Shown one piece after another: positions 1 through 64,000 of a stretch of DNA of 64,000 nt. This stretch comes from Obrimoposthia wandeli. Its lineage: Eukaryota. Positions within the stretch are counted from its first letter, which is position 1. Every line of letters begins with the position of its first letter. A program made the translations under genes and the position numbers. Location of the stretch: contig CDROCS010000666.1 of the NCBI GenBank assembly GCA_977020255.1, forward strand, positions 1-64,000, given 5' to 3'. Under the pieces are notes generated by a model that saw only the letters and a program-made list of their open reading frames with translations, was not told where the DNA came from and did no database searches.

Positions 1-2
1 CG

Positions 3-188
3 CTAAATTTTTACGGTAAAATCCCAAACTTTATCAAATTCTTCTTCAATATGTATTTGATTGACTATATTGCTTTCACTAGGTGGTGCATAGTTCAAAC
101 TTGATGTTGCACAACCGGTTAGAAGTAATGGAACTACCAACATTATTCTTTTTTTAATCATCTCAATTGTCCTTAAATCATCTATCAA
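3..188 (-). CDS. Cassette lipoprotein, partial (runs off the window edge)
   Basis: KKR-hydrophobic-LLTGC lipobox; start just inside the attC at 193. Confidence 0.75.
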   Translation of the reverse strand: MIDDLRTIEMIKKRIMLVVPLLLTGCATSSLNYAPPSESNIVNQIHIEEEFDKVWDFTVKI

Positions 189-192
189 AAAA

Positions 193-297
193 ACCTAACG
201 TCTAACATAAGTTGCACCACGGCTAACTCACCAAGCGCGCTGAACTCCATGCCAAAACTGCGCAGTAAAACGTGTCAACTTGATGTGCTTGTTACAA
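193..297 (-). repeat. attC 1, resident 105-bp family
   Basis: acctaac...gttacaa ends; CAT-C-AAGTTG/CAACTTATG stem with extrahelical base. Confidence 0.95.
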
Positions 298-751
298 CCT
301 ATATAACTCAATAACTTAAAACCAAAATACAGCACAAAACTTTCAACAACAAATCACCCTTTCTCTTTTGCGATTCGCGCAACGCGACTCAATAAGCACA
401 TCGTGAATTTTCACCTAAAGCGACTTAGTAAACACTGAAGCTAAACACAATACAGATGAGAACTTTTGTTGCGGCACGCGAATATTGAAGAATTACTCTG
501 CACACTTGGCAATGAATTTAGACCCACAATATTTGAACCGCAACGGGCGTAATAACTGACACCATCAGTGAAAAATTGCGGCTAAAGAATTTATTGGACA
601 CGATAGAAGCTTGGCAAGAAAGTATTGTATGCGTCAAGCCTTGAACCGTAATAACCGACAAACGAAACTCACTGCAATTCGACTGACAAGAGATTAAAAG
701 AGCAACCACTTGCCGAAGACAAAACCATAAAGATTAAGGCTAAGATGGAGG
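298..751 (-). mobile_element. Gene-less cassette family A, copy A1
   Basis: ~454-bp body repeated 12 times; no conserved ORF; ends gttacaacct/aggttgtaac are complementary. Confidence 0.9.
324..352 (-). promoter_or_regulatory. Candidate sigma70 promoter at the 3' end of family A cassettes (TTGTTG-17-TATTTT), shown for A1
   Basis: Spacing preserved in most copies; -10 is TATTAT in A5 and A7; points to the next cassette. Confidence 0.4.
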
Positions 752-856
752 TTGTAACGTCTAACATAAGTTGCACCACTGCTAACTTACCAAGCACACT
801 GAACCCCATACCAAAACCGCGGAGTAAAACGTGTCAACTTTATGTTTTTGTTATGT
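752..856 (-). repeat. attC 2, resident family
   Basis: ttgtaac...gttatgt. Confidence 0.95.
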
Positions 857-1291
857 TTTATTACCAGATAGGAATCCTATCAGCTCTTCCTCCGCTGGTT
901 TCAAGTCTTTAACACCATCTGAAATCAACCAAGCCTCATCGCTAATCCAGATGCAAAAATCTCTGTAAGATGAATCCAAGGCCGTCGAATTAATGTTCAT
1001 TGCGTGCAGTTTATTTACTACGTCAAAGAACTGTATTTCATCTTGTTTATATGAAATGAAAATTTGATAAGTAACTTGTTTAAAGGCTTCATTTTCATCT
1101 TGCTCGCCGAGTGACGACAGAATACTTAGTTGTTCATGAAGCGTATTAGCTAAAGATAATTCAAATAAGATTTCATCAGGATCATCCGAAAACCTAATTT
1201 TATCATCAGCCCATATAACTAGATCATCATACGAAATCATGGCACATAGGGCTTCAAACTCTTTTATTTTGTAATCCAATAAAGCCGACAT
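851..1291 (-). CDS. Cassette hypothetical protein (146 aa, acidic, helical)
   Basis: ORF fills the cassette; GGTGG RBS; stop inside R''. Confidence 0.85.
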   Translation of the reverse strand: MSALLDYKIKEFEALCAMISYDDLVIWADDKIRFSDDPDEILFELSLANTLHEQLSILSSLGEQDENEAFKQVTYQIFISYKQDEIQFFDVVNKLHAMNINSTALDSSYRDFCIWISDEAWLISDGVKDLKPAEEELIGFLSGNKT

Positions 1292-1304
1292 AATTCCACC
1301 TAAA

Positions 1305-1409
1305 ACATAACGCCTAACATAAGTTGCACCACGACCAGCTTACCAAGCGCACTGAACTCCATACCAAAACTGCGGAGTAAAACGTGTCAACTTGATGTGC
1401 TTGTTACAA
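1305..1409 (-). repeat. attC 3, resident family
   Basis: acataac...gttacaa. Confidence 0.95.
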
Positions 1410-1862
1410 CCGATATAACTCAATAACTTAGAACTAAAATACAGCGTATAACGTCCAACAACAACTCGCCTTTTCTCTTTTGCGATTCACTTAAAGCACC
1501 CCATAATTACAGAGTCGATTATCACTTAAAGCGACTTAGTAAACGCTGAAGCCAAACACAATACAGATGAGAACTTTTGTTGCGGCACGCGAATATTGAA
1601 GGATGCCTTTGCCTACTTGGCAATGAATTGTGAGCCACAAGATTTAAACCGCAACGGGCGTAATAAATAGCAACATCAGTGAACAATTGCGGCTAAAGAA
1701 CTTATTGAGCACGATAAAAACGTGGCAAGAAAGCCTTGTATGCGCCAAGCCTTGAACCGCAATAACCGACAAACGAAACTCACTGCAATTCAACTGACAA
1801 GAGATTAAAAGAGCAACCACTTGCCGAAGACCAAACCATAAAGATTAGGGCTAAGATGAAGG
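1410..1862 (-). mobile_element. Gene-less cassette A2
   Basis: Homologous to A1 over its full length. Confidence 0.9.
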
Positions 1863-1967
1863 TTGTAACGTCTAACATAAGTTGCACCACGGCTAACTCA
1901 CCAAGCGCACTGAACTCCATACCAAAACTGCGGAGTAAAACGTGTCAACTTGATGTGCTTGTTACAA
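1863..1967 (-). repeat. attC 4, resident family
   Basis: ttgtaac...gttacaa. Confidence 0.95.
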
Positions 1968-2421
1968 CCGATATAACTCAATAACTTAGAACTAAAATAC
2001 AGCGTATAACTTCCAACAACAACTCGCCTTTTCTCTTTTGCGATTCACTCAACGCTACCCCATAATCACAGAGTGAGTTATCACTTAAAGCGACTTAGTA
2101 AACGCTGAAGCCAAACACAATACAGATGAGAACTTTTGTTGCGGCACGCGAAGATTGAAGAATTACCCTGCACACTTGGCAATGAATTGTGAGCCACAAA
2201 ATTTGAACCGCAACGGGCGTAAAAACTCACACCATCAGTGAACAATTGCGGCTAAAGAACTTATTAATCACGATAGAAACTTGGCAAGAAAGTATTGTTT
2301 TCGCCAAGCCTTGAACCGCAATAACCGACAAACGAAACTCACTGCATTTCGACTGACAAGATATTAAAAAAGCGACCACTTGCCGAAGAACAAACCATAA
2401 AGATTAGGGCTAAGATGAAGG
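1968..2421 (-). mobile_element. Gene-less cassette A3
   Basis: Homologous to A1/A2. Confidence 0.9.
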
Positions 2422-2526
2422 TTGTAACGCCAGCCATAAGGTGCGCCACGATGAACCAACAAAGCGCACAAAACTTTATACCAAAACTGCGGAGTAAAAG
2501 GCGTCAATTTGATGGCTTTGTTATGG
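2422..2526 (-). repeat. attC 5, diverged 105-bp variant
   Basis: ttgtaac...gttatgg; same length, altered L boxes. Confidence 0.88.
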
Positions 2527-2553
2527 CGCTTGGACTCAAACGCTATGTGTTGG

Positions 2554-2892
2554 CTACCTCCGTGATAAAAAGTAACCAGCACGTTGTAATTCTTTTATTT
2601 TGACCTTTCCAAGGTAATACATTGCTGGCGCCATGATTGCAAAATAACCAAATAGCACAACAAATAAGGTATACGTTGATTCTTGTATGGCAGGTTGATT
2701 GCTGCTGATGAGATAAAACATAGGGAAAACAACTAGAACAGAAAACACCACGTATAGGATCATACTGATGATAGCTTTAACAGCACCAGAGAATATCTTA
2801 GCAATACCAAGTAACAGATATACATACATCACCGTTGCGATGAAGACTGTGGGTATACCGAGACCAACTAATTTGAGCAACTCAATTTCCAT
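2554..2892 (-). CDS. Cassette membrane protein (112 aa, ~3 TM)
   Basis: Hydrophobic ORF within the cassette; ~175-nt leader. Confidence 0.85.
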   Translation of the reverse strand: MEIELLKLVGLGIPTVFIATVMYVYLLLGIAKIFSGAVKAIISMILYVVFSVLVVFPMFYLISSNQPAIQESTYTLFVVLFGYFAIMAPAMYYLGKVKIKELQRAGYFLSRR

Positions 2893-3066
2893 AAAACACT
2901 TACACCTAAATCCATTATCGCTACTTAGGTTAACCTTGATATCATAATCACAAATTAACTTTCGCTATATATCTATACTACTTGCCACCTAAAGTACGAC
3001 TTTACAAATGGTGCTCAAGTCAGCATTAAAACAACTAGTATGTGCACGATGTACACAAAGTTTGCG

Positions 3067-3165
3067 CCATAACGCCGCATTAAGCGGACAAAAATAGTGG
3101 GTTAAAATGTGTAGCGAAGCGAAACGTAACCCACTGTTTTTGTCCGTTTAAATGCCTTGTTATAC
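3067..3165 (-). repeat. attC 6, foreign type (99 bp, gcgaagcgaa loop)
   Basis: ccataac...gttatac with long perfect stem cggacaaaaa/tttttgtccg. Confidence 0.9.
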
Positions 3166-3228
3166 CCACGAGCACATCAATATAGCCCACAGACTTGCTA
3201 GTACCCGAAATCCAAGCAGTCAATGAAC

Positions 3229-3257
3229 TTGACAATCGCACTTAAGGGGTGCAAAAT
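3229..3257 (+). promoter_or_regulatory. Internal sigma70 promoter of the inverted cassette (TTGACA-17-CAAAAT) with flanking GGGTGC/GTACCC inverted repeat
   Basis: Perfect -35 and 17-bp spacer; AAGGAG RBS at 3275-3280 before ATG 3286. Confidence 0.75.
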
Positions 3258-3285
3258 AAAAAACGTACCCACAAAAGGAGCTAGT

Positions 3286-3771
3286 ATGCCCGAGATTAAA
3301 TTTAGAGTCGATGATGCCATAAAGTCAGAGTTTGATAAAGCTTGCAAATATAAAGGTGAAACAGCAAGCAAAATACTTAGAGATGCAATGTGCAAATATG
3401 TTGCAGATAACAAGCCTGAGTTATTTATTAAGGTTAAGCTTTCTAAACCTGAAGAATATCAGCATGGAGCGTGGTTGGTAACGACCGAACCCCTTCGGGA
3501 CTTAACTAGCTTGAAAGAAAATGATATCCCATTTAAATTTCCCAAACTTAAAGACCGTATATTTGTTGCTGATGCAGAATTTCGAAGCGTATTTAACAAT
3601 GAAAACGGATGTGAATTAGGAGGCCTTTTGCTGAAAGGCAGTTGGACAGGGCATTGTTATAGTAACGGTTGTTCTGAAAATGAAAATCGCACACCAATTT
3701 CTGAAGTTCAGATTAAGCTCGAAACAGAAATAAATAAAGTTCTAGAACATTTCATTGGCAACAAAACTTAA
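3286..3771 (+). CDS. Inverted cassette gene: N-terminal ribbon-helix-helix (CopG/RelB-like) domain fused to an unknown ~120-aa domain
   Basis: MPEIKFRVDDAIKSEFDKACKYKGETASKILRDAM fits the RHH pattern; start reassigned from 3223 to 3286 on RBS/promoter grounds. Confidence 0.8.
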   Translation: MPEIKFRVDDAIKSEFDKACKYKGETASKILRDAMCKYVADNKPELFIKVKLSKPEEYQHGAWLVTTEPLRDLTSLKENDIPFKFPKLKDRIFVADAEFRSVFNNENGCELGGLLLKGSWTGHCYSNGCSENENRTPISEVQIKLETEINKVLEHFIGNKT

Positions 3772-3775
3772 GGGG

Positions 3776-3880
3776 GTATAACGCCAAACATAAGTTGCAC
3801 CACGACTAACTCACCAAGCGCACAAAATTTCATACCAAAATTGCGGAGTAAAAGGTGTCAACTTGATGTTCTTGTTAAAT
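3776..3880 (-). repeat. attC 7, resident family
   Basis: gtataac...gttaaat. Confidence 0.93.
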
Positions 3881-3890
3881 GGTTGATTAC

Positions 3891-4166
3891 TCACTTATTA
3901 CCAGAAGTCACTTTTGCAAAGGGGCAAACGTAGTAACACCCGAGGCCTAATATAGCTGCTAGTGCAATTGCAAAAAACATATGAAAATTAAAACTTAACG
4001 CGACCTGTACAGAGATAACTGTAACAAAGCTTGCTAACACAATTGATATTAAGGATACACGCCAATTTTTATGGCAACTTGGGCACGACTTAGGCCTATT
4101 AGATATAGTAAACATCGCACTAGATAAAGATATTACCTTAGCCTTGCAATGTGGGCACTTGAACAT
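3891..4166 (-). CDS. cxxc_20_cxxc-type zinc-ribbon membrane protein (cassette)
   Basis: CPHC-x20-CPSC followed by two hydrophobic helices. Confidence 0.8.
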   Translation of the reverse strand: MFKCPHCKAKVISLSSAMFTISNRPKSCPSCHKNWRVSLISIVLASFVTVISVQVALSFNFHMFFAIALAAILGLGCYYVCPFAKVTSGNK

Positions 4167-4367
4167 GAATACTCCATTTCATAGATTGAACACAAATTGA
4201 ATTATATCTTATTGAGCTATTTTAGATAAAACCGCTCTGTTCAGCATTTAAGTTGGTTTGGATTCAAAATTAATTTGTCCATTAATACAAAATATAAGTG
4301 TACAATTAAGCTTAAAAAAGTCACTTATGAGTTTCAACTTAAAACCTGAACAGAGCCAGATAAAACC

Positions 4368-4459
4368 ATTTAACGCCCTGTTAAGCTGTAAAAAATAGTT
4401 GGCTATAATCGCGAAGCGATGGCCAACTGTTTTTTATCAGTTTAAACAGCTTGTTATGT
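4368..4459 (-). repeat. attC 8, foreign type (92 bp)
   Basis: atttaac...gttatgt; gcgaagcga loop. Confidence 0.9.
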
Positions 4460-4819
4460 GTTTGCTCGTATTTCAGCAATAATTTGGCTTGTGTCATTTC
4501 CAAGCTGAGCTTGTTGCCATAAATCCTGTAATTCAACTTGATTCTCAAGCACCCAAACCTTTACGGTTTTATCATATTTCTTAGAAAGGCTCCCTACAAG
4601 CCTGTCGCCAGAATTCACACAATATGATGCTACATGTGTATTTTTTCCGTAATCGATGTGCACGTGTGGATTCGAGTGTTGCTTTTCTTGATACATTTTA
4701 ATTTTTAAGTTATCTAGTTTTAGTACCAGTAAAGACATACCAGCATTAGACTGCTGTGAGTACAAATCTATTTCAGCTAAACGTCGCTGCAATTGCTTTA
4801 TTTCAACTTCAATACTCAT
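4454..4819 (-). CDS. DUF4160-like protein (cassette)
   Basis: IKMY..H.NPHVHI motif and ENQVELQDLW C-terminal helix. Confidence 0.7.
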   Translation of the reverse strand: MSIEVEIKQLQRRLAEIDLYSQQSNAGMSLLVLKLDNLKIKMYQEKQHSNPHVHIDYGKNTHVASYCVNSGDRLVGSLSKKYDKTVKVWVLENQVELQDLWQQAQLGNDTSQIIAEIRANT

Positions 4820-4851
4820 ATTAGATAAACACTCTCAATCTTAGGATTAAC

Positions 4852-4956
4852 ACATAACGTCTAACATAAGTTGCACCACGACCAACTCACCAAGCACACC
4901 GAACTTCATACCAAAACTGCGCAGTAAAACGTGTCAACTTGATGTGCTTGTTACAA
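4852..4956 (-). repeat. attC 9, resident family
   Basis: acataac...gttacaa. Confidence 0.95.
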
Positions 4957-5410
4957 CCTATATAACTCAACAACTTAGAACAAAAATACAGCACAAAACT
5001 TTCAACAACAACGCGCCTTTTCCCTTTTGCGATTCACTCAACGGTACTCAATAATCACAGGCTGGATTATCACTTGAAGCGACTTAGTAAACGCTGAAGC
5101 CAAACACAAACCAGATGAAAACCTTTGTTGCGGCACGCGAATATTAAAAACGACCCTACACACTTGGCTATGAATTTAGAGCCGCAAAACTTGAACTGCA
5201 ACGGGCGTAATCACCAACAACATCAGTGAACAATTGCGGCTAAAGAACTTATTAAGCGCGATAGAAATTTGGCAAGAAAGCCTTATATACACCAAGCCAA
5301 AAACCGCAAATAACCGATAAACGAAACTCACTGCATTTCGACTGGAAAGATATTAGAAGTGCTTCCACTTGCCGAAGAACAAACCATAAAAATTATGGCT
5401 AAGATGGAGG
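4957..5410 (-). mobile_element. Gene-less cassette A4
   Basis: Homologous to family A. Confidence 0.9.
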
Positions 5411-5510
5411 TTGTAACGCCGAACATAAGTTGCACCACGGCTAACTCACCATGAAAACCGAACTTCATACCAAAACTGCGGAGTAAAACGTGTCAACTTG
5501 ATGTTTTTAT
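5411..5510 (-). repeat. attC 10, resident family with R'' box deleted
   Basis: Normal until gatgttttt; no GTT box at the expected position. Confidence 0.8.
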
Positions 5511-5539
5511 TGCCATTTCTACGATTATTCGATTCCAGC

Positions 5540-5917
5540 TTAAGTATATGAATCATGTGTTAGCCACATAATTTCCAATGCAAAAACTGGTGACGATAAA
5601 AATAATCCCAGCCAGATACTTTGCTCAAAAATGACCTTAAATGGTTCGTAAGCTGCCCAAAATATATAGGCAAAACAAGTAATTATAAAGATGATGTATT
5701 TCGATTGCAGTTTACTAATTTGATAATTAACCTGTTCTGCAGACCATCGTTCTTTTCTAATGCGTTTCAGCATTTTTAACTTAAATCGGCGACTTACTTT
5801 CTTCAAGATGAATGGCAGATTTTTAACAATCCACGCAAGGACTAGACCAAGTACCAAGAAGAAGACACCAGTAAACCACCAAGATGGGTCACTCAAATTA
5901 TCATAAATTTTCTGCAT
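5540..5917 (-). CDS. Cassette membrane protein (125 aa, 3 TM), possibly truncated at the 3' end
   Basis: Hydrophobic-basic-hydrophobic pattern; stop ~30 nt before a damaged attC. Confidence 0.75.
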   Translation of the reverse strand: MQKIYDNLSDPSWWFTGVFFLVLGLVLAWIVKNLPFILKKVSRRFKLKMLKRIRKERWSAEQVNYQISKLQSKYIIFIITCFAYIFWAAYEPFKVIFEQSIWLGLFLSSPVFALEIMWLTHDSYT

Positions 5918-5930
5918 GCTTACCTTTTAT

Positions 5931-6053
5931 GTATAACGCCTAAGCACATGCGCCCGTTATTCACAGGTGTAAAAGTTGAATACCGTAAACACCAAAGCCA
6001 ATTCAAACCAAAACTGCCGAGTGTAACGGGTCGCATGGTGCTTTTTGTTATGT
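5931..6053 (-). repeat. attC 11, foreign Vibrio-like type (123 bp)
   Basis: gtataac...gttatgt; long A/C-rich variable terminal structure. Confidence 0.9.
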
Positions 6054-6056
6054 GCT

Positions 6057-6236
6057 CTACTTACAATATTTGATGATATTTTTCACGTTACTAATTAGTA
6101 ATAGCACACAAAGACCTACTAACACCATTGTATCAAGCCCTCCATCATCATCGGTATACCATGCTAAAACTAAACCTAATAAAAGAGCGAGAACGTCAGC
6201 TAAGACTAACTTTTGTTGCAACCTATTTAAATTCAT
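6057..6236 (-). CDS. Small 2-TM protein, second gene of a bicistronic cassette
   Basis: Two hydrophobic helices around a DDDGG loop; start overlaps the upstream stop; stop next to R''. Confidence 0.7.
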   Translation of the reverse strand: MNLNRLQQKLVLADVLALLLGLVLAWYTDDDGGLDTMVLVGLCVLLLISNVKNIIKYCK

Positions 6237-6765
6237 AATCACTAGTCTTCTGTCTACGTTTCAACTCATTGTTAGTATCTTTTTTCATTATTTCATTAGC
6301 TGATAATATTACGGACAATAAAATCGCATATGGCTTTGAATTCTTGAGATTTTTAAAGTTTTTAACTAAATCCTGAGCTGTTTTAACACCCGCCAAACCA
6401 AATAGCTTAGTGATGACTTCATGTTCCTTTAATTTTTCATTTAACTCATTAGTAGTTAACGACCATAGCCCCCAATTCTTGTTGACTAATGTTACTGTTA
6501 CAGCTTCACCTCTCAGGTATACAGCTAATTTTTTATTTGGATGCTCTAGATACATCCTTAATGTTTGATTTCTACCTAATCGATCTAGGTGTGGATACAA
6601 TATCGTTGCAACCATGAGCTTAACGTCATCATTATTTGCTGATTTAATATATGATTTAGGAACTGAAAGAATTTTAGCAAAATATTCAGCTTGTTTTGTA
6701 ACATCTGTTGGGACCTTGTAAGGCATCCACTCATAGTTGTTTATTTGAGCAATTAATGGATTCAT
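6223..6765 (-). CDS. Basic hypothetical protein (180 aa), first gene of a bicistronic cassette
   Basis: ATG 6765 with AAGGG RBS (track start 6828 extends into the leader). Confidence 0.8.
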   Translation of the reverse strand: MNPLIAQINNYEWMPYKVPTDVTKQAEYFAKILSVPKSYIKSANNDDVKLMVATILYPHLDRLGRNQTLRMYLEHPNKKLAVYLRGEAVTVTLVNKNWGLWSLTTNELNEKLKEHEVITKLFGLAGVKTAQDLVKNFKNLKNSKPYAILLSVILSANEIMKKDTNNELKRRQKTSDYEFK

Positions 6766-6790
6766 GAATAATACCCTTATCTGTAAATAT

Positions 6791-6825
6791 GGATAATTAT
6801 CCAAACCTTGGATTAGCATGCACAA
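6791..6825 (-). promoter_or_regulatory. Candidate internal promoter TTGTGC-18-GATAAT overlapped by the palindrome GGATAATTATCC
   Basis: Perfect 12-bp palindrome at 6791-6802 on the -10 box. Confidence 0.4.
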
Positions 6826-6925
6826 CAATGATTCGACTTAACTATCATAGTTGCGATGAGTATCATGCAGTAGTAACAATAACATGCATGTTCACACAGT
6901 TTTTTGGGATGATTAACAATCAAGC

Positions 6926-7032
6926 ACATAACGCCGCCATAACACGTGCTGACGACTCACTTTCCAAACCAATTATACTCTAAACCAAAAACGCCGAATG
7001 TTATAAGCATCGTGTTGATGGCTTTGTTATGT
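6926..7032 (-). repeat. attC 12, foreign type (107 bp)
   Basis: acataac...gttatgt. Confidence 0.88.
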
Positions 7033-7488
7033 GCGCTGTTGAACATTAAGTACCATTGGAACATAACGAATACCGTTTAAGCTTAACTCTTCTGATACAG
7101 GCTTAAATCCTACTTTTTTATAGAAACCAAGCGCATAAATCGAAGCTTTAACGCTAATTAATTTTGCACCACTTACCGCCTTCATTTGTTCAACTAAACC
7201 CTTAGCTACACCAAAACCGTGATATTCAGTTTTAACGTAAAGATGACCAATATAACTTTCGTCACGCCAAGCTATATAACCGATAATTTCGTTATCAATA
7301 GTGGCTTTAATCGCTGAATAAATACTGGCATCCTTTACCTTGTCGATATCAGATTTAAACGCCATTTTGATAGCTTTTTGACCTTCAGAATTAAGAAGAG
7401 GTACAACATGCTTATCATTAACAGCTTCACCTAATTTAAGAATTACATCTAAATCTTGATGAGTCACTTTTTCATACGAAAATTCCAT
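7027..7488 (-). CDS. GNAT family N-acetyltransferase (cassette)
   Basis: LYVKTEYHGFGVAKGL motif A, ASIYALGFYKKVGF; AGGAG RBS before ATG 7488. Confidence 0.92.
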   Translation of the reverse strand: MEFSYEKVTHQDLDVILKLGEAVNDKHVVPLLNSEGQKAIKMAFKSDIDKVKDASIYSAIKATIDNEIIGYIAWRDESYIGHLYVKTEYHGFGVAKGLVEQMKAVSGAKLISVKASIYALGFYKKVGFKPVSEELSLNGIRYVPMVLNVQQRT

Positions 7489-7501
7489 TTTTACTCCTAG
7501 C

Positions 7502-7626
7502 ACATAACGCCTGCATAACACGTTTGCTACCATGCAGATTAAGCCCAAATTTACCACTTAATACTGCAAACCAAAAGAAACCCAGAATGCCGAATGTAGC
7601 AAATCGTGTTGATGCAATTGTTAGCT
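7502..7626 (-). repeat. attC 13, foreign Vibrio-like type (125 bp)
   Basis: acataac...gttagct. Confidence 0.9.
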
Positions 7627-8223
7627 GCGCCTTTCCAGTTTGAATAACAAACTAGCTTTTGCTGCCAACCATTCACTATTAATTATCGAAAATACAACGG
7701 TATCTCGATAGCTACCATCTGCCATTTGTTGGTGATTTCTAATTACACCGTCCTGCTTTGCACCCAAACGAGCGATTGCATTACGTGAGGCGTGATTATG
7801 CCAATGAGTTCTAAACTCAACTGCGATTGCTGAGAGGTTTTCAAATGCATGAGAAAGAAGAAGGAACTTACATTCGGTATTTACTGATGTTCTCTGATAG
7901 CTTTTCGCATACCACGTATAACCGATTTCTACCCGTTTATTCACACAATCAGCGTGGCATAAGCGAGTTGTACCGATTATCGTTTGAGTTTCATTATCAA
8001 TGACAGAAAAAGCCAAAGAACGCCCAGCGTCTTGTTCGCTTAAAGCCAGTTCAATATAACCGTTTACAGTCTCTTCATTTGGTATTTTTGTATACCATAA
8101 GTCCCAAAGTTCACCATCAGAAGCAGCTTCAACAAGAGCTGACGCATGCTCTAGTTGTAGTGGGATCAATGTGACTATTTTCCCTTTAAGCTCCGTACCT
8201 GAGAGCCATTTCTCACCTTGCAT
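7621..8223 (-). CDS. RimJ/RimL-type GNAT N-acetyltransferase (cassette)
   Basis: EIGYTWYAKSYQRT, NHASRNAIARLGAKQDG; true start after the attC at 8245. Confidence 0.93.
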   Translation of the reverse strand: MQGEKWLSGTELKGKIVTLIPLQLEHASALVEAASDGELWDLWYTKIPNEETVNGYIELALSEQDAGRSLAFSVIDNETQTIIGTTRLCHADCVNKRVEIGYTWYAKSYQRTSVNTECKFLLLSHAFENLSAIAVEFRTHWHNHASRNAIARLGAKQDGVIRNHQQMADGSYRDTVVFSIINSEWLAAKASLLFKLERRS

Positions 8224-8244
8224 ACTAAATTCCTTCTTTGAAGC

Positions 8245-8336
8245 AGCTAACGCCTTAATAAGCGGATAAAAATGGTTGGTTAAAATCGCGAAGCGATGAC
8301 CAACTGTTTTTATTCCGTTTAATTTACTTGTTAGGT
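8245..8336 (-). repeat. attC 14, foreign type (92 bp, same family as attC 8)
   Basis: agctaac...gttaggt; taaaatcgcgaagcgatg loop. Confidence 0.9.
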
Positions 8337-8648
8337 TTAAGCCCACAACAGCGGGCGTAAACCTATTAATTTTTGTTAATTCTAGTAACCCGCTGACTGA
8401 CGAATTTGCTATAAAAACTGAACAAATCAGTTATTGAGTAACTAGCTAATACTTTGAATTTTAAAGTTAAACGCTGAACTAAGCTACAACATAAAATTGA
8501 TTTAGACATAACTTGTGAATCAATGCAGAAATTGGATTATAAAACTCAGTTAACCATTTCATAAAATAGCGTTTCACGCTAATGCGATGGAAAAATCACT
8601 GTTCAATTAAACGAAAAACCACCATTAAAATTGCAGATTCTCAAGTAA
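8337..8648 (-). mobile_element. Gene-less cassette B (312-bp AT-rich body, unrelated to family A)
   Basis: Bounded by matching gttaggt/acctaac; only ORFs under 50 codons without a clear RBS. Confidence 0.75.
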
Positions 8649-8753
8649 ACCTAACGTCTAACATAAGTTGCACCACGGCTAACTCACCAAGCGCACAAAA
8701 CTTCATACCAAAACTGCGGAGTAAAACGTGTCAACTTGATGTTCTTGTTATAA
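8649..8753 (-). repeat. attC 15, resident family
   Basis: acctaac...gttataa. Confidence 0.95.
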
Positions 8754-9203
8754 CCGATACAATTCAATTACTTAAAATTATAATACAGCGAAAGACCCTC
8801 AACAACAGCTCGCCTTTACTCTTTTGCGATTCACTCAACGGTACTCATGACGAGTTGCTTAATTATCACTTGAAGCGATTTAGTAAACGCTGAAATCAGA
8901 CAAGAACCAGATGATGATTTTTGTTGCGGAACGCGAATATTGAAGAATTACCCTGCACACTTGGCAATGAATTTAGAGCAAAAAAACTTGAACCGCAACG
9001 GCACAAAGCTGACACCATCAGTGAATAATTGCGGCCAAAAAACTTATTGAGCACGATGGGTAATTGGCAAGAAAGCCTTATATACACCAAGCCTAAAACC
9101 GCAATAACCGACAAATGAAACTCACTGCATTTCGACTGACAAGAGATTAAAAGAGCGACCACTTGCCGAAGACCAAACCATAAAGATAATGGCAAGATGA
9201 CGG
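8754..9203 (-). mobile_element. Gene-less cassette A5 (divergent; compensatory R-box changes)
   Basis: Ends gttataaccg/cggttataac. Confidence 0.9.
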
Positions 9204-9308
9204 TTATAACGTCTAACATAAGTTGCACCACGGCTAACTCACCAAGCACACTAAACTTCATACCAAAACTGCGCAGTAAAACGTGTCAACTTGATGTGCT
9301 TGTTACAA
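9204..9308 (-). repeat. attC 16, resident family
   Basis: ttataac...gttacaa. Confidence 0.95.
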
Positions 9309-9762
9309 CCTATATAACTCAATAACTTAGAACTAAAATACAGCACAACATTTTCAACAACAAATCGCCTTTTCTTTTTTGCGATTCACTCAACAGCACC
9401 CCATAATCACAGAGTGAATTATCACTTAAAGCGACTTAGTAAACGCTGAAGCCAAACACAATACAGATGAGAGCTTTTGTTGCGGCACGCGAATATTGAA
9501 AAACTACCCTGCCCACTTAGCAATGAATTTAGAGCCACAAAACTTGAACCGCAACGGGCGCGATAACCAACAACATCAGTGAAAAATTGCGGCTAAAGAA
9601 CTTATTAATCACGATAGAAACTTGGCAAGAAAGCCTTATATACACCAAGCCCTAAACCGCAATAACCGACAAACGAAACTCACTGCATTTCAACTGAAAA
9701 GAGATTAAAAGAGCGACCACTTGCCGAAGACCAAACCATAAGGATTAGGGCTAAGATGAAGG
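9309..9762 (-). mobile_element. Gene-less cassette A6
   Basis: Central part nearly identical to A9. Confidence 0.9.
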
Positions 9763-9867
9763 TTGTAACGTCTAACATAAGTTGCACCACGGCCAACCCA
9801 CCAAGCACACCGAACTTCATACCAAAACTGCGGAGTAAAACGTGTCAACTTGATGTTATTGTTACAA
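9763..9867 (-). repeat. attC 17, resident family
   Basis: ttgtaac...gttacaa. Confidence 0.95.
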
Positions 9868-10321
9868 CCGATATAATTCAATAACTTAAACCCATAATAC
9901 AGCGTATAACTTTCAACAACAGCTCGCATTTTCTCTTTTGCGATTCACTCAACACGACTCAATAATCACATCGTGGATTTTCACCTAAAGCGACTTAGTA
10001 AACGCTGAAGCCAAATGCAACACAGATGAGGACTTTTGTTGCGGCACGCGATGATTGAAGAATTACCCTGCCTATTTGGCAATGAATTTTGAGCCACAAA
10101 ATTTGAACCGCAACGGGCGTAATAACTCACACCATCAGTGAAAAATTGCGGCTAAAGAACTTATTGAGCACGGTGGGTAATTGGCAAGAAAGCCTTATAT
10201 ACACCAAGCCTTAAACCGCAATAACCGACAAACGAAACTCACTGCATTTCGACTGAAAAGATATTAAAAAAGTGACCACTTGCCGAAGAACAAACCATAA
10301 AGATTAGGGCTAAGATGAAGG
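9868..10321 (-). mobile_element. Gene-less cassette A7
   Basis: Homologous to family A. Confidence 0.9.
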
Positions 10322-10426
10322 TTGTAACGTCTAACATAAGTTGCACCACGGCTAACTTACCAAGCGCACTGAACTCCATACCAAAACTGCGGAGTAAAAC
10401 GTGTCAACTTGATGTGCTTGTTACAA
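10322..10426 (-). repeat. attC 18, resident family
   Basis: ttgtaac...gttacaa. Confidence 0.95.
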
Positions 10427-10880
10427 CCTATATAACTCAATAACTTAAAACCAAAATACAGCGCAAAACTTTCAACAACTCGCATTTTCTCTTTTGCGAT
10501 TCACTCAACACGACGCAATAATCACATCGTGGATTTTCACCTAAAGCGACTTAGTAAACGCTGAAGCTAAACATATTTCAGATGAGAACTTTTATTGCGG
10601 CACGCGAAGATTGAAGAATTACCCTGTCTATTTGGCAATTAATTTAGAACCACAAGATTCAAACCTGGCGGGCATGCCAGCAGCAACACCATCAATGAAC
10701 CAGTAGGCTAAAGGAAACGTAAGTGACGCGATAGATGCTTGGCAAGAAAGTATTGTTTCCGCTAAGCCTTGAACCGCAATAACCGATAAACAAAGCTCAC
10801 TGCATTTCGACTGACAATATATTAAAGAAGCGACCACTTGCCGAAGAACAAAACCATAATGATTTGGGTTAAGATGAAGG
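10427..10880 (-). mobile_element. Gene-less cassette A8 (carries a strongly diverged ~90-bp central patch)
   Basis: 10650-10740 differs from all other copies; total length unchanged. Confidence 0.9.
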
Positions 10881-10986
10881 TTGTAACGTCTAACATAAGT
10901 TGCACCACGGCTAACTCACCAAGCACACTAAACTTCATACCAAAACTGCGCAGTAGGCAATGTCCAGCTTGATGTGCTTGTTACAA
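10881..10986 (-). repeat. attC 19, resident family variant
   Basis: ttgtaac...gttacaa; cagtaggcaatgtccagcttg variant stem. Confidence 0.9.
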
Positions 10987-11440
10987 CCGATATAACTCAA
11001 TAACTTAGAGCTAAAATACAGCGCATAGCTATCAACAACAACTCGCCTTTTCTCTTTTGCGATTCACTCAACAGCACCCCATAATCACAGGGTGAATTAT
11101 CACTTAAAGCGACTTAGTAAACGCTGAAGCCAAACACAATACAGATGAGAGCTTTTGTTGCGGCACGCGAATATTGAAAAACTACCCTGCCCACTTAGCA
11201 ATGAATTTAGAGCCACAAAACTTGAACCGCAACGGGCGCGATAACCAACAACATCAGTGAAAAATTGCGGCTAAAGAACTTATTAATCACGATAGAAACT
11301 TGGCAAGAAAGCCTTATATACACCAAGCCCTAAACCGCAATAACCGACAAACGAAACTCACCGCACTTCAACTGAAAAGAGATTAAAAGAGCGACCACTT
11401 GCCGAAGAACAAACCATAAAGATTGGGGCTAAGATGAAGG
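10987..11440 (-). mobile_element. Gene-less cassette A9
   Basis: Shares its middle ~250 bp with A6. Confidence 0.9.
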
Positions 11441-11546
11441 TTGTAACGTCTAACATAAGTTGCACCACGGCTAACTCACCAAGCGCACTGAACTCCAGAC
11501 CAAAACTGCGGAGTAAAACGTGTCAACTTGATGTGCCCATTTACAA
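11441..11546 (-). repeat. attC 20, resident family with degenerate R'' (gtgcccatttaca)
   Basis: Invariant AAC of R'' lost. Confidence 0.8.
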
Positions 11547-11981
11547 CCAGTCTCAACTCTTAACTTTGAAGAACTAAATACAAACTTTCAGCAACAAATC
11601 ACCCTTTCTCTTTGCGATTCGCGCAACGCGACTCATCGCTTACATCGTGAATTTTCACCTAAAAGCGACAGCAAACACTGAAGCTAAACACAATACAGAT
11701 GAAATTTTTGTTTGCGGCACGCGAATATTGAAGAGTACTCGCAGCAATGAATTTAGACCCACAATATTTGAACACAACGGGCGTAATAACTGACACCATC
11801 AGTGAAAAAGTACGCTAAGGAATTTATTGGACACGATAGAAGCTTGGCAAAATGACCCAGCCGTCAAGCCTTGAACATAACAACCGACAAGCGAAACTCA
11901 CTTGCAATTCGACTGACAAGAGATTAAAGAGCAACACTTTTACCGAAGACAAAACCATAAAGATTAAGGCTAAGATGGAGG
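11547..11981 (-). mobile_element. Gene-less cassette A10 (A1-like, many small indels)
   Basis: Shares diagnostic gcgcaacgcgactc, gaatttagaccc and gattaaggctaagatggagg with A1. Confidence 0.85.
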
Positions 11982-12086
11982 TTGTAACGTCTAACATAAG
12001 TTGCACCACGACCAACTCACCAAGCGCACTGAACTCCATACCAAAACTGCGGAGTAAAACGTGTCAACTTGATGTTTTTGTTATAT
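11982..12086 (-). repeat. attC 21, resident family
   Basis: ttgtaac...gttatat. Confidence 0.95.
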
Positions 12087-12560
12087 TTTTATTGCAATAA
12101 AACTTGGGACATCAATTTTATCCTTGCCCTTGCTGAAATGATCATCAAATGCATAGGCTATTTTTTCCAATGGTGCCTCGTCATAACCTAAACTTTGAAC
12201 TTCATTAATATACCTTTGCAGAAAGGAAACAGCCCCAAGATGCTGCCATTGGGCAACATGAACAAGTTCATGAAATGTGAACCAATGAAATTTTCAGCTA
12301 AACTTACACGGAAGAATATAGTAAGTATTTTTATATGTAATTCCTTGAACGTCCATATCAAGAAAGCCACCTAAACCGACATCACGCAATTCAGGAAAAT
12401 CAGGTTTAGGGATTGTATCTACTACGACAAAATACGCATTATTTAGAAACTTAACTGAGTAAAAACCTTGGAAGCTTTCAGCAAATTGAGCACAGCTTTG
12501 ACGTTTGTGTGCAAATTTATCATTTGTTACATCAATCCATTCTTCAATTTTATTTAACAT
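12081..12560 (-). pseudogene. Frameshifted copy of the HExxH/DUF4157-like cassette gene
   Basis: Nearly identical to 13228-13701 with indels around 12270-12310; may be a sequencing artefact. Confidence 0.8.
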
Positions 12561-12575
12561 ACTTAAACTCCCAAA

Positions 12576-12681
12576 ATATAACGTCTAACATAAGTTGCAC
12601 CACGGCTAACTCACCAAGCGCACCGAACTTCATACCAAAACTGCGGAGTAAAACGTGTCAACTTGATGTGCCCATTTACAG
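12576..12681 (-). repeat. attC 22, resident family with degenerate R'' (gtgcccatttaca)
   Basis: Same lesion as attC 20. Confidence 0.8.
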
Positions 12682-13128
12682 CGATATAACTCAATAGCAG
12701 AACTAAAAATACATAACTTCCAACAACAACTCGCCTTTTCTCTTTTGCGATTCACTCAACGCTACCAGATAATCACAAAATCGATTACCACTTAAAGCGA
12801 CTTAGTAAACACTGAAGCCAAACACAATACAGATGAGAACTTTTGTTGCGGCACGCGAATATTGAAGTATGACCCTGCCTATTTGGCAATGAATTTAGAG
12901 CCACAATATTTGAACCGCAACGGGCGTAATAACTCACACCATCAGTGAACAATTGCGGCTAAAGAACTTATTGAACACGGTGGGTAATTGGCAAGAAAGA
13001 CTTGTATATGCCAAGCCTAAAACCGCAATAACCGGCAAACGAAAATCACTGCATTTCAACTGACAAGATATTAAAGAAGCGACCACTTGCCGAAGACCAA
13101 ACCATAAAGATTAGGGTTAAGATGAAGG
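12682..13128 (-). mobile_element. Gene-less cassette A11
   Basis: Left part nearly identical to A12, right part different. Confidence 0.88.
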
Positions 13129-13233
13129 TTGTAACGTCTAACATAAGTTGCACCACGACCAACTCACCAAGCGCACTGAACTCCATACCAAAACTGCGGA
13201 GTAAAACGTGTCAACTTGATGTTTTTGTTATAT
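13129..13233 (-). repeat. attC 23, resident family
   Basis: ttgtaac...gttatat. Confidence 0.95.
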
Positions 13234-13701
13234 TTTTATTGCGATAAAACTTGGAACATCAATTTTATCCTTACCCTTGCTGAAATGATCATCAAATGCA
13301 TAGGCTATTTTTTCCAATGGTGCCTCGTCATAACCCAAACTTTGAACTTCATTAATATACCTTTGCAGAAAGGAAACAGCCCCAAGATGCTGCCATTGGG
13401 CAACATGAACAAGTTCATGGAAATGTAGTCGTAAATTTTCAGCTAAACACGGAAGAATATAGTAAGTATTTTTATATGTAATTCCTTGAACGTCCATATC
13501 AAGAAAGCCACCTAAACCGACATCACGCAACTCAGGAAAATCAGGTTTAGGGATTGTATCTACTACGACAAAATACGCATTATTTAGAAACTCAACTGAG
13601 TAAAAACCTTGGAAGCTTTCAGCAAATTGAGCACAGCTTTGACGTTTGTGTGCAAATTTATCATTTGTTGCATCAATCCATTCTTCAATTTTATTTAACA
13701 T
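13228..13701 (-). CDS. Zincin-like HExxH protein, DUF4157/eCIS-core-like (cassette)
   Basis: GITY..TYYI, HFHELVHVAQW, PLE..AY. Confidence 0.75.
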   Translation of the reverse strand: MLNKIEEWIDATNDKFAHKRQSCAQFAESFQGFYSVEFLNNAYFVVVDTIPKPDFPELRDVGLGGFLDMDVQGITYKNTYYILPCLAENLRLHFHELVHVAQWQHLGAVSFLQRYINEVQSLGYDEAPLEKIAYAFDDHFSKGKDKIDVPSFIAIKI

Positions 13702-13717
13702 ACTTTAACACCCAAAA

Positions 13718-13822
13718 ATATAACGTCTAACATAAGTTGCACCACGACTAACTTACCAAGCGCACTGAACTCCATACCAAAACCGCGGAGTAAAACGTGT
13801 CAACTTGATGTGCTTGTTACAA
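13718..13822 (-). repeat. attC 24, resident family
   Basis: atataac...gttacaa. Confidence 0.95.
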
Positions 13823-14274
13823 CCGATATAACTCAATAACTTAGAACTAAAATACAGCGTATAACTTCCAACAACAACTCGCCTTTTCTCTTTTGCGATT
13901 CACTCAACGCTACCAGATAATCACAAAATCGATTACCACTTAAAGCGACTTAGTAAACGCAGAAGCCAAACACTATACAGATGAGAACTTTTGTTGCGGC
14001 ACGCGAAAATTGAAGTATTACCCTGCACACTTGGCAATGAATTTTGAGCCACAAAACTTGAACCGCAACGGGCGTAAACTCACACCATCAGTGAAAAATT
14101 GCGGCTAAAGAACTTATTAATCACGATAGAAGCTTGGTATGAAATATGGTTTCCGCCAAGCCTTGAACCGCAATAACCGTTAAACGAAACTCACTGCATT
14201 TCTACTGACAAGAAATTAAAAGAGCGACCACTTGCCGAAGAACAAACCATAAAGATTATGGGCTAAGATGAAGG
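13823..14274 (-). mobile_element. Gene-less cassette A12 (closest family A copy to attI)
   Basis: Homologous to family A. Confidence 0.9.
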
Positions 14275-14379
14275 TTGTAACGTCTAACATAAGTTGCGCC
14301 ACGGCTAACTCACCAATCACACTAAACTCCATACCAAAACTGCGGAGTAAAACGTGTCAACTTGATGTTTTTGTTATAT
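14275..14379 (-). repeat. attC 25, resident family
   Basis: ttgtaac...gttatat. Confidence 0.95.
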
Positions 14380-14959
14380 ATTTGCTCATTGCGACCAAAT
14401 CTGATTTCTCATATTTGTTCGAGCCGGGCAAACTTTTTTTGTAACTCCAACATTTTATTGCATCTTCTCTTTTGTTCCGTGGATTGTTACTAAAGAAGTC
14501 TCGCGTATACTGGTTATATTCAAATTGAGAATCAATTTCCTTCTTTCTTCCTGACTTTGCCTCTGATTCAATTTTTAGCCACTCATCAGCAGCCTCTTGA
14601 AACGTTTTACTAGGATTCTCTTTCATCCATTTCATGAATACGACGTTAAATTTGAACCGTTCGCCGATAACGGATTTAAAGAATTTTCGACTAGCTTCGC
14701 TATTTTTGTATTGATCGGTTATCTTTTCTTCCAGCGAAATAGTGGGAGCCCCTTCTCTAATCTTTTTGTTATGCTCGTGACGTTGATAGGGAAGCTTTTC
14801 GCCTGTTCTAATAAAATGCTCAATACGAGACTCCACTTCCTTTTTGGCGCCCTGAATAGTAATCTCATTGGTTCGGCAATAAGATACCAATTCTGCTTTT
14901 AGCCAATAGAATTCTCTAAACTCTTGCACAGAAATGTTTTTGTCTAAATCAGGTCTCAC
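14357..14959 (-). CDS. SAP-like/DUF6434 domain protein (cassette); ORF reads into attC
   Basis: F..FYWLKAEL..YCR and QFEYNQY.RDFF motifs; GTG start with AAGGGA RBS. Confidence 0.75.
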   Translation of the reverse strand: MRPDLDKNISVQEFREFYWLKAELVSYCRTNEITIQGAKKEVESRIEHFIRTGEKLPYQRHEHNKKIREGAPTISLEEKITDQYKNSEASRKFFKSVIGERFKFNVVFMKWMKENPSKTFQEAADEWLKIESEAKSGRKKEIDSQFEYNQYTRDFFSNNPRNKREDAIKCWSYKKSLPGSNKYEKSDLVAMSKYITKTSS

Positions 14960-14975
14960 AACTTTCCCTTAAAAT

Positions 14976-15080
14976 GTATAACGTCTAACATAAGTTGCAC
15001 CACGACCAACTCACCAAGCGCACTGAATTCCATACCAAAACTGCGGAGTAAAACGTGTCAACTTGATGTTTTTGTTATAT
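14976..15080 (-). repeat. attC 26, resident family
   Basis: gtataac...gttatat. Confidence 0.95.
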
Positions 15081-15081
15081 T

Positions 15082-15621
15082 TTAGTCATCAAATTCTTTC
15101 CTAATATCACACCATGCTTTTTCTAAAAGATTGCTAGATTGCTCTTGAAATGCTCCTAAATATGCACTTAATTCCGAGATATCAATATCGCACTTACTCA
15201 CAGATGAATAGACGTCATCAATTAAAGAGTTTAGCACTAAAGTATAAGTTTTCTCAGGATCTAGCATTAGTCTAATTTTCGATCTATATCTGAATAAACA
15301 TTGGTATTGTTCATATATATCACCACTTGAAATATATTGCTTATCTGAAGAAATTCTGAGCTTAATGATATAGCATGTTGCAATAAATTCAGCGATATTA
15401 GATCTTAATTCATTAATCCAAACTTGCCTCAATTCAGCTTTCTTAGCTTTATTTTGGGCTTTCTGACTATTTTTTGATATTTTCGCTACAGCAATTGAAG
15501 TAAAAATACTGCCAATACCAATTAACCCTGTAACAATAATTGTCGGCCAATCAGGTGTTAATGATATTGTAAATCCGTCAGTTCCATTCTTGATGAGGAA
15601 TTCACCAATTTCATTATTCAC
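15082..15621 (-). CDS. Cassette hypothetical protein with one N-terminal TM and a helical C-terminal domain (179 aa)
   Basis: GGAG RBS and GTG start; fills the cassette. Confidence 0.85.
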   Translation of the reverse strand: MNNEIGEFLIKNGTDGFTISLTPDWPTIIVTGLIGIGSIFTSIAVAKISKNSQKAQNKAKKAELRQVWINELRSNIAEFIATCYIIKLRISSDKQYISSGDIYEQYQCLFRYRSKIRLMLDPEKTYTLVLNSLIDDVYSSVSKCDIDISELSAYLGAFQEQSSNLLEKAWCDIRKEFDD

Positions 15622-15637
15622 GATTTACTCCATAAAA

Positions 15638-15742
15638 ATATAACGTCTAACATAAGTTGCACCACGGCTAACTCACCAAGTACACCGAACTTCAGACCAA
15701 AACTGCGGAGTAAAACGTGTCAACTTGATGTTATTGTTAAAT
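15638..15742 (-). repeat. attC 27, resident family
   Basis: atataac...gttaaat. Confidence 0.95.
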
Positions 15743-16057
15743 TCACAGCGGTTCGCAGTGCCGACAAATTGTGTCATAGAAATGAATAATTTTTTCAATA
15801 ATACGAGAACAGCCTATTTCATCAAGACTATTAACAGTAGCTTGCACAGTCCCTTCGTCACCACTCGGCTGTACTGAAGTTATTTCATCCATAAATTCCT
15901 CAAATTCAATTCGCATACTCTCAGGAAGATCGTTTTCAGGTGTTATGTGAACCAGACTAAATATTACGGCATTCACGATCCTTTCCGATTGAGAACCTTG
16001 TCCTGCTAATGAATGTACAGCTAAATGTAACTTTTCCCAGCCATAACTAAATTTCAT
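15743..16057 (-). CDS. First cassette: acidic hypothetical protein (104 aa)
   Basis: AAGGAG RBS; directly after the attI crossover. Confidence 0.88.
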   Translation of the reverse strand: MKFSYGWEKLHLAVHSLAGQGSQSERIVNAVIFSLVHITPENDLPESMRIEFEEFMDEITSVQPSGDEGTVQATVNSLDEIGCSRIIEKIIHFYDTICRHCEPL

Positions 16058-16073
16058 AAATACTCCTTAGTGA

Positions 16074-16110
16074 ATTTAACATTTTATTCAACGAACAAAG
16101 ATCGCGTGTA
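16074..16110 (-). mobile_element. attI: attI site (crossover G|TTAAAT at 16080)
   Basis: GTTAAAT matches the R'' of the first cassette, with no attC palindrome upstream; GTTGAAT second box nearby. Confidence 0.85.
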
Positions 16111-16357
16111 TCTTGCTCGTATATTCCTTTTTGAACTTTCTTACCTATCTACATCTAAACACAAACAACTTTCACATTTCATCCTATAAAGGGTAATAAA
16201 TATACGATCAAGTCTCGTGTATCACGATTTTCGTCACATCATTATGTAACTGATTTATCAAATATTTTACCATAATAAGATTTAACGCAAAAAACAGTGC
16301 ATTGCTAAAGGCGTGTATTCGAATAAGTGAAAAGTAACTTCTACTCTAACACCACTA

Positions 16358-16373
16358 CTGTATAAATAGACAG
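16358..16373. promoter_or_regulatory. LexA (SOS) box at the intI promoter
   Basis: CTGTATAAATAGACAG = CTGT-N8-ACAG, 5 nt before the ATG. Confidence 0.92.
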
Positions 16374-16378
16374 GCATT

Positions 16379-17359
16379 ATGGATATACCTAAACCACTAA
16401 ATTCAACATCTAGCCAGTTCTTACAAAAGTTTACCGCTTTTATACGAGTTCGAGGGCTTAGTTATGCAACAGAAAAAACGTATCTACATTGGGTGAAGCG
16501 ATTCATCTTATTTAATCGATACCGTTCGATGGATGAAATAAGTACTAACGATATCGCCAGTTTTCTTGAACACCTTGCGCTAAAACTGGATGTTACAGTC
16601 AATACACAAAAAACCGCGCTTAATGCGTTAGTCTTCCTTTGTCGAGAATATTTACAGCAAGATACTGCTCAGTTAAAATTTAAACGTTCAAAAAAACCAT
16701 CTAAATTACCCACCGTATTTACTCATCAAGAAGCCACGGATGTTATAAATCACATTCCCTACCCGTTCAAACTTGCAACGCAATTAATGTATGGCAGTGG
16801 GTTACGCTTAAATGAAGCACTTAGGTTAAGGGTTGAAGATATCGACCTCGAAAATAGTGCATTAACAGTAAGAAGTGGGAAAGGTGATAAAGATCGACAA
16901 AGTTTACTGCCTCACTCATTGCATGATGCACTGAAAACTCAAATCGAAACCGTTCAACTTCTTCATAATGAAGATTTAAGAAATGGTTTTGGTGATGTAT
17001 ACATGCCAAATGCTATTGCGCGTAAGTACCCTGCTCGTAGTGAAAGTTTAGGATGGCAGTATTTATTTCCCGCAAACAAGTTGAGTATTGATCCCCGTTC
17101 CGATAAAAAAATGCGACACCATGTGATGGATAGAACACTTCAGGGTTATGTGCGAAAAGCGCTACTGCAAACGAACATCGTAAAAAAAGCAGGATGCCAT
17201 ACTTTCAGACATTCTTTCGCAACACGATTACTTGAAGCAGGAACCGATCTTCGAAATATTCAGGAATTACTCGGACATACAGATATCAAAACAACGCAAA
17301 TTTATACCCATGTAGCGGGTGTGCACCATAGTGGTGTAATCAGCCCATTAGACCGATGA
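16379..17359 (+). CDS. intI: Integron integrase
   Basis: Tyrosine recombinase motifs GLRLNE, HTFRHSF, LGH..TTQIY plus the integron-specific insert VYMP..RKYP..WQYLFP..RHH. Confidence 0.98.
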
Positions 17360-17535
17360 TTTTCCATGCTACCGCCCATAAAGTCCAGAAAATCAGACTA
17401 AAATATGTTAGTTGCACAATTTTACATACCATAACAAATATGTATGTAACGACCTATCAAACATTATGGTAAAGAGTGAAAATCATTAAGTAGATCAATG
17501 TATTGGTTATAACATCGAACATTTTTGATGGTATA

Positions 17536-17801
17536 TGTACCCAAGTTACCTCAAAATGCAGGATTCAGAGTGATCTCAGCGTATTTAATTCAAGGAAAAT
17601 GTGTGTAGGAATGGCATTCCCTTTCAAGCACATTTGACACAGAAGTAGATACGCTGAATCATTCCCGAAGGGCGAGTTTTGTTGGGCTCTATGCGGTGTT
17701 ACTTATTTTCAACGTAGAACGACTAGGTCTATAAATAAGTGCCTTGCCTAGAGCCCAACAAATTCTCGCTGAAACGAGCATCTTGAGGTTACTTGGGTAT
17801 A
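17536..17801. repeat. ERIC-like MITE, 266 bp, copy 1
   Basis: TIR tacccaagttacctcaa(a)atgc / gcatcttgaggttacttgggta; near-identical to 37092-37357. Confidence 0.88.
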
Positions 17802-17807
17802 AGCTAA

Positions 17808-17849
17808 AAAGCCCATTATCTAAATGCGTTAACATTGATAATGGGCTTT
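17808..17849. terminator. Intrinsic terminator hairpin after the ABC operon
   Basis: aaagcccattatc...gataatgggcttt. Confidence 0.7.
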
Positions 17850-17875
17850 AAATACACAGTGTTTTGATTAATGGC

Positions 17876-18775
17876 CTACAGTTTTAGCTCCCAGCGCTCA
17901 AGTGGGTTATCAGGGGAAATACCTTTCCCTCCCCAGCGATCGACACTATCAATTACCATGATTCGTTCTGGATTAGGGACGATTGTTTGCAGCTGTTTGC
18001 TCACCTTTTTAGAGGTTAACAACCATAAGGTTTCATCTTCATTCATTAACGCAATAAGTGCTTTCTTATCATTTTCAGTCCACTCAAGCTCTGGCTTTGT
18101 AAGACGCTCAACAACAAACAACTGATTACCCGATGCAAAATCTTCTAGCTCTTCAGACAATAAAACAACAGAATCGATTCCATTTTCGATAAGTACTTGC
18201 TGCTGCTTGTTGATTAACTGACGAACAGCAATCATCAACTGCTGCTGATTTTTCTCGATTATTTTAGCTTGCTCTGGCCAAACACGTTGTAAGTCTTGGC
18301 TTACAATCGCGGTCATTCTTGTTAGGTTCGTTGGGTTTAACCAAGCAAATAATGACATACGCCCATCATCAAGACGTAATGCAGCAACACCTTGCGCCCT
18401 TGGCGAGATAGCTTGTGATGCATCGATTTCAATTAAGCCGATGTTGCCTTGCCTTGCATGAACAAACAATGCATCTTGCGGCCAAATTGCCCCAAGTGTT
18501 ATTGCCACAGTGGCTTTCTCGCCAGCTTTCACTGTTGATTCTGCACCTTTACCACTAAACCAATTAGGTAAGCGAGATACACCATAACGTTTTGGCGGTA
18601 AATAACCCGTGGTTATTTCTGTACCTTTGGTTAATTCAGTCGCCAGCATATACGTAACGGGCGTTGCCGTTAATATATCGTCTGCTTTCACAACCGCAGA
18701 CGTTAAAAGAGTACTGAGCGCTAAAAGTGAAACGGTAGTTTTAATAAGGCGATTTTTTATTGGAATGTTAAACAC
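17876..18775 (-). CDS. Second periplasmic binding protein of cluster A-I fold, FpvF-like
   Basis: Signal peptide; TroA-like fold with the His ligand motifs degenerate; position in operon. Confidence 0.8.
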   Translation of the reverse strand: MFNIPIKNRLIKTTVSLLALSTLLTSAVVKADDILTATPVTYMLATELTKGTEITTGYLPPKRYGVSRLPNWFSGKGAESTVKAGEKATVAITLGAIWPQDALFVHARQGNIGLIEIDASQAISPRAQGVAALRLDDGRMSLFAWLNPTNLTRMTAIVSQDLQRVWPEQAKIIEKNQQQLMIAVRQLINKQQQVLIENGIDSVVLLSEELEDFASGNQLFVVERLTKPELEWTENDKKALIALMNEDETLWLLTSKKVSKQLQTIVPNPERIMVIDSVDRWGGKGISPDNPLERWELKL

Positions 18776-18781
18776 GTTTAG

Positions 18782-19657
18782 TTATCCCTTTCGAACGATG
18801 CGGTAACAGGTTGCAATTAAAAAGAAGAAAGCCGACACAATAATAATTGCCGCACCAGAAGGAACAGGTAACTTTAATTCCATTGGAAGCACAGTACCAA
18901 TTAGGCAACTTATCGTGGCTAATAAGGCAGACATCAGTACGAAACTGCCCATGTTTTTCGTTAATAATCGTGCCGTTGCACCGGGAATCAATAGCAGAGC
19001 GCCCACTAATACAGCACCCACAATTTTGACTGAGGCGATGGTCACTAATGTAATCATCATCACAAACAGGTAGTCATAAAAATTGGTGACATACCCACGT
19101 ACTCGGGCAATATCGGGGCTAATGCAGGTCAGCAATATCCGGTTAAACGTCGGAATTAATACCAAGACGATTAGCGCACAACTCACGGCTAATATCAGCA
19201 AGTCATAATCTGTCACTGTTAGTATTGAACCAAACAATACGTTTTCAAGCATGTGGATATTAATCTTGCGGGCCACATACATCAGAAGTGCAGCACCAAC
19301 CGCCAATGCTAACGCCAAAAACACACCGACAAGGGTATCGTATGGCACATTGGTGCGATTTCGTACGAAATGCAGCAGCAGAGCGAAGATCATACAGAAG
19401 CAGAATAAGCCAATAATAGGATTTTCAGGTGGTTCACCCAGTAATACACCCAAGGCAATACCGGTTAATGCCGCATGCCCTACCGCCTCTGAAAAGAAGG
19501 CTAAACGTTTGGCTATAACAAGAGTGCCTAATCCGCCAAGAAGTGGACCTAACAATAAAGCAGCAACAACAGCATTCACCATAAATGAATAAGAAAAGCT
19601 GTCGCTAAGCCAACCCGCATCAACCCCCAGTTGAGCCCATAAACGGATATATTCCAT
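18782..19657 (-). CDS. Metal ABC transporter permease (ABC-3), FpvE-like
   Basis: AFFSEAVGHAALTG, LFGSIL motifs. Confidence 0.93.
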   Translation of the reverse strand: MEYIRLWAQLGVDAGWLSDSFSYSFMVNAVVAALLLGPLLGGLGTLVIAKRLAFFSEAVGHAALTGIALGVLLGEPPENPIIGLFCFCMIFALLLHFVRNRTNVPYDTLVGVFLALALAVGAALLMYVARKINIHMLENVLFGSILTVTDYDLLILAVSCALIVLVLIPTFNRILLTCISPDIARVRGYVTNFYDYLFVMMITLVTIASVKIVGAVLVGALLLIPGATARLLTKNMGSFVLMSALLATISCLIGTVLPMELKLPVPSGAAIIIVSAFFFLIATCYRIVRKG

Positions 19658-20415
19658 TACGCGACCTCCTTCTGGTTATCTGTTACTGATTCACTTTCAA
19701 CCTTTGATACTGGCTGAATACTGTAGTGATTAAACAAACGCTCGATTTTTTCTGGTACTAACACTTCAGACACGGAACCGCTATCAACTAGGTGACGATT
19801 CACAACATGCACATGCCCATTCAAGCGACGAACAGCACTTACATCGTGATGCACGGCTAAAATCGTTTTGTTTTCTTGTACTAATTCGTGGATCAAACCT
19901 TCAAGGTAACGCACACCTTGTTCATCCATACCCGTTGTTGGTTCATCCAATACCAGTAAGTCAGGGCTGTCTAATAACGCTTGAGCGAACAATACCCGTT
20001 GTTGCTCACCACCAGAAAGTTGCCCCATTCGACGATCGGCACGGCTTGCCATGCCAACACGATCAAGTTGCACTAAGGCATAGTCTTGTTCTTTCTTTCG
20101 TTTACGCCAAAACAAAGGATTTCGGCTTTGGTTAAGCAGAATAAAATCCATTACCGTAAAAGGTAAGCTTGATTCAAACGTCGCTTTTTGCGGAACATAG
20201 CCAATCGTACCTTTCTGCTCTGCCCATTCAATTTGAATATCACCACTAAATGGCGTTAGGCCAAGAATAGAGCGTAACAATGACGTTTTTCCGCCGCCGT
20301 TAGGGCCCATTACAACATGGCACTGACCCGCTTGAAGTTGGTGAGTAATACCTTGTAAAATTACGTTGTCGCCATATTTCAGACCAACATTGTTTAAACG
20401 AATACTTGGACCCAC
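19657..20415 (-). CDS. Metal ABC transporter ATPase, FpvD-like
   Basis: GPNGGGKT, LSGGEQQR, LDEPT. Confidence 0.95.
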   Translation of the reverse strand: MGPSIRLNNVGLKYGDNVILQGITHQLQAGQCHVVMGPNGGGKTSLLRSILGLTPFSGDIQIEWAEQKGTIGYVPQKATFESSLPFTVMDFILLNQSRNPLFWRKRKKEQDYALVQLDRVGMASRADRRMGQLSGGEQQRVLFAQALLDSPDLLVLDEPTTGMDEQGVRYLEGLIHELVQENKTILAVHHDVSAVRRLNGHVHVVNRHLVDSGSVSEVLVPEKIERLFNHYSIQPVSKVESESVTDNQKEVA

Positions 20416-20417
20416 AA

Positions 20418-21377
20418 TCAGTTTCCTTGCTTCGTTGCGACAAATTTCATTGCTTCAACCAGTGTTGTTAAATTCTCTTTCATTTCAATGGCAACTTTAT
20501 CGCTTTCATACTCACCATGCGTCATGTGAGAAAAACGATATAGTTGAACACCCGTCGCCTCTTCAATGGTTTCTACATAGCGATTTGGCATATTCAATTC
20601 GTAAAAAAGAACATCGATACCGGATTCCCGAATTTTCTCGATGGTGCCTTGAAGCTGGCTTGCACTTGGCTCAACACCATGTGCAGGCTCAATCACTGTC
20701 GCGACATCGACACCAAATTCTTGCAGAATATAACCGTAGGCATTGTGTGTTGTCGCTACTTTCATACCGGCAGTATCAAGATCACCCAACGTCAACATCG
20801 CTTCGCGTTTCATCATGCGAAATTGCGTTGCATAAGCACGGGCATTTTTACGGTATGTACGCGCATTATCAGGGTCAATTTTCGCCAGTTCACTGGCAAT
20901 GGTGTAAACCTTTTGAATGGTTGTTGAAAGGCCAACAAACGTATGGGGATTAACAGCCCCGTCTCCCACCGATTCACCCAATGCAGGTAATAGCGGTACA
21001 TCTTTATTGGCTTCTATTACGATAAGATCATCACGATTGGCTGCTTTTATCACTTTAAGGGCAAAATCATCATGACCAATACCATTAACAACAATCACAT
21101 CCATCTGCTTTAAACGGCGTAAGTCATTCGGCTGTGGTAAATAGTTATGCGGGTTAAAACCAGCATCAACTAATGGCAATACATTCGCTTTATCACCCAC
21201 AACCGCTTTAACGTAGCTATAGTAAGGCTGAAGTGTAATACCAATGGTCAGCTTATCGTTGCCTTGGTTATTCGAAGAATCCGTAACAGCATTTTGAGTA
21301 GAATCTTGCGCATGTACTAGGCTTGCACCTAAAACGAAAATAACGGTCGTTGCCGCTTTAATAAATTTGGAGATCAT
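20418..21377 (-). CDS. Metal ABC substrate-binding protein, FpvC-like
   Basis: NPHNY, NPHTF, THNAY metal-ligand motifs. Confidence 0.93.
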   Translation of the reverse strand: MISKFIKAATTVIFVLGASLVHAQDSTQNAVTDSSNNQGNDKLTIGITLQPYYSYVKAVVGDKANVLPLVDAGFNPHNYLPQPNDLRRLKQMDVIVVNGIGHDDFALKVIKAANRDDLIVIEANKDVPLLPALGESVGDGAVNPHTFVGLSTTIQKVYTIASELAKIDPDNARTYRKNARAYATQFRMMKREAMLTLGDLDTAGMKVATTHNAYGYILQEFGVDVATVIEPAHGVEPSASQLQGTIEKIRESGIDVLFYELNMPNRYVETIEEATGVQLYRFSHMTHGEYESDKVAIEMKENLTTLVEAMKFVATKQGN

Positions 21378-21444
21378 GAGTGACTACCGTGTTTCTTCAA
21401 AAGAAAAGAACATATGTGATTAATTGAAAACAAAAGGCATGTTG

Positions 21445-22053
21445 TTAATGCGTTTGTTCATCTTGGTGGCTAGCTGTATCTAGCTGGATGGCTTTATCTG
21501 CATGTGCAAAAACGACCTGTTTCCAACCGGCATTCATTAACCACATTTTGTCTAATTGACTACCAGCAGACATGAAAGGCTTTGCATTTCTTGACAGATT
21601 CAGCCAAATATCAGGATCTGCCTGAGCAGTATGTAGAATGGTCGATACCGTGCCAAAATCCAGTTCAGGAATGCCTTGATAAAATGCAGGGGCTACTTTG
21701 CTCCAGGCATGTTTGCCTTTTCGTTCCCAGCTTTTATCTTTAATAAAAGGCGCAATCCACAAGACTTCAAGCTCTGAAATGTCAGCCCATATTTCACGGT
21801 TTTCAAAATCAATACCGTCTTGATAAATGTTGCGAATTTCTTCATGCGCTAACCGTAGTTCAGCGATCATCGCTAATGATTCGGTATCGAGATCTTTAAT
21901 CGAAATTTGATAACTTTTTACGGCTTGCTGCGCTATTGCCGCCTGATGATAAGGTAACAATAAAGTCGCAACAGCGAGGATTAATGTAATGGATAACGCT
22001 ATCCATTTACCCTCTCGACCACCATCATCACTGCGTACCGTTTGAATGATCAT
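21445..22053 (-). CDS. DUF6162 family protein, FpvK-like
   Basis: N-terminal TM; AELRLAHEEI, APF.KD.SW..KGKHAW. Confidence 0.75.
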   Translation of the reverse strand: MIIQTVRSDDGGREGKWIALSITLILAVATLLLPYHQAAIAQQAVKSYQISIKDLDTESLAMIAELRLAHEEIRNIYQDGIDFENREIWADISELEVLWIAPFIKDKSWERKGKHAWSKVAPAFYQGIPELDFGTVSTILHTAQADPDIWLNLSRNAKPFMSAGSQLDKMWLMNAGWKQVVFAHADKAIQLDTASHQDEQTH

Positions 22054-22382
22054 TTTTCTGAAATCTCGACAACATCCACTTCAACAGGGTTTTCGTGCCC
22101 AGCATCAAAAACTAAATAGAAATCTGACTCTGGCTTAGCAAATTCAGCAATAGAACGCTTATCCGTCGTCACTTTCGCCACCAAGTTATCATCGTAATCA
22201 TACATATTGACGTCATAATCGATTGCTTTACTGCCATCACTATAACCTGCTTCACAAGCGACTTTGTCGCCTTCAAACCAACATGTCATTAAAGGAAAAT
22301 GGGCACTTGCCGCAGACGAAAAAAGGACAGATAAAGACAGTGCAGAGAAAGATAAAAGTGACAAACCGATGTGTTTTTTCAT
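22050..22382 (-). CDS. Small periplasmic protein, FpvJ-like
   Basis: Signal peptide ending AH; C..GYSDGS and FYLVFDAG motifs. Confidence 0.75.
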   Translation of the reverse strand: MKKHIGLSLLSFSALSLSVLFSSAASAHFPLMTCWFEGDKVACEAGYSDGSKAIDYDVNMYDYDDNLVAKVTTDKRSIAEFAKPESDFYLVFDAGHENPVEVDVVEISEK

Positions 22383-22520
22383 GACAACCTCAACAACGTT
22401 ATAAACAACCTATTAATCGCTATAACGATTGTTATAAATGCGTTTTATAAATAACTTCGATAAAAAGAAAGAACCATAGCTTGCGCAGCTTTACGTAAGC
22501 TAGGTTATTAATAAACAGAA

Positions 22521-23360
22521 TTACTTCAGCATGGCTTCAAACGTAAAGTGAACATTCACGCTTGCCGTATCTGCTAATGGGTTATTCTTCAACTCACCTT
22601 TATAGTTCGCTTTCATCAAATAGCGACCTGCAACGTCTGGTGTAAAGGTTACTTTGCCTTCGTTATCGCTGATAACATCAATCTGTTCTTGTTGGTTACG
22701 GTATAACGTACCTTCGCGTGTAATTTCTGCTGTTACACCCTGCTGAGGTTCACCGTTAAAGTAGAACTGGAAGCTAACGTCTTCACCTTCAACAATATCT
22801 GAAGGGTGGGTAATTGGCAGTAATTCAAGGTACTTGCCATCCATTTCTAATGCTTTGTCTGTTGGCTTGCCTACAGTTATGTAACTTTCTGCACGCGTAA
22901 AGCTAAGTTGAGTAACCACATCGCGTGATTTTTCTGGTAATAATGTATCCCGTTCTGCTTTATTGGCTGGTGCCCATTTCACGGTATCGCGGCGACCTGC
23001 TTTGTATTGGGTGTAGTAACTTGGCACATTGTTAATTTGAACTTTGTGTGTGCCTTCTTCTTCAAAATAGAAATCAAAGATTGAGCGACGTTTTCCGCGA
23101 ATAACAAAGTTAGGGCGCTCTTTACGACCATCAGGCATTACAACTTGTGCCGATTCACTACCCGCAGGTTTATCAAACACAAACGTACCGTGTGACGCTG
23201 TAACGTCAAACGTTAGCCAATCACCCCCTTCTTTCGACACTGTAAAGTGTGAAGGTAATACCCAACGAGGGTGAGCATTCGCAGTTGCAGTTGCCGCTAA
23301 ACCAGCAACAACCGTACAAGCCATAGTTAACGCTTTTAGCTTTTTATTATTAAGCATCAT
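22521..23360 (-). CDS. DUF4198 domain periplasmic protein
   Basis: Signal peptide then H..W.LPS; LELLPITHPS. Confidence 0.85.
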   Translation of the reverse strand: MMLNNKKLKALTMACTVVAGLAATATANAHPRWVLPSHFTVSKEGGDWLTFDVTASHGTFVFDKPAGSESAQVVMPDGRKERPNFVIRGKRRSIFDFYFEEEGTHKVQINNVPSYYTQYKAGRRDTVKWAPANKAERDTLLPEKSRDVVTQLSFTRAESYITVGKPTDKALEMDGKYLELLPITHPSDIVEGEDVSFQFYFNGEPQQGVTAEITREGTLYRNQQEQIDVISDNEGKVTFTPDVAGRYLMKANYKGELKNNPLADTASVNVHFTFEAMLK

Positions 23361-23430
23361 GTTTTCTCTAATTCATTAATTTGATAATCACGTAAGAAAC
23401 TTTTATCGAGCCCCTTACTTAAATTGCTTG

Positions 23431-23967
23431 TTAACGCACTTTATAACTAATCGAGACATCGCCAGTTTCTTCTGTTGGCGCAATGTTATGAACAAATGCG
23501 GTATCGCTTAATTGCAGCTTCTGACGTAAATAGTTTCGACCACCATGTTCACGAACAACTTCAGCATAAAAGGTATAGTCACCCTGCTCTACACGGTTAC
23601 CTTGGTCGTCTAAACCATCCCATACAAAGCGGTATTCACCCGCAGGACGGGTTGCAGAGGTAACGGCATCAACCAATTCACGATCATAACGACCGACTTT
23701 ACGCCACCAGCTGCGTAAATCTTTTAGCCACTCATCTTTACCCACCCATAACTCAACAGTTCGTACTGATTTACGGTTCGCATCTTCAATCCATACAGCT
23801 ACGTATGGTCGGGCGTACATGGCGGTATCTATTTTAGGCAGCTCAAACTCAACCTCTATCTTTGCATTTTCAGGAATAGGGGCTGCGTGTAAAACAAGAG
23901 GAAATACCAAAGCAAGCGCAGCCACTAACCGGCTTTTTTTTATTCTTTGAGGAAAAACAGATGACAT
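23431..23967 (-). CDS. DUF2271 domain periplasmic protein
   Basis: Y.RPYVAVWIED, DLRSWWR, DAVTSATRPAG. Confidence 0.88.
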   Translation of the reverse strand: MSSVFPQRIKKSRLVAALALVFPLVLHAAPIPENAKIEVEFELPKIDTAMYARPYVAVWIEDANRKSVRTVELWVGKDEWLKDLRSWWRKVGRYDRELVDAVTSATRPAGEYRFVWDGLDDQGNRVEQGDYTFYAEVVREHGGRNYLRQKLQLSDTAFVHNIAPTEETGDVSISYKVR

Positions 23968-24006
23968 AACAAACCTTTAAAGTCAGTACCAAATTACGTT
24001 TTGATC

Positions 24007-24654
24007 TTAAGGAACAGCAACAAAGAAAATCAGCAACGATATGATTGAGCCAAACAACGTCCATTTAATCGCGGTATTGAACGTCTTCTTCTTTGGCACG
24101 AGTAAGCACACGCCTGTAAGTACAAAAAGCACCATCAATAAGGCAGTAATATCGATGAACCACTTCCACACCTCACCGCTATTTCGCCCCTTATGAAGGT
24201 CGTTAAGAACGGCAACCAATCCATAATGTGATTTCTCGACAACCGCTTCTCTTGCTAGCATGTCGATAAACACAGCAACGTTATAACCTGGCCCTTTATA
24301 GTCCATAGAGATCTCACCTTCGATCAGCTCTCCATCTTCTACTTCAGTGAAAACTTGTAACGCAGAGGGCTTACCAGATAACTGAGCATGCTTAGTTAGG
24401 TAGTCTATAATTGCAGCTTCGTTAGGCACAAAAGGGCCTTGTTCGGACTGGAATAAATCAGCGGGTAATGAAAGTATCTGTTCACTACTATCAGGTTCAC
24501 TTTTCACGAAAATTTCAGGACGATTTAACGTTATCCCTGTCACTGAAAAAAACAGCACGACTAAGAGCAAAGCCATCGAAATGTAAATATGTAGGCGACG
24601 AGCCCAAACCTGAACGGCTTTATTTTTTAGCATCGTTTTATTATTTGATGACAT
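24007..24654 (-). CDS. PepSY-associated TM helix domain protein
   Basis: RRLH.Y.S, FSVTGITLN, LNDLHKGR; start placed at ATG 24654. Confidence 0.88.
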   Translation of the reverse strand: MSSNNKTMLKNKAVQVWARRLHIYISMALLLVVLFFSVTGITLNRPEIFVKSEPDSSEQILSLPADLFQSEQGPFVPNEAAIIDYLTKHAQLSGKPSALQVFTEVEDGELIEGEISMDYKGPGYNVAVFIDMLAREAVVEKSHYGLVAVLNDLHKGRNSGEVWKWFIDITALLMVLFVLTGVCLLVPKKKTFNTAIKWTLFGSIISLLIFFVAVP

Positions 24655-24700
24655 GTAAACAGCTGTATCGTGACGTTGTATATTGAGTGCACACAACTTA

Positions 24701-24719
24701 ATTGATAATCGTTTACATT
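24701..24719. promoter_or_regulatory. Fur-like box upstream of the PepSY-DUF2271-DUF4198-fpv-like operon
   Basis: Minus strand AATGTAAACGATTATCAAT matches 14/19 of AATGATAATCATTATCATT. Confidence 0.65.
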
Positions 24720-24742
24720 GGCATTCAATTTACATTATTTAC

Positions 24743-24880
24743 TTTGACGGGTCGTCGCGGTTAGAACATAGAAACAGTATTGAAGGGATTATTTATTGCT
24801 TACGCATTGGCATTTCTTGGCGAAATTTACCCTCTAACTTGGGAAATTCAAGGGTGAGATTACGTCGTTTAAACCTTTGA
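24743..24880 (+). pseudogene. IS5-family (IS427-like, DUF4096) transposase fragment
   Basis: EHRNSIEGIIYCLRIGISWRNLPSNLG matches the R..EGI...R.G..WRDLP..FG motif; no start or C-terminus. Confidence 0.75.
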
Positions 24881-24888
24881 TTAAAAAT

Positions 24889-25164
24889 TTAGCGACGCTG
24901 ACACGAAGTACACCCGCGACAAGCAGAACGGGAGTGAGGATCCATACGACTTCGCTGCACTTTGCAATACGCATTTTTAAGGGCGCGACGGGCTGAAAAC
25001 CAATCATCTGGTTTTTCAAGCAGCAAATACCCATTAAAGCGCTTCACTAATTGTGTACGGTTTTCATTAATAAAACGGCTATCAAAGCCAATGTCAAAAT
25101 ACTCTAACGCTTGCTCTATTGAAGTAAAGTTAGCGATAGTTTGTTGAATATTGCGTTGGCTCAT
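24889..25164 (-). CDS. NifW-like protein with C-terminal CxxCxxC
   Basis: E..LEYF.I.FD..F...NR..LVKRFNGYL resembles NifW; no nif genes nearby. Confidence 0.7.
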   Translation of the reverse strand: MSQRNIQQTIANFTSIEQALEYFDIGFDSRFINENRTQLVKRFNGYLLLEKPDDWFSARRALKNAYCKVQRSRMDPHSRSACRGCTSCQRR

Positions 25165-25617
25165 AATCTAAACTGATGGAATTATTTCCACCAGTTTAGA
25201 AGTGCATGGTATTTCAATCATTGATATAACGCGTATTTCGCTCAATTTTATATACTCTCTTGGTACATAAGCGCTACACAGTCATTATGTCTATTTTTTA
25301 AACGCCATAACTTGCCAACTTGCTCTCTATAATTATCGTTTAAAGAAACTTGCAGACAAAGCTTCTGTTGAGGATTATTTGCAATCGTCACAATTTTACG
25401 TAAATAAATACTCTCTAGTTAAATATTGAAATTAAACCTAAGGTATAAATCATTCCCATACGCATGCTCCCGACAGGGAGAACCAAAACTGTAATTTGAG
25501 TCACAAAATAAAGAAAAATCATGTAATTAATGTCATTGGCATGTGACTCTAATCACGTAGATTTTATATTGACTAATGTAACATTTGTGTAATTACTCTA
25601 AATGGTACGCCATCCCA

Positions 25618-26967
25618 ATGAAAAATCTTTCCGCTCTTGCTTTAGTTGTTAGTGCTGCTCTTCTTGCTGGTTGTAACGATACAGATTACGTTCAGCCAAC
25701 AGAGGTAAAAATAGCGACATACAATCTTTCATTTGACCGTAATACATTTGAAGATCTTGTTGCAGAAATGCAAATCACACCAGCGAAACAAGAAGAACTC
25801 GTAACAACTTACTTTGACGATACAATTGCTGATGCCGACAAAACAACAGCAGAAAAAATCATCCAAATTCGTAACGTTGCGGCAATTATTCAAAAAAATC
25901 GTCCTAATGTTCTTATGATGGCTGAATTCAACAACGATGGTACGGGTGAAAACAAGACTGCACTCATTGGATTCCAAAATAACTACTTATCTATAGCTCA
26001 AAGCATCAATGGTGCGGGTGGTGAAGCAAACCTTGAACCCATTACATTCCCATACTTTGAGTCTTATTCAACGAATACGGGTCTAGCTAGTGGTCTTGAC
26101 CTAGACAATGATGGCGATTTTGGAGGTCTAGGTGACGATTGGGGCTTTGGCCAGTATCATGGTAAATATGCGTTCGCATTGATGTCACAGTACGAAATTG
26201 ATACGGACAATACGCGTACTTTCCAAGAATTCAAATGGAAAGATCTTGAAGGTTCACAAATTCCGACTATTACTATTTGTGACGGTTCACAAACTATTCC
26301 TGATGGTATGAGCTGTGGTGATGAATGGTATACAGCTGAGGAGTGGAAACAAGTTCGCCTTTCTTCTAAAAACCACGTAGATGCACCTATCATCATTCCA
26401 ACAGAAAACGGTGAAGAAGTTATTCACCTTCTTATGTCTCACCCTACTCCGCCAGTCTTCGATACAGGCAAAAACAAAGCTCAAAATGCTGCAGAAGTTA
26501 AGTTCTGGAATCAATATATTCAAGGTAAAACGTTCTTCTACGATGATGCTGGTCAGAATGGTGGGTTAGCCGGTGATGCTAAATTCGTTATCATGGGTGA
26601 CCAAAACCTAGATCCAGTAGCTGGTGACGGTGTAAGTGATGTGATGCAAACACTGCATGATGACCCACTGGTAAACCAGAAAGTAATGAATGGTGAATTG
26701 TACCCTACCAGCTACGGTGCTTCAGAGCATGCAGTAGATAAATCACTGAGCCACCCAAAACCAAACCGTATTTCTTCAACATTTGGACTTGGCGTAGACT
26801 ACGCAATTCCATCTGCAAACTTGAATGTTATTGATACTGGTGTTTACTGGTCTGCGTCTTACGAAGAAGGTCGTAAGCTGTTCAACGATACTCGTATCGG
26901 TCAGTACGGCGACGGTAAATCTGTATCTTCAGACCACCGTATGGTGTGGATCAAAGCTCAGTTCTAA
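25618..26967 (+). CDS. Endonuclease/exonuclease/phosphatase-family lipoprotein
   Basis: LLAGC lipobox; ATYNLS, MGDQNLD, SSDH motifs. Confidence 0.9.
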   Translation: MKNLSALALVVSAALLAGCNDTDYVQPTEVKIATYNLSFDRNTFEDLVAEMQITPAKQEELVTTYFDDTIADADKTTAEKIIQIRNVAAIIQKNRPNVLMMAEFNNDGTGENKTALIGFQNNYLSIAQSINGAGGEANLEPITFPYFESYSTNTGLASGLDLDNDGDFGGLGDDWGFGQYHGKYAFALMSQYEIDTDNTRTFQEFKWKDLEGSQIPTITICDGSQTIPDGMSCGDEWYTAEEWKQVRLSSKNHVDAPIIIPTENGEEVIHLLMSHPTPPVFDTGKNKAQNAAEVKFWNQYIQGKTFFYDDAGQNGGLAGDAKFVIMGDQNLDPVAGDGVSDVMQTLHDDPLVNQKVMNGELYPTSYGASEHAVDKSLSHPKPNRISSTFGLGVDYAIPSANLNVIDTGVYWSASYEEGRKLFNDTRIGQYGDGKSVSSDHRMVWIKAQF

Positions 26968-26993
26968 TAACTAGACACGAACACTATAAAAAC

Positions 26994-27022
26994 GGCAATA
27001 CGATAAAACGTATTGCCATTTT
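26994..27022. terminator. Intrinsic terminator
   Basis: ggcaatacg/cgtattgcc then T-run. Confidence 0.7.
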
Positions 27023-27096
27023 TCAATTAAAATCAGGTCAATGATTCACGATACACAGTCGATAAACCTGTGATCTTTGCTTTACGTTAACAGCCA

Positions 27097-27384
27097 TCAA
27101 TCACAATAGGTATTCTTACCAACAGTACGGCAGGTGGCTGACTTGCGGTTACCTTGGGAATCTGTTCTTGTCTCAAACTTGGTGCTCGATTTTTGGTTAC
27201 TGACAAAGCCCCCTTTTTTCTTTGTATCCACTTTCTTAGATGGGCTCTCATACTTGGTATGGGTTGAACCATCACTGCAATGCGTCTGTTTCATTGAGCC
27301 AGATCCATACGTCGTGCAATTAATAGCATTAGCTGAGAACGACATGCATACGAATACTGCAACAGTGAGTAAACTTTTCATCAT
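27097..27384 (-). CDS. Small secreted protein with Cys pairs (95 aa)
   Basis: Signal peptide; AGGAG RBS. Confidence 0.75.
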   Translation of the reverse strand: MMKSLLTVAVFVCMSFSANAINCTTYGSGSMKQTHCSDGSTHTKYESPSKKVDTKKKGGFVSNQKSSTKFETRTDSQGNRKSATCRTVGKNTYCD

Positions 27385-27775
27385 TTCTCCTTAGCGTACA
27401 AACCTAATGCTTAACCCTATAATTCAAACTGAACACACAATTTTTGATCAAGCTTGTTCACTTCACGCTTATTTCCATAAGCAGGTAATCATTCCTCTTA
27501 TCAGTATGGATGATAAGCGCTTCATATTCTGAGTTTGTACCGCAAGAAGAACGGCTTGATATCTTTTACCGCCGTCGCTACTAACAAGGTTCCAATCATC
27601 TTCTATCACCTGTAAAATACGCAAAACATTACCCTAGAGGCGCTAATACCTCTTGTTCAACGGTAATAATTCAAAAAAATTAAAACTGCCCGCTTTCTAC
27701 ATCATTACATAGCGAAACAGCACCAATGCTGTACAAAGCAGGTGGATTAGCTAAACAATAAAGAGTACTGAACAA

Positions 27776-28024
27776 ATGAATAATGAACATGATGTAATTG
27801 ATAACCTAGAAGAACTAGAGCGTTTTCTACTGTCTATTGAAAATGGTGGTCTGGGTTTAAAAGACGTTGCAGGTGTAGGTATGGCAACGAATAACACTGA
27901 TGGTCGCCATTTTGTTGCAGTATTCGACAATAATCAGAAACTGATTCTAGCACGCTGGATTACTCAAGACGTTTATGAAAATGGTAAAGATCTTGTTCGT
28001 AATGGACCACAGCGTAAACACTAA
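27776..28024 (+). CDS. Hypothetical protein (82 aa)
   Basis: Plausible composition; followed by a terminator. Confidence 0.75.
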   Translation: MNNEHDVIDNLEELERFLLSIENGGLGLKDVAGVGMATNNTDGRHFVAVFDNNQKLILARWITQDVYENGKDLVRNGPQRKH

Positions 28025-28061
28025 GACTTTCTTACCTTAATACCAAGAACCCTCTTAGATT

Positions 28062-28108
28062 AAAAACGCCATCAGTTATTATGATTACTAGTAACTGATG
28101 GCGTTTTT
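28062..28108. terminator. Bidirectional terminator
   Basis: aaaaacgccatcagtta/taactgatggcgttttt. Confidence 0.8.
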
Positions 28109-28159
28109 TATGAGCGAAAGAATCTAGTTGTTAAAGTTTTACGATACTTAACTATTAAT

Positions 28160-29431
28160 TCAGCTAGATAGGTTTAATTCGCCGCAACACCCTTCGCTTG
28201 GGTTTTCAGTTAACGAGAACGTCCAGCCATAGCTATCACATAATCGCTTCACTATTAGCAACCCAAGCCCATGTTCTGTATCTACCTCTTCATTAAGCCC
28301 ACAGCCTGAATCAATAACCTTTATGTTATTACTGGTTATCACAACCTCTATCTTGCCTTTTTCGGTGAAACGAATGGCATTATTTAGAAGGTTTTTTAAG
28401 ACCATATCAAGTACAGCTGGCGGCATATTAATTTGCGTATCAAGTTCAACCGAAAGCAGAAGCTGTACCCCCGCATTCAGCTTTTTATAGTATTTATCGA
28501 GGCTAATATCTTGCGAGCTTATCGGGCGTAGTTGATGCGCATCTCGCACGTTTTCTTGTTTCACAATGCTTAGCAGAACTTCCACCGTTGCATGCATGTT
28601 ATTTGCAGCAATTAAAATCCGTTCTCTTTGTTTGCTCTGAAAATCAGGATCATCTTTCATTGCTTGAAGATTAGCAGCGCCAAGCACTACAGCGATCGGC
28701 GTTTTCAACTCATGGCTTGCGTACTTTGCAAACATCATCTCTTGCTTTGCTAGCCGCTCTTTCATCTTTTTATACGTATTTAAGTGGTGTTTCAGCGCTT
28801 TAATTTCATCAATTGAACGCTCTGACACATGAAAATCTTCTTCTTTGTTCGCTGTTAATTGCTCACTCAGTTCTAAAACAGGCGACATTAAACCATCGAA
28901 GACTCGGCGAAGAGAAAAGCGGAGAAATGCGATCAGAAAAACCATGAGTCCAAATGAGATTAACATCAGAATATCCCAGCTATCGTCACCAAAATCCATA
29001 GCTCGGGTGCCTACCACCAAGTAAAGAGGAACACGGGCACCCGATGGTTCAACAAAGGGCGCGTAGTACACCATAAATCCATCTTCATTAAAGATACGAA
29101 ATCGTGTAACAACCCCTTCTTCATAGGGCAACAGGCTCTTCAGTTCGTCATCTAATGCTGCTTCACTGTAATAGGCGCGAACATAAGGTCCAAGCTGAGA
29201 GGCGTCATCTTTTACCAATGTGAAATGATCTTTTGCAATGCTTTCAAACGATCTCAAATGGCGTTCTATTTGAGTATTTTCATTGAATATTAAGTGCAAT
29301 GAAAAAGAAAAGAACACCAACGAAGAAGACGTTAATGCAATCGCCGAAAACACAAAGATCAATCTTGATTTAACATCGTCAATCGAATTACCCAGTGATT
29401 TTCGAAACATGATTTTTCTAAGCCATTTCAT
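28160..29431 (-). CDS. Sensor histidine kinase
   Basis: ASHELKTP H-box, NLLNNAIRFT N-box, DSGCG, GLGLLIV. Confidence 0.95.
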   Translation of the reverse strand: MKWLRKIMFRKSLGNSIDDVKSRLIFVFSAIALTSSSLVFFSFSLHLIFNENTQIERHLRSFESIAKDHFTLVKDDASQLGPYVRAYYSEAALDDELKSLLPYEEGVVTRFRIFNEDGFMVYYAPFVEPSGARVPLYLVVGTRAMDFGDDSWDILMLISFGLMVFLIAFLRFSLRRVFDGLMSPVLELSEQLTANKEEDFHVSERSIDEIKALKHHLNTYKKMKERLAKQEMMFAKYASHELKTPIAVVLGAANLQAMKDDPDFQSKQRERILIAANNMHATVEVLLSIVKQENVRDAHQLRPISSQDISLDKYYKKLNAGVQLLLSVELDTQINMPPAVLDMVLKNLLNNAIRFTEKGKIEVVITSNNIKVIDSGCGLNEEVDTEHGLGLLIVKRLCDSYGWTFSLTENPSEGCCGELNLSS

Positions 29432-30112
29432 CTATGATTCCAACCTAAAACCAAATTTAGGCACTGTAATTAACATCGACGTTTTAAACGGCTTATCGAG
29501 TACATTGCGCAGTAAATAAATGTGACTACGTAAAACATCTTTGTCGGGTGCCTCTTCTCCCCATATTTCATGAATCAAGACATCACGAGAAACCATTTCT
29601 GGTGCTGCTTTTGTTAATTTAACTAAGATTTGATACATAACAGGGGTGACTAACAACTGATGCCCTTCTCGCGTTACTTTATGAGAACGCTGATCAATAG
29701 TGATCGTTCCAAACTGAAGAAGTGAACTTGCCACGTTGCCACGATAACGCTTAATTAATGCACTTAACCGCACTTCAAGTTCAGCGAAATTAAACGGCTT
29801 AGTAACAAAGTCATCCACACCGCGTTCAAATCCTTTTAATAAATCGTCATGACCATTGAGTGCCGTTAACATTAAAATAGGTGTCGTACAGCCATTATCT
29901 CTGAGCTCTTTCGCAACTTGCATACCGTCTTTTTTAGGCATCATTACATCCAGAATAATGGCGTCAAAGTCATTTTCCAGCGCTAATTTAAGCCCTAATT
30001 CTCCGTTGTCGGCAAAATCAGCCTCGACGCCTTTTAATTCAAGAAAATCTGCCAGAATACCTTGTAGTTCCTCATTATCTTCAACAACTAAAACCTGTTT
30101 ATTCTTTAGCAT
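29432..30112 (-). CDS. OmpR-family response regulator
   Basis: VEDN, LDVMMP, KPF and winged-helix C-terminus. Confidence 0.96.
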   Translation of the reverse strand: MLKNKQVLVVEDNEELQGILADFLELKGVEADFADNGELGLKLALENDFDAIILDVMMPKKDGMQVAKELRDNGCTTPILMLTALNGHDDLLKGFERGVDDFVTKPFNFAELEVRLSALIKRYRGNVASSLLQFGTITIDQRSHKVTREGHQLLVTPVMYQILVKLTKAAPEMVSRDVLIHEIWGEEAPDKDVLRSHIYLLRNVLDKPFKTSMLITVPKFGFRLES

Positions 30113-30298
30113 CGTCGACCTCTCGCACCGTATTGTTATCTTTCACTATCCTAGCAATTTTTTGTCGAATTAATGTCGAATAACTTCATATTTATGACGT
30201 CGTATTTCTTATGTCGAGTTTTTGTCGTATAGCATTCGACAAAAACTCGACATTATTTTCCGCACAATAGGATCAGTTGATCTAATGAGAATATAACA

Positions 30299-31111
30299 AT
30301 GAAAAAGAATCTACTGACCTTAGGTTTATTTGGCGCATTGCTTTCACAGCCAGTATTAGCCTTAGACCTTATTGGGCACACAAAAAGTAAAAACCCTCTC
30401 AATGTAGTATCTGAAATAAGTGGCACTGTTGAGTCTGTCGGTATTGAAACGGGTGAACAGATTATATTAGGAACAATTCTCGCCACTATTAAAGCGCAAG
30501 ATTTTGAACTTAAAGTAAACAAACAAAAAGCCAAGCTCGATCTTGCACAAGCCGATCTTAAAATAAAAAAGTCACTGCATGGGCGTTACCAAGAGCTGCG
30601 TAAAAAGAGCAGCTTATCGCAAAATGAGCTCGATATTTCTGCAGCAGATTATGACAGTGCTACAGCAAATGTGGCACTAGCAAATATTGAGTTAAAAGAA
30701 GCACAACTTGATCTGGAAAGTACCCAAATTAACTCTTCAATCAATGGCTATGTGGTAAGCCGTTCCGTTGAAAATGGCGCATGGGTGAATCAAGGGGATT
30801 TACTCTACCAAATAGTGAATATCGATGTTCTCAATGTACGTCTTCTTGCCAGTGAATTTGATCTGGGGGAGTTACATGTTGGTCAAGAAGTCGATGTATG
30901 GTCTGAAGCAAATCCACAATTAAAGATACGTTCAATAATCAAACGAATTGGGGTCGAGATTGACCCTGAAAGTTTTGCTTACCCCATAGACGTTGAAATA
31001 AAAAACCCAGATCATATTTTCAAACCGGGAATGTCGATTCATGCCTCGACTCAAGTATCGAACTTAACGTCTTCCATTACACAAACAGATAATCAATTGG
31101 TATCTCAATGA
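30299..31111 (+). CDS. RND efflux membrane fusion protein
   Basis: Lipoyl-like halves, coiled hairpin, KPGM motif. Confidence 0.92.
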   Translation: MKKNLLTLGLFGALLSQPVLALDLIGHTKSKNPLNVVSEISGTVESVGIETGEQIILGTILATIKAQDFELKVNKQKAKLDLAQADLKIKKSLHGRYQELRKKSSLSQNELDISAADYDSATANVALANIELKEAQLDLESTQINSSINGYVVSRSVENGAWVNQGDLLYQIVNIDVLNVRLLASEFDLGELHVGQEVDVWSEANPQLKIRSIIKRIGVEIDPESFAYPIDVEIKNPDHIFKPGMSIHASTQVSNLTSSITQTDNQLVSQ

Positions 31112-34100
31112 ACGGATTTATTGCTTATTTTGCCCAGCGTAGTTTTCTCGCACGTATAATAACCACCATGGTGTTAATGGTGGGTATTGCTTCACTCAGC
31201 ACACTCAAACTCCAAGAATTACCTGATATCGCATTTGAAGAAGTTGAGATTACCACTCAATACCCCGGAGCCACCGCGCAAGATGTGGAAGTCAATATTA
31301 CCAATTTGATCGAGAAAGAGATCAAATCTGTCGAAGGAATCCGAAAGTTTACTTCGCAATCTTCTGATGGCTTATCTGCAATATCTATTGAAATGGATGA
31401 ATCCGCAGATACTGCAAAAGTGCTACGTGATATCCAACAAGCTATTGATCGCGTTGACGGATTACCAAAAGACGTGACTAACCCACCACTTGTGGTACAA
31501 CGAGGCACAGCTTCATTTGAAGTTCTCACGTTTGGGGTAAGTCATCAAGGTGATTACAGTGAATTACAATCTTATGCTCGTCAGTTAGAAAAGGCCCTAA
31601 AAAGTGTGTCGGGAGTCGGTACCGTCAGCATGACAGGGTTCAATGAACGTGAATTCTGGATTGAAATCGATCCGATCAAAGTCAGCCGCTACCAATTAAC
31701 CTTTAATGAAGTAATCTATGCGGTCAATAACCGTAATTTATCGTTATCTGGCGGGATGGTTGAATCTTGGAATAGTGACCAAAAAGTCGTCACCATGACG
31801 CAGGTGAAGTCTGTCGAGGAATTATCACAAACAGTGATCAAAGTGCTTCCTACTGGTGGGCTTATTCGATTAGCAGACATTGCTGAAGTCGTCGATACTT
31901 TTGAAAAAGCCTCTCAAGAAGGGGTTATTAATGGTAACTCTGCCATTCTATTCAGTATAACTAAGGGTTCAAGCGCCGATATTATTGCAACCGTCGATAA
32001 TATAAAAACACTGATTGAAAACGAAAAATCTCGTATCGGTGATACCTTCACTTTCAGCTACGGACTCAATTTAGCCGATGACATGAGCGACAAGTTTTCC
32101 ATTGTCTCAACCAATGGCGGTATTGGTCTCATACTGGTATTAGCTGTGCTAAGTATGATTTTGAAACGCCAAATCGCTTTCTGGGTATCCGTTTCTATTC
32201 CATTCTGTGTGCTTGGGGTAATGGCTGTTCTACCAATACTTGGCATGAACCTAGACAGTGTCACTTTGGCGGCATTGTTATTGGTGATTGGCATCATTGT
32301 GGATGATTCCGTGATTGTTGCCGAAAGTATCTACCAAGAAAAAGAGAGTGGTAAAAGTGCACTAGAAGCAGCGGTTATTGGTACACAAAAAGTCATCAAA
32401 CCCATTATTGCCAGCTTAACAACGACGGCTTTGGTGTTCATTCCCATGTTCTTTATTCCCGGTACTATGGGTAAAGCGATTGTTGTGATTCCTATTACGG
32501 TGATTGTTGCGCTGTTATTCTCTTTGGCTGAGTGTACGTACACCCTGCCTGCTCACCTTGCAAAATCGCTAGATAAAAAGGAAGTAAAAACCAATACATC
32601 CGATTACTTTCAGTCAATAACACGGGTTTACACTCGCTTGCTCACACGGTGCTTACAGTTCAAGAAAAGTGTATTAATGGTCGCTGTTATTATGCTTTCT
32701 GTCGGTGTTGGGTTAGTGACCAATCTAAAGCTTGATATCTTTCCGTCAGAGTCGGCAAAGTACATTGAAGTTTATACTGAAGTTAAACCCGGCACGCCTC
32801 TGAATAAAGTGCGTGAAGCGCACACTCTGCTGGAAAAAACGATTACCGCACTGCCCAACAATGAACTCAAAAGTTATGAGCTCACTTACAGTAGCCCTGT
32901 AAGCACCGGTTTAATTGTATTGACTAACTTTGAAGACAGAGAACGCACAGCAGATGCGATCATCAAAGATCTGAACAATAAGCTTGAAAGTGTCGACGCG
33001 CTTTCATTCGTGAAGCTGTCTGTCGATGCGGGTGGTCCCCCTCCTGGTGAGCCTGTTGAAGTGCGAGTAATGAATGGTACACAGCAAGAACGTAATGACG
33101 CCGTTTCGTTAGTAACAAATTGGCTTAATACACAACAAGGGCTAGATAAAATTACCCATAATGAAGCTTTAAAAGATCCTCAGTTACAGATTATCCCTCA
33201 ATATGAATGGCTAGCACGTTATAACCTTACCGTGGCTGATTTGGCATCGACATTACGCATTGCCTTTGAAGGTGACACGGTAACGTCAACATGGCTGGGC
33301 GATCAAGAAATAGACTTGCGTGTCATTCTAAATGAAGATTATCGAACCATCGAAAGGCTCTCTACAACAAAAATCTACACCGCTGATGGTGTGCAAGTAC
33401 CACTAAACCGCCTTGCGAAAGTAGTAAACATTGAAGCTCCGCGTTTAATTCAACATTACAACGGTGATCGTGAAGTTACAGTAACAGCCCAGATAACCGA
33501 TGAGACACTCAGTTCTGTCGCATTAAGTGAAACTATGCTTAGCGAGCTACAAGGTCAATTGCCCTCACAAATAAACATTGAAATTGGTGGTGAGGCTGAA
33601 AGCACAAATGAAACCATGAGTGGATTTGTCGTTGCTTTCCCAGCAGCAATAGTGGGAATCTACTTTGTTCTGGCTATCATGTTTAATTCGTTATTGCAGC
33701 CGTTACTGATCATGGTCGTCATTCCATTTGCAGTCATCGCAGCCCTAATGGCACTGTTTGTTCACATGCAACCGATATCTCTGTTCGCATTGATTGGCGT
33801 GCTTGGTATGACAGGTGTTGTCGTGAATAACTCACTGGTGTTGATAAACCGAATCAATGAACTGCTCGAAGCAGGAAAAGACACCTTTCACGCCATAATA
33901 GAAGCCTCAACAAGTCGTTTAAGGCCGATCATTCTTACATCTCTAACAACAGTCGTCGGTCTACTGCCACTTGCATATGGCTTTGGCGGAACCGATGTGT
34001 ATATGGGCCCTATGTCTTTAACACTCGGTTATGGGTTATTGTTTTCACTACCCGTTGTTCTTATTGTTATTCCATGCCTGTATTTGACATTCTTTAATCG

Positions 34101-34122
34101 AAAAGTCACGGTTACCGATTAG
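31108..34122 (+). CDS. RND efflux permease (AcrB/D/F family)
   Basis: 1004 aa; GIIVDDSVIV, RLRPIILT. Confidence 0.95.
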   Translation: MNGFIAYFAQRSFLARIITTMVLMVGIASLSTLKLQELPDIAFEEVEITTQYPGATAQDVEVNITNLIEKEIKSVEGIRKFTSQSSDGLSAISIEMDESADTAKVLRDIQQAIDRVDGLPKDVTNPPLVVQRGTASFEVLTFGVSHQGDYSELQSYARQLEKALKSVSGVGTVSMTGFNEREFWIEIDPIKVSRYQLTFNEVIYAVNNRNLSLSGGMVESWNSDQKVVTMTQVKSVEELSQTVIKVLPTGGLIRLADIAEVVDTFEKASQEGVINGNSAILFSITKGSSADIIATVDNIKTLIENEKSRIGDTFTFSYGLNLADDMSDKFSIVSTNGGIGLILVLAVLSMILKRQIAFWVSVSIPFCVLGVMAVLPILGMNLDSVTLAALLLVIGIIVDDSVIVAESIYQEKESGKSALEAAVIGTQKVIKPIIASLTTTALVFIPMFFIPGTMGKAIVVIPITVIVALLFSLAECTYTLPAHLAKSLDKKEVKTNTSDYFQSITRVYTRLLTRCLQFKKSVLMVAVIMLSVGVGLVTNLKLDIFPSESAKYIEVYTEVKPGTPLNKVREAHTLLEKTITALPNNELKSYELTYSSPVSTGLIVLTNFEDRERTADAIIKDLNNKLESVDALSFVKLSVDAGGPPPGEPVEVRVMNGTQQERNDAVSLVTNWLNTQQGLDKITHNEALKDPQLQIIPQYEWLARYNLTVADLASTLRIAFEGDTVTSTWLGDQEIDLRVILNEDYRTIERLSTTKIYTADGVQVPLNRLAKVVNIEAPRLIQHYNGDREVTVTAQITDETLSSVALSETMLSELQGQLPSQINIEIGGEAESTNETMSGFVVAFPAAIVGIYFVLAIMFNSLLQPLLIMVVIPFAVIAALMALFVHMQPISLFALIGVLGMTGVVVNNSLVLINRINELLEAGKDTFHAIIEASTSRLRPIILTSLTTVVGLLPLAYGFGGTDVYMGPMSLTLGYGLLFSLPVVLIVIPCLYLTFFNRKVTVTD

Positions 34123-34194
34123 GTTTATATCTCAGGTTAATAAACAGCCCTTTCCGTTGACGACTCACTCTGCGGAATGGGCTATACCTGCTAA

Positions 34195-34524
34195 TTAAGA
34201 ATAGAAAACAGCCAACCAAATTGTTTCTTCTGTCGGATCTGTCCAACTCACTTTATGACGTTGATGGGCTGAAATATTCACATAATCACCTTGTTTTAGG
34301 TGTCGCTCTTTCATCCCATCTTCAAAGAGGATTTTTGCCTGCCCTTTCACAACCAATACCCACTCGTGTTCTGTTTGATCATACCAATCTGAATCGGGGG
34401 TACTGTGCCCTTTCGAGATAATACGTTCAATTCTAACGCTATCGGTTTTGACCAAGTCTTGAAAAATTTCGGTGGGTAAGGTGGAAGGTATATCAGTTAG
34501 TAGGTTTCCCATCATGTCATTCAC
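34195..34524 (-). CDS. Cupin domain protein
   Basis: ERIISKGH, WYDQ..EWV.V..G, H.RH.V.WT. Confidence 0.88.
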   Translation of the reverse strand: MNDMMGNLLTDIPSTLPTEIFQDLVKTDSVRIERIISKGHSTPDSDWYDQTEHEWVLVVKGQAKILFEDGMKERHLKQGDYVNISAHQRHKVSWTDPTEETIWLAVFYS

Positions 34525-34570
34525 TCTTTTTCTATTGAGATCAATTCCATTGAAACTAAATCACAAATAC

Positions 34571-34605
34571 AAAAACGGGTAAGAATATTTCTACCTTACC
34601 CGTTT
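34571..34605. terminator. Intrinsic terminator
   Basis: aaacgggtaag/cttacccgttt. Confidence 0.7.
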
Positions 34606-34628
34606 AAAAATGCGTAATACACGAATGA

Positions 34629-35315
34629 TTACTTCGGTAAATCTATCTCAATTTTAGCATTAAGTTGTTCTAGCTCTGCCTCAAGCGCAGTGACTTTGGC
34701 TTCTTCTGCGTCAACAAGATCAAGCTTTTGCTCATATTTATCACAATCAGCTTGCGATACCCAATTCCAACTGGTGCCTGATTTAAATTCATCACAAGCT
34801 TGTTTGAATTTTTCAGCGGTAGCCTTTGCCTTTTTAACATCCGACTTTGCAGAAACGACTTGTTTTTGTAGTTGTAACTGTTGCTGATAAAGCTCTTTCG
34901 AATGGGTAAGAACAACTTGTTGCTTTTCAGCCGTTGTTTTCAGCTCAACCACTTTTGTACCCAGTTTTTTCTGAGTAACAGATAACTTCTTTTGCTTTTT
35001 ATTTAGTTCCGCTATTTGAGCTTCATAATCAGCTTTTTGCTGTGCTATTTCAGTATTTTTCTGCTCTATCTGAGAGATAACTTGCTCAAGTTCTAATGAT
35101 TTCTTTGTTTCAAATTGCTCAAATTGTGTTTGTTGAGCCTCTTTTTGTTGCTGTAATTCCATATTTTTTGTCGTCAGAATATCGTACTCGGCTTTCGTTG
35201 GGCCAGGGTTACGATTCCAAACAGCAGAAGCCAAAACAAAACCTAATACAATACCAAGCACTAATGCCACTTTCCATGATGACATCATGTTTGTCGAACC
35301 CACGCTAGTTGACAT
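34629..35315 (-). CDS. Membrane-anchored coiled-coil protein
   Basis: N-terminal TM; Q/E/K-rich heptads. Confidence 0.85.
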   Translation of the reverse strand: MSTSVGSTNMMSSWKVALVLGIVLGFVLASAVWNRNPGPTKAEYDILTTKNMELQQQKEAQQTQFEQFETKKSLELEQVISQIEQKNTEIAQQKADYEAQIAELNKKQKKLSVTQKKLGTKVVELKTTAEKQQVVLTHSKELYQQQLQLQKQVVSAKSDVKKAKATAEKFKQACDEFKSGTSWNWVSQADCDKYEQKLDLVDAEEAKVTALEAELEQLNAKIEIDLPK

Positions 35316-35679
35316 GTTGTTCTCTTCCTCTTGAATTCTTTAGAATCACATACTCATATTGCGTGCTATATAACCGCACTATATTCTCGAGTTATGTAAC
35401 ATTACCTATTATTAAAAATGATAGAAGCAATTTAGCCTATAGATAATACTGTATATATACCATCTGATAACTCTAATACTATCAGTAAGATGATACCTTT
35501 ATGTCATCAAACTTCTCAAACCTCAGTAAAAGAGCAACAAAACCCTTATGTCTCATAAGTAATAGTTCCACCGTCTGAGACATTCAGTGCACCGCATTCT
35601 CACTACCTTCATATAGTCATGATTATCAAATCAATGTATAGGTACATCCCAATTATCACAAAGCAGTTAAGGCTATATT

Positions 35680-36222
35680 ATGATTACTGAATTAATTTTT
35701 TTAACGGTATCGGCCTTCTCAACACCTCTGCTTGAGAACTCGACTTACGAACAAGATAACACTCATTGCCGCTTAACGATCAATGAAGAAAGGCACCAAA
35801 ATGATATTGTGTTGGTTTTTTCTGCAACCTCTGAAAAGCAACACCAAGTACATATTTATCATAGTATTCCACAAGAATCCCCCTCTTCAGGTTTACTGAC
35901 TCAACTCTCCTTACATCAAGGTGAGTCACTACAAAATAATCAATACATAATTAATCATGCACTTTATAAAGTCGTTAATGATGATATAACGATCTACTCG
36001 ACAGCGATTGGTTCAGAGCAGAACAGTGCTCAAGACTTCATGGATAACTTTCAAAATAGCGGTTATAAGACTCAAGTCGCTATCGAGGGTATTGAAGAAC
36101 CCCTTTCGTTTGTCGCAGATCACCAGCAAGCAGAGGCGTTTTATCAATGTGCTCAACTTGCCTCAAATGATTATGATATACCCATGTTACCTCAAGGTGC
36201 TTTGTCAGGCACAAACTCGTAA
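35680..36222 (+). CDS. Hypothetical secreted protein; last ~15 codons come from a MITE end
   Basis: Short signal-like N-terminus; 3' end overlaps the TIR at 36177. Confidence 0.7.
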   Translation: MITELIFLTVSAFSTPLLENSTYEQDNTHCRLTINEERHQNDIVLVFSATSEKQHQVHIYHSIPQESPSSGLLTQLSLHQGESLQNNQYIINHALYKVVNDDITIYSTAIGSEQNSAQDFMDNFQNSGYKTQVAIEGIEEPLSFVADHQQAEAFYQCAQLASNDYDIPMLPQGALSGTNS

Positions 36223-36339
36223 ACCAGAACAAGGCGCAACATGAGGTAATTGTTATTCACTTTTCGAGAGTTGTAACGCAGAGCTGGTTTTCGAGCTTGC
36301 GCCCCATAGGGCAAGGCATCTTGAAGTATCATGGGTACA
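36177..36339. repeat. ERIC-like MITE, 163 bp
   Basis: TIRs tatacccatgttacctcaaggtgc / gcatcttgaagtatcatgggtaca. Confidence 0.75.
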
Positions 36340-36442
36340 GGCATACAAAATAAAAGACATTCATTCATTCTGCTGATAATGTGCAAAGTGTCACGTTTAC
36401 ATCAACGTATATTGAAAGAGATTAGTTAAAAGGATAGAACGC

Positions 36443-37087
36443 ATGCAAATAACAGAATGGATGACATTTATTGTCGCAATCTCAGTACTTACGATTACAC
36501 CAGGATTAGACACTGTACTTGTGATTAGAAATACCAGCCGAGGTGGCTGGAAAGATGGGGTAACCAGTAGCTTTGGTATTTGCAGCGGCTTATTTGTGCA
36601 TGCAACGCTTTCTGCCGTGGGTATATCCTTTATCTTGGTACAATCTGCGTGGCTATTTCAAACGGTTAAAATTATTGGTGCGGCATACCTTATTTACCTT
36701 GGTATTTGTAGCTTACGAAGCGGCTGGAAAGCAGGTTCTTTAGGGATTGTGGCAAATCAAATAAGTGACAATCAATTCAATATGAAGCGATCTTTTTCTG
36801 AAGGCTTTCTGTCAAATGTGCTAAACCCTAAAACCGCTATTTTTTATCTCGCTTTTTTGCCTCAGTTTATTAACCCCGAAGGATCTGCCATTACACAATC
36901 TTTCATTCTTGCTGGTATCCATTTTATTTTAGCGATGGTGTGGCAATCATCATTAGCCTTCGTCATAGAGCGAGCAAAAAGTTGGTTAGCCAAGCCAAAA
37001 ACAAATCAATGGCTTCAGTCTTTAACAGGCTGTGTAATGGTCGGGCTAGGCTTACAGCTATTATTGAGCAAAAACGTTCGCCTTTAA
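36443..37087 (+). CDS. LysE/RhtB family translocator
   Basis: ITPGLDT, F.EGFLSNVLNPK. Confidence 0.93.
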   Translation: MQITEWMTFIVAISVLTITPGLDTVLVIRNTSRGGWKDGVTSSFGICSGLFVHATLSAVGISFILVQSAWLFQTVKIIGAAYLIYLGICSLRSGWKAGSLGIVANQISDNQFNMKRSFSEGFLSNVLNPKTAIFYLAFLPQFINPEGSAITQSFILAGIHFILAMVWQSSLAFVIERAKSWLAKPKTNQWLQSLTGCVMVGLGLQLLLSKNVRL

Positions 37088-37091
37088 CGAT

Positions 37092-37357
37092 TATACCCAA
37101 GCTACCTCAAGATGCAGGATTCAGAGTGATCTCAGCGTATTTAATTCAAGGGAAATGTGTGTAGGAATGGCATTCCCTTTCAAACACATTTGACACAGAA
37201 GTAGATACGCTGAATCACTCCCGAAGGGCGAGTTTTGTTAGGCTCTATGCGGTGTTACTTATTTTCAACGTAGAACGACTAGGTCTATAAATAAGTGCCT
37301 TGCCTAGAGTCTAACAAATTCTCGCTGAAACGAGCATCTTGAGATAACTTGGGTATA
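37092..37357. repeat. ERIC-like MITE, 266 bp, copy 2
   Basis: Near-identical to 17536-17801; TATA ends. Confidence 0.88.
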
Positions 37358-37542
37358 TACCCAACTACTGATAAAACCAGCATTAAATAGGCCTCGCATT
37401 GTTTGCGCTAGAAATGAAAATGTTAAATCTAACATTGCCAGCTCTACCGCAAACACTGTTGATTAATACACAGAATATTTTACTCTCCCTCTTGTTCTCG
37501 CATATCGTCACTGGCGCACATTAGTACAGCCAATTCTATTAG

Positions 37543-38448
37543 GTGAACGGAGAACTCAGTTTGAAACTTTCTAAGCTATCAATAGCTATCGCACTTACAT
37601 CGACCGCCTTTAATCCTTTCTACTCACACAATGCAAATTCAAATACATTGATGCAAGCGAAGCACTTTGATCAAGCCAATTTCCTCGATTCACCTGCACT
37701 CAAAACACGCGAAGATATAACCGATTATTTAGTCAGTGAGAAATTAGACGGCATACGTGCGTATTGGAATGGCAAAACCTTACTGACTCGCAGTGGAAAA
37801 ACCATTCATGCACCCAATTGGTTTACCAGCCCATTACCCAATATCGCTTTGGATGGTGAACTGTGGGTAGCAAGAGGGAAGTTTCAGCAAGTAGCCCAAA
37901 CAGTATTAGATAACAAACCAAACGACGATCAATGGCGCTCTATTAAATTCATGATCTTTGACCTACCCTCGAACTCAGCAGCTTTTGAACATCGCTATCA
38001 ACAATTACTTGAGAACAGTGGTCTTAGCAAAATTACACACGTCAGTATTGTGCAACAAAAAATCGTGACCGATATGACGGCATTAGAAATGTGGCTAAAA
38101 ATGTTAGATGAAAGCAACGGTGAAGGATTAATGTTGCACCATCGTTATAATGGCTATCATCCCGGACGAAGTGATAACTTATTAAAACTCAAATCTTATC
38201 AAGATGCAGAAGCAACTGTTATTGGTTATACGGAAGGAAATGGTAAATACGACGATAAAATGGGCGCTTTATGGGTGGTAACGCCTGATAACATTACGTT
38301 TAAAATTGGCTCTGGCTTTAAAGATTTTGATCGTGAGAATCCGCCCGCAGTCGGTACAACCGTTCTCTTCCGTTATAATGGTGTGACAAACAGTGGCATT
38401 CCACGGTTTGCGCGATTCATTCGGGTACGTGATGACCTCGATATTTAA
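37543..38448 (+). CDS. ATP-dependent DNA ligase, minimal periplasmic LigE type
   Basis: SEKLDG motif I, LDGELW, EGLML, LLKLK; signal-like N-terminus. Confidence 0.93.
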   Translation: MNGELSLKLSKLSIAIALTSTAFNPFYSHNANSNTLMQAKHFDQANFLDSPALKTREDITDYLVSEKLDGIRAYWNGKTLLTRSGKTIHAPNWFTSPLPNIALDGELWVARGKFQQVAQTVLDNKPNDDQWRSIKFMIFDLPSNSAAFEHRYQQLLENSGLSKITHVSIVQQKIVTDMTALEMWLKMLDESNGEGLMLHHRYNGYHPGRSDNLLKLKSYQDAEATVIGYTEGNGKYDDKMGALWVVTPDNITFKIGSGFKDFDRENPPAVGTTVLFRYNGVTNSGIPRFARFIRVRDDLDI

Positions 38449-38903
38449 AGTTGGCGTAGAAACAATAAACACTTCTAACCGTAGATATAACGATACTGTC
38501 ACTATTTCGCTCGTTATTAGCCTAAACCTCAACACAATAATCTGGCGAAATTAGATGAAATAGCAGTGATTATTTTCAATTATTACTGGCCACGGTTTTA
38601 AAAAACCATACTTTCGTCTGTTTTACTGACTGTATGCTTTAGTTTACTGATAACATTATCATAATCGCAAGCAGGATTTAACATCTTAGTTACACTTAAC
38701 GTATCTGGTTATACCAAGATTTATCACTAGATAAAGTGGTGTTAACAGCAAGATTATGTATCGCTAAGAACATTCCCAGAACAGAACTTCAGATAATAAC
38801 CATGAATAGCGATCCTAAAGCCACATAGTTCTCGGTATCACCTTTGGCGTTTATACGTTATTTGCTGCCTTCTGCTGAAGCGTAGCATCAGAAGGAGCTT
38901 GAG

Positions 38904-39995
38904 ATGAATGTTCAGGCATTACCCATGCATCGGTTTATAGACCACCATGGTAACCCCGTAGGTCAACTCCCAGCTTGGGCTGATCAGTCAACATTGAAAG
39001 GGTTTTACTGCGACATGGTATTAACCCGAATTTATGATAATAAAGCTGTCGCCCTTCAGCGTACTGGTAAGTTAGGCACCTACCCCTCTCATCTTGGCGC
39101 AGAAGCCATTGGCATTGCGATTGGGCGTGCTTTACAAGCCGATGATGTGTTCATCCCTTACTACCGTGATATGCCTGCAATGTGGGCGCGTGGCATTGCG
39201 ATGGAAAAGAACCTGCAATATTGGGGGGGCGATGAAAGAGGCAGTGATTTCCATTCACCCAATCATTCACATTGCCGAGACTTGCCCTTTTGCGTTCCTA
39301 TCGCCACACAATGTACCCATGCTGTCGGTGTTGCATCCGCATTAAAAATTGAAGGGAGTCACAAGGCTGCATTGGTCACCTGTGGTGATGGCGCTACATC
39401 AAAAGGTGACTTCCTCGAATCAATCAACTGTGCAGGTACGTGGAATATTCCACTAGTTTTTGTGGTGAATAATAACCAATGGGCAATCTCTGTACCACGA
39501 CGCCTGCAATGTGGTGCTGATTTCTTATCAGAAAAAGCCAAAGGCGCGGGTATTCCGGGGTTAACGGTTGATGGTAACGACATCGTCGCGATGTTTGATG
39601 CAGTGCAAATCAGTTTAGACCGCGCACGAAAAGGAAAAGGAGCGACATTAATTGAAGCCATCAGTTATCGATTAGGCGACCATACTACCGCTGATGACGC
39701 GAGTCGCTACCGGAGTGAAGATGAACTTCATGAAGCATGGGGGTTCGAGCCCATTAGCCGTTTAAAAACCTATTTAATGCGTCAGGGGTTATGGTCAGAA
39801 CAAGACGATGAACAATGGCAAGAACACTGTAAAGAAGTGGTAGAACAAGCCGTTGAACGTTATCTCAATATCCCTGTGCAAGCGCCCGAAACGGCTTTCG
39901 ATTTTCTTTATGAGTCCTTAAATACCGAACTGCATCAACAGCGTGACGAATTAATCAATAAAGCAATGCGGATGCAAGGAGGCAAACATGGCTGA
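38904..39995 (+). CDS. pdhA: 2-oxoacid dehydrogenase E1 alpha (PdhA/BkdA type)
   Basis: GDGATSKGDF TPP motif; YRLGDHTTADD. Confidence 0.93.
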   Translation: MNVQALPMHRFIDHHGNPVGQLPAWADQSTLKGFYCDMVLTRIYDNKAVALQRTGKLGTYPSHLGAEAIGIAIGRALQADDVFIPYYRDMPAMWARGIAMEKNLQYWGGDERGSDFHSPNHSHCRDLPFCVPIATQCTHAVGVASALKIEGSHKAALVTCGDGATSKGDFLESINCAGTWNIPLVFVVNNNQWAISVPRRLQCGADFLSEKAKGAGIPGLTVDGNDIVAMFDAVQISLDRARKGKGATLIEAISYRLGDHTTADDASRYRSEDELHEAWGFEPISRLKTYLMRQGLWSEQDDEQWQEHCKEVVEQAVERYLNIPVQAPETAFDFLYESLNTELHQQRDELINKAMRMQGGKHG

Positions 39996-40971
39996 TATGA
40001 CGTTACTTGAAGCGGTGAACCTTGCTCTACATCATGAGATGGAACACGATCCTAAAGTGGTTGTATTGGGTGAAGATGTCGGCGACAACGGCGGCGTATT
40101 TCGCGCAACGGTTGGGCTTAAAGCTAAGTTTGGTCTAAAACGTGTTATTGACTCGCCATTAGCCGAAGCATTAATTGGTGGCGTCACAGTTGGTATGGCA
40201 TCACAAGGTTTACGACCTGTTGCAGAGTTCCAATTTCAAGGGTTTGTTTTCCCCGCGATGGAACACCTTATGTGCCATGCTGCACGAATGCGAAATCGAA
40301 CACGAGGCCGGCTTACCTGCCCTGCTGTTTTCCGTGCTCCTTTTGGTGGGGGTATACACGCACCAGAACATCACTCTGAAAGTATTGAAGCATTATTTGC
40401 TCATATCCCAGGGTTTAAAGTCGTTATTCCATCGTCACCTCAGCGTGCATATGGCTTATTACTTGCCTCTATTCGTAGCAATGATCCTGTCATGTTTTTT
40501 GAACCGAAGCGTATTTATCGAACCGTCAAATCAGATGTGAACGATAACGGTAAAGCCTTACCCCTAGATACGTGTTTCACACTGCGCAAAGGTCGCGATC
40601 TCACCTTAGTCACTTGGGGGGCATGTGTTGTGGAATCATTACAGGCAGCGAGTACCCTTTCGTTGCAAGGTATAGAGGTTGAAGTGATTGATCTGGCGAG
40701 TATAAAACCTATCGATATGGCAACGATTATTCATTCATTAGAAAAAACTGGTCGCCTGCTTGTGGTGCATGAAGCGAGCAAAACCTGTGGTGTAGGTGCA
40801 GAAATATTAGCGCGCACAGCAGAACATGCGATGTGTTTATTAAAAGCGCCACCGAAACGCGTAACGGGAATGGATACCATCATGCCTTATTATCGCAATG
40901 AAGATTTTTTCATGATTCAGGAAGAAGACATTGTGATAGCTGCGCGAGAATTAGTGGAGGGTTGGAAATGA
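39988..40971 (+). CDS. pdhB: 2-oxoacid dehydrogenase E1 beta
   Basis: GEDVG..GGVFR, DSPLAE, PEHHSES. Confidence 0.93.
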   Translation: MADMTLLEAVNLALHHEMEHDPKVVVLGEDVGDNGGVFRATVGLKAKFGLKRVIDSPLAEALIGGVTVGMASQGLRPVAEFQFQGFVFPAMEHLMCHAARMRNRTRGRLTCPAVFRAPFGGGIHAPEHHSESIEALFAHIPGFKVVIPSSPQRAYGLLLASIRSNDPVMFFEPKRIYRTVKSDVNDNGKALPLDTCFTLRKGRDLTLVTWGACVVESLQAASTLSLQGIEVEVIDLASIKPIDMATIIHSLEKTGRLLVVHEASKTCGVGAEILARTAEHAMCLLKAPPKRVTGMDTIMPYYRNEDFFMIQEEDIVIAARELVEGWK

Positions 40972-42131
40972 AGTCATTTATGCTACCTGACCTCGGCGAA
41001 GGGCTAGCCGAATCTGAAATTATTGAATGGCACATTAAGTCTGGTGATGTGGTTAAAGTTGATCAAATCGTTCTTACCGTTGAAACAGCCAAAGCCACCG
41101 TCGATATTCCTGCCCCTTACAGTGGAAAAATTATTAGCCGTTACGGTAAAGAAGGTGATGTGATAAATATAGGTAGCCTATTGCTAGAAATTGAAGAAGT
41201 GGGCGCAACTGCGCAATCTGCTATATCAACAACAGCATCATCAAAAGCCGCCCAGAAAGAAGATGCTGCCACTGTGGTCGGCAATGTATCACATCAAAGC
41301 CATCACGTTGATATCGATGATTTTTGGGTTGGCGGCGATCAGAACACCACTTCTGAACACATTATTACGGCAATGCCCTCTGCACGATTATTAGCACAAC
41401 GATTAGGCGTCGACTTACACGGTATTGTCGGAAGTGGCCCTGATGGTTTAATCGTCGATGCCGATATTTATAATGAATGCGATAAACAACTGCCAGGCAC
41501 TGAAGTACTAAAAGGTGCAAGACGAACCATGGTTAACACGATGGCAGAATCTCACCATAATGTTGCCGCGGTTACTATTACAGAAGAAGCCTTATTAGCT
41601 GATTGGTTAGCCAATGAAGACATTTCTATTCGTTTGATACAGGCCGTTATTAACGCCTGCCAACAAGAGCCAGCCCTGAATGCATGGTTTGACGCTGAAA
41701 CAATGACACGCTGTGTACACAGTACCGTTAATGTTGGTATTGCCGTCGATAGTGCCCATGGGCTTTATGTACCTGTATTGCGCCATGCTGACGAATATAG
41801 CCCTAAAGGGGTTCGTCAATGGTTAGATAAAACGGTGAAAGGTATTCGAGATCGAAGAATTGGTCGCGAACAACTACAACACGCCACCATAACAGTGTCT
41901 AATTTTGGTGCGATTGCAGGTATTTATGCAACCCCTGTTGTTTCTCCACCCCAAGTCGCCATTGTGGGGGCTGGTAGAATAATCGAAAAAGTCATCATAA
42001 AAGATGGGCAACCGATAGCGGTTAAAGCGATGCCTTTATCCATGACATTTGACCATCGATCTTGCACGGGAGGCGAAGCAGCGCGTTTTATAAAAGCACT
42101 GGTTAAACACTTACAACAAGCCACGGTTTAG
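40968..42131 (+). CDS. Dihydrolipoamide acyltransferase E2
   Basis: One lipoyl domain ETAKA, PSBD, DHR catalytic motif. Confidence 0.93.
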   Translation: MKSFMLPDLGEGLAESEIIEWHIKSGDVVKVDQIVLTVETAKATVDIPAPYSGKIISRYGKEGDVINIGSLLLEIEEVGATAQSAISTTASSKAAQKEDAATVVGNVSHQSHHVDIDDFWVGGDQNTTSEHIITAMPSARLLAQRLGVDLHGIVGSGPDGLIVDADIYNECDKQLPGTEVLKGARRTMVNTMAESHHNVAAVTITEEALLADWLANEDISIRLIQAVINACQQEPALNAWFDAETMTRCVHSTVNVGIAVDSAHGLYVPVLRHADEYSPKGVRQWLDKTVKGIRDRRIGREQLQHATITVSNFGAIAGIYATPVVSPPQVAIVGAGRIIEKVIIKDGQPIAVKAMPLSMTFDHRSCTGGEAARFIKALVKHLQQATV

Positions 42132-42160
42132 CTGGTTTAGCCTAAAAATCAGAACATATA

Positions 42161-42186
42161 AAAAGCGGCAATATAGCCGCTTTTTT
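42161..42186. terminator. Bidirectional terminator
   Basis: aaaagcggc/gccgctttt. Confidence 0.8.
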
Positions 42187-42213
42187 AGTCAAACTGTATA
42201 ATCAGCAGGTCTA

Positions 42214-43209
42214 TTACACTGAGCGGATCAATTCAGGCATGATCTCAAAAAGATCGCCCACCAGCCCATAATCTGCAATTTGAAAAATAGGCGCTTCAGG
42301 ATCACTGTTAATCGCCACAATCACTTTTGAATCTTTCATTCCAGCTAAATGCTGAATAGCACCAGAGATACCGACAGCGATATAAAGATCAGGCGCAACA
42401 ATTTTACCCGTTTGCCCGACTTGTAAATCATTCGAAACAAAACCCGCATCAACAGCAGCACGTGAAGCACCAATAGCACCTCCCAGTTTGTCTGCAAGCT
42501 GTTCAACGAGCGCAAAACTTTCTTTACTGCCTAACCCTCGCCCACCTGAGATAACAACGCTAGCCGCAGGTAATTCAGGCCGTGTACTTACCACTTTCTG
42601 CTGCGATACAAATTCGGACGATTCTGCCGGAATATAATTATCTAACCGCTTCATTTCAATGCAAAACGCCTGAGGTGGCGTGACACTGTCACCAGTGGCA
42701 ATTGCATCAAATGCTGCACTGCGAATTGTCATTACTTTAATGGCGTCGTTAGATTTCACTCTTGCTAACGCATTGCCTGCATAGATAGGACGAATCACAA
42801 CGTCTGGTGATTCTATGCCAATCACATCCGACAACTGCCCTACATCCAATAAGGCAGCAACACGCGGCGTTATATTTTTACCAAAGGTTGTGGCTGGCGC
42901 TAATATATGTGAATAGTCATTGCCTATATGTTCTTTACAAACATGGACAATTAACGCCGACACATTTTCGGCTAATAAGTGTTGATAAACATTTGAATTA
43001 ACCACTAGCACATTACTAACCGCACTAATGTGACGGATTGATTCAACCACTGATTCGCAATGAAAGCCAATCACTAATACCGTGATTTCCACTTGTTTAT
43101 TTTCAGACATTATCTCTGTTGCAGCATTGATGGTTCGTAATGTATCAACTGACACCGATTTATTATCATGCTCTGCAATAACAAGCGTTGCTAATTTTTT
43201 TTCGCCCAT
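42214..43209 (-). CDS. etfA: Electron transfer flavoprotein alpha subunit
   Basis: SGGRG, QVGQTG, GISGAIQH. Confidence 0.96.
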   Translation of the reverse strand: MGEKKLATLVIAEHDNKSVSVDTLRTINAATEIMSENKQVEITVLVIGFHCESVVESIRHISAVSNVLVVNSNVYQHLLAENVSALIVHVCKEHIGNDYSHILAPATTFGKNITPRVAALLDVGQLSDVIGIESPDVVIRPIYAGNALARVKSNDAIKVMTIRSAAFDAIATGDSVTPPQAFCIEMKRLDNYIPAESSEFVSQQKVVSTRPELPAASVVISGGRGLGSKESFALVEQLADKLGGAIGASRAAVDAGFVSNDLQVGQTGKIVAPDLYIAVGISGAIQHLAGMKDSKVIVAINSDPEAPIFQIADYGLVGDLFEIMPELIRSV

Positions 43210-43232
43210 TAGGTCGCTCCTAGCAGCGTACG

Positions 43233-44036
43233 TTAAATAACCTTGGCTTCATTTTTCAGCTTTTTTACCAGCTCCGATACGCTATTAACCATCACGCCAG
43301 CGGCCCGCTCAGGCGGCGACATTACATCAAGTATTTCTTGATGCTGAGTAACAGCCACACCTAACTCATCTGGTGTTATCACATCTAACGGTTTTCGTTT
43401 TGCTTTCATAATATTGGGAAGAGAGGCATAACGGGGCTCATTTAAACGCAAGTCAGTACTGATAATTGCAGGTAGGTTCAATTTTACCGTTTCAAGACCA
43501 CCATCAATTTCACGAGTAACAAGTACGGCACCACTCTGCCCATTCGATTCAGATACAGGAGATTTTTCAGATACAAGGGGCTCTTCTGACACAACGGTTA
43601 CTTCTGATGCGAATGTGCCTTGGGGGCGCTGCGTAATGGCCGCTAGCATTTGCGCCACTTGATTATTGTCGGTATCAATCGATTGCTTACCCAATAATAC
43701 AATGCCCGGTTCTTCAATCGCCATCACAGCTCGCAGTAATTTAGCCACAACGAGTGGCTCTGGTGAAGGTGGCATATCAATATGTACAGCGCGATCGGCA
43801 CCCAGTGCCAGTGCTGTTCTCAATTGTTCCTGACAGCTTATATCACCTATTGATACCACAATAATTTCTTCTACATGCCCTGCTTCTTTTAGCCTGACCG
43901 CCTCTTCTACCGCTATTTCACAAAAGGGGTTCATGGTCATTTTTACATTATTAGTTTCGACACCTGAACCGTCACTTTTCACCCTAATCTTTACGTAAGG
44001 GTCAATCACACGTTTAATCGCTACTAATACTTTCAC
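43233..44036 (-). CDS. etfB: Electron transfer flavoprotein beta subunit
   Basis: MNPFCEIAVEEA, GKQSID, EPRYASL. Confidence 0.96.
   Translation of the reverse strand: MKVLVAIKRVIDPYVKIRVKSDGSGVETNNVKMTMNPFCEIAVEEAVRLKEAGHVEEIIVVSIGDISCQEQLRTALALGADRAVHIDMPPSPEPLVVAKLLRAVMAIEEPGIVLLGKQSIDTDNNQVAQMLAAITQRPQGTFASEVTVVSEEPLVSEKSPVSESNGQSGAVLVTREIDGGLETVKLNLPAIISTDLRLNEPRYASLPNIMKAKRKPLDVITPDELGVAVTQHQEILDVMSPPERAAGVMVNSVSELVKKLKNEAKVI
43548..43601. repeat. In-frame 18-bp tandem repeat (3 units) inside etfB
   Basis: ttc(a/t)ga(t/c)aca at period 18, encoding VSEEPL VSEKSP VSESNG. Confidence 0.75.
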
Positions 44037-44252
44037 AATGCCTTCCTTTTAAAATTGGATGCTGTTCGTGTAAGCCTTAATCCTATGATTTATCACTGTC
44101 GGTGTTTTTCAGTGTTGTTTTTTCAATGCTGTTGTTTTTCAAAATCGTTACTTGGCAGGTATACCGTGCTTTGAATGGCTATTTTTGAGTTAATCTATGC
44201 TTTTCAAGAAATAATACAGTAAAAACTACGTTACCTTTTGAGCCTAGTTTAA

Positions 44253-44268
44253 TTTACGTTTACGTCAA
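44253..44268. promoter_or_regulatory. LiuR operator between etfB and etf-QO
   Basis: TTTACGTTTACGTCAA; same motif as upstream of liuR. Confidence 0.8.
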
Positions 44269-44317
44269 CTGGACTATATTTAATGTTATGTCAGTCATGT
44301 AGGGACAGGTTTACAGC

Positions 44318-45994
44318 ATGGATAGAGAATATATGGCGTTTGATGTTGTGATTGTTGGTGCTGGCCCCGCTGGCTTAGCCGCTGCTTGTCAGCTTGCCCA
44401 ACTCAATCAGCAAGCAAACAAAAAAGGACAAGACATTAGCATTTGTGTTGTCGAAAAAGGCGCTGAAGTCGGTGCACACATTATCTCTGGTGCGCTATTT
44501 GAAACCCGCGCATTGGATGAGCTATTCCCTGAATGGTCAACAATGGGTGCCCCACTTTCTACGCCAGTGATTGACGATCAATTCATCTACCTGACTAACC
44601 AATATAATCATCTGACGGTTCCACATTTCCTCACCCCTTACCCAATGCATAACACCGATAAAAACCATGTGATAAGTTTAGCCAATTTATGCCGTTGGCT
44701 CGCACAGCAAGCTGAAATGCTGGGTGTAGAAATTTTCTCTGGCTTTGCCGCTGCCAGTATTAATTATGATACAACTGGCGCTGTTACTGGCATTAATACA
44801 TCAGATATGGGACGAGATAAAAATGGTGACCCTAAGCCGAATTTCGAAGCGGGTATCGAACTTAAAGCTAAATACACTATCTTCGCAGAGGGATCACGAG
44901 GGCATTTAGGTAAACAACTGATCGATAAATATCAGTTAGATGCAGAGAAACAACCTCAACACTATGCATTGGGGCTAAAAGAAATATGGGAAGTACCTAC
45001 AGATAATAATCAATCTAATGCTGGTTGTGTTATTCACGCAGCAGGTTGGCCTTTAAGTGAATCAGATACGACTGGCGGTGGCTTTCTTTATCATTTAGAC
45101 GATAACCAGATCGCCGTTGGGTTAATCGTTGATTTGAATTACAGTAACCCTTATCTAAGCCCTTTCGATGAATTCCAGCGACTAAAAAAACATCCCGCTT
45201 TCAGTAAGCATCTTAAAAGTGGACAGCGTATTTCTTACGGTGCGCGGGCTATTTCTAAAGGTGGATTATCATCTTTGCCCAAACAGCAATTTCCTGGCGG
45301 ATTGTTAGTAGGTTGTGATGCTGGCACATTAAATGTAGCCAAGATAAAAGGCAGCCACACTGCGATGAAATCAGGCATGCTAGCGGCAGATGCTATTTTT
45401 GAACAATTACGATGTGGCAATGCTCAAACCGAGCCGGATTATGACTTGTTGTTTGAAGCGTCTTGGCTGTATCAAGAGCTACAAGAATCACGTAATTTTG
45501 GTGCAGAGCTACACAAATTTGGTAGTTTGCTAGGCGGAACACTCGCTGCTTTTGAACATAACGTGTGGGCATCTATTTTTAAGCGTAAAACGCCTTGGAC
45601 AATTACAGATCAACAGGCCGATCATCAGTGCTTAAAAGACATCGCACAATGCCAACCTATTTCCTATCCCAAGCCTGATGGTATATTGAGTTTCGATAAG
45701 CCGTCATCGGTATATTTATCAGGAACACAACATGAAGAAAATCAGCCTTGCCACTTAGTACTCGCCGATAACAACATTCCTATTCATACCCATTTACCAC
45801 GCTATGATGAGCCCAGTCAGCGCTATTGCCCCGCAGGCGTCTATGAAATCATCACTGTTGATGATAAACCTAAACTGCAAATCAACGCTGCTAACTGCGT
45901 ACATTGTAAAACCTGCGACATTAAAGATCCGTCGCAAAATATAACTTGGCACCCACCAGAAGGTGGTGGCGGGCCAAATTATCAGAATATGTAA
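44318..45994 (+). CDS. ETF-ubiquinone oxidoreductase
   Basis: GAGPAG FAD motif; C-terminal CPAGVYE...NCVHCKTCDIKD. Confidence 0.96.
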   Translation: MDREYMAFDVVIVGAGPAGLAAACQLAQLNQQANKKGQDISICVVEKGAEVGAHIISGALFETRALDELFPEWSTMGAPLSTPVIDDQFIYLTNQYNHLTVPHFLTPYPMHNTDKNHVISLANLCRWLAQQAEMLGVEIFSGFAAASINYDTTGAVTGINTSDMGRDKNGDPKPNFEAGIELKAKYTIFAEGSRGHLGKQLIDKYQLDAEKQPQHYALGLKEIWEVPTDNNQSNAGCVIHAAGWPLSESDTTGGGFLYHLDDNQIAVGLIVDLNYSNPYLSPFDEFQRLKKHPAFSKHLKSGQRISYGARAISKGGLSSLPKQQFPGGLLVGCDAGTLNVAKIKGSHTAMKSGMLAADAIFEQLRCGNAQTEPDYDLLFEASWLYQELQESRNFGAELHKFGSLLGGTLAAFEHNVWASIFKRKTPWTITDQQADHQCLKDIAQCQPISYPKPDGILSFDKPSSVYLSGTQHEENQPCHLVLADNNIPIHTHLPRYDEPSQRYCPAGVYEIITVDDKPKLQINAANCVHCKTCDIKDPSQNITWHPPEGGGGPNYQNM

Positions 45995-45995
45995 T

Positions 45996-46036
45996 AAAAA
46001 AGGAGCCCTATGCTTTACCAAGCTAGGGCTCCTTTT
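45996..46036. terminator. Bidirectional terminator
   Basis: aaaaggagcccta/tagggctcctttt. Confidence 0.8.
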
Positions 46037-46131
46037 GAACTTATGCTTCATTAATAAATTAAATGGCAAAAAAACAATCTGGCTGTTTAATCTGGCTATT
46101 TAACAATCAGCAGCACCGTTGTTATTTCGAC

Positions 46132-48192
46132 TTACGGACACTTAGATACCATGATATTTTCTGGTAAACCGTTATCAGCAAACTGAATACTCCAAACGTA
46201 CTTACCTGCCTCAGGTAACATTGCTGCGGTATCTTTTCCGTAGCCACCAGCTTTAAGAATATTTTCGACACCCAGCTTCAACTCTAGGCCATCAGCAGTA
46301 TATTGTGACGACCAATCTTTACTTGCATACTGCATACGATAGCCACCTGCCTTTTCATCGACAACGGCTTGGTAAGTATTATTACCCTTGTATTCGAAAG
46401 CACGGTTATCTTTATGCTTCCAGCCTGCATCTGCAAAATCACCAACGACATACAATGTCTTACTTACAGGCCCTGCTTCATCAAGCGTTGGGTTATCACA
46501 CTGTGCCATGAAACCTTCGCCAGTCATCATCACTGCCGCTTTTGTTGCTACTGCGCCTGTTGCTGAAGGTGCTTCAACTTTCAAGAAACGAGCAACAAAA
46601 CCATTTAATGGAATTTGATACTTACCAGAGCTAACAGAAAAACGTTCGCCAGTGATTAAATCGACTAAATCACCTTCTGATCCCACCTTTGATGCGATCA
46701 GTTCGATGCTATTTGATTGAGATTGTGTGCTCACCATGTACAGTAAAGCATCATCACCAGACTGTTTATGATCAACATAGACAGAATCATTAGCCAGTAC
46801 ATTAACGCGCTCACCTTGTGATAATGCAGGGTGTACAGCACGAAGGTTCATCAGTTTGGTCACATACTTTTTCAGATCATTTTGGCTAGCATTTAGAGGA
46901 CCATCAGACGATGTTGTAACACCCTCTATTTTTGCACTCGAACGCGCGACATGATCATCACATAAGCCATCAATAGCACAGGTTTCACTTGGGGCTTTGT
47001 CGGCGAACCCTTCGACTTGATCGCCTATTTCATCACCGTAATACAAGGTAATAGGGCCAGTGTACGCCGCTTGGAAAGACAATGCTGCTTTGTGCCGCTG
47101 CCAGTATTCATCATTATTTGCGTCTGCAATATTGCCACGTTGTAGCAAATCACCAAAACGAACCAAATCGTGATTACCTAGCATAAGGTTAGGTTTAGCA
47201 TCTGCCGGATAGAGACTATGTAATGACATGCCTTCATTTAGCCATTCACCGCCCTTTCCGCCATTGCCATTTTCATTTACGGCAAAGGTTTCAACAACAC
47301 GGTAGCGTACAGGAAAATCAAACGCAGAACATAGTGCAGGGTTTTCAGCAGAACCGTAGCCCGTTTCATTAATGTAGTTTTCGTTATTCCAAATTTCAGC
47401 CACCATGTAGCCAAGCGGGTTAACCGTTTTACCTTCAGAATTCACATACGTGACTGACTTCGAGGCTTCATCAACGCTTTTACGTAGCTCAGTCCATGCA
47501 TCGGTAGGCACTTGATATGCTTGGTCTAAACGCCAACCATCAATTTTTAATTCTGTTATCCAGTATGTCGCCACTTCTTTATAAAACGCCATGCTTTCAG
47601 GGTAACTAACTGGGTTACTCTCACCTTGAGGTAAATTACCCTGAGGTGATGCGACAACGTTATCTTTATGGTGTCCGAATACACCATCAAAGAATACATA
47701 TAAACCACGCTTATGGGCTTCTTCGACGAGCTCTTTCGCTTTTTCCATCGAACCAAAACGCGGATCTATCGCAAAGTAGTTACTTGCAAAATACCCAGTG
47801 GCATCCAGTCTGTCAGCCCAGTGGTTCTGCCCTTCGACAGGAACAGAATCAAATACCGGTGTTAACCAAACCGCATTCATTCCCAAAGATTGGATATAGT
47901 CGAGTGAATCAATAATACCTTGTAAATCACCTTTGTGATGGCTCGTTCCGTAGCCAGTACCATGACCAATACTGTCGTCACCATTTACAAAGCTTTCAAC
48001 CATTACTTGGTACATACGTAAATCATCAGTCTCTGCTGATGTGGATGCATTGCAAGCGTAAGGTGTTACGTTACCAACAGGATCGAGCGAAGTCGATGAA
48101 CCAGAACTACCGCACGCAGATAAAGACCCCGCGATGGCAAGTGCAAGGCACGTTTTTATGTTCTGTTTTAACCCCATGTTCCATTTAACCAC
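46132..48192 (-). CDS. GH13 alpha-amylase family lipoprotein with a C-terminal accessory domain
   Basis: LSACG lipobox; DGVFGH, GWRLDQA, AEIW, NHD regions. Confidence 0.92.
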   Translation of the reverse strand: MVKWNMGLKQNIKTCLALAIAGSLSACGSSGSSTSLDPVGNVTPYACNASTSAETDDLRMYQVMVESFVNGDDSIGHGTGYGTSHHKGDLQGIIDSLDYIQSLGMNAVWLTPVFDSVPVEGQNHWADRLDATGYFASNYFAIDPRFGSMEKAKELVEEAHKRGLYVFFDGVFGHHKDNVVASPQGNLPQGESNPVSYPESMAFYKEVATYWITELKIDGWRLDQAYQVPTDAWTELRKSVDEASKSVTYVNSEGKTVNPLGYMVAEIWNNENYINETGYGSAENPALCSAFDFPVRYRVVETFAVNENGNGGKGGEWLNEGMSLHSLYPADAKPNLMLGNHDLVRFGDLLQRGNIADANNDEYWQRHKAALSFQAAYTGPITLYYGDEIGDQVEGFADKAPSETCAIDGLCDDHVARSSAKIEGVTTSSDGPLNASQNDLKKYVTKLMNLRAVHPALSQGERVNVLANDSVYVDHKQSGDDALLYMVSTQSQSNSIELIASKVGSEGDLVDLITGERFSVSSGKYQIPLNGFVARFLKVEAPSATGAVATKAAVMMTGEGFMAQCDNPTLDEAGPVSKTLYVVGDFADAGWKHKDNRAFEYKGNNTYQAVVDEKAGGYRMQYASKDWSSQYTADGLELKLGVENILKAGGYGKDTAAMLPEAGKYVWSIQFADNGLPENIMVSKCP

Positions 48193-48359
48193 GATGTTCT
48201 CCTTGAATTATTATTATATTAGGTACACGGTGATTATTTATTAATCACACAGCATTGAGACCATCCTTAGAATAATAATTTGAGGCGTAGGTTGGGGGGA
48301 GTAGAGATCTGTATCACATCTTTCTTACATTATTGTTTTACAATATTTTTTTACTTATT

Positions 48360-48653
48360 CTATTTTGATGAATAACGCCTAAGAACTTCTACAACCTCAA
48401 CCGTATAATGCTTATACCATTTGTTTTGACCTAGCTTTTGTGCGACTAAATGCTCGGCATTCTGCTTCCACGCTTTAATGTGTTCGAGGTTATCCCAATA
48501 AGATATCGCGATTTCTTGGCTACCTTCAGCAGTGGCGACAAACTCAGTACAATCATATTCTGTTATAGCTAAATCGCGCATCTTCGCTGCCATTTGTGAA
48601 TATTCATCATCAAACTGATTGATCTCGGCTTTAAATATAACGGCGTATTTCAT
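48360..48653 (-). CDS. Antibiotic biosynthesis monooxygenase-like protein
   Basis: ISYW..LE.IKAWK.N.EH..AQ..G...WY. Confidence 0.85.
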   Translation of the reverse strand: MKYAVIFKAEINQFDDEYSQMAAKMRDLAITEYDCTEFVATAEGSQEIAISYWDNLEHIKAWKQNAEHLVAQKLGQNKWYKHYTVEVVEVLRRYSSK

Positions 48654-48722
48654 GGGTTATCCTTAATCCAAATGTTAATTTATATTACAAATTCACTGTT
48701 AATCGCGATTGATTTATTAGAC

Positions 48723-48751
48723 AAAAAAGGAGATCAAATGATCTCCTTTTT
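48723..48751. terminator. Intrinsic terminator after the MCP
   Basis: aaaaaggagatc/gatctccttttt. Confidence 0.8.
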
Positions 48752-48793
48752 CTTATTTAAACAGACTTAAATCTTAGCTTATGTAGATTGATA

Positions 48794-50425
48794 CTACACT
48801 TTAAAGCGTGATAGTGACGTTTTTAGTGTCGTTGCTAATTGCGCTAACTCAACACTTGATTGCGCCGTTTGCTCTGCCCCCATTGCCACTTCACTTGCAG
48901 ATAAACTCATGCTTTGAATATTACTGCCAAGTTCTTCAGTTACCGAGTCTTGTTGGCTACACGCACTTGCTATTTGAATACCTGTATCAGCAACCTTCAT
49001 CATGGTTTCTTCAATAATTTGAATAGATTGACCCGTTTGAACACTTTGCTCTACACAAATACGAATCTTCGAACAACTTTGATCAGTCGCACTCTTCGCA
49101 TTGGCTGCACTTACTTGTAGCTTCTCAATAATATCAACAATTTCACTGGTTGATGTTTGAGTACGGCCCGCAAGAGAACGAACTTCATCTGCCACCACGG
49201 CAAAACCACGGCCTTGATCACCAGCACGTGCAGCTTCAATCGCTGCGTTCAATGCCAGCAAATTTGTTTGGTCAGCAATACCACGAATTACTTCAACAAC
49301 GACACTGATGTTGTTTGATTCACGCTCCAGCTCTTCAACTAACTCACCCGCTTGCTCAATATCACGAGACACAATTTGAATTTGTTTGATATTAGATTGA
49401 ACGTCTTGATTACCTTGCTTTGCTTCTTCGGACGCTTCTAACGCAGAAGCAGAGGCCGTTTCCGTATTATTTGCGACTTCTGCAACAGTTGCCTTCATCT
49501 CTTCCATTGCCGCAGCTACGGTTGTAATGTCAGATTGTTGCTGTTGCATACCACGAGCCGATTGCTCAGAGATCGCACTCATTTCTTCAACTGCTGCAGA
49601 AAGTTGAGTTACCGCAGAAATAGTATCTTCAATTAAGATACGTAGCTGGTTTTGCATTTCGATGTTGGTATCAGCTAATACGCCTAGCTCATCATTACCA
49701 ATATCTTCGCGTTGAAGGTGGAACGTTAAATCGCCAGAAGCTATCGCTTTCGATTGTTCAATAACTAAATTCAAAGGACGACAAATTTGGCGAGCCAAGA
49801 AGAACGTAATAAATACCATGAAAGCAATCAATGCAGTGAAAGACGCTTTGGTTATTGTGGTAACATTACTGACGCTACCTATGATTGTAGTACGATCGCT
49901 AGCAATAAAATCTAGGTTAATATCAACTAATGCATCCATAGCAGTACCTACTGCATCAAACTCATCAACTGAACCAAGTAACTCTTGATGAGCTTTATCA
50001 AGATCTCGATTTTTTACTACTTGCTCAAAATCATTAAATATATTTAAATAATCTTTCCAAGCCTTTAATACGTTATTAAATACTCGACGTTCATCTGTAC
50101 TTACAACGGTAGCATCATAGCTACTTAACATACCTTTAATTTTATTTTTTGTTGCAGATTGACGAATAAACAATGCATCTAATTTAGAATTATATTCCTT
50201 ATATGTCAGAGCCGCATATTGACTACGACGCAACACTGACATTTCAAAGTACATTGTCTCAACAGATAACACACTTGGAATCGTAGAATCAGTAAAGTTA
50301 ATTACATTTAACTCTACTTTTTTTAACTCTTGAAATAGGAAAACAGCAAACGCTATCATAACTAATCCAATCGCTAAAAATACAACGGCAATTTTTTTTC
50401 GCACGGCTAAATTTTTATAATTCAT
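48794..50425 (-). CDS. Methyl-accepting chemotaxis protein (4-helix sensor, HAMP)
   Basis: [28 protein letters not shown]. Confidence 0.97.
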
Positions 50426-51074
50426 GTTTATAAGACCCTTGGATAATGTAATAACTCAGTCTATGAGTATTGCTATTATTTGAGTTAATATTAACTCACT
50501 CTCTATTTAACAGCAGATAATAGAAAACAAAATAAAATAAAACAGTGTAAAAGTCACACTTTTTATAATAAAAAAACCAATAAAAATAATACGTTGAATA
50601 AAAATTAAACACGCAAACCATTGCCAATATATATATGTATAAAAGACGAGCGCCTTGTTGATGTAACCAACAAAAGTCTACTCGTTTTATTTTAAATAAA
50701 AATTATTTATCAACTATCGCAATAATCTTCGTAACACTGCCAACGAATTAATATTCTATTTCATATATTTTAGCAACATTCTTTGCCGATCACTTCACAT
50801 CACAGAATACAATTCAACAAAGCTTGCAATTACATCCTTTCCCAAATAAGAGGTTTATCGCTGGAGTAGATATAACGGCATATTTCATTGATTATCCTTA
50901 ATACAAATGTTAATTCATAGTATCACTGATAACGATCCTGACACGGGGGAGGAGTGGCTAGTTTTTAATTTGATTCTACAATAATAAAAAGGGCACACAT
51001 TTCGGTGAACCCTATTAATGTTACTTTGTGGTCAGCTCAAAGGCTCTTACCTCTTAATCGCTACATTGGTTTAT

Positions 51075-52136
51075 TTATAACGCTGAAATTGCAGTATTGA
51101 AAAAACCATTTGCACGTAGCCAAACCCCATCAGGATCTGAATTATCAGAAAGGGTTAATAAATGCGGTAATAACTGTTCAGCAAAATCTTCACTGCTTTC
51201 TTTCGGTAATACCGTCGGAAGATGATCCACCGCTTGCACTTCAATGCCTGCAATTTGAGATTGAACAATCGGTTGAGTTAACTTTGTACACGCATTATAA
51301 ATTCGGATTGGATTATCAGGGTTATTAGGATCGCAGCTAACATCACTGACCATACTTAGTCGTGGTGATGCACCCAGACTTTCAGGCGTAATAAATGGCG
51401 CAGTACCTGGGGCCAAATATGCACAGTTAACTAAAATATCAAAATTGTTAATATCAGTGAAAGGTCCACCCGCTTTGGTTTCATTGATATCCCATTGCAC
51501 CGCTTCAATACCAATATCAGCAAATAAATCAACAGCACCTCGACCACTACGACCATATGCGCCAATAACCAATGCGGTTGGCTTTTGTGGCAGTTGCGTC
51601 ATTAACTGCTTCAACTCAGCAAGGTAAACATCACGATTTGGGTAGCTATTTACTGCTGGAAATATTGAATCACTGTTCAGCCGATGGCAGTAACCCGCAA
51701 AACCGATGGCTGCGCCCACGTAACCAGCCCAGTAACCAAACGCGCATACCCGTCGACCACTAATGTCTTGTAAGAATTCAAGGTCTAATATTTCGCCCTT
51801 TCCTTGCTCAAAACGCGCTAAGACTTGCGGTGCTTCATCTTGACCTTTGTAAGCATGCGCAAAATATATATGTTTGTGCTGTAGCGGGAAATCGTCTTCT
51901 GGCAATTCCTTAAGACCTAAAATATACGCATTCTGTGGTGCAGATGCCCAACTGTGCCCTTCAACCAGTTCACACCCTGCAGCAAGGTATTCAGCATCTG
52001 CGAAAATTCGTGTTGAGCTTTTTTCTACCATAACGACTGCACCACTTTGGATCAATGCATATGCGCCTGCTGGGGTAAGCGCAGCTCGATGCTCACCTTG
52101 TTTTACTTCATCTCTTAACCAAAAAATTGTTTGCAT
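51075..52136 (-). CDS. Saccharopine dehydrogenase (NAD+, L-lysine-forming), Lys1-type
   Basis: HRAALTP, GLKELP.D.FPL.H.HI.FAH.YKGQ, DVSCD, DHLPT. Confidence 0.88.
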   Translation of the reverse strand: MQTIFWLRDEVKQGEHRAALTPAGAYALIQSGAVVMVEKSSTRIFADAEYLAAGCELVEGHSWASAPQNAYILGLKELPEDDFPLQHKHIYFAHAYKGQDEAPQVLARFEQGKGEILDLEFLQDISGRRVCAFGYWAGYVGAAIGFAGYCHRLNSDSIFPAVNSYPNRDVYLAELKQLMTQLPQKPTALVIGAYGRSGRGAVDLFADIGIEAVQWDINETKAGGPFTDINNFDILVNCAYLAPGTAPFITPESLGASPRLSMVSDVSCDPNNPDNPIRIYNACTKLTQPIVQSQIAGIEVQAVDHLPTVLPKESSEDFAEQLLPHLLTLSDNSDPDGVWLRANGFFNTAISAL

Positions 52137-52326
52137 ATGATGTTCCTTACCTTATACCTGAATCGATTTTGTTGTAAATTCCGCAAACATAAAACCAATG
52201 CTGGCTGGCTTAAACAGCCGTTAATATGGCTGAAGGGAACTGGTGCGACACCTAAAGCCAGTACAACATGCTGGGTTGTAAAAGCCAACAATAAACGCCC
52301 CCTTCGGAAGTGATTCTTAGCCGTTA

Positions 52327-53019
52327 CTACAATGGCATTCCGGCTTCATCTTCCTCAACGATGTCAGTTTCAGTCAGAGCATCGGCTAACCATTGCTGCA
52401 TTTCAGTCGATGCTAATGCGCGCTGCATATACTGTTCTGCTAATGGTGAAACTTTCACGCCATACGTCACAAAACGAAAAACTACAGGTGCAAACATGCA
52501 ATCGGCAATACTCCACTTACCAAATAACCAGCCATCATCATCTATTTTATTTGTATTAATAGACATTTGTTCAGACCAAATTTGATCAATACGCGCAATA
52601 TCTTTCAACGCGGATTCAGAGAGTGCTAATGTTCGCTTTGCACGGCAGTTCATTGGCATCTCGTTACGAAGTGCGCTGAAACCAGAGTGCATTTCAGCAG
52701 CGATCGATCTGGCTTTTGCACGATCCTGTATTGTTTGAGGCCATGCTGAACCACTCAAATATTGCTCATTAATATATTCACAAATGGCGAGTGAATCCCA
52801 AATTACGGTTTCTTGAACGCTTTTTATTTGGTCATCCTGTATTTGTTCGATAAGCACAGGCACTTTAAGGACTGGCGATATTTCTGCTAATTCATCATAA
52901 AATCGTTGCGTGAATAAGGGCAGCTGCACAACCTCAAATTTCACTCCACTCTTGGCTAACATTAACCAACCACGTAAAGACCAACTCGAATAATTTTTAT
53001 TGCCAATGATCAACTTCAT
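52327..53019 (-). CDS. Glutathione S-transferase family protein
   Basis: GNKNYSSWSLR, KVPVL, WDSLAICEY. Confidence 0.93.
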   Translation of the reverse strand: MKLIIGNKNYSSWSLRGWLMLAKSGVKFEVVQLPLFTQRFYDELAEISPVLKVPVLIEQIQDDQIKSVQETVIWDSLAICEYINEQYLSGSAWPQTIQDRAKARSIAAEMHSGFSALRNEMPMNCRAKRTLALSESALKDIARIDQIWSEQMSINTNKIDDDGWLFGKWSIADCMFAPVVFRFVTYGVKVSPLAEQYMQRALASTEMQQWLADALTETDIVEEDEAGMPL

Positions 53020-53149
53020 AAACATCCCTTTACCGTTAAGATTCAATAGATTTAATTTAACGTGTTGATTTTCTGATGACTAACGCATAGTTTTGATAAC
53101 TCATATCATAATTTTGAATAGATGATGCTACCTGATAAAAGGAAGATAT

Positions 53150-54001
53150 ATGGACATAGATTCATTGCGAAGTTTTTTAGCTTTTGTCGACACGGGCAGT
53201 TTTACACGTGCAGCTAAACAAACTCATCGCACACAATCAGCGATTAGCATGCAAATGAAAAAGCTCGAAGGAGAACTCGATAAAAACCTATTTACCAAGG
53301 AAGGTCGCCACTTAGTACTGAGTCATGAAGGGCAACAGTTAGCCAGTTATGCTAAACGTATTGTTAGCTTACACGATGAAACGATTAATGCGATACGAAC
53401 AGAAACAGCTTACCCTGCCCTACATCTTGGTTGCCCCGATGATTATGCAGAATCTATATTGCCTGTGGTTATTGGTCTTATTCGAGAAAGCTTAGGTAGA
53501 ATAAATATTCAAGTCACCTGTGCTTCTAGCCTTTTACTACGACAAGGTTTAGATAAAGGGGAGTTACATCTTGCCATCTTGACTCGCTCTCCCAATCTTG
53601 AAGAAGGCTATTTATTAAAAACAGATGAGGGTGTATGGATAGGTTCTAAACAACATGTATTATTAGAACATCGTCCATTACCCATTGCACTCTTTCAGCC
53701 CGATTGTAAATTTCATTCTGCCGCTTTAACGGGTTTAATGAAAAACCAGATTCCTTACGATCTTGTCAGTTGTAGCTCAAGTGCCAGCGCGCAAAAAGGC
53801 ATGGTTCGTCACGGCTTGGCTATTGGGGCAATGGCACGATCGAGTCTTTCAGAAGATTTGTATGAATTGGATAAAACATGGCTTCCACCCTTACCTGCAA
53901 TTCACATTGTATTGGTTCCAGCAGTAACATCGCATCCAGCCTTGTCTGATAGCGTAATAAAGACAATATCGGAATCATTTCAAAATAATGCTAATAAATA
54001 G
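53150..54001 (+). CDS. LysR-family regulator
   Basis: GSFTRAA...TQSAISMQMKKLE. Confidence 0.96.
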   Translation: MDIDSLRSFLAFVDTGSFTRAAKQTHRTQSAISMQMKKLEGELDKNLFTKEGRHLVLSHEGQQLASYAKRIVSLHDETINAIRTETAYPALHLGCPDDYAESILPVVIGLIRESLGRINIQVTCASSLLLRQGLDKGELHLAILTRSPNLEEGYLLKTDEGVWIGSKQHVLLEHRPLPIALFQPDCKFHSAALTGLMKNQIPYDLVSCSSSASAQKGMVRHGLAIGAMARSSLSEDLYELDKTWLPPLPAIHIVLVPAVTSHPALSDSVIKTISESFQNNANK

Positions 54002-54172
54002 TCGTGATTCTTCAGTTTTTTAAAATTTATTCACGCTATTTTCATACTGAAACCAAAGGTTTGTTACTGACAGTGGAAGTTGCTGTTATAATGGGTGCAG
54101 GCCAACACTGTTATGCTGACTGATAATGTCACTATAGGCAGATGTTGTGAGTATAGATTTTAAGGTAACAGC

Positions 54173-54529
54173 ATGAATTTAAAGCAAGAACTTCAACAAG
54201 TAAACGACAAGCTAGATAAAACTAAACGTAAACTAGCTGGTGCAGTAGACCGCGGTGATAAAGCAATTGCGGCTAAAGCTAAGTTGGAGCTAACTAAGTT
54301 AAACAATCAAATTGCTAGCTTAAAGACAAAACAAGCACGTGATGTTAATCAACAAGGCACTGATGTTAAAACATTGGCTTTCAAACGTGCATTAACAAAA
54401 GCAGAACAAGCTGACATGGGCAAACTTAAAAAGTCTGTTCGTGGTTTAGTTGTTGTTCACCCAATGACGGCTCTCGGTCGTGAAATGGGTCTTAAAGAAG
54501 TAACTGGTTTCGCACCAAAAGCTTTCTAA
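54173..54529 (+). CDS. yibL: YibL family ribosome-associated protein
   Basis: ADMGKLKKSVRGLVVVHPMTALGREMG. Confidence 0.9.
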   Translation: MNLKQELQQVNDKLDKTKRKLAGAVDRGDKAIAAKAKLELTKLNNQIASLKTKQARDVNQQGTDVKTLAFKRALTKAEQADMGKLKKSVRGLVVVHPMTALGREMGLKEVTGFAPKAF

Positions 54530-54626
54530 TCTATTGTTATCACATTTTGTGTAAATAATAATAGATTTTGTGCTGTATCACTCTGTTTCTAGGGGTATAC
54601 AGCACAATAGTTTTGCCTTTCTTTAC

Positions 54627-54803
54627 CTAAGAACATGATCCGCAACAAAAGCCAGGTTCACCATGTTTTCCTTTCTTCTTCGTCTCTTCCTGGGCACTTT
54701 CAGTATTTGAAGCTGTTGCTTGTGAAGATGCTTCTACACCTACTTTTTCCTGCTCTGCTTTGCTCTCGTCTTTTTTGAAAATTTTCTTAAATGATAAACC
54801 CAT
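54627..54803 (-). CDS. CCGSCS motif protein (58 aa; not in the ORF track)
   Basis: Manual translation MGLSFKKIFKK...KKGKHGEPGFCCGSCS*; GAGG RBS. Confidence 0.88.
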   Translation of the reverse strand: MGLSFKKIFKKDESKAEQEKVGVEASSQATASNTESAQEETKKKGKHGEPGFCCGSCS

Positions 54804-54936
54804 AATGACTTCCTCGATATAAATGACGTAATAACTGATCTTTAGTTAAGTATTTTTAACTACAATCTATAAGTTGTAATTTAAATGCATGTTATAATCT
54901 GTGGCAGTTTTAGTCAATACTTCAATTGTTGGAGCA

Positions 54937-55002
54937 TATACCCTAGCAGCCTCAAGATACTCGTTTCAGCAAGCCCCTGCACCTTAAAGTAGCTTGCGTA
55001 TA
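54937..55002. repeat. Internally deleted ERIC-like MITE (66 bp, reverse orientation)
   Basis: Left arm matches the reverse complement of the right end of the 266-bp element; right arm matches its left TIR. Confidence 0.7.
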
Positions 55003-55118
55003 CACCCATTAACACTTTTAAAAGCTAATTATCTCGAAGTTTCTTTAAAAATATGGCATCTTCTGCCTATTCTATCGATCTTGATAAGTCGATGGGCATT
55101 GCATGACGGAGAGTTACT

Positions 55119-55226
55119 GTGGATCGATTCATTCCAATATTAAATAAAATTGCGGCTACACTAGGGATGCTAATGTTTGTTATCGGTGGTGGTTTAGCAT
55201 TGTTTGTCATGGTTTATGGCAATTAA
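55119..55226 (+). CDS. Putative 35-aa single-pass membrane protein (not in the ORF track)
   Basis: GGAG RBS, GTG start; MDRFIPILNKIAATLGMLMFVIGGGLALFVMVYGN*. Confidence 0.55.
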   Translation: MDRFIPILNKIAATLGMLMFVIGGGLALFVMVYGN

Positions 55227-55400
55227 TAGACGCAAATCATAAGCCATAAACAACCCACACATGTAGGACTTAAAACATAATTCTTTACAGGGTCAAAAGG
55301 AACGGGAATAATTTTGACTGGAAAGAGTTGATAAGATTCCGTCCCTTTTAATAGTCAGCATAACCAAGACAACACCATCACGATATTTGACAGATTAGCG

Positions 55401-56159
55401 CTACATTCGCATACCACCGTCAACCTCTAGCACCCGACCTGTAAAATAATCACTTTCAAAAATGTACTTTGCAGCATGCGCGATCTCACTGGTTTCCCCT
55501 ATTCTTCCTAGCGGCACCATTTTTTTCAAACGCTCGACAGCTTCAGGCTTTAATTGTTCAGCCATCGCTGTTTGAATAACACCAGGTGCAATAGCAGCTG
55601 CACGTATGCCGTAGCGAGCAAGCTCTTTAGCCCAACAAATTGCCATTGTTGCAACAGCAGCTTTTGATGCTGCATAGTTGGTTTGCCCTATATTTCCTGC
55701 ACGCGCGACACTGGAAATATTAATAATAACGCCTTTTCGATCGGTCTGAATCATCTTCGCTGCAGCTTCTCTTCCACACAAAAAAGACCCTGTTACATTA
55801 ACGTTCATCACTGCATTAAACTGTTCTAATGACATCTTACTGATTTCGCCATCTTTGGCTTTTACCAGCAACCCATCACGCAATATACCAGCATTATTAA
55901 TCAACCCATCAAGCTTACCGAAGTCTTCAACTATGTTATTAAATACCTGCTCGACTTCCGCTTCATTCGTTACATCTACTTTGTAGATCACCGCCTTAGT
56001 GCTTAGCATATGACATTGGTCTTGCGTTTTACGCAGTGCTTCTTCATTCACATCAAGTAATGCGAGTTCAGCGCCTGATTGTGCCAAAGTAATAGCCATC
56101 ATTTGCCCTAACCCTTGCCCTGCGCCTGTTATTGCAATCACGCTCTCTTTTAGGTTCAT
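55401..56159 (-). CDS. Short-chain dehydrogenase/reductase (3-ketoacyl reductase-like)
   Basis: TGAGQGLG, NNAG, NYAASK. Confidence 0.93.
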   Translation of the reverse strand: MNLKESVIAITGAGQGLGQMMAITLAQSGAELALLDVNEEALRKTQDQCHMLSTKAVIYKVDVTNEAEVEQVFNNIVEDFGKLDGLINNAGILRDGLLVKAKDGEISKMSLEQFNAVMNVNVTGSFLCGREAAAKMIQTDRKGVIINISSVARAGNIGQTNYAASKAAVATMAICWAKELARYGIRAAAIAPGVIQTAMAEQLKPEAVERLKKMVPLGRIGETSEIAHAAKYIFESDYFTGRVLEVDGGMRM

Positions 56160-56190
56160 GTTACATCCTTATTTAAAGCAAAATACGTCG

Positions 56191-57105
56191 CTAACGCTTT
56201 GGCTTTGGCTGACGCTGATAAAACTCAAATAAACTTGAAAAATCGAGGGCTTCATTACCGTTAGCATTATGAAATGCATACAAGTTTCTTGCTAATGTAC
56301 CCATAGGAATGGAAGACTGACTTTGAATCGCGGCATCCATCCCTAAGCCAAGATCTTTCAGCATTAACTTACTCATAAAGCCAGGCTGATAATTATTACT
56401 GGCTGGTGTGTTTTCCATCACACCAGGGCATGGATTATACAATTCTAATGCCCAATTTCGCCCAGAACTTTGTAGCATAATGCTAGAGAGCACTTTGGGA
56501 TCGAGACCATTATCAATCCCGAGGTTAAGTGCTTCACAGGTGCCTGACATTAAAATACCGAGCATAAGGTTATTACAGATTTTTGCCATCTGGCCATCAC
56601 CCGCATGACCAGCATGGAAAATATTTTTGCCTACGTGCTGTAAAATCGCATGGGCTTTACCGAAAGCAGCCCCTGTTCCGCCAACAATAAAAGTTAATGT
56701 CGCGGCTTTAGCGCCCGCAACCCCACCCGATACCGGAGCATCAACAAACTGTAACCCTTTATTTGCAGCTTCATTCGCCACTAACCGAGCTGAATCGGGG
56801 TCAATGGTTGAAGAGTCAATAAGAAACGTATTCTGGCAAACAAGATTAAGCAGCCCGACACCACCATGATGATCTCCAAGATACACTGCACGAACATGTG
56901 CACCAGCAGGTAACATAGTGATGACGGTATTTGCCCCTTTGACAACATCTTCTAAAGAAGCAGCCACAGTCGCCCCTAAAGGTGCTAATTTTTTCGCTGC
57001 CGATTCATTTAAATCAAATACTTGCACGTTAAAACCTGCGGCTAACAAGTTTTCCGCCATAGGACTACCCATGTTACCCAGTCCAATAAATGCAATGGTA
57101 CTCAT
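56191..57105 (-). CDS. mmsB: 3-hydroxyisobutyrate dehydrogenase
   Basis: FIGLGNMG, DAPVSGG, AKICNN, NPCPG. Confidence 0.95.
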   Translation of the reverse strand: MSTIAFIGLGNMGSPMAENLLAAGFNVQVFDLNESAAKKLAPLGATVAASLEDVVKGANTVITMLPAGAHVRAVYLGDHHGGVGLLNLVCQNTFLIDSSTIDPDSARLVANEAANKGLQFVDAPVSGGVAGAKAATLTFIVGGTGAAFGKAHAILQHVGKNIFHAGHAGDGQMAKICNNLMLGILMSGTCEALNLGIDNGLDPKVLSSIMLQSSGRNWALELYNPCPGVMENTPASNNYQPGFMSKLMLKDLGLGMDAAIQSQSSIPMGTLARNLYAFHNANGNEALDFSSLFEFYQRQPKPKR

Positions 57106-57155
57106 GAAACGCCTCCTCTTTTGAGGTTATTTGAAGTTATTTAAATCAATCTACG

Positions 57156-58295
57156 TTATAAGCTAACGGGATTGTCTAATTGCGCTAACGGGTGTGTTTC
57201 TTCTGTCCATAATGATGTGAATAAGGTATCGATAACGGTGGTATCAACCTCGTTAATTGTCTTAAATAACCAATTGGGTTCACCACTTTTATCTATTAAA
57301 CGAGCACGTACACCTTCTTTAAATTCGCCCAACGCTCCACACCGTACTGATAAGCTAAGTTCAAGCTTGAAGCATTCTGCTAATGATAATGACTGACATT
57401 GTGTCACTTGCCTAAAGCATATATGTGCCGTTATAGGGCTGCCCACCTCAAGGGTATGTTTGGCTGTTTCTATCCATTGCCCCATACCACCCATGGCTAA
57501 AATATTTTGACAAATAGTATTCAGATCACTGCCGCTACATGCTGCTTGGATATGCGAAAAATAAGGCACAAGTTGGCTAGCGGGTTGATGATGAATGGTT
57601 GACTGGGACAAGCTATCGAGCAATTCACCGACCATGGCATGATTATCATCAATGCCTCGCCAAGAGTTGGCTTGTAAATGTTCTAATACTGTCGACTTAT
57701 GTTCAGAAAGTAGAAAGTTATCGGCAATATTAAGGGCAATAGCATCACTGGCATTAATGGAGGTACCCGTTAAGCCTAAAAACAAACCGATACCGGGCTC
57801 TAGCTGATTAAGGAACCACGTTCCCCCTACATCTGGGTATAAGCCTATACTGATTTCAGGCATTGCTAACCGTGATTTAGGCGTAACAACTTTATGGCTA
57901 GCACCGATATATAAACCAATGCCGCCCCCCATAACAATACCGTCACCCCATGCGACAATCGGTTTTTTGTAGGTATGGATAAGATAATCACATTGATACT
58001 CTACAGCGAAATAGTCGGTTAAAAACGCTTGAGATGTACTGACAGTTTCACTTTCCATTGCATGATACATCGCACGAACATCGCCACCAGCACAGAAGGC
58101 TTTATCGCCTGCACCGTCTAAAAAAACACTCACAATGTGTTCATCATCTTGCCACATCACTAGCTTGTCTTTTAATTGCACCAACATATTAAATGTCAGT
58201 GCATTTAACGACGCTGTATTCTCTAATATCGCGACACCAATTTTATGATCGCTATCGAAACACTCTAATTCTTCAAAACTGACTCTGCCTGTCAT
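57156..58295 (-). CDS. 3-hydroxyisobutyryl-CoA hydrolase-like crotonase
   Basis: AFCAGGD, MGGGIG, MPEISIGLYPDVG. Confidence 0.9.
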   Translation of the reverse strand: MTGRVSFEELECFDSDHKIGVAILENTASLNALTFNMLVQLKDKLVMWQDDEHIVSVFLDGAGDKAFCAGGDVRAMYHAMESETVSTSQAFLTDYFAVEYQCDYLIHTYKKPIVAWGDGIVMGGGIGLYIGASHKVVTPKSRLAMPEISIGLYPDVGGTWFLNQLEPGIGLFLGLTGTSINASDAIALNIADNFLLSEHKSTVLEHLQANSWRGIDDNHAMVGELLDSLSQSTIHHQPASQLVPYFSHIQAACSGSDLNTICQNILAMGGMGQWIETAKHTLEVGSPITAHICFRQVTQCQSLSLAECFKLELSLSVRCGALGEFKEGVRARLIDKSGEPNWLFKTINEVDTTVIDTLFTSLWTEETHPLAQLDNPVSL

Positions 58296-58397
58296 ACCGT
58301 CTCCTCTTAGATCTGTTTCTCATTTAATCATTGCCCTATCAGGCGGACGTTATTGCACTTATAAATAGTATTCTTATAAATAGTGTTCTTATAAACA

Positions 58398-59186
58398 TTA
58401 CTGATTCTTCCAATTAGGCTTTCGCTTCTCTAGGAATGCCTTTACACCTTCAGCTTGGTCTTCGGTATCAAATAAGTTTACGAACAATTCTCGCTCTTTC
58501 ATCAAACCGTGTTGTAACGGCGCAGATCGGGTATGTTGAATTAACGCTTTGCAAGCGGTCACGGATGATGGCGATTGATTGGCAACAGATTCAGCCAACA
58601 CAATTGCAGTCTCTAATGCCTTACCTTGTGGCACAACCTCTTCAACAAGACGGATAGTAAGTGCATGATCGGCAGTTACTCGCTCACCACATAAAATGAT
58701 GCGTTTTGCCCAACCTTCTCCGACAAGTAACGTTAGGTTCTGTGTGCCACCCGCACATGGTAATAACCCGACTTTCGCTTCAGGTAATGCCATCACTGCT
58801 TGTTGTTCTGCAATTCGAATGTCACATGCTAAGGCAACTTCAAGCCCTCCCCCCATTGCATAACCATTAATTGCTGCAATAGATACCCCGCGAAATGACG
58901 ATAAGGTTTCAAAGGCTTCACCAAAACAACGTGCCATATCAAATGCGACTGTTTTATCGCCATTGGCAAATAATTTAAGATCCGCCCCAGCAGAAAAGAA
59001 CTTTTCGCCTTGTCCGGTGATCACTAAGGCATACACATCTTTATTTTGGTTAAGCGAACACACTAGCTGTTTAAGCTGGTGAAGGCTGGTTTCTGTCCAT
59101 GTATTCGCGGGCGGGTTATTCATCGTTATAACAGCAACATGATTATGAATAATGGATTCAATTGCATTTTCTTCAAGTAATGACAT
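58398..59186 (-). CDS. Enoyl-CoA hydratase
   Basis: FSAGADL, GGGLE.ALACD, PEAKVGL. Confidence 0.93.
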   Translation of the reverse strand: MSLLEENAIESIIHNHVAVITMNNPPANTWTETSLHQLKQLVCSLNQNKDVYALVITGQGEKFFSAGADLKLFANGDKTVAFDMARCFGEAFETLSSFRGVSIAAINGYAMGGGLEVALACDIRIAEQQAVMALPEAKVGLLPCAGGTQNLTLLVGEGWAKRIILCGERVTADHALTIRLVEEVVPQGKALETAIVLAESVANQSPSSVTACKALIQHTRSAPLQHGLMKERELFVNLFDTEDQAEGVKAFLEKRKPNWKNQ

Positions 59187-59264
59187 CACCAAGTATCCTT
59201 TGTCGCTATTGATATATTTATTGGTTAAATTTTGAGTTATATGCTTACTGATTATATTGATCAA

Positions 59265-60479
59265 CTACAAAATGTCTGTCCCTTCAGCTAATAACCGACG
59301 GGCAATGATCAAGCGCATTATTTCGTTTGTACCTTCCAATATCTGATGTACTCGTACATCTCTGAAATAACGTTCAAGTGGGTATTCTTTTATATAACCA
59401 TAGCCACCATAAAGCTGTAATGCTTGGTCACACACAGAAAAACCTGTATCTGTAGCAAAACGCTTAGCCATAGCACAATAGGCTGTCGCTTCTGGATCTT
59501 GTCGATCAAGTTTACTCGCGGCATAGCGAACCAATTGACGAGCAGCAACAAGCTCGGTTGCCATATCGGCTAATTTGAATTGTAGCCCCTGAAACTGCGC
59601 CAAGCTTTTCCCAAACTGTTTGCGCTCATTCATATATTGGGTTGCTTGATTTAAGGCTTGTTGCGCGGTACCAACAGAACAAGTGGCAATATTGATCCGA
59701 CCGCCATCAAGCCCTTTCATCGCAAAGGTAAAGCCTTCCCCTTCTTTACCCAGTAAATTACGAGCAGGAATCGCGACATTATCAAACGTAATTGAGCGGG
59801 TTGGCTGGCTGTTCCACCCCATTTTGGGCTCTTTTCGCCCATAAGTAATGCCTGCAGCATTGGCAGGTACAACGAATGCAGACACACCTTTTGCAGCACT
59901 TTTATGTTCTGATTTTTTATTGCTATCTTGTTCGTTGCCATTCTTATTGTATTGGTCGCCACTAACCGTTCTTGCCATCACAACTAATACGTCGGTTTCA
60001 CCTGCACCTGAAATAAACGTTTTGGCGCCATTAAGCATGTATTGGTCTTTTACCTTCTTCGCTGACGTTGTAAGGGCTGCCGCGTCTGATCCCGCATTCG
60101 GTTCAGTTAAACAATAAGACCCCAACCAGTCACCCGTGATTAATTGCGGACAATATTCAGCCTTGGCTTCATCAGTCGCGAAACTCGCAATCATCCATGT
60201 CACCATATTATGAATAGTCATAAAAGCTGTTGTTGATGTGCACCCCATCGCCAGCTGTTCAAAGATAATCGACGAATCTAGACGACTTAACGCTAAGCCA
60301 CCCTGTTCTTCTGGGGTATAAAGGCTAAGAAAACCCAGTTCTCCCGCTTCCTTTAAAATATCTTTCGGGAAAATGTGTTTTTCATCCCACTCAGCGGCCA
60401 TTGGGCTGAGCCGTTCTAGCGCAAACTGGCGGGCGGTTTCTGCGAAAGCACGTTGATCTTCATTTAATTCAAAGTCCAT
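59265..60479 (-). CDS. Acyl-CoA dehydrogenase (isobutyryl-CoA type)
   Basis: SYCLTEPNAGSDAA, GGYGY, ILEGTNEI. Confidence 0.94.
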   Translation of the reverse strand: MDFELNEDQRAFAETARQFALERLSPMAAEWDEKHIFPKDILKEAGELGFLSLYTPEEQGGLALSRLDSSIIFEQLAMGCTSTTAFMTIHNMVTWMIASFATDEAKAEYCPQLITGDWLGSYCLTEPNAGSDAAALTTSAKKVKDQYMLNGAKTFISGAGETDVLVVMARTVSGDQYNKNGNEQDSNKKSEHKSAAKGVSAFVVPANAAGITYGRKEPKMGWNSQPTRSITFDNVAIPARNLLGKEGEGFTFAMKGLDGGRINIATCSVGTAQQALNQATQYMNERKQFGKSLAQFQGLQFKLADMATELVAARQLVRYAASKLDRQDPEATAYCAMAKRFATDTGFSVCDQALQLYGGYGYIKEYPLERYFRDVRVHQILEGTNEIMRLIIARRLLAEGTDIL

Positions 60480-60684
60480 ACATCGCTCCAATGTCACGGC
60501 ATTACAGCCTCAAGTAATACCATTCTGGATAAGTAAATGGTCAGATAATTGCGCAGGAAAAATTGTTAATAACAAGGCAGAAATTGAAGTAACTAGTGGT
60601 TCTAATTATAAAATTTCTAACGCAGTTATAAGTAATTTTAACCAGCAAGAATGATCAGATACTTGTCTAGATTGGTATATACAG

Positions 60685-62178
60685 CTACTTCAAGTGAATA
60701 GTAAAGTTGGGACCTGATGGAATATCGTCATCAAACCAACGCGCTGTTACCGTTTTCGTTTCTGTGTAAAATCGAACAGCTTGCTTGCCGTAAGCATGTA
60801 AATCACCGTAAAAGCTGCCTCTCCACCCAGTAAACGAGAAAAAAGGTAATGGCACGGGAATAGGGACATTGATACCTACTTGCCCAACTTGAATCTCGTG
60901 CTGGTATTTACGCGCTGCACCACCACTGGCGGTAAAAATGGACGTTCCGTTGCCGTATGGATTATTGTTCACCAATGCAATAGCATCTTCTAAGCTATCG
61001 ACCTCGATACACATCAATACTGGTCCAAATATTTCTTGCTGATAAATCGACATATTCGTTTTTACACCACTAAATAGCGTTGGCCCCACCCAGTTACCAT
61101 TAGGGAAACCGTCAACCGTACACAGGCTACCATCGAGCTCACACACGGCTCCTTGATCTTTCCCTTCCTGAATTAAACCCAGTACACGTGTTTTTGCTAA
61201 GGCACTAATTAAAGGTCCATAACCTGCGCTGGCATCATCCCAACAACCTGGTTGAATTTTTGCCATTTCGATTTTTAAATCTGGAATCCATTCTTTTGCC
61301 CCTCCAATAAACACCGCTACTGAAATTGCCATACAGCGCTGACCCGCGGCCCCAACAGAAGCACCGACCAAATTACTGATCACCTGTGCCTTGTTAGCAT
61401 CGGGCATTACCACCATGTGGTTTTTCGCACCCGCAAAAGCCTGAACACGTTTAAAGTGTTGCGTACCAGTTTGATAAATATATTGTGCAACAGGTACTGA
61501 ACCCACAAACGAAATGGTACGAATGTCTGGATGAGACAGCAGAAAATCGACTTGTTGCTTACGACCATGAACGATCTGCAGAACCCCTTTTGGCGCACCC
61601 GCTTGCTCAAATAATTCGGCCAAACGAATGGAGGTTAATGGCACTTGCTCGGAAGGTTTTAAAATGAAGGTATTGCCACTCGCGATAGCAATCGGAAACA
61701 TCCACAAGGGGATCATTGCAGGAAAATTAAACGGGGTAATACCGCAGCACACACCTAGCGGTTGAGTTATGGAGTAAGTATCGATGCCTGTTGCGACATT
61801 CTCGACCATTTCCCCCATCATGTTGCTTGCTATATTGGCAGCTTGCTCAACCACTTCAATACCACGCCACACATCCCCTTTGGCGTCGGCTAGAATTTTA
61901 CCCGTTTCTTGCGAGAGTAGCGTTGCCAGTTCATCATGATGTTCTTTCAATAAATGTTGATATCGCAGCATGAGTCTAGCGCGATCGGGCACTGCAACAG
62001 TTTTCCATGATTGAAAGGCCTTAGTCGCACTGGTAATGGCTTCAACCATTTCAGGCTCGGTTGCGCAGGGCAATTCGGCAATCACACCGTTTGTCGCGGG
62101 GTTGGTCACATCCACCCACTCTTCAGCCACTGACTGACGAAACTCACCATCAATAAATAAGGGAACAGATTTAATCAT
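60685..62178 (-). CDS. mmsA: Methylmalonate-semialdehyde dehydrogenase (CoA-acylating)
   Basis: [20 protein letters not shown]. Confidence 0.95.
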
Positions 62179-62215
62179 TGCTATGTCCTTTTTAGACGAG
62201 CCGTTATCACAAAAC

Positions 62216-63481
62216 TTATAGCGGTATTTCGATACCAATTGCTGTCGCTTCGCCCCCTCCAATACAAAGGGAAGCAACGCCCCGCATTACTTTTTTATTC
62301 GACATATCTTGGCCATTCAGGTCATGTTCGGTATCTAATGCTTGGATCTGCCTCAGGCTATGAATAAGCGTAACCAGAATACGTGCACCACTGGCACCGA
62401 TAGGATGCCCAAGTGCACACGCCCCCCCTTTAACATTGACTTTGTTGATATCCAGCCCTAATTGCCGCACCGCGATTTGTGTCACCACAGCGAAAGCTTC
62501 ATTGATTTCCCATAAATCAACTTCATCGATGGACCAATCTAACTCAGATAACAACTGTTCAATGGCGTAAACAGGTGCAAGCGTGAATTCTGCAGGTTTG
62601 CGAGCATGTGTGCTATGCCCTCTAATAATGGCAAGAGGCTCTAGACCTTGTTGTTGTGCAAGTTCAGCATCCATAACCACTAATGCAGCAGCACCATCGG
62701 AAATCGAACTTGAATTTGCAGCCGTCACTGAGCCATGCATGGCAAATACAGGGCTAAGCTTGGGGATCTTTTTGAGGTCTATTTCGCGAGGGTGTTCATC
62801 ATAATTGAGTGTATTACTGTTTGATGTATCACTGCCTTTTTTGGGTGTTTTTGTACCTTTACTTGGTAACGAAATTGGCACTAATTCATCGGTAAATAGC
62901 TGTTGTGCTTGCGCATCTAAAGCACGCTGAACCGACATAGTGGCCCATTTATCCATCTGCTCTCTGGTGTAATTTAATCGGTCGGCAATATGCTGAGCAT
63001 ATACCCCCATTAGGTCGCCTTCATACGCATCTTGCAAGCCATCTAAGAACATATGGTCATACGTTGTTTTATGACCCATCCGCATACCATTTCGTGAATC
63101 TTTCAGAAGATACGGCGCATTGGTCATGCTTTCCATTCCACCAGCAACAGCACACCTTATTGACCCCGCTTTTATTGCATCATGCGCTAACATGACAGAT
63201 TTCATACCTGAACCGCAGACTTTATTAATCGTCGTACAGCCAACAGAATATGGTAATCCTGCCCCTAAAGCCGCTTGGCGAGCAGGTGCTTGACCGCAAC
63301 CCGCAGGCAATACACAGCCCATAAACACTTCGTTGATACAATCAGATGAAATAGACACCATATCGAGTGCAGCCTTAATGGCAAACTGCCCTAATTGAGG
63401 AGCAGAAAACGCTTTAAGCTTGCCTTGAAAGCTACCTAACGGTGTACGTTTTGCAGATACAATCCAAATGGTTTTTTCCAT
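62216..63481 (-). CDS. Acetyl-CoA C-acyltransferase (thiolase)
   Basis: [24 protein letters not shown]. Confidence 0.95.
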
Positions 63482-63606
63482 TACTCCGTCCTCGTTGACG
63501 ACAGCAATTGATCACAGCCTTTCGAATTTACGCTTCAGAATGAGCTTATCTTAGTAAGCACTCTCACGAATTAAACGAAGCTTACTATTTTTCGTACTGT
63601 GATTTC

Positions 63607-63651
63607 TTGACGTTTACGTAAGCATAGCACTAACATTTACGTAAACGTCAA
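63607..63651. promoter_or_regulatory. Two inverted LiuR operators overlapping divergent promoters
   Basis: TTGACGTTTACGTAAG (63607-22) and TTTACGTAAACGTCAA (63636-51); TTGACG-18-TAACAT (+) and TTGACG-19-TATGCT (-). Confidence 0.8.
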
Positions 63652-63722
63652 CAAACAAATTGGCAGCTTTATTTTATCATTACAGCTTTCCTCGTCGCCA
63701 AGCAGTTGGAGGACATAATCAG

Positions 63723-64000
63723 GTGGAAATATTCAAAATTAGCGAGCTCGCTAAAGAGTTTGATATCACGACAAGAAGCATTCGTTTTTATGAAGATATG
63801 GGGCTTATTCACCCTAATCGACAAGGTAATACTCGGGTTTATCAACATCGAGATAAGGTACGACTGAAATTGATTCTACGAGGAAAACGGCTCGGTTTTT
63901 CTCTGTCTGAAATTAAAGAATTGTTTGCGCTATACGATACCAACCAAAGTGACAATCAGCTCAATCAAATGCTCACTATTATTGACGACAAACAAGTCAC
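63723..64000 (+). CDS. liuR: MerR-family regulator LiuR, partial (not in the ORF track)
   Basis: GTG start; EIFKISELAKEFDITTRSIRFYEDMGL...RGKRLGFSLSEI. Confidence 0.9.
   Translation, partial: MEIFKISELAKEFDITTRSIRFYEDMGLIHPNRQGNTRVYQHRDKVRLKLILRGKRLGFSLSEIKELFALYDTNQSDNQLNQMLTIIDDKQV

What the first reader, a model, noticed from the sequence alone, without database searches (positions are those of the whole stretch)
193..14281. One gene-less cassette family makes up 12 of 27 cassettes and keeps a near-fixed 559-bp length
Seen: crossover-to-crossover lengths of A1-A12 are 559, 558, 559, 559, 555, 559, 559, 559, 560, 541, 553 and 557 bp. The copies carry many substitutions but almost no net indels outside the error-prone A10/A11. 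A8 has -3, +2 and +1 indels that sum to zero. No reading frame is intact across copies, and the top strand is strongly G/T-rich like the attC loop. Known: gene-less cassettes occur in Vibrionaceae superintegrons, some have promoter activity, and their function is largely unresolved. Inference: this amplification with length constraint points to a selected non-coding element (structured RNA, promoter/spacer module or recombination substrate) propagated by IntI. It is the best candidate here for an undescribed system.
Basis: partly seen in the sequence, partly recalled or inferred. Interest (0 to 1): 0.85.

Follow-up and report, generated by a model that had tools for sequence, protein, structure and literature searches.

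The report
Old non-coding integron cassette family
Twelve of about 27 units in this bacterial gene-capture array are diverged copies of one gene-less 559-bp unit, which is conserved in deep-sea Photobacterium; it belongs to an already described kind, is not a folded RNA, and its role is unproven, most plausibly a switch for neighbouring genes.

Summary
They lie on the minus strand next to a true integron integrase.

The family has no conserved reading frame, no codon periodicity and no Pfam or Rfam match.

It is not a recent local amplification. Window copies are 76-96% identical. They interleave on a tree with copies from Photobacterium profundum SS9, P. frigidiphilum and metagenome contigs.

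Across 40 copies, 119 of 447 body columns never change (28.5 expected under a uniform rate) and 53 are hypervariable (3.3 expected). Parts of the body are therefore under purifying selection.

A structured RNA is not supported: SCI is about 0.3 on both strands, and compensatory changes occur only in attC.

Length is not strictly fixed. Classes of about 559, 528 and 450 bp recur through deletions between short direct repeats.

Promoter-like elements sit on conserved islands: sense TTGCCA-N17-TTCAAT and antisense TTGCGA-N17-NATAAT. I found no usable transcript evidence.

Highly paralogous non-coding cassette families (Boucher 2006) and promoter cassettes (Blanco 2024) are already described in Vibrionaceae. 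This is a new member of a known kind whose function is unproven.

The parts
199..757 (-). Family copy A1 (559 bp), crossover to crossover
1311..1868 (-). Family copy A2 (558 bp)
1869..2427 (-). Family copy A3 (559 bp). It is the reference for the family coordinates used in this report: sense position p equals window position 2427-p+1
4858..5416 (-). Family copy A4 (559 bp)
8655..9209 (-). Family copy A5 (555 bp). Its sub-lineage is shared with P. profundum SS9 copies and metagenome copy M20a
9210..11446 (-). Four tandem copies: A6 9210-9768, A7 9769-10327, A8 10328-10886, A9 10887-11446. A6 and A9 are 96.6% identical; the other pairs are 82-89% identical over the whole cassette
11447..11987 (-). 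Copy A10 (541 bp), degenerate. It has many indels and its attC R'' box is altered (TAAC becomes TAAAT)
12582..13134 (-). Copy A11 (553 bp), with the same altered R'' box as A10
13724..14280 (-). Copy A12 (557 bp), 94.3% identical to A3
1859..1976 (+). attC of A3, shown as the bottom strand. A 9-bp R'/R'' stem is followed by an unpaired spacer, a bulged L'/L'' stem and a variable tip. Every copy carries the same attC type in its low-coordinate ~105 nt
   Evidence: ssDNA fold -16.6 kcal/mol, z -2.45; R'/R'' pair, columns 4/480, changes CG to UA together in 6 copies
2154..2182 (-). Candidate sense promoter in A3: TTGCCA (2182-2177), a 17-nt hypervariable spacer, then TTCAAT (2159-2154). It is present in all length classes
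   Evidence: It has the top conservation contrast in the body (99.8th percentile). TTCAAT lacks the usual A at position 2, so the match is only promoter-like
2038..2066 (+). Candidate antisense promoter in A3: TTGCGA (2038-2043), a 17-nt spacer, then CATAAT (2061-2066). It reads toward the upstream cassette
   Evidence: It scores as promoter-like in 22 of the 28 copies scanned. The ATAAT island lies between two hypervariable patches. Its conservation contrast is unremarkable (72nd percentile)
2216..2323 (-). Module 1 (sense positions 105-212). It is dispensable: absent from the ~450-bp variants, and partly deleted, including its TTGCCA-N18-TAAGTT, in the ~528-bp variants
16379..17359 (+). intI, the integron integrase, divergent from the cassette array
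   Evidence: TIGR02249, 395 bits against a cutoff of 265

Best explanation
This is an old, mobile family of ORF-less integron cassettes confined, as far as I could see, to the Photobacterium profundum group. Each unit is a ~450-nt non-coding body plus a canonical VCR-like attC. IntI moves it like any other cassette.

The array holds many diverged members of the family pool rather than fresh duplicates. Discrete islands of the body are kept invariant by selection, while the patches between them have drifted to near saturation.

The most likely function is inferred, not shown: the body is cis-acting regulatory DNA, a 'promoter cassette'. It would start transcription inside the array, either in the sense direction into the downstream cassette (TTGCCA-N17-TTCAAT) or in the antisense direction into the upstream one (TTGCGA-N17-NATAAT).

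The identity as a paralogous non-coding cassette family is near certain. The stated confidence applies to the promoter function.
For: - Integron context: intI; a canonical attC fold; unit ends that coincide with the G|TT crossover; R'/R'' co-variation.
- Same family in different neighbourhoods: P. frigidiphilum, P. profundum SS9 and metagenome contigs. In L021 one copy sits beside a cassette with another attC type.
- Non-coding.
- Selection: 119 invariant columns against 28.5 expected, 53 hypervariable columns against 3.3 expected, dispersion 3.8.
- Promoter-like hexamers fall on conserved islands separated by hypervariable spacers of 16-18 nt. The sense element ranks first of all windows for this contrast and is retained in all length classes.
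- Size (559 bp) and attC length lie within the range of Vibrionaceae gene-less cassettes. Most of those had sense promoter activity and one had antisense activity (PMC11014356).
Against: - No transcript evidence. The one metatranscriptome run holds only a 320-nt low-depth contig without direction, and it could be DNA carry-over.
- The P. profundum SS9 RNA-seq study lists no sRNA among the coordinates of the family copies I checked.
- TTCAAT lacks the key A at position 2 of a sigma-70 -10 box. The antisense element has the better sequence match but no special conservation contrast.
- Promoter-like matches in the region are not more numerous than in shuffled sequence (8 against 5.1 +/- 1.9).
- About 27% of body columns are invariant (119 of 447), and by my reading of the entropy profile (not counted) well over half vary little. 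That is far more constraint than one promoter needs, so at least part of the function is unexplained.
- Blanco et al. state that promoters in such cassettes cannot be identified in silico.
Confidence: 0.42

Rival explanations
1. The family is a selfish cassette. It persists because it is an unusually good IntI substrate. The conserved body islands would serve its own excision, insertion or survival, for example as accessory protein sites or single-strand folding aids, and give the host no benefit.
For: - High share of the arrays in every genome seen: 12 of about 27 cassettes here, at least 10 copies in 20 kb of SS9, and at least 9 copies in two P. frigidiphilum contigs.
- Sub-lineages are shared between genomes.
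- The distribution is restricted to one clade that shares one attC type.
- Boucher et al. proposed this option for such families.
- Inverted motifs TTGCGG/CCGCAA and a mild GTT excess (23 against 14.7) occur in the body.
- Folding z is about -3 on both strands, which fits DNA-level symmetry.
Against: - A purely selfish cassette needs only its attC. Deletion bias should then shrink the body, yet roughly 340 nt outside module 1 are retained in all 40 copies, and 27% of body columns are invariant.
- No known integron mechanism uses sites outside attC (established knowledge).
- Adjacency of copies in the array is not above chance. I count 6 neighbouring pairs against about 4.9 expected; this is my own arithmetic from the cassette order.
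Confidence: 0.25
2. The body encodes a functional RNA, either cis-antisense or trans-acting. Its active parts would be the invariant islands, and it would have little or no variable stem structure.
For: - Strong positional conservation without coding signal.
- The sense strand is G/U-rich.
- The antisense promoter-like element has 9-10 of 12 consensus matches in most copies.
- One family contig appears in a sediment metatranscriptome.
- Invariant pairs such as TTGCGG/CCGCAA can neither support nor refute pairing.
Against: - No Rfam family matches.
- SCI is 0.29-0.32 over the whole body and 0.01-0.55 in 120-nt windows, despite about 87% identity.
- The covariation term is about zero, and no compensatory pairs lie outside attC.
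- Hypervariable columns show no excess complementarity.
- No terminator is conserved.
- No sRNA was called at the SS9 copies.
Confidence: 0.15
3. The conserved islands are an array of binding sites for a host or integron protein such as a nucleoid protein or a regulator. The cassette would then act as an insulator, a silencer or a structural spacer in the array.
For: - Three motifs recur in the same order in about three ~100-nt modules: TT[GA][CT]GGTT, [TC][TG]GC(C)AAGT and G[CT]CG[CA]AA.
- The islands are short and separated by free sequence of nearly fixed length.
- The complementarity signal is symmetric between strands.
Against: - I recognised no known operator consensus (LexA, CRP, Fur, sigma-54). 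That check was done from memory only and is not a test.
- Module 1 is dispensable in natural variants.
- Similarity between modules is not significant by local alignment.
Confidence: 0.1
4. The family encodes one or more small peptides, or it is a decayed protein gene.
For: - Recurrent short open frames: a 56-codon frame is open in many copies, and a 46-aa hydrophobic frame runs in from the upstream attC.
- On the + strand an invariant ATG with a GG-rich stretch 5-8 nt upstream opens a ~42-aa frame across the neighbouring attC.
Against: - No frame is open in all copies, and indels are mostly 1 nt.
- No third-position excess appears in any frame or window.
- There are no Pfam hits.
- Protein searches returned only spurious ORFs called on the same family, or nothing at all.
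Confidence: 0.05

Closest known systems
Highly paralogous non-coding cassette families of Vibrio chromosomal integrons (Boucher et al. 2006, PMC1382264; e.g. 45 copies in V. vulnificus CMCP6)
   Same: Both are ORF-less cassettes that are repeated many times in one array. Both have >80% identical homologues in related species and none outside the group. Both are conserved over their whole length without a synonymous-site pattern. That paper inferred purifying selection and offered the same two hypotheses, selfish element or promoter/RNA.
   Different: This is a different sequence family. None of six conserved 10-12-mers from it occurs in the 30 Vibrio gene-less cassette sequences of Blanco et al.. 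The body has no match in Vibrio records of the plasmid collection, where only the attC matches. It occurs in Photobacterium. Here the island/hypervariable-patch layout, the ~100-nt modules and the three length classes are documented.
'Promoter cassettes': gene-less cassettes of Vibrionaceae superintegrons with measured promoter activity (Blanco et al. 2024, PMC11014356)
   Same: Both are gene-less. The 559-bp size falls within their 491-666 bp range, and the ~105-nt attC falls within their 101-127 bp range. Both lie in a sedentary chromosomal integron of the Vibrionaceae. Promoter-like elements occur on both strands, and they found mostly sense activity with one antisense case.
   Different: No activity has been measured for this family. 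Their cassettes were mostly single and some were decayed genes. This family is multi-copy, is shared across species and shows no trace of a former gene.
Ordinary attC-bounded gene cassettes of the same array
   Same: They share the same attC type, the same orientation, the same crossover point and the same IntI.
   Different: This family has no gene. Its sense strand is T-rich. It reaches 12 copies in 16 kb.

Membership tests
Integron gene cassette in a sedentary chromosomal integron | An integron integrase (IntI) gene next to the array, in divergent orientation | tested here: met
   Window 16379-17359 (+) matches TIGR02249 integron integrase at 395 bits against a cutoff of 265. The cassette ORFs lie on the minus strand.
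Integron gene cassette in a sedentary chromosomal integron | An attC with R''/L''/L'/R' inverted repeats that folds as an imperfect hairpin on the bottom strand | tested here: met
   The ssDNA fold of 1859-1976 (+) gives a 9-bp R'/R'' stem, a spacer, a bulged L stem and a variable tip. The R'/R'' pair co-varies, CG to UA, in 6 of 40 copies.
Integron gene cassette in a sedentary chromosomal integron | The repeat unit ends exactly at the G|TT crossover, and the same unit occurs in different neighbourhoods | tested here: met
   Similarity stops at the crossover in all 12 copies. Copies sit next to unrelated cassettes in L004, L016-L022, and once beside a different attC type.
Paralogous non-coding cassette family (sensu Boucher 2006) | No conserved ORF, no protein homologue and no synonymous-site substitution pattern | tested here: met
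   No frame is open across copies. No 3-periodicity. No Pfam hit. Protein searches found only ORFs called on the same family, or nothing. A full six-frame search was not done.
Paralogous non-coding cassette family (sensu Boucher 2006) | Several paralogues in one array, and >80% identical homologues in related species only | tested here: met
   There are 12 copies here at 76-96% identity. Copies from P. frigidiphilum, P. profundum SS9 and metagenomes are 75-96% identical to them. The genome-wide pattern scan hit only Photobacterium, plus 12 matches I judge to be chance (about 8 expected by my estimate; all in unrelated taxa; not inspected). No viral hit. Plasmid hits cover the attC only.
Promoter cassette (sensu Blanco 2024) | Measured promoter activity by reporter, RT-qPCR or 5'-RACE | not testable with these tools
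   Only sequence-level promoter-like elements are available. The one RNA run is an undirected, low-depth metatranscriptome contig.
Promoter cassette (sensu Blanco 2024) | A gene-less cassette of about 0.5-0.7 kb in a Vibrionaceae chromosomal integron | tested here: met
   The cassette is 559 bp with a ~105-nt attC, within the range reported.
Structured non-coding RNA | A match to a curated RNA family | tested here: not met
   No Rfam match at gathering threshold over the whole window. Only noise at E>1 in 1-3000.
Structured non-coding RNA | A conserved secondary structure supported by compensatory changes | tested here: not met
   SCI is 0.29-0.32 on both strands. The RNAalifold covariation term is -1.67 of -37 kcal/mol, and compensatory pairs occur only in attC and R'/R''. 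Complementary covariation among hypervariable columns equals the permuted null. Invariant stems cannot be excluded.
Protein-coding or small-peptide cassette | An ORF kept open across copies, with third-position variation | tested here: not met
   The indels are mostly 1 nt and are not multiples of three.

The most novel reading that the evidence does not exclude
The invariant islands are cis-acting signals that make this cassette regulate the integron itself. One possibility is an antisense-promoter 'silencer' unit that damps Pc-driven expression of the array, which would matter when 12 units sit in the first 27 cassettes. Another is a set of accessory sites that raise the cassette's own excision and re-insertion. 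Either would be a cassette class selected for what it does to the array rather than for a cargo.
Probability: 0.15. Interest if true: 0.7.

Novelty: new member of a known kind. Interest (0 to 1): 0.35.

Why it matters
What the abundant non-coding cassettes of Vibrionaceae superintegrons do has been open since at least 2006.

This family is a convenient test case for four reasons:
- It is multi-copy.
- It is shared by a cultivable model strain (P. profundum SS9), a type strain (P. frigidiphilum) and deep-sea metagenomes.
- Its constraint map is sharp: invariant islands, near-saturated patches between them, and natural deletion variants that already show module 1 to be dispensable.
- That map says exactly which bases to mutate.

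If it proves to be a sense or antisense promoter unit, it extends the 'promoter cassette' idea from single cassettes to a propagating family that can make up about 40% of an array. If not, more than 100 invariant non-coding positions still need a mechanism.

Tried and rejected
- **Rfam.** Nothing in the whole window at gathering threshold or in 1-3000 at E<=5.
- **Structured RNA.** Sliding-window SCI with column shuffles, whole-body RNAalifold on both strands, an all-pairs covariation scan and a hypervariable-column test against permuted rows all gave no structural signal outside attC.
- **Coding.** Stop maps, periodicity, Pfam and two protein-database searches were all negative.
- **SS9 'CRISPR-DR4' cluster.** I suspected that the '27 CRISPR-DR4 elements' transcribed on SS9 chromosome 2 (Campanaro 2012) were this family. 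The supplement shows 28-nt repeats at 60-nt spacing, so it is a real CRISPR array. Idea rejected.
- **SS9 sRNA list.** I searched the tables of that paper for most 1-kb coordinate blocks that hold family copies. No entry lies there.
- **Modules as decayed attC sites or a significant internal duplication.** No local alignment between modules, flanks and attC reaches z>3. Only the shared motif order and the 107-nt deletion between TTGCGGTT repeats support an old duplication.
- **Clustering of copies in the array.** 6 adjacent pairs against about 4.9 expected, which is not significant.
- **Spread beyond the clade.** No viral contig hit. Plasmid-collection hits cover the attC only.
- **Homology to tested Vibrio gene-less cassettes.** None of six conserved 10-12-mers occurs in the Blanco supplement.
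- **Expression data.** Only one RNA run holds any family words. Contigs carry no direction and their ends reflect assembly-graph branching, so I drew no conclusion.

Full report
**Context**

The first ~16 kb of the window is the integrase-proximal end of a chromosomal integron. The ORF at 16379-17359 (+) is an integron integrase: TIGR02249 at 395 bits against a cutoff of 265, with Pfam Phage_integrase plus a SAM-like N-terminal domain. The cassette ORFs run on the minus strand. BLAST with one attC finds 21 copies of a single VCR-like attC type between 196 and 15736.

On the bottom strand, which is the window's + strand here, the attC folds as expected. It has a 9-bp R'/R'' stem, an unpaired spacer, a bulged L stem and a variable tip.

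**The observation**

Aligning the attC ends shows that similarity between neighbouring units stops at the crossover, TAA|C on the + strand. Cutting there gives twelve units of 559, 558, 559, 559, 555, 559, 559, 559, 560, 541, 553 and 557 bp.

A pattern built from two conserved blocks hits all twelve copies, against zero hits in shuffles. The cassette-sense strand is T 37%, G 22%, A 23%, C 18%.

Contigs of run X1 match copy-specific stretches with no differences. The diverged copies are therefore real sequence, although no contig bridges the tandem run.

**Not coding**

- No frame is open in all copies. The most recurrent stop-free stretch is 56 codons and is open in about half of them.
- Column variability shows no 3-base periodicity, either overall or in any 90-nt window.
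- Indels are mostly single bases.
- Six recurrent ORFs have no Pfam match.
- One protein search found only two 'hypothetical proteins', which are themselves ORFs called on this family. The other search found nothing.

**Distribution**

One scan of 185,579 species genomes with a 21-base gapped pattern hit Photobacterium frigidiphilum JCM 12947 and twelve unrelated records. I judge those twelve to be chance matches: about 8 were expected by my own estimate and all lie in unrelated taxa, but I did not inspect them. The two P. frigidiphilum contigs carry at least nine full copies.

A spurious ORF led to PBPRB1704 of P. profundum SS9. The 20 kb around it on chromosome 2 hold at least ten copies, some interrupted by IS elements. 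Six metagenome contigs add eleven more copies.

Cold-seep and sediment metagenomes hold many variants at high depth. Viral contigs have none. In the plasmid collection only the attC part matches other genera.

None of six conserved 10-12-mers occurs among the 30 Vibrio gene-less cassettes tested by Blanco et al.. The family therefore looks specific to the P. profundum group.

**Age and mode of spread**

Window copies are 76-96% identical to each other and equally close to copies from other genomes. In a 40-copy alignment and tree, window copies are scattered over the whole tree.

- The nearest relatives often lie in another genome: A5 with SS9a/SS9h, A11 with M21b, and Pf4a with SS9f at 96.4%.
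- Only A6/A9 (96.6%) and A3/A12 (94.3%) look like recent in-array duplicates.
- Adjacent pairs of family copies number 6, against about 4.9 expected for 12 of 27 placed at random. This is my own count.

The picture is an array that has accumulated many members of an old, circulating family. It is not a local burst.

**Length**

In the wider family, lengths fall into three classes:

| Class | Size | Copies | Origin |
|---|---|---|---|
| Full length | ~555-561 bp, mode 559 | most copies | - |
| Short | ~526-529 bp | 7, from four sources | 30-nt deletion between TTCTT repeats |
| Shortest | ~450 bp | 3 | 107-nt deletion between two TTGCGGTT repeats |

The 30-nt deletion removes one promoter-like element. 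The 107-nt deletion removes one whole module. There are also one-off lengths of 541, 553 and 566 bp.

Both deletions arose more than once on the tree. The body carries very roughly 45-55 indel events against 1226 substitution steps, a ratio of about 0.04. That range is my estimate: the raw counts are 45 gap characters and 79 Fitch events, inflated by overlap with the large deletions. The attC part carries 2 events against 188 steps. Indels are therefore somewhat rare, but length is not fixed. The zero sum of the A8 indels needs no special explanation.

**Selection**

- Parsimony steps per column are strongly over-dispersed, with variance/mean of 3.8.
- 119 of 447 body columns never change in 40 copies, against 28.5 expected under a uniform rate.
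- 53 columns have 8 or more steps, against 3.3 expected.
- Variable columns are clustered, with lag-1 autocorrelation z of 3.9.
- The most conserved islands are as conserved as the functional parts of attC.
- Hypervariable positions reach 1.2-1.5 bits, which is near saturation.

Gene conversion would homogenise whole tracts, not interleaved short islands. Purifying selection on specific positions is the simplest reading.

**Structured RNA**

- No Rfam family matches.
- In 120-nt windows SCI is at most 0.55.
- Over the whole body SCI is 0.32 (sense) and 0.29 (antisense). Both strands give z of about -3 against column shuffles, which fits DNA-level inverted motifs rather than a strand-specific RNA fold.
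- RNAalifold on 40 copies gives -37 kcal/mol with a covariation term of -1.67. Pairs with more than one compensatory change are all in attC, plus the R'/R'' pair that joins the cassette's first bases to its own attC. That pair is expected from integron mechanics.
- Among 98 high-entropy positions, 195 column pairs are at least 85% canonical with two or more Watson-Crick types. Row-permuted controls give 197 +/- 8.

Invariant complementary motifs (TTGCGG/CCGCAA) cannot be tested by covariation. A structure made only of invariant bases is therefore not excluded, but nothing supports it.

**Anatomy of the body** (family coordinates; A3 position p equals window 2427-p+1)

- 1-8: R' remainder.
- 9-104: conserved 5' region with an invariant CATCTT and CTTCGGCAAGTGG.
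- 105-212: module 1.
- 213-300: module 2.
- 300-455: a unique 3' region with invariant blocks TTCAGCGTTTAC and GAATCGCAAAAGAG.
- Then the attC.

Three motifs recur in the same order in the modules, and in degenerate form in the 5' region: TT[GA][CT]GGTT, [TC][TG]GC(C)AAGT and G[CT]CG[CA]AA. Similarity between modules is not significant by local alignment.

**Promoter-like elements**

A position-weight scan of 28 copies finds three elements at fixed alignment positions.

| Element | Sequence | Copies scoring (of 28) | Conservation contrast |
|---|---|---|---|
| Sense, module 2 | TTGCCA-N17-TTCAAT | 23 | 99.8th percentile, highest in the body |
| Sense, module 1 | TTGCCA-N18-TAAGTT | 19 | 95th percentile |
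| Antisense | TTGCGA-N17-NATAAT | 22 | 72nd percentile |

Conservation contrast means hexamers conserved and spacer hypervariable. This measure is independent of the sequence match.

For the module 2 element the spacer length stays within 16-18 nt. The module 1 element is deleted in the ~528-bp and ~450-bp variants, so it is dispensable. For the antisense element, the ATAAT island is flanked by two hypervariable patches.

Weak points:
- TTCAAT lacks the A at position 2 that sigma-70 -10 boxes nearly always have (established knowledge).
- The consensus scanner finds no more promoter-like sites in the region than in shuffles.
- One promoter cannot explain the more than 100 invariant body positions.

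**Expression evidence**

- Only one RNA run holds family words. It is a marine-sediment metatranscriptome with a 320-nt contig at depth ~3, without direction, and possibly DNA carry-over.
- The SS9 RNA-seq paper lists 460 candidate sRNAs, 150 of them in repeated regions. None has coordinates among the family copies I checked.
- My idea that its '27 CRISPR-DR4 elements' were these cassettes was wrong. They are 28-nt repeats at 60-nt spacing.

**Comparison with what is known**

Boucher et al. 2006 (PMC1382264) described exactly this kind of object in Vibrio arrays:
- Non-coding cassettes that are 'highly paralogous', with 45 copies in V. vulnificus CMCP6.
- They are >80% identical between species and absent outside the group.
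- They are conserved over their whole length without a synonymous-site pattern.
- The authors read them as being under purifying selection, and as either selfish or regulatory.

Blanco et al. 2024 (PMC11014356) showed that most of 29 gene-less cassettes of 491-666 bp from four Vibrio species have sense promoter activity and one has antisense activity. They also stated that such promoters cannot be called in silico.

The present family meets every sequence-level criterion of the first class and the size and context criteria of the second. Activity is untested.

**Verdict**

It is a new (Photobacterium) member of a known kind. It is not an undescribed system, and the structured-RNA reading is not supported.

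My best guess for function is a cis-acting promoter unit whose orientation is unresolved. A selfish high-efficiency cassette and an unstructured RNA are the main rivals.

Noticed in passing
L022:4923, L022:14811, L022:16720 (P. profundum SS9 chr2); also L016, reverse-strand position 5586: An IS with a DDE_Tnp_1 transposase begins (CTGGGGAATCCCCACATAATTTACGC...) at exactly the attC crossover point. It does so three times in 20 kb of the SS9 array and once in a metagenome contig. This looks like an attC-targeting insertion sequence.
   Followed up: no
window 11988-12581 and 13135-13723: There are two copies of one cassette, 97-98% identical. One carries an intact 157-aa ORF (13228-13701, minus strand). 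In the other the ORF is cut to 88 aa (12294-12560). Each copy is followed by a family copy, yet those two family copies (A11 and A10) are only 78% identical.
   Followed up: partly
window 11530-11545 (A10) and 12665-12680 (A11): Both attC sites have GCCCATTTACA where the others have GCTTGTTACA. The AAC core of the R'' box is therefore lost, and these two cassettes may no longer be excisable.
   Followed up: no
window 1856-1984 (+) and the equivalent place at the high-coordinate end of every family copy: An invariant ATG in the first 13 bases of the cassette, read on the + strand and preceded by a GG-rich stretch, opens a 41-58-aa frame. The frame runs antisense across the attC of whichever cassette lies upstream. 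It is probably fortuitous, but the ATG is kept in 40 of 40 copies.
   Followed up: partly
window 4364-4459 and 8241-8336: A second attC-like repeat type, 78% identical between its two copies, bounds some cassettes of the same array. The array therefore mixes attC classes. The same mixing is seen in L021, where a family copy follows a cassette with an unrelated attC.
   Followed up: no
window 3223-3771 (+): A 182-aa ORF lies in the opposite orientation to the rest of the array. It has a weak RelB-antitoxin (ribbon-helix-helix) N-terminal match (E 5e-4, below the Pfam cutoff).
   Followed up: no
window 8500-14400: Cold-seep, sediment and ice metagenome runs hold many variants of the family at summed word depths of hundreds. 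The hosts of the family therefore appear common in cold marine sediments.
   Followed up: partly
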